In this document: positions 1-64,000 of the stretch, piece by piece
How positions within the stretch are numbered: position 1 is the first letter of the stretch
Layout: each line of letters begins with the position of its first letter
DNA from: the human T2T-CHM13v2.0 reference genome, Homo sapiens
Direction of reading: 5' to 3'
DNA: 64,000 nucleotides
Assembly (NCBI GenBank): GCA_009914755.4
Contig: CP068257.2
Location: 10,048,001-10,112,000, forward strand
Translations under genes and position numbers: made by a program
The notes under the pieces: model-generated
The model's database searches: none
Told to the model about the DNA's origin: nothing
The model's input: only the letters and a program-made list of their open reading frames with translations

Positions 1-582
1 GTAGTGGAGTGTGGTGGAATGAGTGGAGCAGAATGGAATGGAGTGGAATTGAGTGGAATGGAATGGAGTGGAATGGAATGGAATGGAATGGAGTGGAATG
101 GAATGGAATGCATTGGAGTTGAATGGAATGGAATGGAATGGAATGGAGGGGAATATAATGGAATGTAGTGCAATGAAATGTACTGGAGTGGAGTGCAGTG
201 GAGTGGAGTGGAATATAGTGAAATGGAGTGGAGTGGAACGGAGTGGAGTGGAATGGAATGGAATGAAATGGAACGGAACAGAACGGAAGAGAATGGAATG
301 GAAGGGGACAGAGTGGAGCGGAATGGAGTTGAGTGGAGGGGATCGGAGTGCAGTAGAATGGAATTGAATGGAATGGAATGGAGTGGAGTGGAGTGGAATG
401 GAATGGAGTGGAGTGGAATTGAATGGAAAGGAAAGAAATGGAATGGAATGGAACGGAATAGAATGGAACGGAACAGAACAGAGTGGAGTGGAGTGGAGTT
501 TAGTGGAGTGGATCGGAGTGCAGGGGAATGGAATGGAATGGAATGGAATGGAATGGAATGGAATGAAATGGAATGGAATGCA

Positions 583-652
583 ACTATGAAATAAAATGTG
601 AGCTAAGATTGTGCCACTGCACTCCAGTGTGGGTGACAGAGTTAGATCCAGT
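583..652 (+). mobile_element. Alu 3'-end fragment (~65-70 bp) embedded in HSat3
   Basis: gtgagctaagattgtgccactgcactccagtgtgggtgacagagttagatccagtcgaaacaaa matches the Alu right-arm terminus (GAGCCGAGATCGCGCCACTGCACTCCAGCCTGGGCGACAGAGCGAGACTCCGTCTCAAAA) in + orientation. Confidence 0.65.
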
Positions 653-890
653 CGAAACAAAGGAATGGAATGGAATGGAGTAGAATGGAATGGAATGGAG
701 TTGAGTGGAATGGAATGGAATGGAATGGAGTGGAGTGGAGTGGAATGGAGGGGAGTGGAGTGTAGTGGAATGAGTGGAGCGGAATTGAGCGGAATGGAAT
801 GGAGTTAAATTGAGTGGAATGGAATGGAATGGAATGGAGTGGAATGGAATGGAATGGAGTGGAATGTAATGGAATGGAGTGCAATAAAAT

Positions 891-917
891 GTAGTGTAGT
901 GTAGTGTAGTGTAGTGT
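891..917 (+). repeat. (GTAGT)n micro-variant run inside the satellite
   Basis: gtagtgtagtgtagtgtagtgtagtg replaces ggaat units locally. Confidence 0.6.
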
Positions 918-2427
918 AGTGGAATGGAGTGGAATGGAATGCAGTGCAGTGGGATGGAATGGAACGGAATGGAAGACAATGAAGTGCAGTGGATTGTAAT
1001 GGAATGGAGTGGAATAGAATGGAGTGGAGTGGTGTGGAGTGGAATGGAGTGGAGTGGAATGGAGTGGAAAGGAATGGAGTGGAGTGGAAAGGAATGGAAT
1101 GGAATGGAATGAAATGGAAAGGAATGGAAGGGAATGAAATGGAATGGAACAGAATAGATTGGAGTGGAATCGAGTGGAGTGGAGTAGGGTGGAGCGGATC
1201 GGAATGCAGTGGAATGAAATGGAATGGAATGGAATGGAATGGAATGAAATAGAATGGAATTTAGGGGAGTGGCGTGGGGTGGATTGAGTGGAGTTGAGTG
1301 CAGTAGTGTGGAATGGAGTGGAATGGAATGTAGTGGAGTGGAATGGAATGGAAAGGAACAGAAAGGAATGGAATGGAATGGAATGGAATGGAATGGAATG
1401 GAACAGAGTGGAGTCTAATGGAGTGAAATGGAGTGGAGTGGAGTGGAGCGGAATGAAATGGAGTGGAATGGAACAGAATGGAACTGACCAGAACGGAATG
1501 GAATCGAATGGAGTGGAGTGGAGTTGAGTGGAGTGGATCGGAGTGCAGTGGAATGAAATGGAATGGAATGGAATGGAATGTATTGGAGTGGATTCGAGTG
1601 GAGTGGAGTGTAGTTGAATGGAGTGGAATGAAATGCAGTGGAGTGGAATGGAATGGAATGGAGTGGAATGGAATAGAATAGAACGGAATGGAATGGAATG
1701 AAAAGGAATGGAGTGGAGTGGAGTTGACTGGAATGGATTGGATTGCCATGGAAAGGAAAGGAAAGGAATGGAATGGAATGGAATGGAATGGAATAGAATG
1801 GAATGGAAAGGAGTGTATTGGAATGGAGTGGAGTGGAGTTGACTGGAATGGATTGGATTGCCATGGAAAGGAAAGGAATGGAATGGAATGGAATGGAATG
1901 GAATGGAATGGAATGGAATGGAATGGAAAGGAGTGTAGTGGAATGGAGTGGAGTGGAGTGCAGTGGATTGGAGTGGAATGGAGTGGAGTGGAGTGCAGTG
2001 GAGTGGAAAGGAGTGGAGTGGTGTGGAATGGAATGGAGTGGAATGGAACGGAACCAAACTGAACAGAGTGGAAAGGAATGGAACGGAGTGGAGTTGAGTG
2101 GAGTAGAGTTGAGTGGAATGGATGGGAATGCTTTGGAATGGAATGGAAAATAATTTAATGAAATTTAGTTGAGTGGAGTGGATTTTATTGGAGTGGAGTG
2201 GAATGGAATGGATTAGAGTTTAGAGCAGTGGCGTGGAGTGGAGTGGAATGGAGTGGAATGGAGTGGAATGAAATGGAGTGGAGTGGAATGGAATGAAATG
2301 GATCAGAATGCTATGGAATGGAATGGAACGGAATGGAGTGGAGTGGAGTTGAGTGGAGTGGATGGGATAGCAGTGGAATGGAATGGAATGAAATGCAATT
2401 GAATGAAATGGAGTGGAATCATGCAAT

Positions 2428-2497
2428 GAAATGTGAGCTAAGATTGTGCCACTGCACTCTAGTCTGGGAGACAGAGTGAGATATAGTCGAAGTAAAA
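2428..2497 (+). mobile_element. Second copy of the same Alu 3'-end fragment embedded in HSat3
   Basis: aatgtgagctaagattgtgccactgcactctagtctgggagacagagtgagatatagtcgaagtaaaag. Same Alu segment, same orientation, ~1845 bp downstream of copy 1. Confidence 0.65.
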
Positions 2498-3592
2498 GAA
2501 TGGATTGAAATGCAGTAGAATATAATGGAATGGAGTGGAGTGGAATGGAATGAAGTGGAATAGAATGGAGTGGAGTGGAATGGAGGGGAGTGGATTGGAG
2601 TGGAGTGGAATGGAGTGGAATGGAATGAAATGGAGTGGAGTGGAGTGGAAGAAATAGAGTGGAATGAAGTGGAGTGGAATGGAGTGGAGGGGAGTGAGTG
2701 GAATGGGGTGCAGTGGAATGGAATGGAGTGGACTGGAGTGGAAGGGAGTGGAATGAATTGGAATGGAATGGATTGGAATGGAATGAATGGAGTGGAATGG
2801 AGTGGAGTGTATTGGAGTGGATTGTAGTGGAGGGAAGTGGAATGGAGTAGAATGGAGTGAAATGGAGTGGAGTGGAGTGGAGTGGAATGGAATGGAGTTT
2901 AATGGAATGGAAAGGAACGTACCAGAACAGAATGGAATGGAACGGAATGGAATGGAGTGGAATGGAGTGGAATTGTGTGGAGTGGATCGGAGTGCAGTGG
3001 AATGGAATGGAATGGAATGGAATGGAATGGAATGGAATGGAATGGAATGGAATGGAGTGGAGTGGGGTGGAGTGGATAGGAGTGGAATGGAATGGAGTGG
3101 TGTTGAGTAAACTGGAATAGAGTGGAATGGAATGGAGTGGATTGGAATGCAATGGAAAGGAACAGAATGGAATGAATGGAACAGAATGGTATAGAACGGA
3201 CGGAAAGGAGTGGAGTGGAATGGAGTTGAGTGGAGTGGATCGGATTGCTGTGGAATGGAAAGGAATGGAATGGAATGGAATGGAAAGGAATGTAGTGGAA
3301 TGGAGTGGAGTGGAGTGGAATGGAGAGGAGTGGAATGGAGTGTAGTGGAATGGAGTGGGGTGGAGTGGAGTGCAGTGGAGTGGAGTGCAGTGGAGTGGAA
3401 TGTAGTGGTTTGGAGTGTAATGGAATGGAGTGGAATGCAACGGAACAGAGGAGAATGCAACAGAATGGAATGGAATGGAGTGGAGTGGAGTAGAGTTGAG
3501 TGGAGTGGATCAGACTGCAGTGTAATGGAGTGGAATGGAATTTAAAGTAATCGAGTGGACTGGAGTGGAGTGGAGTTTAGTGGAGTGCGGTA

Positions 3593-4137
3593 GAATAGTT
3601 GTCTATTAGGTCCGCTTGGTGCAGAGCTGAGTTCAATTGCTGGGTATCCTTGTTGACTTTCTGTCTTGTTGATCTGTCTAATGTTGACAGTGGGATGTTA
3701 AAGTCTCCCATTATTAATGTGTGGGAGTCTAAGTCTCTTTGTAGGTCACTAAGCACTTGCTTTATGAATCTGGGTGCTCCTGTATTGAGTGCATATATAT
3801 TTAGGATAGTTAGCTCTTCTTGTTGAATTGATCCCTTTGCCATTATGTAATGGCCTTCTTTGTCTCTTTTGATCTTTGGTGGTTTAAAGTCTGTTTTATC
3901 AGAGACTAGGATTGCAACCCCTGCCTTTTTTTGTTTTCCATTTGCTTGGTAGATCTTCCTCCATTCTTTTATTTTGAGCCTATGTGTGTCTCTGCACGTG
4001 AGATGGGTTTCCTGAATAGAGCACACTGATGGGTCTTGACTCTTTATCCAATTTGCCAGTCTGTGTCTTTTAATTGGAGCATTTAGTCCATTTACATTTA
4101 AAGTTAATATTGTTATGTGTGAATTTGATCCTGTCAT
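3593..4137 (-). pseudogene. L1 ORF2 remnant (endonuclease domain, aa 1-~182 only)
   Basis: ATG at 4135-4137 on the minus strand; EN-domain residues conserved; reading frame ends where the element is truncated against HSat3. Confidence 0.85.
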
Positions 4138-4200
4138 GATGATGTTAGCTGGTGATTTTGCTCGTTAGTTGATGCAGTTTCTTCCTAGTCTCGATGGTCT

Positions 4201-5181
4201 TTACATTTTGGCATAATTTTGCAGCGGCTGGTACCGGTTGTTCCTTTCGATGTTTAGTGCTTTCTTCAGGAGCTCTTTTCGGGCAGGCCTGCTGGTGACA
4301 CAATCTCTCAACATTTGATTGTCTGTAAAGTATTTTATTTTTCCTTCACTTATGAAGCTTAGTTTGGCTGGGTATGAAATTCTGGGTTGAAAATTCTTGT
4401 CTTTAAGAATGTTGAATATTGGCCCCCACTCTCTTCTGGCTTGTAGGGTTTCTGCCGAGAGATCCACTGTTAGTCTGATGGGCTTCTCTTTGAGGGTAAC
4501 CGACCTTTCTCTCTGGCTGCCCTTAACATTTTTTCCTTCATTTCAGCTTTGGTGAATCTGACAATGATGTGTCTTGGAGTTGCTCTTCTCGAGGAGTATC
4601 TTTGTGGCGTTCTCTGTATTTCCTGAATCTGAACGTTGGACTGCCTGCAGAGTGTTTTCCAACTTGGTTCCATTCTCCCCATCACTTTCAGGTACACCAA
4701 TCATACGTAGATTTGGTCTTTTCACATAGTCCCATATTTCTTGGAGGCTTTGCTCATTTCTTTTTATTCTTTTTTCTCTAAACTTCCCTTCTAACTTCAT
4801 TTCATTCATTTCATCTTCCATCGCTGATACTCTTTCTTCCAGTTGATCGCATCGGCTCCTGAGGCTTCTGCATTCTTCACGTAGTTCTCGAGCCTTGGTT
4901 TTCAGCTCCATCAGCTCCTTTAAGCACTTCACTGTATTGGTTATTCTAGTTCTACATTTTTCTAAATTTTTTTCAAAGTTTTCAACTTGTTTGCCTTTGG
5001 TTTGAATGTCCTTCCGTAGCTCAGAATAATTTCATCATCTGAAGCCTTCTTCTCTCAGCTCATCAAAGTCATTCTCCATCCAGCTTTGTTCCGTTGCTGG
5101 TGAGGAACTGCGTTCCTTTGGAGGAGGAGAGGCACTCTGCTTTTTAGAGTTTCCAGTTTTTCTGCTCTGTTTTTTCCCCAT
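4201..5181 (-). pseudogene. L1 ORF1 remnant (disrupted by stops/frameshifts)
   Basis: ATGGGGAAAAAACAGA on the minus strand at 5179; terminal ...LQNYAKM with stop at 4201-4203; the frame is broken into three track ORFs (4201-4467, 4470-4700, 4543-4932). Confidence 0.85.
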
Positions 5182-5307
5182 CTTTGTGGTTTTATCTACT
5201 TTTGGTCTTTGATGATGGTGATGTACAGATGGGTTTTTGTTGTGGATGTCCTTTCTGTTTGTTAGTTTTCCTTCTAACAGACAGGACCCTCAGCTGCAGG
5301 TCTGTTC

Positions 5308-8300
5308 CAGTTTTGAACATTCTTTTTGTAGAATCTGCAAGTGGACATTTGGAGTGCATTGCAACCTATGGTAGCAAAGGAAATATCTTCACATAAAATC
5401 TAGAAAGAAGCAACCTGAGAAACTTCTTTGTGATGTGTGCATTCATATCACAGAGTTAAACATTTCTTTTGATGGAGAAGTTTTGAAACTATCTTTTTGT
5501 AGATCTAGCAATTGGACATTTGGAGCACTTTGAGGCCTATGGTGGAAAAGGAAATACCTTCACATAAAAACTAGAGAGAAGAGTTCTGAGAAACTTCCTT
5601 GTGATTCATACGTTCATCTCACAGATTTGAACCTTTCTTTTGATGGAGCAGTTTTGAAACTCTCTTTTTGTAGAATGTGCAAGTGGACGTTTGGAGCGCT
5701 TTGAAGCCTATGGTGTAAAAGGAAATATCTTCACATAAAAACCAGATAGAAGCTTTCTGAGAAACTTCTTTGTGATATGTGCATTCGTGTCCCTGACTTG
5801 AGCATTTCTTTTGAAGGACCAGTTTTCAAATACTGTTTTTGTAGAATCTGCAAGTGGACAATTCGAGTGTCTTGAGGCCTATGGTGGAAAAGAAAATATC
5901 TTCACATAAAAACTGGACAGAAGAATTCTGAGAAACCTCTTTGTGATGTGTACATTCGTATCTCAAAGTTTAATCTTTCTTCTGAAGGACCAGTTTTGAA
6001 ATCCTCTTTTTGAAGAATCCGCTAGCAGACATATTGTACGCCTTGAGGCGTATGCTGGAAAAGGAAATATCTTCACATAAAATCTAGACAGAAGCAATCT
6101 GAGAAACTTCCTTGTAATGTGTTCATTTATCTCACAGAGTTAAACCTTTCTTTTGATTGAGCAGTCTTGAAACTCTCTTTTTGTAGAATCTGTAAGTGGA
6201 CATTTTGTGTGTTTTGAAGCCTATGGTGGAAAAGGAAATATCTTCACATAAAAATCAGATAGAAACATTCTGAGAAACATCTTTGTGATGTGTACATTCA
6301 TCTCACAGAGTTAAACCTTTCTTTTGATAGAGCAGTTTTGAAACTCTCTTTTGTGGAAACTGCAAGTGGACATTTCGAGCACCTTGAGTCCTATGGTGGA
6401 AAATGTAATATCTTCACACAAATATTAGATAGAATAATTCTGAGAAACTTCTTTGTGATGTGTGCATTCACCTCAAAGAGTTGAACCATTCTTTTGATTG
6501 AGGAGTTTGGAAACACTCTTTTTGTAGTATCTGCAGGTGGACATTTGGAAAGCTTTTTGGCCTATGATAGAGAAGGAAATATCTTCACATAAAATCTAGA
6601 CAGAAGAAATCTGAGAAACTTCCTCGTGATGTGTGCATTCATCTCATAGAGTTAAAACTTTCTTTTGATTGAGAAGTTTTGAAACTCTCTTTTTTAAGTC
6701 TGCAAGTGGACATTTGGAGCAGTTTGAGGCCTGTGGTGGAAAAGGAAATATCTTCACATAAAAACTAAACAGAAGAATTCTGAGATAGTTTTTGTGATGT
6801 GTGTGTTCACCTCACAGAGTTGAACCATTCTTTTGGATGAGCAGTTTGGAAACACTCTTGTAGAATCTGCAAGTGGATATTTGGAGTGCTTTGCGGCCTA
6901 TGGTAGAAAAGGAAATATCTTCACATAAAATCTAGACAGAAGAAATCTGAGAAACCTCTTCATGATGTGTGCATTCATACCCAGAGTTTAAGCTTTCTTT
7001 TGATGGGTCAGTTTTGGAATACTCTTTTTGTTGGATCTGCAAGTGGACATTTTGAACACCTTGAGGCCTATGGTGGAAAATGAAATATCTTCACGTAAAA
7101 ACTAAACAGAAGAATTCTGAGAAACTTCTTTGTGATGCGTGCATTCACCTCACAGAGTTGAACATTTCTTTTGATTGAGCAGTTTGGAAACACTCTTTTT
7201 GTAGAATCTGCAAGTGGACATTCAGAGGGCTTTGTGGCCTATGGTAGAAAAGGAAATATCTTCACATAAAATCTCGACAGAAGCAACCTGAGAAACTTAT
7301 TTGTGATGTGTGCATTCATCACACAGAGTTAAAACCTTTTTTTAATTGAGCAGTTTTGAAACTCTCTTTTTGTAGAATCTGGACGTAGACAAGTGCAGCA
7401 TTTTCAGGCCTATGGTGGAAAAGGAAATATCTTCACATAAAAACTAGACAGAAGAAATCTGAGAAACTTCCTTGTGATGTGTCTGTTCATCTCACAGAGT
7501 TGAAACTTTCTTTTCATTGAGCAGTTTGGAAACATGCTTTTTGTAGAATCTGCAAGTGGACATTCAGAGGGCTTTGTGGCCTATGGTAGAAAAGGAAATA
7601 TCTTCACATAAAATCTAGACAGAAGCAATCTGAGAAAATTCTTTCTGATGTGTGCATTCATCTCACAGAGTTAAACCTTTCTTTTGATTGAGCAGTTTTG
7701 AAACTCTTTTTGTGGAATCTGCAAGTGGACATTTGGAGTGCTTTTCGGCCTATGATAAAAAAAGAAATATCTTCACATAAAATCTAGACAGAAGCCATCT
7801 GAGAAACTTCTTTGTGATGTCTGCATTCATCTCATAGAGTTAAAATTTTCTTTGAATGAGCACTTTTGAAACTCTCTTTTGTAGAATCTGCAAGTGGACA
7901 TTTGGAGTGCTTTGAGACCTATGATAGGAAAGGATATATCTTCACATAAAATCTAGACAGAAGCAATTTGAGAAACTTCACCATGATGTATGTATTCAAG
8001 TCACAGAGTTAAACCTTTCTTTTTAATTGAGCAGTTTTTTTTTTGTTTGTTTGTTTGTTTTTTTAGAATCTGTTAGTGGACGTTTAAGGCGCTTTGAGGC
8101 CTATGAAGGAAATGGAAATATCTTCACCTAAAAACTAAACAGATTTCTGAGAAACTTCTTTTTGATGTGTACGTTCATCTCACAGAGTTGAACCTTTCTT
8201 TTATTGAGCAGTTTGGAAACACTCTTTTCGCAGAATCTGCAAGAGTATATTTGGAGAGTTTTGAGGCCTATGGAGGAAAAGAAATATCTTCAGATAAAAA

Positions 8301-11300
8301 CTAATTAGAAGCATTCTGAGAAACTCCTTTGTGATGAGTGCATTCATGTCCCAGAGTTCAACATTTCTTTTGATGGGCCAGTATTGAAATAATCTTTTTG
8401 TGGAATCTGCAAGTGGACATTTGGAACGCCTTGAGGCCTATGGTGGAAAATGAAATATCTTCACGTAATAACTAGACAGAATAATTCCAGGAAACTTCAA
8501 TTGTGATGTGTGCATTCATCTCACAGAGCTGAACCTTTCTTTTGATTGAGAAGTTTGGAAACACTCTTTTGGCGAATCTGCAAGTGGAAAATTTGTATGC
8601 TTTGCAGTCAATGGTAGAAAAAGAATAATCTTCAATTAAAATCTACACGGAAGCAATCTGAGAAACTTCTTTGTGATATGTGCATTCATCTCACAGAGTT
8701 AAACCTTTATTTTGACTGAGCAGTTTTGAACTCTCTTTTTATATAATCTGCAAGTGGACGTTTGAACAGATATGAGGCCTACGGTGGAAAAGGAAATATC
8801 TTCACATAAAAACTAGAAAGAAGAATTCTGAGAACCTTCTTTGTGATGCATGCGTTCATCTCACAGATTTGAACCTTTGTTTGGATTGAGTAGTTTGGAA
8901 ACACTCTTTTTGTAAAATCTGCAAGTGGACATTTGGAGCACTTTGCGGCCTAAGGTAGAAAACAAATATCTTCACATAAAATTTAGACAGAAGCAATCTG
9001 AGAAACTTCTTTGTGATGAGTGCATTCATCTCACAGAGTTAAACCTTTCTTTGGATTGAGCAGTTTTGAAATTCTCTTTTTGTAGAATCTGCAAGTGAAC
9101 ATTTGGTGGGCTTTGAGGCCTTTGGTGGAAAAGAAAATATCTTTATATTAAATTTAGACAGAAGAATTCTGAGAAACTGTTTTGTGATGTGTGCGTTCAT
9201 CTCACAGAGTTGAATCTTTCTTTTGATTGAGCAGTTTGGAAACAATCATTTGTAGGATCTGCAAATGGCCATTTGGAGTGCTTTGTGGCCTGTGGTAGAA
9301 AAGGAAATATCTTCACATAAAATCTAGAAGGAAGCAATCTGAGAAACTTCTTTCTGATGTGTGCATTCATGTCACAGAGTTAAAACTTTCTTTATATTGA
9401 GCAGTTTTGAACCTCTCTTTTTGTAGAATCTGCAAGTGGATGTTTAGAGCGATTTGATACCTATGGTGGAAAAGAAAATATCTTCACAAAAAAACTAGAC
9501 AGAAGAATTCTGAAAAACTACTGGTGATGTTTGCGTTCATCTCACAGAGTTCAAAGTTTCTTTTGATGGAGCATTTTGGAAACACTCATTTTCTAGAATC
9601 TTCAGGTGGACATTAGGAGGGCTTTGAGGCCTATGGTGAAAAAGGAAATATCTTCACATGAAAACTAGAGAGAAGAATTCTGTGAAAGTTCTTTTGTTGT
9701 GGGCGTTCATCTCACCCAGATGAACCTTCTTTTGATTGAGCAGTTTGGAGACTCTCCTTCTTTAGAATCTGTAAGTGGATATTTGGAGACCTTTGTGGCC
9801 TATGGCAGAAAAGGAAATATCTTCATATAAATCTCTGCCGCAGCAACCTGAGAAACTTCTTTGTGATGTGTGCATTCATCTGACAGAGTTGAACCTTTCT
9901 TTTGATTGAGCAGTTTTGCAACTCTCTTTTTGTAGAATCTGCAAGTGGACATTTTGAGGGCTTTGAGGACTAAGGTGGAAAAGGAAATATCTTCACATAA
10001 AAACTAGACAGAAGAACTATGAAAAACTTCTTTGTGATATGTGCGTTCATCTCACAGAGTTGAAACTTTCTTTTGATTCAGCAGTTTGGAAACACTCTTT
10101 TCGTAGAATCTGCCAGTGGACATTTGGAGTGCTTGGCGGCCTATAGTAGAAAGGGAAATATCTTCATCTTAAGTCTAGACAGAAGCAATCTGAGAAACTT
10201 CTTTGTGAAGTGTGCATTCATCTCCAAGAGCTGAACCTTCCTTTTGATGTATCAGTTTTGAAATACTCTTTTTGTAGAATCTGCAAGTGGACATTTGGAA
10301 CGCCTTGGGGCCAATGGTAGAAAAGGGTATATCTTCATTTAAAATCTAGACAGAAGCAATCTGAGAAACTTCTTTGTGATGTAGGCATTCATCTGACAGA
10401 GTTAAACCTTTCTTTTGATTGAGCAGTTTGGAAACTCTCTTTTTGTAGAACCTGCAAATGGACATTTGGAGAACTTTGAGTCCTATGATGGAAAAAGAAA
10501 TATTCTCACATAAAAACTAGACAGAATAATTCTGAGAAACTTCTTTTTGATGCGTGTGTTCATCTCAAAGAGTTGAGCCTTTCTTTTGATTGAGGAGTTT
10601 GGAAACACTTTATCTTGTAGAATCTGCAAGTGGACATTTGGAGCGTTTTGCAGCCTATGGTAGAAAAGGAAATATCTACACATAAAATCTAGACAGAAGC
10701 TATCTGAAAATCTTCTTTGTGATGCGTGCATTCATATTCCAGAGTAAAGCCTTTCTTTTGATTCAGCAGTTTTGAAACTCTCTTTTTGTGTAATCTGGAA
10801 GTGGACATTTGGAGGGCTTTGAGGCCGATGGTGGAAAAGGAAATATCTTCAAAAATAAACTAGACATAAGCATTCTGAATAACTTCTTCATGATGTGTGC
10901 ATTCATCTCCCAGAGTTGAAGCTTTCTTTTAATGGACCAGTTTTGAAATACTCTTTTTGTAGAATCTGCAAGTGGACATTTCGAGCACCCTGAGGCCTAT
11001 AGAGGGAAAAGAAATACTTTCAGATAAAAATGAGACAGAAGAATTCTGAGAAACTTCTTTGTGATTTGTGCGTTCATATCACACAGGTGAAACTTTCTTT
11101 TGATTGAGCAGTTTGGAAACACTCTTTTTGTAGAATCTGCCAATGGACATTTGGTGTGCTTTGAGGCTTATGGTAGAAAAGGAAATCTCTTCACAGAAAA
11201 TCCAGACAGAAGCAATCTGAGAAACTTCTTTGTGATGTGTGCATTCATCTCACAGAGTGAAACCTTACTTTTGATGGAGTAGTTTTGAAATTCTCTTTTT

Positions 11301-14300
11301 GTAGAATCTGCAAATTGACATTGGGAGTGCTTTGAGGCCTACAGTGGAAAAGGAAATATGTTCACATAAAAACTAGACAGAAGCATTCTGAGAAACTTCT
11401 TTGTGATGTGTGCATTCATCTCAAAGAGTTGAAACTTTCTTTTGATGGACCAGGTTTGAAATACTCCTTTTGTAGAATCTGCCAGGGGGCATTTCGAGCA
11501 CCTTGAGGCCTAAGGTGAAAGTGAAATATCTTCATATAAAATCTTGACAGAAGCAATCTTAGAAACTTCTCTGTGATGTGTGCATTCATCTCACTAAGTG
11601 AAACCTTTCTTTTGATTGAGCAGTTTTGAAACTCTCTTTTTGTTGAATCTGCAGTTGGACACTTGGAGCGCTTTGAGGCCTAAGGTGGAAAAGGAAATAT
11701 CTTCACATAAAAACTAGACAGAAGAATTCTGAGAAACTTCTTTGTAATGTGTGCGTTCATTTCACAGAGTTGAACCTTTCTTTTGATTGAGCAGTTTTGA
11801 AACACTCTTATTGTAGAATCTGCATGTGGACATTTGGAGCACTTTGTGGCCTATGGTAGAAAAGGAAATATCTTCACATAAAATCTAGACAGAAGCAATC
11901 TGAGAAAATTCTTTGTGATGTGTGCATTCACCTTACAGAGTAAAACCTTTCTTTTGATTGAGCACTTTTAAAACTCTCTTTTTGTAGGATCTGCAAGTGG
12001 ACATTTGTAGCACCTTGAGGCCTATGATGGAAAAGGAAATATCTTCACTTAAAAAATAAACAGAAGAATTCTGAGAAACTTCTTTTTTATATGTGTGTTC
12101 ATCTCACAGAGTTGAACCTTTGATTGAGCAGTTTGGAAACTCTCTTTTTGTAGAATCTGCAAGTGGACATTTGGAGTGTTTTGTAGCCTATGGTAGAAAG
12201 GGAAATATCTTTACATACAATCTAGACAGAAGTAATCTGAGAATCTTCTCTGTGATGTGTGCATTCATCTCACAGAGTTAAGCCTTTATTATGATTGAGC
12301 ACTTTTGAAACTCTCTTTTTGTAGAATCTGCAATTGGACATTTGGAAGGCTTTGGGGCCTATGGTGGAAAAGGAAATATCTTCACATAAAAACAAGATAG
12401 AAGCGTTCTGAGAAACTTCTTTGTGATGTGTGCATCCATCTCCCAGAGTTGAACCTTTCTTTGGATGGACCAGTTTTGAAATACTGTTTTTGTAGGATCT
12501 GCAAGTGGACATTTTGAGCGCCTTGAGGCCTACGGTGGAAAAGGAAATATCTTCACATAGAAACTAGACAGAAGCATTCTGAGAAACCTCTTTGTGATGT
12601 GTGCATTCATCTCAAGGAGGTGAAACTTTCTTTTGATGGACCAGGTTCGAAATTCTCCTTTTGTAGAATCTGCCAGGGGGCATTTTGAGTGCCTTGAGGC
12701 CTATGGTGGAAAATGAAATATCTTCATATAAAAACTAGACAGAAGCATTCTGAGAAAGTTCTTTGTGATGTGTGCATTCATCTCACAGAGTTGAATCTTT
12801 CTTTTGATTGAGAAGTTTGGAAACACTGTTTTTGTAGAATCTGCAAGGGGCAGTTGGAACGCTTATTGTTCTATGGTGGAAAAGGAAATAACTTCATATA
12901 AAATCTAGACAGAAGCAATCTGAGAAACTTTTTGTGATGTGTGCTTTCATCTCACAGACTTAAACCTTCCTTTTGATTGAGCAGCTTTAGAAATCTCTTT
13001 TTGCAGAATCTGCAAGTGGACATTTGGAATGCTTTTAGGCCTATGGAAGAAAAGGAATTATCTTCACATAAAAACTAGCCAGAAGAATTCTGAGAGAATT
13101 CTTTGTGATGTGTGCATTCATCTGGCAGAGTTGAACCTTTCTTTTGATTGAGCAGTTTGGAAACACTCTTTTTGTAGAACCTGCAAGTGGACATTTGGAG
13201 CACTTTGCGGCCTATGGTAGAAAAGGAAATATCTTCACAAAAAATCTAGACAGAACCATTCTGAGAAACGAGTTTTTCTTGTGTGCATTCATCTCACAGA
13301 GTTAACCATTTCTTTTGATTGAGCATTTTTGAAACTCTATTTTTGTAGAATCTGCAAGTGGACATTTGGAGCACTTTGAGGCCTATGGTGTAAAAGGAAA
13401 TATCTTCACATAAAAACTAGATAGAAGCATTCAGAGAAACTTCTTTGTGATGTGTGCAATCATTTCCCAGAGTTAAACCTTTTTTTCTGATGGACCAATT
13501 ATGAAATAGTCTTTTTGTAGAATTTGCAGTTGGACATTTCGAGCACCTTGAGGACTATGGTGGAAAATGAAATATCTTCACATAAAAACTAGACACAAGT
13601 ATTCTGAGCAACTTCTATGTGATGTGTGCATTCATCTCACAGAGTTGGACCTTTCTTTTGATTGAGAAGTTTGTAAACCCTCTATTTGGAGAATCTGCAA
13701 GTGTACATTTGGAGTGCTTTGCCACCTATGGTAGAAAAGGAACTATCTTCACATAAAATCTAGACATAAGCAATCAGAGAAACTACTTTGTGTTTTGTGC
13801 ATGCCCCTGAGAGAGTTAAACCTTTCTTTTGATTGAGGAGTTTTGAAACTCTCTTTTTGTAGAATCCGCAAGTCGATATTTGGAGGGCATTAAGGCCTCT
13901 GGTGGAAAAGGAAATATCTTCACATAAAAACTAAACAGAAGAATTCTGAGAAACTTCTTTGTGATGCGTGCATTCATCTTACAGAGGTGAACCTCTTTTT
14001 TGATTGAGCTGTTTGGAAACATTCTTTTTGTGGAATCTACAAGTGGATATTTGGAACGCTTTGGGGCCTGTGGTAGAAAAGGAAATATCTTCACATAAAA
14101 TCTAGACAGAATCAACCTGACAAACGTCCTTGTGACGTGTGCTTTTGTCTAAGAGAGTTAAACCTTTCTTTTGATTGAGGAGTTTTGAAACTCTCCTTTT
14201 GTAAAATCTGCAAGTGGATATTTGGAGTGCTTTGAGGCCTATGGTGGAAAAGGAAATATCTTCACATAAAAACTAGACAGAAGAGTTCTGAGAAACTTCT

Positions 14301-14650
14301 TTGTGATGTGTGCGTTCATCTCACAGTGTTCAAAGTTTCTTTTCATGGAGCAATTTGGAAACACTCTTTTTGTAGAATCTTCAAGTGGACATTTGGAGGG
14401 CTTTGAGGCCTCTGGTGGAAAAGCAAATATCTTCACATGAAAACTGGAGAGAAGAATTCTGTGAAACTTTTTTCTGATACATGCGTCCATCTCACACAGA
14501 TGAACCTTCCTTTTGATTGGGCAGTTTGGAGACACTCTTTCTGTAGAATCTGCAAGTGGACGTTTGGAGCCCTTTGTGACCAATGGTAGAAAAGGAAGTA
14601 TCTTCATATAAATCTCTGCCGAAACAACCAGATAAACTTCTTTGTGATGT
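5308..14650 (+). repeat. Alpha satellite layer A: 171-bp monomers in consensus orientation, predominantly dimeric (alternating 'ggtagaaaagg...aaatctagacagaagcaatctgag...gagttaaacc' and 'ggtggaaaagg...aaaactagacagaagaattctgag...gagttgaacc' monomer types); 'caagtggacatttggag' type
   Basis: 'cttcac' landmarks at 5387, 5558, 5729 give a 171-bp period. Matches the alpha-satellite consensus (cattctcagaaacttctttgtgatg...gagcagttttgaaacactctttttgtagaatctgcaagtgga...). A-type monomers. Confidence 0.9.
8037..8076 (+). repeat. T-rich/(TTTG)n simple-repeat expansion inside one alpha monomer
   Basis: gagcagttttttttttgtttgtttgtttgtttttttagaatc. Confidence 0.7.
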
Positions 14651-17600
14651 GTACATTCATCTCACAGAGTTGAACCTTTCTTTTGATTGAGCAGTTTTGA
14701 AACACTCTTTTTGTAGAATGTGCAAGTGGATATTTGGAGCTCTTTGTGGCCTATGGCAGAAAAGGAAATATCTTCACATAAAAATTACAAAGAAGCATTC
14801 TGATAGACATGTTTGTGTTGAGTGCATTCAGCTCACAGAATTGAACCTATGTTTTGATTGAGCAGGTTTGAAACACTCTTTGTAGAATCTGCAAGTGGAT
14901 ATTTGGATCGATTTGACGCCTATTGTGGAAAAGGAAATATCTTCACATAAAACCTACACAGCAGCATTCTGAGAAACTTCTTTGTTTTGTGTGCATTCAA
15001 CTCATGGAGTCAAACCTATCTTTTGATTGAGCAGTTTTGAATCTCTCTTTTTGCATAATCTGTGAGTGGATATTTGGAGAGATTTGAGGCCTATTGTGGA
15101 AAAGGAAATATCTTCACAGCGAAACTACACAGAAGCATTCTGAGAAACTTCATGGTGATGTGTGCGTTCATCTCACAGAGATGAATCTTTCTTTTCATTT
15201 AGCAGTTTTGAAACACTGTATAATCTGCAAGCGGATAGTTGGAGTGCTTTGAGGCCTATTGTTGAAAAGAAAATATCTTCAAATGAAATCTACACAGAAG
15301 CATTCTGAGAAACCTCTTTGTGATGTGTGCATTCATCTCACAGAGTTGAACCTTTCTTTTGATTGAGCAGTTTTGAAAAACTCTTTATGTAGAATCTGCA
15401 AGTTGATATTTGGAGCGCTTAGATTCCTATTGTGGAAAAGGAAATATCTTTACATAAAAACTGCATAGAATCATTCTGAGAAACTTCTGTGGGATGTGTG
15501 CATTCATCTCACAATGTTGAACCTTTCTTTTCATTCAGCAGTTTTGAATCTTTCTGTTTGTAGAATCTGCAAGTGGATATATGGAGAGCTTTGAGGCCTA
15601 TGGTGGAAATGGAAATATCTTCACATAAAAACTACACAGAAGTATTCTGAGAAACACCTTTGTTAAGGTTAAGTGTGCATTAAACTCACAGAGTTGAAAC
15701 TTTCTTTTGATTGAGCAGTTTTGAATCTCTCTTTTGGTAGAATCTACAAGAGGATATTTGGAGCCATTTTCAGCCTATGGTGGAAAAGGAAATACCTTCA
15801 CATGAAAACTACAAAAAAGATTTCTGAGGAACTTCTATGTCATGTGTGCCTTCATCTCACAGAGTTGAACCTTTCTTTTGATTTAGCAGTTTGGAAACAC
15901 TCTTTTTGTTGTATCTACAAGTGACTGTTTGGACCACTTTGAAGCCTATGGTGGAAAAGGAAATATCTTTAAATAAAAACTACACAGAAGCATTCTGAGA
16001 AACTTCTTTGTGATGTGTGCTTTCATCTCACATTATTGAACCTATCTTATGATTGGGCAGTTTTGAAACACTCTTTTTATAGAATCTGCAAGTGTATATT
16101 TGGAGCCGATGTGGCCTATTGTGAAAAAGGAAATATCTTCACATAAAAACTACACAGAAGCATTCTGAGAAACCACTTTGTGATATGTGCATTAAACTCA
16201 CAGAGTTGAATCTATCTTTTCATTGAGCAGTTTTGATTCCCTCTTTTTGTAGGATTTGCAAGTGGTCATATGGAGCCCTTTGCGGCCTATGGAGGAAAAG
16301 GAAATATCTTCAAATAAAAACTACCCAGAAGCATTCTGAGGAACTTCTTTGCTATGTGTGCATTCAACTCACAGAGTTGAAACTATCTTATGATTCAGCA
16401 GTTTTGAAGCACTGTTTTTGTAGAGTCTTCAAGTGGATATTTGGAGCACTTTGAGGCCTACTGTGGAAAAGCAAATATCTTCACATAAAAACTGCACAGA
16501 AGCATTCTGAGAAACTTCTTTGTGATGTGTGCATTCAACTCACAGAATCGAACCTATATTTTGATGGAGCAGTTTTTAATCTCTCTTTTTGCAGAATCTG
16601 CAAGTGGATATTTGGAGGCCTTTGAAGCCTAGTGTGGAAAAGGAAATATCTTCACATAACAACTACACAGAAGCATTCTGAGAAACTTTTTGTGATGTGT
16701 GTATTCAACTCACAGAGTTGAACCTATGTTTTGATTGAACAGTTTTGAATCGCTCTTTTTGTAGAATCTGAGAGTGAATATTTGCAGTGCTTTTAGGTCT
16801 ATTGTGGAAAAGGAAATATTTTCACATAAAAACTACACAGAAGCTTTCTGAGAAATTTCTTTGTTATGAGTGCATTCATCACACATAGTTGAACCTTTCT
16901 TTTTGATTGAACAGTTTTGTAACACTCTTTATGTAGAAACTGCAAGTGGATATTTGGAGGGCTTTGAGGTCTATTTTGGAAAAGGCAATATCTTCATATC
17001 AAAACTACACAGAAGCATTCTGAGAAACTTCTTTGTGATGTGTACATTCAACTCACAGTGTTGAAACTATCTTTTGATAGAGCAGTTTTGAAACACTCTT
17101 TTTGTAGAATCTGCAAGTGTATATTTGGAAAGCTTTGAGGCCTACTGTGGAAAAGGAAATATCTTCATGTAAAAACTACACTTAGGCAGTCTGAGAAACT
17201 TCTTTATGATGTGTGCATTCATCATACAGATTTTAACTTCTTTTGATTGAGCAGATTTGAAACACTCTTTTTGTAGAATCGGCAGGTGGATATTTGGAGG
17301 GTTTTGAGGCCTATTTTGGAAAAGGAAATATCTTCACATAAAAACTACACAGAAGCATTCTGAGAAACATCTTTGTGATGTGTACATTCAACTCACAGAG
17401 TTGAACCAATGTCTTAGTGGAGCAGTTTTGAATCTTTTTGTGGAATCTTCAACCGGATATTTGGAGCCCTTATCAGCCTATGGTGGAAAAGGAAATATCT
17501 TTAAATAAACTCTACACGGAGGAATTGTGAGAAATTTCTTTGTGATGTGTGAACTCATCTCACAGAGTTGAAATTTCCTTTTGATTGAGCAGTTTTGAAA

Positions 17601-20600
17601 TGCTGTTTTCATAGAATCTGCAAGTGGATATTTGGAGCGCTTTGAGGCCTATTGTGGAAAGGGAAATATCTTCACATAAAAACTACACAGAAGCATTCTG
17701 AAAAACTACTTTGTGATGTGTGCATTCATCTCACAGTGTTGAAATTTTCTTTTGATTGAGCAATTCTGAAATGCTGTTTTCATAGAATCTGCAAGTGGAT
17801 ATTCAGAGCGCTTTGAAGCCTACTGTGGAAGAACAAATATCTTCACATAAGAACTGCACTGAGGCATTCTGAGAAACTTCTTCATGATGTGTGCATTCAA
17901 CTCACATAGTTGAACCTATCTTTTGATTGGGCAGTATTGGATCTCTCTTCGTAGAATCTGCAATTGGATATTTGGTGCCCTTTGTGGCCTATGAATGAAA
18001 AGGAAATACCTTAAAAGAAAAGGTACACAGAAGCATTCAGAGAAACTTCTTCATGATGTGTGCATTCATCTCACAGAGGTGAACCTTTCATTTGATTGAG
18101 CAGTTTTGAAACACTCTCTTTGTAGAATCTGTAAGTGGATACTTGGAGCCTTTTGAGGCCTACTGTGGAAAAGGAAATATCTTCACATAAAAACTACACA
18201 GAAGATTTCTGGGAAACTTCCCTGGGATATGTGCATTCCTCTCACAGAGTTGAACATTTCTTTTGATTGAGCAGTTTGGAAACACTCTTTTTGAACCGTC
18301 TGCAAGTGGATATTTGGAGTAATTGAGGCCTACTCTGAAGAAGAAAATATCTTCACATAAAATCAACACAGAGGCATTCTGAGAAACTTCTATGAGATGT
18401 GTGCCTTCATCTCACAGAGTTGAACATTTCTTTTGATTGAGCAGTTTTGAAACAATCTTTTTGTAGGATCTGCAAGCAGATATTTGGAGCCCTTTGTGGC
18501 CTAAAGTGGAAAAGGAAATATCTTCAAATAAAAACTACACAGAAGCATTCTGAGGAACTTCTTTGTTATGTGTGCATTCAACTCACAGAGTTGAAATTAT
18601 CTTATGATTCAGCAGTTTTGAAACACTGTTTTTGTAGAATCTTCAAATGGATATTTGGAGCGTTTTGAGGCCTACTGTGGAAAAGCAAATATCTTCACAT
18701 AAAAACTTCACAGAAGAATTCTGGGAAACTTCTTTGTGATGTCTGCATTCATCTCACACAGCTGAACCTGTCTTATGATAGAGCAGTATTGAAACAATCT
18801 TTTTGTAGAATCCACAAGTGGATATTTGGAGTGTTTTGAGACCTATTTTGGAAAACAAAATATCTTAACATAAAAACTACACAAAAGTACCCTGATAAAC
18901 TTATTTGTGATGTGTGCATTTATCTCAGAGATTTGAAACTATCTTATGATTTAGCAGTTATGAAACACTCTATTTGTAGAATCTGCAAGTGGATATTTGG
19001 GGCCTTTTGAGGACTATTGTGGAAAAGGAAATATCTTCACATAAAAACAACACAGAAGCATTCTGAGAAACTTCTTTGTGATGGGTGCATTCATCTCACA
19101 GGGTTGAACCTATTTTATAATTCAGCAGTTTTGAAATACTCTATTTGTAGAATATGCAAGTGGATATTTGGAGCGCTTTGAGGCCAACAGTTGAACAGCA
19201 AATATATTTACATAAAAACTACACAGAAGCATTCTGAGAAACTTCTTTGTGATGTGTTCATTCATCTTACAGAGTTGAACCTTTCTTTTGATTGAGCAGT
19301 TTTGAAACACTCTTTGTGTAGAATCTGCATTTGGATATTTGGAGAACTTTGATGCATATTGTGGAAAAGGAAATATCTTCAAATAAAAACTACACAGTAG
19401 CATTCTGATAAACTTCTTTGTGAATTGTGAATTCCTCTCACAGAGTTTAACCTATGTTTTGTTTGAGCAGTTTTTAATCTCTTTTTGTAGAATCTGAACA
19501 GAGTGCTTTGAGGCCTATTGTGGAAAAGGAAATATCTTCACATAAAAATTTCACAGAAGTATTCTGAGAAACTACTGTCTGATGAGTGTATTCATCACAC
19601 AGGATGAACGTGTCTTTTGATTGAGCAGTATTGAAACACTGTTTTTGTATATTCTGCAAGTGGATATTTGGAACGCTTTGAGGCCTATTGTGGAAAAGAA
19701 AATATCTTCACTTAAAGACCACACAGAAGCATTCTGAGAAACTTCTTTGTGATGTGTACATTCAACTCACCGATGTGAATCTATCTTTTGATTAGCAGTT
19801 TTGAAACTCTCTTTTTGTAGTATCTGCAGTTGTATATTTGGAGCCCTTTGAGACCTATGATGGAAAAAGAAATGCCTTCATATGAAAACTACACAGAAGT
19901 ATTCTGAGAAACTCCTTTGTGATGTGTGCATTCAACTCACAGATTTGAACCTATCATTTGATTGAGCCATTTTGAAACTGTCTTTTTCTATTATCTGCAA
20001 GTGAATATTTCTAGCCTTTTGTGGCCTATTTTGGAAAAGGACATGCCTTCACATAAAAAACAAACAGAAGTATTCTGAGAAACTTCTTTGTGATGTGAGC
20101 ATTCATCTCACAGAGATGAACCTTTCTTTTGATTGAGCAGTTTTGAAAGAATCTTTTTGAAGTATCTGCAAGTGAATATTTGGAGCACTTTGAGGCCTAA
20201 TGTGTGGAAGAAATATCTTCACATAAAAACTACATAGAAGCTTTCTGAGAAACTTCTCTGTGATGTGTGCATTCAACTCATGGAGTTGAACCTATTTTTT
20301 CATTGAACAGTTTTGAAACTCTTTTTGTAGAATCTGCAAGTGGATATTTGGAGCCATTTGTGGCCTATGGTGGAAATGGGAATATCTTCAACTAAAAACT
20401 ACACAGAAGCATTCTGAGAAACTTCGTGGTGATGTGTGCATTCATCTCACAGAGATGAATCTTTCTTTTTCATTTAGCAGTTTTTAAACACTCTGTTTGT
20501 AGAATCTGCAAGTGGATAATTGGAGCACTTTGAGGCAAATAGTTGAAAAGAAAATATCTTCACATGAAATCTACACAGAAGCATTCCGAGAAACCTCTTC

Positions 20601-21981
20601 GTGAAGTGTGCTTTCATCTCACAGAGTTGAACCTTTCTTTTGATTGAGCAGTTTTGAAAAACTCTTTTTGTAGAATCTGCAAGTTGATATTTGGAGCGCT
20701 TAGGTTCCTATTGTGGAAAAGGAAATATCTTCACATAAAAGCTGCACAGAATCATTCTAAGAAAGTTCTGTGTGATGTGTGCATTCATCTCACAGTGTTG
20801 AACTTTTCTTTTCATTCAGCAGTTTTGAAACTTTCTTTTTGTAGAATCTGCAGGTGGATATTTGGAGCTCTTTGAGTCCTATGGTGGAAATGGAAATATC
20901 TTCACATAAAAACTACACAGAAGCATTATGAGAAACATCTTTGTTAACACAGAAGCATTCTGAGAAACATATTTGTTAAGTGTGCATTAAACTAACAGAG
21001 TTGAAACTATCTTTCGATTGAGCAGTTTTGAATCTCACTTTTTGTAGAATCTGCAAGAGGATATTTGGAGCCCTTTGCGGCCTACAGTGGAAAAGGACAT
21101 ACCTTCACATAAAAACTACAAAAAAGATTTCTGAGGACATTCTTTGTCATGTGTGCCTTCATCTCACGGAGTTGAACCTTTCTTTTGATTGAGCAGTTTG
21201 GAAACACTTTTTTTGTAGTATCTAAAGTGGATGATTGGATCGCTTTGAGGCCTATGGTGGAAAAGGAAATATCTTCACATGAGAACTACACAGAAGCATT
21301 CTGAGAAACTTCTCTGCAATGTGTGCATTCAACTCACAAGTTTGAACCTATCTTTTGATTCAGCAATTTTGAAACTCTCTTTTTGTAGAATCCGCAAGTG
21401 GATATTTGGAACTATTTGCTACCTATTGTGGAAAAGGAGATATCTTCACATAAAAACTACAGAGAAGCATTCTGAGAAACTTCTTTGTGATTTGTGCATT
21501 CATCTCACAGAGTTGAACCTTTCTTTTGATTAAGCAGTTATGAAACAGTCTTTTTAAAGGATCAGCAAGTGGATATTTGGAGGACTTTTAGGCCTATTGT
21601 GTAAAAGGAGATATCTTCACATAAAAACTAAGCAGAACCATTCTGAGAAACTACTTTGCAATGTGTGCATTCATCTCACAGAGTTGAAACTTTCTTTTGA
21701 TTGAGCAGTTTGGAAACACTCACTTTGTAGAATCTGCAAGTGGATATTTGGAGCGCTTTGTGGCCTATGGTGGAAATGGGTATACCTTCACATAAAAACT
21801 ATGTGGAAGTATTCAGAGAAACTTCTTTGTGATGTGTGCATACAACTCACAGAGTTGAAACTTTCGTTTGGTTGAGCAGTTTTGAAACTCTCTTTTTGTA
21901 GAATCTGCAAGTGGATATTTGGAGCCCTTTGTGGCCTATGGTGGAAAGGGAAATATTTTCACATAAAAACTACACAGAAGC
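14651..21981 (+). repeat. Alpha satellite layer B: monomeric, divergent; 'caagtggatatttggag' / 'aaaactacacagaagcattctgag' / 'cctattgtggaaaagg' type
   Basis: Abrupt change of diagnostic positions around 14.62-14.70 kb (ggacatttgg becomes ggatatttgg; ctagacagaag becomes ctacacagaag). The 171-bp period is maintained. Confidence 0.85.
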
Positions 21982-23029
21982 CAACTGGCAAATGAGGTGG
22001 CAGTCAAGATGGCCAAATAGGAACAGCTCTGTTCTACAGCTCCCAGCATGAGTGACACAGAAGATGAATGATTTCCTCATTTCCATCTGAGATACCTGGT
22101 TCATCCCACTAGGGAGTGCCAGACAGTTGGCGCAGGATAGTGGGTGCAGCGCACCATGTGTGGGCAGAAGCAGAGTGAGGCATTTCCTCACTTGGGAAGT
22201 GCAAGTGGTTAGGGAGTTCCCTTTCCTAGTCAAATAAAGGGGCGACAGACGGCACCTGGGAAATCCAGTCACTCCCACACTAATACTGTACTTTTTCAAT
22301 GGGCTTAAAAAATGGCGCACCAGGAGATTATATCCCACACCTTGCTTGGAGGGTCCTATGTCCACGGTGTCTCACTGATTGCTAGCACAGCAGTCTGTGA
22401 TCAAACTAAAAGGTGGCAGTGAAGCTGGGGGTGGGGCACCCCCCATTGCCCAGGCTTGCTTAGGTAAACAAAGCTGCTGGAAAGCTCGAAGTAGGTGTAG
22501 CCCACCACAGCTCTAGGAGACCTGCCTTCCTCTGTAGGCTCCACCTCTGGGGGCAGGGCACAGACAAACAAAAAGACAGCAGTAACCTCTGCAGACTTAA
22601 ATGTCCCTGTCTGACAGCTTTGAAGAGAGCAGTGGTTCTCCCAGCACACAGCTGGAGATCTGAGAATGGGCAGACTGCCTCCTCAAGTGGGTACCTGACC
22701 CCTGGACCCCGAGCAGCCTAACTGGGAGACACCCCTCAGTAGGGGCAGACTGACACCTCACATGGCCGGGTAGTCCTCTGAGACAAAATTTCCAGAGCAA
22801 AGATCAGACAGCAGCATTCGTGGTTCATGAAAATCCGCTGTTCTGCAGTCACAGCTGCTGATATCCAGGCAAACAGGATCTGGAGTGGACCTCCAGCAAA
22901 CTCCAACAGACCTGCAGCTGAGGGTCCTGTCTTTTAGAAGGAAAACTAACAAACAGAAAGGACATCCACACCAAAAACCCATCTGTATATCACCACCATA
23001 AAAGACCAAAAGTAGATAAAACCACAATG
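21982..23029 (+). promoter_or_regulatory. L1 5'UTR (internal promoter region, presumably inactive), with ~20 bp of non-canonical sequence (caactggcaaatgaggtg) upstream of the YY1-box region
   Basis: Homology to the L1PA 5'UTR from 'caagatggccaaatagg' onward. Promoter activity cannot be inferred from sequence alone. Confidence 0.4.
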
Positions 23030-24044
23030 ATGGGGAAAAAACAGAGCAGAAAAACTAGAAACTCTAAAAACAGAGTGCCTCTCCTCCTCCAAAGGAATGC
23101 AGTTCCTCATAAGAAATGGAACAAAGCTGGACGGAGAATGACTTTGACGAGTTGAGAGAAGAAGGCTTCAGACAATCAAATTACTCGGAGCTACAGGAGG
23201 AAATTCAAACCAAAGGCAAAGAAGTTAAAAACATTGAAAAAATTTAGACGAATGTATAACTAGAATAACCAACACAGAGAAGTGCTTAAAGGAGCTGATG
23301 GAGCTGAAAGCCAAGGCTCCAGAACTACATGAAAAATGCAGAAGCCTCAGGAGCAGATACGATCAACTGGAAGAAAAGGTATCAGTGATGGAAGTTGAAA
23401 TAAATGAAATAAAGTGAGAAGGGAAGTTTAGAGAAAAAAGAATAAAAAGAAATGAACAAAGACTGCAAGAAATATGGGACTATGTGAAAAGACCAAATCT
23501 ACGTCTGATTGGTGTACCTGAAAGTGATGTGGAGAATGGAACCAAGTTGGAAAACACTCTGCAGGATATTATCCAGGAGAACTTCCCCAATCTATCAAGG
23601 CAGGCCAACATTCAGATTCAGAAAATACAGAGAATGCCACAAAGGTACTCCTCGAGAAGAGCAACTCCAAGACAAATAATTGTCAGATTCACCAAAGTTG
23701 AAATAAAGGAAAAAATGTTAAGGGCAGCCAGAGAGAAAGGTGGTGTTACCCTCAAAGGGAAGCCCATCAGACTAACAGCAGATCTCTTGGCAGAAACTCT
23801 ACAAGCCAGATGAGAGTGTGGGCCAATATTCAACATTTTTAAAGAAAAGAATTTTCAACCCAGAATTTCATATCCAGCCAAACTAAGCTTCATAAGTGAA
23901 GGAGAAATAAAATACTTTACAGACAATCAAATGCTGAGAGATTGTGTCACCACCAGGCCTGCCCTAAAAGAGCTCCTGAAGGAAGAACTAAACATGGAAA
24001 GAAACAACCAGTACCAGCCAGTGCAAAATCATGCCAAATTGTAA
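23030..24044 (+). pseudogene. L1 ORF1 (disrupted)
   Basis: ATGGGGAAAAAACAGAGCAG start; frameshift leads to a stop within ~50 codons; a later in-frame segment (23484-23813) encodes KRPNLRLIGVPESDVENGTKLENTLQDIIQENFPNL...; terminal ...MPNCK-like end with TAA at 24042. Confidence 0.85.
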
Positions 24045-24107
24045 AGTCCACTGTGGCTAGTAAGAAACTGCATCAACTAACGAGCAAAATAACCAAAAAA
24101 CATCATA

Positions 24108-27932
<3,825 letters not shown>

Positions 27933-28167
27933 GCGATGAGAACACATGGACACAGGAAGGGGAACATCACACTCTGGGGACTGATGTGGGGTGGGGGTAG
28001 GGGGGAGGGAGAGCATTAGGAGATATACCTAATGCTAAATGACGAGTTAATGGATGCAGCACACCAACATGGCACATGTACACATATGTAACTAACCTGC
28101 ACAATGTGCACATGTACCCTAAAACTTAAAGTATAATAATAATAAAATAAATTAAATTTAAAAAAAA

Positions 28168-31100
28168 ACTACACAGCAGTACTCTGAGAAACTTCTTTGT
28201 GATGAATGCATGCAACTCTCAGAGTTGAACATATCTTTTGATTGAACAGTTTTGAAAATATATTTTTGTAGAATCTGGAAGTGGATATATGGAGCCCTTT
28301 GCGGCCTATAGTGCAAAAGGAAACATCTTCACATAAAACCTACACAGAAGCGTTCTGAGAAATTTCTTGGTGATGTGTGCATTCATCTCACAGAGTTGAA
28401 TATTTCTTTTGATTGTGCAGCTTGAAATACTGTTTTTGTGGAATCTGCAAGTGGATACTTGGAGTGTTATGTGGCCTATTGTGGAAAACGAAATACCGTC
28501 ACATAAAAACTTCACGGAAGCATTCTGAGAAACTTCTTTGTTATATGTGTATTCAACTCACAGAGTTGAACCTGTCTTTTTAAAGAGCAATTTTGAAACT
28601 GTCTTTTTGTAGAATCTGCAAGTGGATATATGGAGCCCTTTGTGACCTATGGTGTAAAAGGAAATATCTTCACAAAAAAACTACACAGAAGCATTCTGAG
28701 AAACTTCTCTGTGAAGGGTTCATTCATCTCACAGACTTGAACCTTTCTTTTGTTTGAGCAGTTTGGAAACTTTTTTTTGTAGAATCAGTAAGTGGATATT
28801 TGGAAGGCTTAGGGGACTATTGTGGAAAAGGAAATATCTTCACATAAAAACTACACAGAAGCATTCTGAGAAGCTTCTTTGCGATGTGTGCATTCATCTG
28901 ACAGAGTTGAAACTTTCTTTAAGCAGTTTGGAAACACTCTTTTTGTAGAATCTGCAAGTGGATATTTGGAGCCCTTTGAGGCTTATGGTGGAAAAGGAAA
29001 TATCTTCAGATAAACACTACACAGGAGCATTCTGAAAAACTGCTTTGTGATGTGTGCATTCATCTCACAGAGTTGAATTTTTCTTTTGATTGAGCAGTTT
29101 TGAAACGCCCTTTTCGTGGAATGTGAAAGTGGATATTTGGAGGGTTTTGAGGCCTACGGTGGAAAAGGAAATATCTTCACATAAAAACTACAAAGAAGGA
29201 TTCTGAGAAACTTATTTGTGATGTATGCAATCAACTCACAGACTTGAACATATCTTTGGATTGAGCAGCTTTGAAACTGTCTTTTTGTGCAATCTGCAAG
29301 TGGATATTTTGAGCCCTTTGTGGCCTATGGTGAAAAAGGAAATATCTTCAGATAAAAACTACAAAGAAGCATTCTGAGAAACTTCTTTGTGATGTGTACA
29401 TTCATCTCACAGAATAGGAACTTTCTTTTGATTGAGCAGTTATGAAATACCCTTTTTGTAGAATGATCATGTGGATATTTTGAGGGCTTTGAGGCCTACT
29501 GTGGAGAAGTTAATATCTTCACATCAAAACTACTCAGAATCATTCTGAGAAACTTCTTTGCGATGTGCGAATTCATCCGACTGACTTCAACCTTTCTTTT
29601 GTTTGGGCAGTTTAGAAACACTCTTTTTATAGAATCTGCAAGTGAATATTTGGAGGGAATTGAGGCCTATGGCTGAAAAGGAAATATCTTTACATAAAAA
29701 CTACACAAAAGCATTCTGAGAAACTTCTTTGTGATGTGTGCATTCAAATCACAGAGCTAAACCTATCTTTTGATTGACCAGTTTTGAAACTCTCTTTTGT
29801 AGAATCTGCAAGTGGATATTTGGAGTGCTTTGAGGCCTATTGTGGAAAAGAAAATATCCTCACATAAAAACTACACAGAAGCATTCTGAGAAACTTCTTT
29901 GTGATGTGTGCATTCATCTCAAGGAGTTGAACGTTTCTTTTGATTGTGCAGCTTGGAAACACTGTTTTTGTAGAATCCGCAAGTGGATATTTGGAGTGCT
30001 ATGTGGCCTATGATGGAAAAGGAAATATCTTCACGTAAAAACTTCACAGAAGCATTCTGAGAAACTTCTTTGTTATGTTTGTATTCAAGTCACATAGTTG
30101 AACCTATCTTTTGATACAGCAGTTTTGAAACTCTCTTTTTGTAGAATCTGCAAGTGGATATTGGGAACCCTTTGCAGCCTATGGTGTAAAAGGAAATATC
30201 CTCACATAAAAACTACACAGAAGCATCCTGAGAAACTTCTTTGTGATGTGTGCATTCATCTCACAGAGTTGAACTTTTCTTTTGATTGTGCAGTTTGGAA
30301 ACACTCCTTTTGTAGAATCTGTACGTGGATATTTGGAGGGTTTTGAGTCCTACGGTGGTAAAGAAAATGTCGTCACATGAAAAATACACAGAGGCATTCT
30401 GAGAAACTTCTTTGTGACGTGTGGATTCATCTCCCAGAGTTGAACCTATCGTTTGATTAAGAAGTTTTGAAACTCTCTTTTTGTAGAACCTGCAAGTGGA
30501 TATTTGGAGCCATTTGCAGCCTCTGGTGTAAAAGGAAATATCTTCACTTTAAAACTACACAGAAACATTCTGAGAAACTTCTTTGTGACGTGTGCATTCA
30601 TCTCACAGATTTGAAATTTTCTGTTGATTCAGCAGTTTTGAGACACTTTTTTTTTGTAGAATCTGCAGTTGGATATTTGGAGCGCTTTAAGGCCTATTGT
30701 GGAAAAGGAAATATCTCCACATAAAAACTATACAGAAACATTCTGAGAAACTTCTATGCGATGTGTGCATTCATCTGACAGAGTTGAACCTTTCTTTAGT
30801 TTGAGCAGTTTGGAAACACTCTTTTTGTAGAATCTGCAATTTAATACTTGGAGCACTTTGAAGACTACAGTGGAAAAGGAAATACCTTCACATAAAAACT
30901 ACACAAAACTATTGTGACAAGCTTCTTTGTGGTGTGTGCATTCAACTCACAGGGTTGAACCTATCTTTTGATTGACCAGTTTTGAGACTCTCTTTTTGTA
31001 GAATCTGCAAGTGAATATTAGGAAATCCTTGTAGCCTATGGTGGAAAAGGAAATATCTTCACATAAAAACTACACAGAAGCATTCTGAGAAACTTCTTTG

Positions 31101-34100
31101 TAATGTGAGCATTCATCTCACAGATTTGCACCTTTATTTGATTGAGCAGTTTGAAACTCTCTTTTTCTGTAATCCGCCAGTGTATATTTGGAGCATTTTG
31201 TGGCCTATGGTAGAAAAGGAAATATCTTCTCATAAAAAGTACACAGAAGCATTCTGAGAAACTTCTCTGTGATGTATTCATTCTACTCACAGAGTTGAAC
31301 CTATTTTTTGATTGAGCAGTTTTGTAATTATCTTTTTCAATAATCTGCAAGTGGATATTGGGAGTCCTTTGTGGCCTAATAAGGAAAAGGAAGTATCTTC
31401 ACACAAAAACTACACAGAAGAATTTTGAGAAACTTCTTTGTGATGTGTGCATTCATCTCAGAGTGTTCAACGTTTCTTTTGATTGAGTCGTTTGGAAACA
31501 CTCTTTTTGCAGAATGTGCAAGTTGATATTTGTAGCGCTTTGAGGCCTCCAGTGGAAAAGGAAATATCTTCACATAAAAACTACACAGAAGCATTCTGAG
31601 AAATTTCTCTGTGATCTGTGCATTCAACTCACAGGGTTGAATCTATCTTTTGATTGACCAGTTTTGAGTCTCTCTTTCTGTGGAATCTGCAAGTGGATAT
31701 TTAAAGCCCTTTGTGGCCTATGGTGGAAAAAGAAATATCATCACATAAAAACTACACAGAAGCATTCTGAGAAAGTTTTTGTGATGTGTGCATTCATCTC
31801 ACGGAGTTGAGCCTATCTTTTGATTGGGCAGTTTTGAAACTCTCTTTTTGAAGAATCTGGAATGAGTATTTGGAGGCCTTTGTGGCATATGGTGCAAAAG
31901 GAAATATCTTCACATAAAAACTACACAGAAGCATTCTGAGAAACTTCTCTGTGATGTGTGCATTCAACTCACAGAGTTGAAGCTACCTTTGATTGAACAG
32001 TTTTGAATCTCTCTTTTTGTAGAATCTGCAAGTGGAAGTTTGGAGCCCTTTGCGGCCAATGGTGGAAAAGGAGATATCTTCAAATGAAAACTACACAGAA
32101 ATATTCTGAGAAACTTCCTGTTGTGTGCATTCATCTCACACACTTGAACCTATCTTTTGATTGAGCAGTTTTGAAACCCTCTGTTTGTAGAATCTGAAAG
32201 TGGATATCTGGAGCGCTTTGGTGCCTATTGTGGGAAAGGAAATATCATCACAAAAAAACTACACGGAAACATTCTGAGAAACTTCTTTGTGATGTATGCA
32301 TTCATCTCACAGAGTTGAACCTTTCTGTCGATTCAGCAGTTTTCACATTCTTTTTGTAGAATCTGCAAGTGGATATTTGGAGCGCTTTGAGGCCTATGGT
32401 GGAAAAGGAAATATCTTCACAGAAAAATTACACAGAAGCATTCTGAGGAAGTTCTTTGTGATGTGTGCATTCATCTGTCAAAGTTGAACATTTCTTTTGT
32501 TTGAGCAGTTTGGGATCACTCTTTTTGTAGAATCTGCAAGTGGATATTTGGAGCATTTTGGAGTCTATGGTGTAAAAGTAAATATCTACACATAAAAACT
32601 ACACAGAAGAATTCTGAGAAAATTCTTTGTGATGTGTGCATTCTTCTCACAGAGTTGAATCCATCTTATCATTGAGCAGTTTTGAGACACTCTTTTTGTA
32701 GAAACTGCAAGTGGATATTTGGAGTGCTTTGAGGTCTATTGAATAAAAGAAACTATCTTCATATAAAAACTACACAGAATCATTCTGAGAAACTTCATTG
32801 TGATGAGTGCATTCATAACACAGAGTTAAACCTATTTTTGATTCAGTAGTTTTGAATCTCTCTTTTTGTATAATCTGCAAGTAGATATTTGGAGCCCTTT
32901 TCAGCCTATGGAGGAAAAGGAAATATCTTGAAATAAAAACTACATGGAAGCATTCTGAGAATCTTCTTTGTGATGTGTGCATTCATCCCACAGTGTTAAA
33001 CCTTTCTTTTGGTAGAGCAGTTTTCAAACACTGTTTTTGAAAAATCTGCAAGAGGATATTTTGAGCTCTTTGAGGCCTATTGTGGACAAGTAAATATGTT
33101 CACAGAAAAACTATAAAGAGGCATTCTGAGTAACTTCATTTGATGTGTAAATTCACTGAACAGAGATGAACCTATCTTATGATTGAGCAGTTTTGAAACA
33201 CTCTCTTTGTATAATCTTCCAGTTGATATTTGAAGCGCTTTGAGGTCTATTGTGGAAAAGAAATATCTTCACATAAAAAGTGCATAGAAGCATTCTGATA
33301 ATCTTCTTTGTGATGTGTGCATTCATCTCACAGAGTTGAACCTTTCTTTTGTTAGAGCAGTTTTGAAACACGGTTTTTGTAAAATCTGCAAGAGGATATT
33401 TTGAGCGCTTTGATGCCTATTGTGGAAAAGTAAATATTTCCACACAAAACCTATGCAGAGGCATTCTGAGTAACTTCTTTGTGATGTGTGCATTCATCTC
33501 ACAGAGTTGAACCTTTCTTTTGATTGAGCAGTTTTGAAACACTCTTTCTGTAGAATCTGCAAGTGGATATTTTGAACACTTTGAGGACTACAGTGGAAAA
33601 GGAAATATCTTCACATAAAAACTACACAGAAGCATTCTGAGAAACTTCTTCATCATGTGAGCATTCAACACACAGAGTTGAACCTATCTTTTCATAGAGC
33701 AGTTTTGAATCTCTCTTTTTGTAGAATCTACAAGAGGATATTTGGATACCTTTGCAGCCTATAGAGGAAAAGGAAATATCTTCAAATAAACACTACACAG
33801 GAGGATTCTAAGAAACTTCTTTATGATATGTGCATTCATTTGACATAGTTGAATCTTTCTTTTGATTGAGCAGTTTTGAAACTCAGTTTTTGTAGAATCT
33901 GCAAGTGGATATTTGGAGCCATTTGAGGCCTACTGTGGAAAAACAAATATCTTCACATAAAAACCACACAGAGGCATTCTGAGAAACTTCTTTGTGATGT
34001 GTGCATTCATCTCACAGTGTTGAAATTTTCTTTTGATTGAGCAGTTTTGGTTCTCTCTTTTTCTAGAATCTGGAATTGGATATTTGGAGCCTCTTGCGGT

Positions 34101-37100
34101 CTATGGAGGCAAAGGAAATATCTTCAAATAAAAACTACAGAGAAGAATTCTCAGAAATTTCTAGGTTCTATTTGCATTCATCTCACAGAGTTGAACCTTT
34201 CTTTTGATGGAGGAGTTTTGAAACACTCCTTTTGTAGATTCTGCAAGTGGATATTTGGTGCGCACTGAAGTCTATTGTCGAAAAGGCAATATCTTCACAT
34301 AAAAACTACACAGAAGCATTCTGAGAAACTTCTTTTTGATGTGTGCATTCATCTCACATAGTTGAACCTTTCTTTTCATTGAGAAGTTTTGGAACACAGT
34401 TTTTGTAGGATCTGCAAGTGGATATTTGGAGAGATTTGAGGTCTACTTTGTAAAAGCAATTATCTTCACATAAAAACTACACAGAAGCATTCTGAGAAAA
34501 TTTTGTGATGTGTGCATTCATCTCACACAGTTGAAACATTATTTTGATTGAGCAGTTTTGAAACACTCTTTCTATAGAATCTGCAAGTGGATATTTTGAG
34601 CATTTTGAGGCCTATAGTGGAAAAGGAAATATCTTCACATAAAAACTACACAGAATCATTCTGAGAAACTACTTTGTGATGTGTGCATTCATCTCACAGA
34701 GTTGAATCTATGTTATGGTTTAGCAGTTTTCAAACACTCTCTTTGTAGAATCTACAAGTGGATCCTTGGAACGATTTGAGGCATATTGTGGAAAAGGAAA
34801 TATGTTCACATAAAAACTACACAAAAGCATTCTGAGAAAGTTCTTTGTGATGTGTGCATTCAACTCACAGAGTCTAATCTGTCTTTTGATTGAGCAGTTT
34901 TTAAATACTGTTTTTGTAGAATCTGCAAGTGGATATTTTGTGGACTTTGAGGCCTATTTTGGAAAAGGAAATATCTTCACATAAAAACTACACAGAAGCA
35001 TTCTGAGAAACTTCTTTGTGATGTGTTCATTCAACTCACAAACTTGAACCTATATTTCGATTGAGCAGTTATGGATTTCTCTTTTTCTAGGATTTGGAAG
35101 TGGATATTTTGAGTCCTTTGTGGTTCATGGAGGCAAAGGAAATATCTTCAAATAAAATCTACACAGAAGCATTCTGAGAAACTTCTTTGTGATGTGTGCA
35201 TTCATCTCACAGAGATGAACCTATCTTATGACTGAGCAGCTTTGAAACACTCTCTTTGCAGAATCTTCAGGGGAATATTTGGAGTGCTTTGTGGCCAGTT
35301 GGGTAAAAGGAAATAGCTTCACATAAAACCTACACAGAATTATTCTGAGCAACTACTTTGTGATGTGCGTATTCATCTAACAGAGCTGTATGTTTCTTTT
35401 GGTTGAGCAGTTTTGAAACACTGTTTTTATAGAATCTGCAAGTGGATATTTGGAATGCTTTGAGGCCTACTGTGGAAAAACAAATATCTTCACGTAAAAA
35501 CCACACAGAAGCATTCTGAGAAACATCTCTGTGATGTGTGCATTCATCCCACAGAGTTGAAAGTTTCTTTTGATTGAGAACTTTTGAAACACACTTTTTG
35601 TAGAATCTGCAAGTGGATATTTGAAGCCCTTTGCAGCCTATGGAGGAAAAGGAAATATCCTGAAATAAATACTACACAGAAGCATTCTGAGAAACTTCTT
35701 TGTGATGTGTGCATTCATCTCATAGATTGGAACCTATCTTATGATTGAGCAGTTTTGAAACACTCTCTTTGTAGAATCTGCAAGTGGAAACTTGGACGAT
35801 TTCAACCCTATAGTGGAAAAGGAAATATCTTCACATAAAAACTTCACAGAAGCATTCTGAGAAACTTCTTTGTGATGTTTGCATTCGTCTCACAGAGATG
35901 AATATTTCTTTTGATTGTGCAGTTTTGAAACACTGTTTTTGTAGAATCTGCAACTGGATATTTGGAGCCCTTTGCGGTCTATATGAAAAAAGGAAATATC
36001 TTCAGATAGAAACTACACAGAAACATTGTGAGAAACTTCTTTGTGATGTGTGCATTCATCTCACAGAGTTGAACTTTTCTTTTGATGGAGAAGTTTTGAA
36101 ACACTCTTTTTGTAGAAACTGCAAGTTGCTATTTGGAGCCCTTTGCGGCATATGGTGAAACAGGGAATACCTTCACATAAAAACTACACAGAAACATTCT
36201 GAGAAACTTCTTTGTGATGTGTGCATTACTCTCACAGAGTTGAACCATTCTTTTGATTGAGCAGGTTTGAAACAATCTCTTTGTAGAATCTGCAAGTGGA
36301 TACTTGGAATGCTTTGAGGCCTATTGTGGAAAAGGAAATATCTTCACATAGAAACTACACAGTAGAATTCAGTGAAACTTCTTTGTGATGTGTGCATTCA
36401 ACTCACAGAGTTGAACATTTCTTTTGATTGACCAGTTTGGAAACATTCTTTTTGTAGAAACTGCAAGTGGATATGTGGAGCCTTTTGTGGCCTAAGGTGG
36501 AAAAGGAAATATCTTCACATAAAAACTACACAGAAGCATTCTAACAAACTACCTTGTGATGTGTGCATTCATCTGACAGAGATGAACCTTTATTTTGATT
36601 GAGCAGTTTTGAAAAACTCTTTTGTAGAATCTGCAAGTGGATCTTTGGAGAGCTTTGAGCCTATTGCAAAAAAGAAAATATCTTCACATAAAAACTACAC
36701 AGAAGGAGTCTGAGATAATTTTTGTGATTGTGCATTCATTTCACCTTTCTTTTGACTATGCAGTTTGGAAATACTCTTTTAGGGTGATCTGCAAGTGGAT
36801 ATTTGCAGTGCTAGGAGGCATATTGAGGAAAAGGAAATATCTTCCCATAAAAAATACACAGAAGCATTCTGAGAAACTTATTTGTGATGTGTGCATTCAA
36901 CTCTCGGAGTTGAACCTATCTTTTGATAAGCAGTATTGAAACACTTTTTTTTTTGGAATCTGCAGGTGGATATTTGGAGCGCTTTGAGGCCTATGGTGTA
37001 AAAGGAAATATCTTCACATAAAAACTACACAGAAGCATTCAAAGAAACTTCTTTGTGATGTGAGCATTCAACTCACAGAGTTGAACTTAACTTTTTATTG

Positions 37101-39400
37101 AGGAGCTTTGAAAATCTCTTTTTGTAGAATCTGCAAGTGGATATTTAGAGCCCCTTGCTGCCTGTGGTGGAAAAAGAAATATCTTCACATAAAAACTTCA
37201 CAGAAGCATTCTGAAAAAAACTTCTTGGTGATGTGTGCATTCATATCACAGAGTTCAACATTTCTTTTGATTGAGCTGTTTTGAAACACTATTTTTGTAG
37301 AATCTGCAAGTGGATATTTGGAGCACTTTGAGGCCTATTGTAGAAAAGGAAATATCTTCACATGAAAACAACACAGAAACATTCTGACAAATTTCTTTGT
37401 GATGTGTGCGTTCATCTCACAGAGTTGAACTTTTCTTTTGATTGAGCAGTTTTCAAACACTGTTTTTGTAGTATCTCTAAGTGGATATTTTGAGCGCATT
37501 GGGGTCTATGGTGGAAAAGGATATATCTTCACATAAAATCTACACAGAAGCATTCTGAGAAACTTCTTTCTGACGTGTGTATTCAAACCACAGATTTGAA
37601 CCTATCTTTTGATTGTACAGTTTTCAAACTCTCTTTTTGTAGAATCTGCAAGTGGATATTTGGAACCTTTTTTGGCCTCTGGTGGAAAAGGAAATAACTT
37701 CACATAAAAACTACACAGAAGCATTCTGAGAAACTTCATTGTCATGTGTGGATTCATCTCAGAGTGTTGAACCTTTCTTTTCACTGAGCACTTTTGAAAC
37801 AGTCTTTTTGTAGAATCTGCAAGTGGATATTTGGAGCCCCTTGAGTCCTACTGTGGAAAAGAAAATATCTTTACATAAAAACATCACAGATGCATTCTGA
37901 GAAACTACTTTGCAAGGTGCGCATTCATCTCACATAGTTCAACTTTCTTTTGATTGAGCAATTTTGAAACACACTTTTTGTAGAATCTGCAACTAGATAT
38001 TTGGAGTGCATTGAGGCCTATGGTGGAAAAGGAAATATCTTCACTTAAAGCTACACAGAAGCATTCTGAAAAACTTCTTTGTGAAATGTTCGTTCAACAC
38101 ACTGTGGTGAACATTTCTTTTCATTGAGCAGTTTTGAAAACCACTATTTGTAGAATCTGCAAGTGGATATTTGTAGTGCTTAGAGGCCTATTGTGGAAAA
38201 GGAAATATCTTCACATAAAAATTACACAGAAGCATTCTGAGAAACTTGTTTGTGATGAGTGCATTCAGCTCACAGAGTTGAACCTATCTTTTGATAGAGC
38301 AATTTTGAAACTCTCTTTTTGTAGAATCTGCAAGTGGATATTTGGAGCCCTTTGTGGCCTATGGTGGAAAAGGAAATATCTTCACATAAAAACTACACAG
38401 AAGCATTCTGAGAAATGTCTTTTTAAGTGTTCATTCATGTCACAGAGCGCTTTGAGGCCCATTGTGGAAAAGGATATATCTTCACATAAAAACTACACAG
38501 AAGCATTCTGAGAAACTTCTGTGTAATATGTGCATTCATCTCCCAGAGTTGTAACTTTCTTTTGATTGAGCAGTTTGGAAACACTCTTTTAGTAAAATCT
38601 ACAAGTGGATACTTGGAGCGCTTTGAGGCATATTGTAGAAATGGAAATATCTTCACATAACAACTAAACAGAAGCATTCTGAGAAACTTCTTTGAGATGT
38701 GTGCATTTAACTCAGAGTTGTATCTATCTTTTGATAGAGGAGTTTTGAAACTCTCTTTATGTAGAATCTGTAAGGGAATATTTGGAGCCCTTTGTGGCCT
38801 ATGGTGTAAAAGGAAATACCTTCACATAAAAACTACACAGAAGCATTCTGAGAAACTTCTTTGTGTTGTGTGCATTCATCTCAAAGAGATGAACCTTTAA
38901 TTCGATTGAACAGTTTTGAAACACTCTTTTTGTAGAATCTGCAAGTGGATATTTGGAACGCTTTGGAGAGAATGGTGGAAATGGATATATCTTCATATAA
39001 AAACTACGGAAAAGCATTCTGAGAAACGACTTTGTGATGTGTGTATTCAAATCACAGCGTTGAACCATTCTTTTGATTGTGCAGTTTTGAAACTCTTTTT
39101 GTGGAATCTGCAAGTAGATACTCGGAGGTCTTTGCGGAGTATTGTGGAAAAGGAAATAACTTTGCATAAAAGCTACACAGACACATTCTGGGAAACTTCT
39201 TTGTGATGTGTGCATTCAACTCACAGAGTTGAACCTTTCTTTTGATTGAGCAGTTTTGAAACACACTTTTTGTTGAATCTGCAAGTGGATATTTGGAGAG
39301 GTTTGGGACTTATGGTGGAAAAGTAAATATCTTCACATAAAAACTGCACAGAGGTATTCTGAGAAACTTCCCTCTGATGTTCACATTCAGCTCACTGAAT
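28168..39400 (+). repeat. Alpha satellite layer B continued (same monomer type as 14651-21981)
   Basis: Continues directly after the L1 TSD with 'ctacacagcagtactctgagaaac'. 'gtggatatttggag' and 'aaaactacacagaagcattctgag' persist to ~39.3 kb. Confidence 0.85.
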
Positions 39401-42400
39401 TGGACCTTTCCTTTGATTGAGCAGTTTTGAAACACTCTTTTGTAGAATCTGCAATTGGATATTTGAAGCGCTTTCCAGCCTCGAGTGGAAAAGGAAATAT
39501 CTTCACATAAAAACTAGACAGAAATATTCTGCGAAACTTCTTTGTGATGTGTGCATTCTTCTCACAGAGTTGAACTTTTCTTTTGATTGAGCAGTTTTGA
39601 AACACTCTTTTTGTAGAATCTGCAAGTGGATATTTGGAGCACTTCCAGTCCTACGGTGTTAAAGGAAATATCTTCACATCAAAACTAGACAGAAGCACTC
39701 TGAGAAACTTCTTTGTGATGTGTACATTCAACTCACAGGTTTGAACCTTTCTTTTGATTAAGCAGTTTTGAAACACACTTTTTGTAGAATCTGAAGGTGG
39801 ATATTGGGAGCACTTTGGGGCCTATGGTGTAAAAGAAAATATCTTCAAATAAAAACTGGACAGAATCATTCTGAGAAACAACTTTGTGATGTGTGCATTC
39901 ATCTCACTGAGTTGAACGTTTCTTTTGATTGAGTAGTTTTGAAACGCACATTTGTAGACTCTACCAGGGGATATTTGGAGTACTTTGGGGTCTACGGTGG
40001 AAAAGGAAATATCTTCACCTAAAAACTAGACGGAAGCATTGTGAGAAGCTTCTTTGTGATGTGTGCATTCAACTAACACAGTTGAACCTTTCTTTTGATT
40101 GAGCAGTTTTGAAACACTCTTTTTGAAGAATCTGCAAGTGGATATTTGGAGCGCTTTGCGGCCTATTGTGGAAAAGGATATATCTTCAAATAAAAACTAG
40201 AAAGAAGCACTTTGAGAAACTTCTTTATGAGATGTGCATTCATCTCGCAGACTTGAACCTTTCTTTCGATTGAGCAGTTTTGAAACACTATTTTTGTAGA
40301 ATCTGCAAGGGATATTTGAAGAGATTTGAGGCCTAATGTGGAAAAGGAAATATCTTCACATGAAAACTAGACAGAAGCATTCTGAGAATCTTCTTTGTGA
40401 TGTGTGCATTCATCTTACAGAGCTGAAACTTTCTTTTGATTCAGCAGTTTTGAAATACTCTGTTTATGGAATCTGCTTGTGGATTTTTGGAGCGATTTGA
40501 GTCACGTTGTGGAAAAGGAAATATTGTCATATGAAAACTAGAAAGAAGCATTCTGAGAAAATTATTTGTGATGTGTGCATTCAACTCACAGAGTTGAAAG
40601 TTTCTTTTGATTGAGCAGTTTGGAAACACTGTTTTTGCAGAATCTGCAAGTTGATATTTGTAGCGCTTGGTGGCCTATATTGGAAAAGGAAATATCTTCA
40701 CATATATACAAGACGGAAGCATTCAGGGAAACTACTTTGTGATGTGCATTCAATTCAAAGAGCTGAACATTTACCCTGATTGAGCTGCTTGGAAAGCATC
40801 TTTCTGTAGTATCTGCAATTGGACATTTTGAGCGCTTTGAGGCCTATGGTGGAAAAGGAAATATCTTCACATAAAAACTAGACAGAAGCATTCTGAGAAA
40901 ATTCTTTGTGATGTGTGCATTCAACTCACAGAGTTGAACCTTTCTTTTGATCGAGCAGTTTGGAAGCAGTCTTTTTGTAATATCTACCAGTGGATATTTG
41001 GATCACTTTACATCATGGATTGGAAAAGGAAACATCTTCACATAAAAACTAGACAAAAGCATACTGAGAAACTTCTTTGTGATGTGTCCATTCATCTCGT
41101 AGAGTTAAATCTTTCTTTTGATAGAGCAGGTTTGAAACACTCTTTTTGTAGGTTCTGCAAGTGTATATTTGGAGTGCTCTGTGGCCGATAGTGGAAAAGG
41201 AAATATCTTCACATAAAAAAATACACAGAAGCACTCTGAGAAACTTCTCGGTGTTGTGTGCAGTCATATCACAGACTTGAAACTTTCTTTGATACAGCAG
41301 TTTCAAAACGCTCTTTTTGGAGATTCTGAAAGTAGATATTTGGAGAGACTTGGGGCCTATGGTGGAAAAGGAAATATCTTCACATAAAAACTAGACAGAA
41401 GCATTCTGAGAAGCTTCTTTGTGATATGTGCATCCATCTCAAAGAGTTGAACCTTTCTTTTGATTGAGCATTTTTGAAGCACTCTTTTTGTAGAATCTTC
41501 AAGTGGATATTTGGAATGCTTTGTGGCCTGTGGTGGAAAAGGAAATATCTTCACATAAAAACTAGACAGAAGCATTCTGAGAAACTTATTTGTGATGTGC
41601 TCATTCAACTCACAGATTTAAACTTTTCTTTTGATTGAGCAGTTTGGAAACAGTCTTTTTGTAGTACCTGCAAATGGATATTTGGAGTGCTTTGGGGCCT
41701 GTGGTGGAAAAGGAAATATATACACACAAAAACTAGACAGAAACATTATGAGAAACTGCTCTGTGATGCGTGCATTCATCACCAGGGTTGAACCTTTCTT
41801 TTGATTGAACAGTTTTGAAACACTCTTTCTGTAGAATCTGAAGGGGATATTTGGAACGCCTTGCGGCCTATGGTGAAAAACGAAATATCTTCACATAAAA
41901 ACTAGACAGATGCATTCTGAGAAAGTGCTTTGTGAGGTGTACATTCATCTCACAGAGTTAAACCTTTCTTTTGATTGAGCAGTTTTGAAACACTCTTATT
42001 GTACAATCTGCAAGTGGATATTTGGAGAGTTTGAGGCCACTGGTGGAAAAGCAAATATCTTCACATAAAAACTAGACAGAACCATTCTGAGAAATCTCTT
42101 TGAGATGCGTGCATTCAACTCACAGAGTTGGACCTTTCCTTTGATTGAGCAGTTTGGAAACAGTCTTTTTGCAGTATATGCAAATGGATATTTGGAGCAC
42201 TTTCAGGCCTATAGTAGGAAAGGAAATATCTTCACATAAAAACTAGACAGAAAATTACTGAGAAATTTCTCAGTGATGTGTGCATTCATCTCACAGAGTT
42301 GAAACTTTCTTTTGATTGAGCAGTTTGGAAACACTCTTTTAGTAGAAACTGCAAGGGGATATTTGGAGCACTTTGTGGTCTTTGGTAGAAAAGGATATAT

Positions 42401-43005
42401 CTTCACATTAAAAATAGACAGAAGCATTCTGAGGAACTTCTTCATGATGTGTGCATTCATCTCAGAGAGTTGAACTTTTCTTTTGATTGAGCAGCTTTGA
42501 AAAACTCTTTCTGCAGAATCTGCAAGTTGATATTTGGAGTGCTTTGGGGCCTATAGTAGAAAAGGAAATATCTTCACATAAAACTAGACAGAAGCATTCT
42601 GAGAAACTTCTTTGTGATGTGTGCATTAATGTCACAGAGTTGAACCTTTCTTTTGTTTGAGCAGTTTTGAAACTCTCTTTTTGTAGAATCTTCAAGTGAA
42701 TATTTTTAGCACTTTGAGGCCTGTGGTGGAAAAGAAAACATCTTCACATAAAAACTAGTCAGAAGCTTTCTGAGAAACTTCTTTGTGATGTGTGCATTCA
42801 ACTCATGGAGTTGAACCTTTCCTTTGATTCAGCAGTTTGGAAACAGTCTTTTTGTAGTATCTGCAAATGGATATTTGGAGAGCTTTGAGGCCTATGGTGA
42901 AAAAGAAAATATCTTCACATAAAAACTAGACAGAAGCATTCTCAGAAACTTCTTTGTGATGTGTGCATTCATCTCACAGAGCTCACAGAGTTGAACCCTT
43001 GTTTT
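39401..43005 (+). repeat. Alpha satellite layer C: homogeneous monomeric type 'aaaactagacagaagcattctgagaaacttctttgtgatgtgtgcattcatctcacagagttgaacctttcttttgattgagcagttt(t/g)gaaacactc...gcaagtggatatttggag'
   Basis: From ~39.5 kb 'ctagacagaag' returns while 'ggatatttgg' is kept. Monomers in this layer are more similar to each other than in layer B. Confidence 0.8.
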
Positions 43006-43420
43006 TTTTTTTTATTGTACTTTAAGTTTTAGGGTACATGTGCACATTGTGCAGGTAAGTTACATATGTATACATGTGCCATGCTGGTGCACTGCACCCA
43101 CTAACGTGTCATCTAGCATTAGGTATATCTCCCAATGCTATCCCTCCCACCTCCCCCGACCCCACCACAGTCCCCAGAGTGTGATATTCCCCTTCCTGTG
43201 TCCATGTGATCTCATTGTTCAATTCCCACTTATGAGTGAGAATATGCGGTGTTTGGTTTTTTGTTCTTGCGATAGTTTACTGAGAATGATGGTTTCCAAT
43301 TTCATCCATGTCCCTACAAAGGACATGAACTCATCATTTTTTATGGCTGCATAGTATTCCATGGTGTATATGTGCCACATTTTCTTAATCCAGTCTATCA
43401 TTGTTGGACATTTGGGTTGT
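43006..43420 (-). mobile_element. 5'-truncated L1 3' end (~415 bp) with poly-T (= polyA on minus strand) and 13-bp TSD
   Basis: Reverse complement of the L1 ORF2 end and 3'UTR (…gtactttaagttttagggtacatgtgcacattgtgcaggt…catttgggttg). Poly-T at 43006-43013. TSD GAACCCTTGTTTT at 42993-43005 and 43421-43433, after which the alpha monomer resumes at 'gattgagcag'. Confidence 0.9.
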
Positions 43421-43433
43421 GAACCCTTGTTTT

Positions 43434-45043
43434 GATTGAGCAGTGTTGAAACACTTTTTATAGAATCAGCAAGTGGATATTTGTTGCACTTTGAGACCTA
43501 TGGTGGAAAAGGAAATATCTTCACAGAAAAACCACAAAGAAGAATTCTGAGAAACACCTTTGTGGTGTGTGGTTTCATCTCTCATATTTGAACCTTTCTC
43601 TTTATTGAGCAGTTTGGAAACAATCTTTTTGTAGTATCTGCAAATGAATTTTTGGAGCTGAGGCCTGTGGTGAAAAATGAAGTATCCTCACATAAAAACC
43701 AGACAGAAGGATTCCTAGAAAGTGCTTTGTGATGTGTGCATTAATCTCACAGATTTGAAACTTTATTTTGATTGAGGAATTTTGAAACACTCTTTGTGTA
43801 GAATCTGCAAGTGGATATTTGGAGCGCTTTGAGGCCTATGGTGGAATAGGAAATATCTTCACATTAAAACAGGACAGAAGCATTCTGAGAAACTTCTTTG
43901 TGTTGTGTGCATTCATTTCACAGAGTTGAACCATTCCTTTGATTGAGCAGTTTGCCAACTGTCATTTTGTAGAATCTACAGAGGGATATTTGTGAACCCA
44001 TTAATGCCTATGGGGTGATAGGAAAGATCTTCATATAAAAACTAGAGAGAAACTTTCTGAGAAACTTCTTTGTGATGTGTGCATTCATCTCACAGAGTTG
44101 AACTTTTCTTTTGATTGAGCAGTTTGGAAACAGTCTTTTTTGGAATCTGCAAACAGATATTTTTTTTTGCTTTGAGGCCTATGGTGGAAAAGGAAATATC
44201 TTCACATAAAAACTAGACAGAAGCATTCTGAGAAACTTCTTTGTGATGTGTGCACTCATCTCACAGACTTGAAGCTTTCTTTTGATTGAGCAGTTTTGAA
44301 AAACTCTTTTTGTAGAATCTGCAAGTCGATATTTGGAGCGTTTTGTGTCCTATATTGGAAAAGGTAATATCTTCACATAGAAACTTGACAGAAGCATTCT
44401 GAGAAACTTCTTTGTGATATGTGCATTCATCTCACAGGATTTAACTTTCTTTTGATTGAGCAGTTTGGAGCCCATCGTTTTGTAGGATCTGTGAAGGGGT
44501 ATTTTTGTTCCCATTGAGGCTTATGGGGTAATAGGAAATATCTTCACATAAAAACTAAACAGAAAAATTCTGAGAAAATTCTTTGTGATATGTGCTTTCA
44601 TCTCACAGAGTTGAAATTTTGTTTTGATTGGGCAGTTTGGAATCCGTCTTTTTGTAGAATCTGCAAGTGGATATTTGGAGGGCTTTGAGACCTATGGTGA
44701 AAAAGGAAATATCTTCACATTAAAAATATACAGAAGCATTCTGAGAAACTTCTTTGTCTTGTGTGCATTAATTTCGCAGAGTTGAACCTTTGTATTGATT
44801 GAGCAGTTTGGAAACGGTAGTTTTGTAGAATCTGTAGAGGGATATTTTTCAGCCTACTGAGGCCTCTGAGGAAATAGAGAATATCTTCAGATAAGAACCA
44901 GACAGAAGCATTCTGAGAAACTTCCTTCTGGTGTGTGCATTCATTTCACAGAGTTGAACCTTTCTTTTGATTGAGCAGTTTGGAAACAGTGTTTCTGTAG
45001 TAACTGCAAATGGATATTTGGAGTGCTTTGAGGCATACGTTTA
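43434..45043 (+). repeat. Alpha satellite layer C (continued)
   Basis: Same monomer type, 171-bp period. Confidence 0.8.
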
Positions 45044-45053
45044 AAAAGGAAAA

Positions 45054-45938
45054 AAAACAAACCAACAACCCCTTCAAAAAGTGGGCGAAGGACATGAACA
45101 TACACTTCTCAAAAGAATATGTTTATGCAGCCAAAAAACACATGAAAAAATGCCCACCATCACTGGCCATCAGAGAAATGCAAATCAAAACCACAAGGAG
45201 ATACCGTCACACACCAATTAGAATGGCAATCATTAAAAAGTCAGGAAACAACAGGTGCTGGAGAGGATGTGGAGAAATAGGAACACTTTTACTCAGCGGG
45301 TGGCACTGTAAACTAGTACAACCATTGTAGAAGTCCGTGTGGTGATTCCTCAGGGATCTAGAACTAGAAATACCATTTGACCCAGCCATCCCATTGCTGG
45401 GTATATAACCAAAGGACTATAAATCATGCTGCTATAAAGACACATGCACACATATGTTTATTGCGGCACTAGTCACAACAGCAAAGAGTTGGAACCAACC
45501 CAAATGTCCAACAATGATAGACTTGATTAAGAAAATATGGCACATATACACCATGGAATACTATGCAGCCATAAAAATGATGAGTTCATGTCCTTTGTAG
45601 GGACATGGATGAAATTGGAAATCATCATTCTCAGTAAAATATCGCAAGAACAAAAGACCAAACACTGCGTATTCTCACTCATAAGTGGGAATTGAACAAT
45701 GAGAACACATGGACACAGGAAGGGGAACGTCATACTCTGGGGACTGTTGTGGGGTGGGGTGAGGGGGCAGGGATAGCATTAGGAGATATACCTAATGCTA
45801 AATGACGAGTTAATCGGTGCAGCACACCAGCGTGGTACATGTATACATATGTAACTAACATGCACATTGTGCACATGTACCCTAAAACTTAAAGTATAAT
45901 AATAATAAAATAATAAATAAATAAATAAATAAATAAAA
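45054..45938 (+). mobile_element. 5'-truncated L1 3' end (~885 bp: ORF2 C-terminus + 3'UTR + A/TAAA-rich tail) with ~10-bp TSD
   Basis: ORF2 C-terminal coding sequence (...NNPFKKWAKDMNIHFSKEYVYAAKKHMKKC...AIREMQIKTTRRY) through 'taataataaaataataaataaataaataaataaataaaaa'. TSD AAAAAGGAAA at 45044-45053 and 45935-45944. Confidence 0.9.
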
Positions 45939-45944
45939 AGGAAA

Positions 45945-48900
45945 TATATTCACATAAAAACTTGACAGAAGCATTCTGAGGAACTTCTTTGTCATGTGTG
46001 CATTCATTTCACAGAGTTGAAACTTTCTTTTGATTGAGCAGTTTTGAAACACTCTTTTTTCAGAATCTGCAACTGGATATTTGGAGAACGTTGAGGCCTA
46101 TGGTGGAAAAGGAAATATCTTCACAAAAAATCAGACACAACCATTCAGAGAAACTTCTTTGTGATGTGTGCATTCAACTCCCTGTGTTGAAGTTTTCTTT
46201 TGATTGAGTAGTTTTAACAAACTCTTTTTGTAGTATCAGAAACTGGATATTTGTAGCGTTTTGAGGCCTATAGAGGAAAAGGAAATATCTTCACATAAAA
46301 CCCAGAAAGAAGCATTCTGAGAGAATTCTCTTCGATTTCAGCATTCATCTCACAGAGTTGAACTTTTCTTTTTTGAGAAGTATTTAATCACTCTTTTTGT
46401 AGAATCTGCAAGGGGATATATGGAGCACTTTGAGGCCTTTTGTGGAAAAGGTAATATCTTCACATAAAAATCAGACACAAGCATTCTGAGTAACTTCTTT
46501 GTGATGTGTGCATTCAACTACCTGTGTTGAAACTTTCTTTTGATTGAGCAGTTTTAACGCACTCTTTTTGTAGAATCTGCAAGTGGATATTTGGAGCACT
46601 TTGATGCCTATGATGGAAAAGGAAATATCTTCACATAAAAGCTAGACAGAAGCATTCTGAGAATGTTCTTTGTGATGTATGCATTCATCTCACTGAGCTG
46701 AATCTTTCTTTTTTGAGAAGTATTTAAACACTCTTTTTGTAGAATCTGCAAGTGGATACTTGGAGTGCTTTGAGGCCTTTGGTGGAAAAAGAAATATCTT
46801 CACATAAAAACTAGACAGAAGCATTCTGAGAAACCTCTTTGTGATGTGTACATTCATCTCACAGAGTTGAGCCTTTATTTTGATTTAGCAGTTTGGAAAC
46901 ACTCTTTTTGTAGGATCTGCAAGTGGATATTTGGAGTGATTTGAGGCCTATAGTGGAAAAGGAAATAACTTCATGTGAAAAGTAGACAGAAGCATTCTGA
47001 AAAACTTCTTAGTGATGTGTGCATTCATCTCACAAAGTTAAACCTATCTTATGATTGAGCAGTTTTGAAACACTCTTTTTGTGGAATCTTCAATTGGATA
47101 TTTGGAGTGCTTAGATGCCTGTGTTGGAAAAGGAAATATCTTCACGTAAAAACAAGCAAGGAGAATTCTGAGAAAGTTTTCTTTGTGATTTGTGCATTCA
47201 TCTCACAGAGCTGAAATTTTCTTTTGATTGAGCAGTTTGGACACAGTCTTTTTCTCGCCTGCAAAAGGATATTTAGGGTACTTTGAGGCCTATGGTGGAA
47301 AAGGACATGTCTTCCCATAAAAACTAGACAGCAGCATTTTGAGAAACTTCTTTGTGATGTGTGGATTCATCTCACAGAGTTGAACTTTTCTTTTGATTGA
47401 GCAGTTTTGAAACACTCTTTTTGTACAATCTGCAAGTGGATATTTGGAGCGCTTTGAGGTCATTGGTGGAAAAGGACATATCTTCCAATAAAAACTAGAC
47501 AGAAGTATTCTGAGAAACATTTTGTGATGTGTGCATTCATCTCACAGAGTTGAACCTTTCTTTTTATTGAGCAGTTTGGAAACTGTATTTTTGTAGAATC
47601 TGCAAGTGGATATTTGGAGCACTTTGAGGCCCATGGTGGAAAAGGACATATCTTCCCATAAAAACTAGACAGCAGCATTTTGAGAAACTTCTTTGTGATG
47701 TGTGGATTCATCTCACAGAGTTGAAGCTTTCTTTTGATTGAGTAGTATTGAAACACTCTTGTGGAATCTCCAATTAGATACTTGGAGCGCTTTGAGGCCT
47801 ATGGTGGAAAAGGAAATATCTTCACATGAAAACTACACAGAAGCATTCTGAGAAATTTGTTTGTGATGTGTTCATTCAACACACAGAGTTGAATCTTTCT
47901 TTTGATTGAGCAGTTTTGAAACACACTTTTTTAGGATCTACAAGTGGATATTTGGAGCGCTTTGTGGCCTATTGTGGAAAAGGATATATCTTCACATAAA
48001 AAGTATGGAGAAGCATTCTGAGAAACTTCTTTGTGATGTGTGCATTCATCTCACAGAGTTCAACCTTTCTTTTGATTGAGCAGTTTTGAAACGCTCTTTT
48101 TGTAGAGTGTGCAAGCGGATATTTGGAGCTCTTTGAGGCTTATGGTGGAAAAGGAAATATCTTCACATAAAAACTACAGAGAAGCATTCTGACAAAGTTC
48201 TTTGTGCTGTGTGTGTTCAACTCACAGAGTTGAACCTTTCTTTCGATTGAGCAGTTTTGAAATGCCCTTTTTTTAGAATCTGCAAGTGGATATTTTGAGT
48301 GCTTTGTGGCCTCTGTTGGAAAAGGAAATATCTTCACATAAAGTAGACAGAAGCATTCTGAGAAACTTCCTTGTGATGTGTGCATTCATCTCACAGAGAG
48401 GAAACTTTCTTTTGATTGTGAAGTTTTCAAACACTCTTTTTGTATAATCTGCAAGTGGATATTTGGAGGTCTTTGTGGCCTATAGGGGAAAAGGAAATAT
48501 CTTCACATAAAAACTACAGAGAAGCATTCTGACAAAGTTCTTTGTGCTGTGTGTGTTCAACTCACAGAGTTGAACCTTTCTTTTGATTGAGCAGTTTTGA
48601 AATGCCCTTTTTTTGGAATCTGCAAGTGGATATTTTGAGTGCTTTGTGGTCTCTGTTGGAAAAGGAAATATCTTCACATAAAGTAGACAGAAGCATTCTG
48701 AGAAACTTCCTTGTGATGTGTGCATTCATCTCACAGAGTTGAAACTTTCTTTTGATTGTGAAGTTTTCAAACACTCTTTTTGTAGGATCTGCAAGTGGAT
48801 ATTTGGAGGCCTTTGTGGCCTATAGGGGAAAAGGAAATATCTTCATATAAAAATTAGACAGAAGCATTCTGAGAAACATCTTTGTGATATATGCATTCAT

Positions 48901-51400
48901 CTCACAGCGTTGAAATTTTCTTTTTATTCACCACTTTTGAAACACTCTTTTTCTACAGTCGGCAAGTGGATATTTGTAGTGCTTTGAGGCATATGGTGGA
49001 AAATGAAATATTTTCACAATAAAATTAGACAGAAACATTCTGTGATACTTCTTTGTGATCTGTGCCTTCATATCACAGAGTTGAACCTTTCTATTGATAG
49101 AGCAGTTTTGAAACACTCTTTTTGTAAAATCTGCCAATGGATATTTGGAACACTTTGAGGCCTATAGTGGAAAAGGAAATATCTTCACATAAATAGTAGA
49201 CAAGCATTCTGAGAAACTTCTTTGTGATGTGTGCATTCAACTCACAGAATGGAACCCTTATTTTGATAGAGCAGTTTTGAAAGACTCCTTTTGTATAACC
49301 TGCAATTGGATATTTCGAGCGCTATGTGGCCTTAAGTGGAAAAGGCAATATCTTCGCATAAAAACTAGACAGAAGCATTGTGAGAAATTTCTTTGTGATG
49401 TGTGCATTCATCTCACAGAGTTAAAGCTTTCTTTTGATTGAGCAGTTTTGAAACACTCTTTTTGTAGAATCTGCAAGTGGATATTTGGAGCACTTTGCAG
49501 TCTATAGTGGAAAAGGAAATATCTTCACATAAATATTTGTCAGAATCATTCTGAGAAACTTCTTCATGTGTGCATTCATCTCACAGAGTTCAACCTTTCT
49601 TTTGATTGAGCAGTTTTGAAACACTCTTTTTGTAGTATCTGCAAGGGATACTTGGAGCAGTTTGAGGTCTATGGAGTAAAAGGAAATATCTTCACCTAAA
49701 AACTAGACAGAAGCATTCTGAGAAACTTCTTTGTGGTGTGTGCATTCATATCACTGTCTTGATCCATTCTTTTGACTGAGCAGTTTTGAAACACTCTTTG
49801 TGTAGAATCTGCAAGTGGATATTTGGAGTGCTTTGAGGCCTATTGTGGAAAAGGAAATGTCTTCACATAAAAACCAGACAGAAGCATACTGAGAAAATTA
49901 TTTATGATGTGTGCATTCATCTCACAGAGCTGCACCTTTCTTTTGATTGAGCAGTTTTGAAACACTCTTTTTATAGAGTGTGCAAGCTGATATTTGGAGC
50001 ACTTTGATGCTTATGGTGGAAAAGCAAATATCTTCACATAAAAACTCCAGAGAAGCATTCTGACAAAGTTCTTTGTGCTGTGTGCATTCAACTCACAGAG
50101 TTGAACCTTTCTTTTGATTGAGCAGTTTTGAAACACTCTTTTTGCAGAATCTGCAAGTGAATATTTTGAGCGCTTTGTGGCCTCTGTTGGAAAAGGTAAT
50201 GTCTTCACATAAACTAGACAGAAGCATTCTGAGAAACTTCTTCGTGATGTGTGCATTCATCTCACAGAGTTGAACCTTTCTTTTGATTGAGCAGTTTTGA
50301 AACACTCTTTTTGCAGAATCTGCAAGTGGATATGTGGAGCACTTTGAGGCCATGATACAAAAGGAAATATCTTCACATAAGAACTAGACAGAATCATTCT
50401 AAGATACTTCTTTGTGATGTGCACATTCAACTCACAGAGTTGAACATTTCTTTTGATTGAGCAGTTTTGAAACACTCTTTTTGTAGAATCAGCAGTTGGA
50501 TATTTAGAGCGCTTTGAGGCCTATGGTGGAAAAGGAAATATCTTCACATAAAAACTAGACAGAAGCATTCTGAGAAACTTTTTTGTGATGTGTGCATTCA
50601 ACTCACCGAGTTGAACAGTCTTTTTATTGAGCAGTTAGGATACATTCTTTTCGTACCATCTTCAAATTTGTATTTGGACAGCTTTGAGGCCTATAGTGGA
50701 AAAGGAAATATCTGCACATAAAAATTAGACAGAAGCATTCGGAGAAACTTCTTTGTGATGTGTGCACTCATCTCACAGAGTTAAACCATTCTTTTGATTG
50801 AGCAGTTTTGAAACACTCTTTTTGTATAATCTGTAAGTGGATATTTGGATCACTTTGAGGCATATGGTGGAAAAGAATATATCTTCCCATAAAAACTAGC
50901 CAGAAGCATTCTGAGAAACTTCTTTGTGATGTGTGTATTCAGCTCACAGAGTTGAACCTTTATTTTGATTGAGCAGTTCTGAAACACACTTTTTGTAGGA
51001 TCTGCAATTGGATATTTGGATCGCTTTGCAGCCTCTTGTGGAAAAGGAAATATCTTCACATAAAAACTACAGGGAATCATTTTGAGAAACTTCTTTGTGA
51101 TGTGTGCTTTCAGCTCGCAGAGTTGAACTTTTCTTTTGGTTGAGCAGTTTTGAAACACTCTTTTTGTAGAATCTGCAAGTGGATATTTAGAGCGCTTTGA
51201 CGCCTATGGTGGAAAAGGAAATATCTTCACATGAAAAGTAGACAGAAGCATTCTGAGAAACTTCTTTGTGTTGTGTGCATTCATCTCACAGAGTTGGACT
51301 TTCTTTTTGTTGAGCAGTTTGGAAACACTCTTTTTGTAGAGTCTGCCATTGGATATTTAGAGCGCTGTGAATCCTATGGTGGAAAAGGTCATATCTTCAC
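45945..51400 (+). repeat. Alpha satellite layer C (continued), with local near-identical 340-bp (2-monomer) duplications
   Basis: For example 47300-47470 matches 47640-47810, and 48140-48385 matches 48480-48725 (protein-level artefact ORFs nearly identical, offset 340 bp). Confidence 0.8.
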
Positions 51401-54400
51401 ATAAGAACTATAAAGCAGGTTTTCTAAAAACAACATTGTGATGTGTGCATTCATCTCACAGAGGTAAGTGTTTCTTTTCTCCTATCAGTCTGGAAAGTCT
51501 GTTCTTGTACAATCTCAAAGGGGGTAGTTTTGAGCACTTTGAGGCCTATTGTAACAAAGGAAATATCTTCACATTCAAAGTATAAAGAAAGTTTCTGAGA
51601 TACTTCTTTGTGATATGTGCATTCATCTCACAGATTTGCGCGTCTCTTTTAATTCAGCCGTTTGGAAACAGTCTTTTTGAAGAATCTGCAAACGGATATT
51701 TGTGAGCACTTTGAGGCCTATGCAGGAAAAGAAGTATCTTCACAGAAAACTATAAAGAAGGTTTCTGAGAAACTGTTTTTTGATGTCTGCATTCATCTTG
51801 CAGAGGTAAACAATTCTTTTCTTTGATCAGTTGGGTATCTCTGTTCTTGTAGGATCTGCTAAGGGATATTTTTGAGTGCCTAGACCCCTATGGTGAAAAA
51901 GATATTGTCTTCACATAAAAACTAGACAGAGGCCTACTGTGAAACTTCTTGGTGATGTGTGCATTCATCTCACAGAATTGAAACTTTCTTTTGATTAAGC
52001 AGTTTGGAAACGTCTTTTTGTGGAATCCGTAAAGGGAAATTTCTGATCACTTTGAGGCCTATGGTGAAAGAGAAAGTATCTTCACATAAAAACTAGACTA
52101 AAGATTTCTGAGAAACTGCTTTGTGATGTATGTATTCATCTCACAGAGTTCAACAATTCTTTTGATCGAGCAGTTGGGAAACCGTCTTTTTGTAGAATCT
52201 GCAAAGGGATATTTGTGAGCACTTAGAGGTCTATGGTTAAAAGGAAATATCTTCACATAAAAACTATAAAGAAGGTTTGTGAGAAACTTCTTTATGATGT
52301 GTGCATTCATCTCACAGAGTTGAACCACTCCTTTGACTCAGCGGTTTGGAAACAGTCTTTTTTAGCATCTGCAAAGGTATATTTTTGAGCACTTTGAGGC
52401 CCATGGTGAAAAAGGAAACACTTTCACATAAAAACAAGATAGAAGCTTTCTGAGAACCATCTTTTTGATATGTGCATTCATCCCACAGAGGTGAACCTTT
52501 CTTTTGATGAGCATTTTGGAAGCAGTATTTGGTAGAATTTCCAAAGGGTTATTAGTTAGTGTTTTGTGTCCTATGTTGGAAAAGGAATTATTTTTAAATA
52601 AAAACTAGACAGAATATTTCTGAGAAACTGCCTTGTGATGTGTGATTTCATCTCACAGAAGTAACCATTTCTTTTCATTGAACAGATTGGAAATTCTGTT
52701 CTTGTAAAATCTGCAAAGGGATATTTGTTAGCACTTTGAGGCCTATGGTAAAAAAGGAATTATCTTCACATAAAAACTAGACGGAGGCTTTCTGTGAAAC
52801 ATCTTGGAGATGCGAGAATTTGTCTCACAGAGTTGAAACATTCTTTTGGTTGGGCAGTTTGTAAACAGTATTTTGGTAGAATCTGCAAAGGAATATTTGT
52901 GATGCTTTGAAGCCTATGGTGAAAACGAAATATTTTCACATGAAAACTAGAGAGAAGCTTTCTGAGAAACCTCCTTGTGATGTGTGCATTCATCTCACAG
53001 ATTTGAAACTTTCTTTGGATTGAGCAATTTGGAAACAGTATTTTTGTAGAATCTGTAAAGGCATATTTTTGAGTCGTATGAGGCCTATGATGAAATAGGA
53101 AATATCTTCACATAAAAACTAGACAGAAGCTTTCCGAGAAACTTCTTTATGATGTGTGCATTCATCTCGTAGAGTTCAACCATTCTTTTGATTGAACAGT
53201 TTGGAAACACTCTTTTTGTAGAATCTGCAAAGGGATATTTATGAGTGCTTTGAGTCCTATGGTGAAAAAGGAAATGTATTCACATAAAAAGTATAAACAA
53301 GGTTTCTCAGAAACAGCTTTGTGATGTATGCATTCATCTCACAAAAGTAAACGTTTCTTTTCTCTGATCTGTCTGGAAACTGTTCTTGTAGATTCTGCAA
53401 AGGGATATTTGTGAGTATTTTGAGGCCTATGGTGAAAAAGGAAATATCTTCACATAAAAATTAGAGAGAGGTTTTCTGAGAAACCTCTTTGTGATGTGGG
53501 CATTCATCTCACAAAGTTGAAACTTACTTTTGATTGATCAGTATGGAAACCATCTTTTGTGGAATCTGCAAAGGGAAATTTATGAGAGCTTTGAGGCCAA
53601 TGTTGAAAAAGGAAATATATTTATATAAAAGGCATAAAGAAGGTTTCTTAGAAACAGCTTTGTGGTGTGTGCATTGATCTCAGAGAGGTAAACGTTTATT
53701 TTCTTTGATCAGTCTGGAAACTCTGTTCTTGTAGTATCTGCAAAGGGATATTTGTGAGTGCTTTGAGGCCTATGATGAAAAAGGAGATATCTTCACATAA
53801 AAACTAGACAGAAGCTTTCTTAGTGGCTTCTTTGTAATGTGTGCAATCATCTCACAGAATTGAACCATTCTTTTGATTCAGCAGTCTGGAAACAGTATTT
53901 TTGTAGAATCTGCAAGGGATATTTGTCACGACTTCGAGTGCTATGGTGAAAAAGGAAATATCTTCACATAAAAAATGGACAGAAGATTTCTGAGAAACCT
54001 CTTTGAGATGTGTGCATCCATCTCACAGAGTTCAACCATTTATTTGATTGAGCAGTTGGGAAGCAGTCTTTTTGCAGAATCTACAAAGGGATATTGCTGA
54101 GCAATTTGAGGCCTGTGTTGAAAAAGGAAATATCTTCACATAAAAACTATAAAGAAGGTTTCTGAGAAACTTCTTTGTAATGTATGCATTCATCTCATGG
54201 AGTTGAACTATTCTTTTGATTGAGCACTTTGGAAACAATCTTTTTGTAGAATCTGCAAAAGGATATTTTTGAGCCCTTTGAGTCCTAGGGAGAAAAAAGA
54301 AATATCATCACATAAAAAGTATAAAGAACGTTTCTGAGAAAAAGTTTTGTGATGTGTGCATTCATCTCACAGAGAAAAACGTTTATTTTGTTTGATCAGT

Positions 54401-56946
54401 CTGGAAATTCTGTTCTTGTAGAATCTGCTAAGGGATATTTTTGAGCAGATGGAGGCCTATGGTGAAAAAGGAAATGTCTTCATATAAAAATTAGACAGAA
54501 GCCTCCTGCGAAACTTCTTAGTGATGTGTGCATTCATCTCACAGAGTAGAAACTTTCTTTTCATTGAGCCATTTGGAAACAGTCTTTTTGTAGACTCTGC
54601 AAATGGATATTTGGAGCACTTTGAGGCCTATGGTGAAAAAGGAAATATATTCACATAAAAACCAGACTGAAAGTTTCTGAGAAACTTCTCTGAGATGTGT
54701 CCATTCATCTCACAAAGTTCAATAATTCTTTTTATTGAGCGGTTTGGAACAATCTTTTTGTAGAATCTGCAAAGAGATATTTGTGAGGGCTTGAGGCCTA
54801 TGGTGAAAAAGGAAATATCTTCACGGAAAAACTATAAAGAAGGTTTCTGAGAAACTTCTTTGTGATGTGTGCGTTCATCTCACACAGTTCAACCTTTCTT
54901 TTGATTGAGCAGTTTGGAAACAGTCTTTTTAAATATTCTTCCAGTGGATACTTGTGAGCACCTTGAGGCTCCTGGGGAAAAAGGAAACATTCACTTAAAA
55001 ACTTAATAGAAGCTTTCTGAGAAACTACTTTTTGACGTGTGCATTCATCTCACAGAGTTGAACCTTTCTTTTGATGAGCAGTGTGGAAACAATCTTTTTG
55101 TAGAATCTGCAAAAGGACAATTTTGAGTGCTTTGCATCCTGTGGTGGAAAAGGAGATACCTTCACATAAAAACTAGACAGAATGTTTCTCAGAAACTGCT
55201 TTGTGATATGTGCATTCATCTCCCAGATGTGTCTGTTTCTTTTCATTGAGAAGATTGGAAACTCTTTTCTTGTAAGACCTGCAAAGGGATATTTGTGAGC
55301 CCTTTGAGGTGTATGGTGAAAAAGGAAATATCTTCACATAAAAACTACACAGAAGCTTTCTGAGAAACATCCTCGTGATGTGAGCATTCACCTCACAGAG
55401 TTGAAACATTCTTTTGATTGAGCCATGTGTAGAGAGTCTTTTTGTAGAATCTGCAAAGGGATATTTGTGAATGCTTTGAGGCCTATGGTGAAAAAGGAAA
55501 TATCTTCACATAAAAACTAGAGAGAAGCTTTCTGAGAAACCTCTTTGTGGTGTGCATACAACTCACAGAGTTGAACCTTTCTTTTGATTGAGCAATTTGG
55601 AAGAAGTATTTTTGTAGAATCTGTAAAGGGATATTTGTGAGCACTTTGAGGCCTATGGTGAAAAACTAGACAGAGGCATTCTAAGAAACTTCTTCATGAT
55701 GTGTGCATTCATCACACAGAGTTGAACCTTTGTTTTGATTGAGCCGTTTGGAAACAGTCTTTTTGTAGACTCTGCAAACGGATATTTGGAGCACTTTGAG
55801 GCCTATCGTGAAAAAGGAAATATATTCACATAAAAACTAGACTGAAGGATTCTGAGAAACTTCTTTGAGCTGTGTGCATTCATCTGACAGTGTTCAATAA
55901 TTCTTTTTATTGAGCAGTTTGGAAACAGTCTTTTTGTAGAATCTGCAAAGGGATATTTGTGAGGGCTTTGAGGTCTGTGTTGAAAAAGGAAATATCTTCA
56001 GGGAAAAACCATAAAGAAAGTTTCTGAGAAACTTCTTTGGATGTGTGAATTCATCACACTGAGTTGAAACATTCTTTGGATTGAACAGTTTGCAAACAGT
56101 CTTTTTGTAGAATCTGCAGAGGGATATTTGTAGCGCTTTGAGGCCTATGGTGAATAAGGAAATATCTTCACATAAAAACTAGACAAAAGTTTTCTGAGAA
56201 ACTTTTTGTGATGTGTGCATTTATCTCATAGAGTTTAACATTTGTTTTGATTGAGCAGTCTGGAAACAGCTTTTTGTACAATCTGCAAAGGGATATTTAG
56301 GAGTAAGTTGAGGCCTATGGTGGAAAAGGAAATATCTAACATAAAAACTAGAAAGAAGCATTCTGAGAAGCTCCTTTAAGATATGTGTACTCATCTCACA
56401 GAGGTAAACATTTCTTTTCATTGAGCAGTTTGTAAACTCTGTTATTCTAGAGTCTGCAAAGGGGTATTTTTGAGAGCTTTGAGACCCATGTTGAAAAAGG
56501 AACTATCTTCACATAAAAACTAGTGAGAAGCTTGCTGAGAAACTACTTTCTGATGTGTGCATTCATCTAACAGAGTTGAAACTTTCTTTTGATTGAGCAG
56601 TTTGGAAACAGTCTTTTTGTAGATTCTGCAAAGGTATATTTGGGAGTGCATTGAGGCCTATGTTCAAAAAGGAAACATCTTCACATAAAACTGAGAAGGA
56701 GGTTTTCTGAGAAACTTCTTTGTGATGTGCACATTCGTCTCACAGGGTTGAACCATTCTGTTTATTGAGCAGTTTGGAAACAATCTTTTTGTAGAATCTG
56801 CAAAGGGATATCTGTGAGTGCATTGAGGCTTATGGTGAAAAAGGAAATATATTCACATTAAAAGTAGAAAGAAGTTTTCTGAGTAACTCATTTGTGACAT
56901 GTGCATTTATCACAGAGAAGTAAAAATTTCTTCCCATTGAGCAGTT
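51401..56946 (+). repeat. Alpha satellite layer D: distinct monomer type 'ggaaacagtctttttgtagaatctgcaaagggatatttgtgagcactttgaggcctatggtgaaaaagg', alternating 'ctataaagaaggtttctgag' and 'ctagacagaagctttctgag' monomers (dimeric)
   Basis: The switch from 'gcaagtggatatttggag' to 'gcaaagggatatttgtgag' and from 'ggtggaaaagg' to 'ggtgaaaaagg' begins ~51.4 kb. Confidence 0.8.
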
Positions 56947-59156
56947 AGTTTTTGTGAAGATATTTCCGTTTTCACCATAGACCTCAAAAGGCCTACATAT
57001 ATCCCTTTGCAGATTCTACAAAAAGACTATTTCCAAACTGCTCAATCAAAGAAAGCTTCCACTCTGTGAGATGAATGCACACATCACAGAGAAGTTTCTC
57101 AAAAAGTTTCTGTCTAGTTTTATTTGTTGATACTCCCTTTTTCACCATAGGCCTCAAATCGCTCATGAATAACTCTTTGCAGATTCTACAAGAAGACTGT
57201 TTCCAAACTACTCAATCAAAAGAAAGCTTCATCTCTGTGAGGTGAATGCACACATCATAAAGAAGTTTCTCAGAAAGCTTCTGTCTAGTTTTTATTTGAA
57301 GATGTTTCCTTTTTCAATATAGGCCTCAAAGTGCTCACAAATGTCCCTTTACAGATTTTAAAAAAAGACTGTTACCAAACTGCTCAACTGAAACAAAGCT
57401 TCAACTCTTTGAGATGAATGCACACATCACAAAGAAGTTTCTCAGAAAGCTTCCGTCCAGTTTTTATGTGAAGATATTTCCTTTTTCACCATAAGTCTCA
57501 AAGCATTCAAATTATCACTTTGCAGATTCTACAAAAAGACATTTTCCAACCTGCTCTATCTAAAGAAAGGTTTAACTCTGTGAGAAGAATGCACACATCA
57601 AAAATAAGTTTCTCAGAATGCTTCTGTCTAGTTTTTATCTGAAGACATTTCCTTTTTCACCATAGACCAAAAAGGGATCCCAAATATCCCTTTGTACATT
57701 CTACAAAGGACTGTTTCCAAACTGCTCAATCCAAAGACAGGTTCAACTTTTGGGATGAATGCACACATCACAACGAAGTTTCTCAGAAAGCTTCTGTCTA
57801 GTTTTTGTGTGAAGATATTACTTTTTTCACCATAGGCTTCAAAGGGCTCACAAATATCACAAAGCAGATTCTACAAAAAGACTCTATCCAAACTGGTCAA
57901 GGAAAAGAACACTTCAAATCTGTGAGATGAATGTGCACATCTCAAAGAATTTTCTCAGAAAGCTTCTGTCTAGTTTTTATGTGAAGATATTTCCGTTTTC
58001 ACCATAGACCTGAAACCGCCTATATATAACCCTTTTCAGATTCTACAAAAAGACTGTTTCCAAACGGCTCAATCAAAGAAAGTTTCTACTCTGTGAGATG
58101 AATGCACACATCACAGGGAAGTTTTTCAGAACGTTTCTGTCTAGTTTTTATTTGTCGATACTCCCTTTTTCACCATAGGCCTTAAACTGCTCATAAATAA
58201 CCCTTTGCAGGTTCTACAAAAGGACTATTTCCAAACTGCTCAATCAAATGAAATTTCAGCTGTGTGAGATGAATGCACACATCAAAAAGAAGTTTCTCAG
58301 AACGTTTCTGTCTAGTTTTTATGTGAAGATACTTCTTTTTCACCATAAACCTCAAAGCGTTCCCAAATTTTCCTTTGCAGATTCTATGAAAAGACTGTTT
58401 CCAAACTGCTCAATCAAAAGAAAGGTTCAACTTTTTGTGATGAATGCAGACATCACAACGAACTTTCTCAGAAGGCTTCTGTCTAGATTTTATTTGTGGA
58501 TATTTCCTTTTTCACAATAGGCCTCAGAAAGCTCACAAATATCACTTTGCATATTCTACAAAAAGACTGTTTCCAATCTGCTCAATGAAAGAAAATTCAA
58601 CTCTGTGAGATGAATGCATGCATCACAAAGTGGTTTCTCAGAATGTTTCTGTCTAGTTTTTATATGAAGATATTTCCTTTTTCATCACATGCCTCAAACC
58701 ATTCAAAAACATCCCTTTGCAGATTCTCCAAAAAGACTTTTTACAAACTGCTCAATCAAAAGAAAGATTCAAGTCTTTGAGATGCATACACCCATTACAA
58801 AGAAGTTTCCCAGAAAACATGAGTCTAGTTTTTATGTGAAGATATTTCCTTTTTCACCATAAGCCTCAAAGCATTCACAAATATCACTTTGCATTTTCTA
58901 TGAAAAGACTGTTTCCAAACTGGTCAATCAAAAGAAGTTTCAACCCTGTGAGATGAATGCACACATCACAAAGAAGTTCTTCAGAAAGCTACTGTCTACA
59001 TTTTATTTTTTGATATTTCCTTTTTCACCATTGGATTCAAACCACTGAAACATATCACTTTGCAGATTCTACAAAAAGACTTTTTCCAAACTGCCCAATC
59101 AAAAGAAAGGCTCAACTCTGTGAGATGAATGCACACATCACAAGGAAGTTTCTCAG
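56947..59156 (-). repeat. Alpha satellite layer E: same family, opposite orientation (reverse complement of consensus), D-like monomer type
   Basis: From 56947 the sequence reads 'agtttttgtgaagatatttccgttttcaccatagacctcaaa...ctgctcaatcaaagaaag...gtgagatgaatgcacacatcacagagaagtttctc', which is the reverse complement of alpha monomers. 171-bp period kept. Confidence 0.9.
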
Positions 59157-60726
<1,570 letters not shown>

Positions 60727-63700
60727 ATAAAATAAAGTGCACATCACAAAGAAGTTTCTCAGAAAGTTTCTTTTTAGTTTTTATGTGAAGATATTTCCTT
60801 TTTCACCATAGTCCACAAAGTGCACCAAATATCTTTTGCAGATGATTGTACAAAAAGAGTTTCTCCAAACTGCTCAATCAAAGGAAAGTTTCATCTCTGT
60901 GAGATGAAAGCACAAATCACAAAGAAGTTACTCAGAATGCTTCTGTCTAGTTTTTAAATGAAGGTATTTCCTGTTACACCATAGGCCTCAAAGGGCTCAC
61001 AGATATCCTTTTGCAGATTCTACAAAAACACTGTTACAGAATTGCTCAATGAAAAGTAAGTTTCAACTCTGTGAGATGAATTCACACCTAAAAAAAGAAG
61101 TTTCTCAGAATGCTTCTGTCTAGTTTTTATGTGAAGATATTTCTTTGTCACCATAGGCCTCAAACCGCTCAGAAATATCCCTATGCAGATGTTACAAAAA
61201 GACTGTTTCCAAACTGCTCAATGAAAAGAAAGATTCTACTCTGTGAGATGAAAGCACATATCACAAAGAATTTTCTCAGAAAGTTTTTGTCTAGCTTATA
61301 TGTGAAGACATTTCCTCTTTCACCATAGGCCTCAATGGGCTCAAAAACGTCTCTTTTCAGATACTACAAAAGGCCTCTTTCCAAACTGCTCAATCAAAAG
61401 AAAGTTTCAACTCTGTGAGATGAAAGCACACATCACAAATAAGTTTCTCAGAATGTTTGTTTAGTTTTATGTGAAGATATTTCCTGTTTCACTGTAGGCC
61501 ATAAATGACTCACAAATATCCCTTTGCAGACTCTACAAAAAGACAGTTTGCAAACAGCTCAATCAAAAACAAAGGTTCAACTATGTGAGACGAATGGACA
61601 CATCACAAAGAAGTTTCTCAGAAGGCTTCTGCCTAGTTTTTATGTGAAGATATGTCTTTTTCACCATAGGCCTCAAATGGCTAAGAAATATCCCTTTGCA
61701 GATTGTACAAAAAGACTGTTTCCAAATTGCTCAATGAAAAGACAGGTTCAACTCTGTGAGATAAGTGCACACATGAAAAAGAAGTTTCTCAGAATGCTTC
61801 TGTCTAGTTTTTATCTGACATAGTTATTTTTCACCATAGGCCTCAAATGGTTCAGAAATATCCCTTTGCATATTGTACTAAAAGACTGTTTCCAAACTGT
61901 CAAATGCAAAGAAAGGTTCAACTCTGTGAGATGAATGCAAACATCAAAAAGAAGTTTCTCAGAAAGTTTCTGTCTAGTTTTTATGTGAAGATAATTCCTT
62001 CTTCACAATAGGCCTCAAAGTGCTCCAAATATCCATTTTCAGATTACACAAAAAGACTGTTTCCAAACGGCTCAATCACAAAAAAAGTTCAACTCTGTGA
62101 GATGAATGCACACATCATAAAGAAGTTTCTCAGAATACTTCTGTCTAGTTTTGATGTGAAGATATTTCCTTTTTCACCATAGGCCTTAAACGGCTCCCAA
62201 ATATCCCTCTGCAGATACTACAAAAAGGCTGCTTGAAAACTGTTCAATCAAAGGAATCCTTCATCTCTGTGAGATGAAACCACACATCACAAAGAAGTTC
62301 CTCATAATGCTTCTGTCTGGTTTTTATGTGAAGATATTTCATATTTCACCATAGGCCTCAAAGAGCTCACAAATATCCCTTTGCAGACTCTACAAAAAGA
62401 CTGTTTCAAACTGCTCCATGCAAAGAAAGGTTCAACTCTGTGAGACGAATGCACACATAAAAAAGAAGTTTCTCACAATTCTTCTGTTTAGTTTTTATGT
62501 GAAGATATTCCTTTTTCACTATAGGCACCAAACCGTTCAGAAATATCCCTTTGTAGACTACAAAAAGACTGTTTCCAAACTGCTCAATCAAAAGAAAGTT
62601 TCAAACCTGTTAGATGAAAGCACACATCACAAAGAAGTTTCTCAGAATACTTCTGTCTAGTTTTTATGTGAAGATATTTCTTTTTCACCATAGGCCTCAA
62701 ACCCCTCAGAAATATCCCTTTGCAGATTGTAGATAAAGACTGCTTCCTAACTGCTCAATCAAAAGAACAGTTCAACTCTGTGAGATGAAAGCACACGTCA
62801 CAAAGAAGTTTCTCAGAAATCTTCTGTCTAGTTTTTATGTGAAGATATTTCCCTTCTAATGATAGGCCTCAAAGCAATCCAATTATCAATTTGCAGATTC
62901 TACAAAATACTCTTTCCAAACTGCTCAATCAAAAGAAATTTTCAACTCTGTGAGATGAAAGCATACATCACAAAGAAGTTCTTCAGAAAGTTTCTCACTA
63001 GATTTTATGTGAAGATATTTAGTTTTTCACCACAAGCCACAAAGTGCTCCAAATATCCTTTTGCAGATACTTCAAAAAGAGTTTTTCCAAACTGCTCAAT
63101 CAAAACAAAGTTTCAACTCTGTGAGAGGAATGCAAACATCACAAAGAAGTTTCTCAAAATGCTTCTGTCTAGTTTTCCTTTGAAGATATTTCCCATTTCA
63201 CCATGGGCCTCAGTGGGCTCACATATATCCTCTTCCAAATTCTACAAAAAGACTGTTTCTGAATTTCTCAATGAAGAGAAAGGTTCAACTCTGGGAGATG
63301 AATGCACACATGAATAATAAGTTTCTCAGAATGCCTCTGTCTAGTTTTTGTGTTAAGATATTTGTTTTTCACCGTAGGCCTCAAACTTCTCAGAAATATC
63401 CCTTTGTAGATTGTACAAAAAGATGGTTTCCAAACTGCTCAATGAAAACAAAGGTTCAACACTGTGACATGAATACTCACATCACAGAGAAGTTTTTCAG
63501 AAAGCTTCTGTTTAGTTTTTAAGTGAAAATATTTCCTTTTTCACCATAGGCCTCAAAGCAATCCAAATATCCTTTTGCAAACTCTACAAAAAGAGAGTTT
63601 CCAAACTGTTCAATTAAAAAAAAGATTCAAATCTGTGAGAAGAAAGCACACATCATGAAGAAGTTTCCCATAATGCTTCTGTCTACTTTTTTTGTGAAGA

Positions 63701-64000
63701 TATTTCCTATATCACCATAGGCCTCAAAGATCTCACAAATATCCCTTTGCAGACTCTACAAAAAGACAGTTTTCGGACTGCTAAATGAAAAGAAAGGTTC
63801 AATTCTGTGAGACGAATGCACACATATTAATTAGTTTATCATAATGCTTCTGTCTAGTTTTTATGTGAAGATATTTCTTTTTCACCATAGGCATCAAACC
63901 GTTCAGAATTATCCCTTTGTAGATTGTACAAAAAGACTGTTTCCAAACTGCTCAATCAAAAGAAAGGTTCAAACCGGTGAGATGAATGCACACATAAAAG
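60727..64000 (-). repeat. Alpha satellite layer E continued (inverted orientation) to window end
   Basis: Reverse-complement alpha monomers ('ttcaccataggcctcaaa...ctgtttccaaactgctcaatcaaaagaaaggttcaactctgtgagatgaatgcacacatcacaaagaagtttctcagaatgcttctgtctagtttttatgtgaagatatttcc'). Confidence 0.9.

What the first reader, a model, noticed from the sequence alone, without database searches (positions are those of the whole stretch)
3560..5340. L1 fragment without 3' end or TSD forms the exact boundary between HSat3 and alpha satellite
The minus-strand L1 piece lacks its 3'UTR and polyA. It stops ~545 nt into ORF2 directly against (GGAAT)n, and stops in mid-5'UTR directly against an alpha monomer ('...gcaggtctgtt|ccagttttgaacattctttttgtagaatc'). 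A simple retrotransposition cannot produce this, since retrotransposed L1s retain the 3' end. Either two rearrangement breakpoints fall inside an older L1, or an L1-mediated or non-homologous joining event brought the two satellite families together. So the L1 marks, and roughly dates, the HSat3/alpha-satellite junction.
Basis: partly seen in the sequence, partly recalled or inferred. Interest (0 to 1): 0.55.

Follow-up and report, generated by a model that had tools for sequence, protein, structure and literature searches.

The report
Truncated L1 between two satellite blocks
A 1.7-kb front piece of an ape-age L1 retrotransposon really does sit exactly between a GGAAT-type satellite and old alpha satellite, but this looks like an ordinary L1 insertion into alpha satellite that later lost its tail in one pericentromeric rearrangement.

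Summary
Window 3596-5306 (minus strand, 1711 nt) is an L1 piece: the last 125 nt of the 5'UTR, a decayed ORF1, the 63-nt spacer and ORF2 nt 1-542. It abuts a GGAAT/GGAGT pentamer satellite (1-3595) on its 3' side and monomeric alpha satellite (5307 onward) on its 5' side. It has no 3'UTR and no polyA, and no L1 remainder lies elsewhere in the window.

The L1/alpha junction needs no rearrangement. It looks like a normal 5'-truncation junction, as in the other L1 insertions in this alpha array, which all have polyA tails and target-site duplications. An endonuclease-type site (CCAGTTTT/GA) lies 8 nt from the junction.

Only the ORF2/satellite junction is abnormal. It is blunt, with no microhomology.

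Most likely an L1PA3-like element (about 3.5% from a young-L1 reference) inserted into alpha satellite. One later non-homologous event (deletion, inversion or satellite insertion) then removed its 3' 3.6 kb. The L1 therefore gives only a maximum age for the present junction.

An endonuclease-independent L1 patch at a double-strand break cannot be excluded. No other haplotype or species copy could be retrieved. Ordinary, low interest.

The parts
1..3595 (+). Diverged pentameric satellite, a (GGAAT)n/(GGAGT)n mixture of HSat3 type. It runs off the left end of the window.
   Evidence: TRF finds period 5 over 31-3574 with 74% matches. Pentamer counts are GGAAT 231 and GGAGT 170, with no AYTCGGGTTG 10-mer. 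Purity is uniform along the block, with no edge gradient. No L1 remnant is present.
3596..4137 (-). L1 ORF2 nt 1-542 (endonuclease domain aa 1-180). It is cut off bluntly against the satellite. This is the abnormal junction (3595|3596).
   Evidence: phmmer against PDB L1 ORF2p chains gives E=2e-111 with about 94% identity over aa 1-180. The three-way alignment ends at ATAGACAACTA. The flank is not L1-like and shares 1 of 5 terminal bases.
4138..4200 (-). L1 inter-ORF spacer (63 nt).
   Evidence: Alignment to the in-window full-length L1 and to the recalled L1HS-like reference.
4201..5181 (-). L1 ORF1, decayed: two stop codons at codons 49-50, a 35-nt deletion near 4646 and a 1-nt deletion.
   Evidence: Translation, alignment and ORF list.
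5182..5306 (-). Last 125 nt of the L1 5'UTR. The L1 starts at about nt 785 in L1.3 numbering, exactly at the 3' edge of the 128/129-nt segment carried by older L1PA elements.
   Evidence: Alignment, segment coordinates and numbering from splice acceptor A788G789 in PMC5860796.
5307..5314 (+). CCAGTTTT followed by GA. Inferred surviving copy of the target-site duplication and L1 endonuclease site (TTTT/GA). An alternative 21-nt candidate ends at TTTTT/GT (5307-5327).
   Evidence: Sequence. The same site type is used by the L1 at 43004-43419, whose duplication is GAACCCTTGTTTT/GA. A random position in this alpha array has such a site in range 20% of the time. This is an inference, not shown.
5307..21991 (+). 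Monomeric alpha satellite (99 monomers, no higher-order repeat). It is the presumed original target of the L1.
   Evidence: nhmmer blocks. Monomer identity is a flat ~0.82 at every lag from 1 to 24. TRF finds period 171.

Best explanation
An L1PA3-like element (range L1PA2-L1PA4) inserted by ordinary target-primed reverse transcription, in minus orientation, into pre-existing old monomeric alpha satellite. It was 5'-truncated at about nt 785. The L1/alpha junction at 5306|5307 is therefore the original 5' junction, and CCAGTTTT is probably the surviving target-site duplication copy.

Later, a single non-homologous event with one breakpoint at ORF2 nt 542 and the other in the GGAAT-type satellite joined the two. 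It removed or displaced the 3' ~3.6 kb of the L1, its polyA, the other duplication copy and the alpha satellite beyond it. The event could have been a deletion towards a neighbouring satellite block, an inversion, or insertion and expansion of the satellite inside the L1.

The fragment has no function. It is a scar that sets a maximum age for the present junction.

Shown: the anatomy, the blunt junctions, the relative L1 ages, and the canonical nature of the neighbouring L1s. Inferred: the order of events and the type of rearrangement.
For: 1. The fragment is a colinear L1 piece running from the 5'UTR end to ORF2 nt 542, with no internal rearrangement.
2. The other four L1 insertions in the same alpha array are canonical, so TPRT into this array was recurrent. 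The full-length L1 at ~21993-28168 has polyA and the duplication AAAAACTACACAG. The one at 43004-43419(-) has a polyT run and GAACCCTTGTTTT. The one at 45051-45936(+) has an A-rich tail and AAAAAGGAAA. The one at 59155-60746 has a ~27-nt duplication. Two of these are 5'-truncated directly against alpha monomers, like the fragment.
3. TTTT/GA lies 8 nt from the 5' junction, and TTTTT/GT lies at 21 nt. Only 20% of random positions in this alpha array have such a site at 7-20 nt. This is weak support, roughly four-fold.
4. The alpha satellite is old monomeric sequence with flat ~82% identity and no higher-order repeat. It already hosts an older full-length L1 that is 93.7% identical to the young-L1 reference, keeps 5 of 24 CpGs and carries the 128-nt segment. 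The fragment is younger: 96.55% identity, 15 of 24 CpGs kept, 39 private differences against 89. So the alpha satellite predates the fragment.
5. The ORF2/satellite junction shows no polyA, no T-run, no microhomology and no L1-like continuation, as expected for a non-homologous join.
6. Sen et al. 2007 state that deletions removing the 3' end of classical insertions mimic this architecture. Altemose et al. report frequent inversions and insertions in divergent alpha satellite and HSat3. An alpha strand switch lies in this same window at about 56,930.
Against: - The second target-site duplication copy and the L1 3' part are not in the window, so TPRT origin cannot be proved.
- The endonuclease-site argument is weak, since it has a 20% chance expectation.
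- The 5' junction has no microhomology. This is neutral.
- The satellite runs off the window edge, so deletion, inversion and insertion cannot be told apart.
- No orthologous or allelic sequence could be retrieved.
It was checked only by translation against PDB chains.
Confidence: 0.6

Rival explanations
1. Both ends are secondary. An older L1, inserted elsewhere or nearby, was cut by two independent rearrangement breakpoints, one joined to alpha satellite and one to the pentamer satellite.
For: Both junctions are blunt and no target-site duplication is detectable. Pericentromeric sequence is rearrangement-prone, and there is a strand switch in this window.
Against: It needs two events where one suffices. 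The 5' end looks like the ordinary 5'-truncation junctions of the neighbouring L1s, with an endonuclease-type site at duplication distance. The first alpha monomers after the junction resemble the rest of the array, with best matches of 0.87-0.88.
Confidence: 0.15
2. Endonuclease-independent L1 insertion (a non-classical L1 insertion, or a class-2 templated patch). An internal 1.7-kb stretch of L1 RNA or cDNA was used to bridge a double-strand break, directly creating or repairing the satellite/alpha junction.
For: The criteria of Sen et al. 2007 that can be seen here are met: 3' truncation, no polyA and no recognisable target-site duplication. The satellite-side junction (GGTAGAAT|) is unlike TTTT/A. 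DSB patches templated from distant sequence are documented (PMC5110952).
Against: Such events are rare: 21 loci genome-wide among young L1s. There is no microhomology at either junction, whereas annealing by short complementarity is the proposed mechanism. An endonuclease-type site at duplication distance on the alpha side points to TPRT.
Confidence: 0.1
3. Assembly artefact: a false join or collapse at the satellite/L1 boundary.
For: Satellite-rich regions are error-prone. No independent copy of either junction string was found in any searchable collection. Those collections are not human genome resources, so this is nearly uninformative.
Against: The sequence on both sides is internally coherent. 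The four other L1s in the window have intact duplications, which argues for good local assembly quality. There is no composition or periodicity anomaly at the junction.
Confidence: 0.05

Closest known systems
Classical 5'-truncated TPRT L1 insertion later truncated at its 3' end by a genomic deletion or rearrangement
   Same: It shows colinear L1 sequence and a 5' truncation abutting target DNA. An endonuclease-type site lies near the 5' junction. The host is old monomeric alpha satellite, which is known to accumulate L1s.
   Different: The polyA, 3'UTR and second target-site duplication copy are missing, and a different satellite family replaces them. The rearrangement type is unknown.
Non-classical (endonuclease-independent) L1 insertions, Sen et al. 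2007 (PMC1920257); class-2 templated sequence insertions (PMC5110952)
   Same: It is 3'-truncated, has no polyA, has no target-site duplication and is flanked by unrelated sequences.
   Different: There is no junction microhomology, and an endonuclease-type site is present on the alpha side. The pre-insertion allele is unavailable, so membership is unproven.
Twin-priming L1 inversion (an example in this window at 59155-60746)
   Same: It contains an L1 internal segment with no polyA of its own.
   Different: A twin-primed segment is joined to a direct 3' segment with polyA inside one target-site duplication. Here there is no adjoining L1 3' segment.
L1-based dating of alpha-satellite layers (Altemose et al., 10.1101/2021.07.12.452052, Fig. 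3C legend)
   Same: L1 age is used as a time marker in the pericentromere. Three L1 age classes are seen in this array.
   Different: Here the L1 bounds the age of a rearrangement junction, not of an array layer.

Membership tests
LINE-1 (L1PA lineage) element | Homology to L1 ORF1p and the ORF2p endonuclease, in the order 5'UTR-ORF1-spacer-ORF2 | tested here: met
   ORF2p aa 1-183 gives E=2e-111 against PDB chains, and the fragment is 90.4% identical at DNA level to the in-window full-length L1.
LINE-1 (L1PA lineage) element | 3'UTR and polyA tail | tested here: not met
   The L1 ends at ORF2 nt 542 against the satellite, with no T-run. No remainder lies in the window.
Canonical TPRT insertion | Target-site duplications flanking the element | tested here: inconclusive
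   The left flank is satellite and shares nothing with the right flank CCAGTTTTGAAC.... The original 3' flank is presumably lost.
Canonical TPRT insertion | Endonuclease consensus (TTTT/A-like) at the insertion site | tested here: inconclusive
   TTTT/GA lies 8 nt from the 5' junction, but the chance expectation is 0.20.
Canonical TPRT insertion | 5' truncation or full length with an intact 3' end | tested here: not met
   The 5' truncation is present (nt ~785), but the 3' end is absent.
Endonuclease-independent / non-classical L1 insertion (Sen 2007 criteria) | 3' truncation of more than 20 nt and no polyA | tested here: met
Endonuclease-independent / non-classical L1 insertion (Sen 2007 criteria) | Absence of target-site duplications and divergence from the endonuclease consensus | tested here: inconclusive
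   No duplication is seen. The satellite side is not endonuclease-like, but the alpha side has TTTT/GA in range.
Endonuclease-independent / non-classical L1 insertion (Sen 2007 criteria) | A reconstructed pre-insertion allele showing that the flanks are unchanged and that no later deletion occurred | not testable with these tools
   No orthologous or allelic sequence was retrievable.
Endonuclease-independent / non-classical L1 insertion (Sen 2007 criteria) | Microhomology at both junctions | tested here: not met
   There are 0 nt at the alpha junction. At the satellite junction 1 of 5 terminal bases match, which is background level.
Twin-priming L1 inversion | An inverted 5' segment adjoining a direct 3' segment with polyA, within one target-site duplication | tested here: not met
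   No adjoining L1 segment is present.
Human satellite 3 | (GGAAT)n / (ATTCC)n pentameric array | tested here: met
   TRF finds period 5 with 706 copies. GGAAT is the top pentamer.
Human satellite 3 | Interspersed 10-mer CAACCCGA(A/G)T, i.e. AYTCGGGTTG on this strand (definition recalled from memory) | tested here: not met
   There are 0 matches with up to 1 mismatch in 1-3595.
Monomeric alpha satellite | 171-bp monomers without higher-order periodicity | tested here: met

The most novel reading that the evidence does not exclude
The 1.7-kb L1 piece is an endonuclease-independent L1 cDNA patch that sealed a double-strand break. In doing so it directly fused a GGAAT-type satellite domain to alpha satellite. 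This would be an L1-mediated origin of a satellite-domain boundary in a hominid pericentromere, datable to no more than about 10-15 million years.
Probability: 0.08. Interest if true: 0.5.

Novelty: already known. Interest (0 to 1): 0.18.

Why it matters
If the reading is right, the locus is a routine pericentromeric scar. It gives a usable upper age bound, roughly L1PA3 age, for when this satellite block came to lie against this alpha array. It is also a unique sequence tag (two junction strings) for following that boundary across human haplotypes and ape assemblies. It does not reveal a new mechanism. Only if an empty-site allele showed an endonuclease-independent origin would it become a notable example of L1 repairing or creating a satellite-domain junction.

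Tried and rejected
1. Looked for other copies of the locus. All of the following were empty, or returned only generic L1-antisense proteins covering the L1 half of the query:
- exact-protein look-ups of ORFs spanning or inside the fragment;
- exact junction strings in metagenome contigs and genome contigs;
- a homology search with the 70-aa ORF that spans the L1/alpha junction.

2. Looked for the missing L1 3' part. There is nothing in the satellite block. The other L1 pieces in the window each belong to their own insertion, bounded by a target-site duplication. The 59155-60233(-) ORF2 piece was considered as a displaced remainder and rejected. It does not abut the fragment in L1 coordinates (a 280-nt gap), it lies on the wrong side, and it sits inside its own duplication.

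3. Tested whether the L1 extends further into the satellite through a GTGGAG/GTAGA resemblance. The flank is no better than background.

4. Tested for internal priming at an A-rich tract. The L1 sequence at the break is not A-rich and the flank is not T-rich.

5. Considered a spliced L1 (SpIRE97/790), because the 5' end lies 5 nt from acceptor A788G789. Rejected, because no L1 nt 1-97 precede it.

6. An Rfam scan of 1-8000 found nothing.

7. Khan et al. 2006 (L1PA ages) is not held in the library. The ages quoted are from memory, plus PMC5860796 (L1PA6 about 27 million years ago).
Full report
**What is there**

The window is primate pericentromeric sequence, very probably human.
- Positions 1-3595 are a G-rich period-5 satellite. 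TRF reports 31-3574, 706 copies and 74% matches. It is made of GGAAT (231) and GGAGT (170) pentamers.
- From 5307 on there are 171-bp alpha-satellite monomers: 99 monomers up to 21991.
- Monomer identity is a flat ~0.82 at every lag from 1 to 24, so this is old monomeric alpha satellite with no higher-order repeat.

Between the two satellites, 3596-5306 on the minus strand is L1.
- It aligns at 90.4% over 1754 columns to a full-length L1 in the same window, at 22898-24648.
- Its 186-aa ORF matches human L1 ORF2p endonuclease chains over aa 1-183 at E=2e-111.
- The upstream frame translates as ORF1p with two stop codons, a 35-nt deletion and a 1-nt deletion.
- In detail it holds 125 nt of 5'UTR (5182-5306), ORF1 (4201-5181), the 63-nt spacer and ORF2 nt 1-542 (3596-4137).

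**Check of the observation**

It is confirmed, with small corrections.
- The L1 limits are 3596 and 5306.
- The 5' break is not 'mid-5'UTR'. It lies at about nt 785 of the 5'UTR. The numbering is anchored on splice acceptor A788G789 in PMC5860796.
- There is no polyA or T-run on the satellite side.
- No L1 remnant lies anywhere in 1-3595.
- The 30 nt left of 3596 are no more L1-like than background satellite 30-mers. The fraction of background windows scoring at least as high is 0.08 gapped and 0.24-0.86 ungapped.
- The pentamer block lacks the classical HSat3 10-mer, with 0 matches at up to 1 mismatch. 'HSat3' is therefore met only in the loose pentamer sense.

**Controls inside the window**

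Four other L1 insertions sit in the same alpha array, and all are canonical.
- A 6.18-kb full-length element at ~21993-28168 has polyA and the target-site duplication (TSD) AAAAACTACACAG.
- A 5'-truncated minus-strand 3' end at 43004-43419 has a polyT run and the TSD GAACCCTTGTTTT, at a TTTT/GA site.
- A 5'-truncated plus-strand 3' end at 45051-45936 has the TSD AAAAAGGAAA.
- An inverted-plus-direct composite at 59155-60746 sits inside one TSD of about 27 nt.

TPRT into this array was therefore recurrent. A 5'-truncated L1 ending bluntly against an alpha monomer is the normal picture here.

**The key point about the two junctions**

Only the ORF2/satellite junction is anomalous. The L1/alpha junction (…GCAGGTCTGTT|CCAGTTTTGAAC…) is what a 5'-truncated TPRT insertion in minus orientation looks like.

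The flank begins with CCAGTTTT followed by GA. That is an L1 endonuclease-type site (TTTT/GA) that would give an 8-nt TSD. A second candidate, TTTTT/GT, would give 21 nt.

A random position in this alpha array has a TTTT/[AG] site at 7-20 nt only 20% of the time. This is modest support, about four-fold. Both junctions lack microhomology.

**Age**

No L1PA consensus library was available.
- Its ORF1p and ORF2p match PDB chains of human L1. The ORF2p N-terminus has 1 difference in 215 aa. ORF1p differs at a few positions, some of which may be construct-specific rather than recall errors.

Against that reference:

| Element | Identity | CpGs kept | Private differences |
|---|---|---|---|
| Fragment | 96.55% (59 mismatches) | 15 of 24 | 39 |
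| In-window full-length L1 | 93.7% | 5 of 24 | 89 |

Eighteen sites are shared by the two window elements against the reference.

The full-length element also carries the 128-nt 5'UTR segment at 22777-22904. This is the ZNF93-binding region lost in L1PA2/L1HS (10.1101/429563 and PMC5860796).

The fragment is thus clearly younger than the full-length element. It is roughly L1PA3-like (range L1PA2-L1PA4), on the order of 10-15 million years by ages recalled from Khan et al. 2006, which is not held in the library. These numbers are approximate.

The alpha array predates the fragment. That fits insertion of the L1 into alpha satellite.

**Most likely history (confidence about 0.6)**

1. The L1 inserted by TPRT into monomeric alpha satellite and was 5'-truncated at nt ~785.
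2. Later, one non-homologous event with a breakpoint at ORF2 nt 542 joined it to the pentamer satellite. This removed or displaced about 3.6 kb of L1 3' sequence, the polyA, the second TSD copy and the adjoining alpha satellite.

Deletion, inversion, and insertion or expansion of the satellite within the L1 cannot be told apart, because the satellite runs off the window edge. Such events are common in these regions (Altemose et al.), and this window has its own alpha strand switch near 56,930. Sen et al. 2007 warn explicitly that deletions of L1 3' ends mimic non-classical insertions.

**Rivals**

- Two independent breakpoints (0.15). This needs an extra event and ignores the TPRT-like 5' junction.
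- An endonuclease-independent L1 patch at a double-strand break (0.1). The visible criteria are met: 3' truncation, no polyA and no TSD. But such events are rare, there is no microhomology at either junction, and the alpha side carries an endonuclease-type site.
- Mis-assembly (0.05). This is untestable without reads. The intact TSDs of the neighbouring L1s argue for sound local assembly.

**What could not be done**

No other haplotype or species copy was retrievable. The following gave nothing specific: exact-protein look-ups, junction-string scans of the metagenome and prokaryote-genome collections, and a homology search with the junction-spanning ORF.

**Verdict**

The feature is real and ordinary in kind. 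The L1 gives a maximum age for the present junction rather than dating the origin of the satellite adjacency. Novelty: already known kind. Interest: low (0.18).

Noticed in passing
window 5300-5306 versus 22777-22904: The fragment's first L1 base (AACAGACC...) coincides to the nucleotide with the 3' edge of the 128/129-nt ZNF93-site segment. That segment is present in the in-window full-length L1 and deleted in L1PA2/L1HS. The position is 5 nt upstream of splice acceptor A788G789. This may be coincidence or a break-prone spot.
   Followed up: partly
window 59155-60746: An L1 insertion made of an inverted ORF2 piece (59155-60233, minus strand) joined to a direct 3' end with an A-rich tail (60231-60746). 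Both sit inside one target-site duplication of about 27 nt. The two pieces are 1.65 kb apart in L1 coordinates, a larger internal gap than is usual for twin priming.
   Followed up: partly
window 43004-43419 (minus strand): A very young 5'-truncated L1 3' end. It is 98% identical to a recalled L1HS 3' end and has ACG at the Ta/pre-Ta diagnostic trinucleotide, with a clean 13-nt target-site duplication GAACCCTTGTTTT. This suggests the window is human and that the array is still an L1 target.
   Followed up: partly
window ~56,900-56,960: The alpha-satellite strand switches from plus to minus (an inversion breakpoint) in mid-monomer. Alpha satellite stays in minus orientation to the end of the window, apart from the L1 at 59-60 kb.
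   Followed up: no
window ~2432-2505: A roughly 70-nt 5'-truncated Alu 3' end with a short A-rich tail lies inside the pentamer satellite. It is heavily CpG-decayed.
   Followed up: no
window 1-3595: The pentamer satellite is a near-equal GGAAT/GGAGT mixture with no AYTCGGGTTG 10-mer. It shows no higher-order period within 3.6 kb and no purity gradient towards the junction.
   Followed up: partly
window 21977-21992: The full-length L1 has about 13 extra nucleotides (CCAACTGGCAAAT) between its left target-site duplication and the L1 5' end. They may be untemplated or transduced.
   Followed up: no
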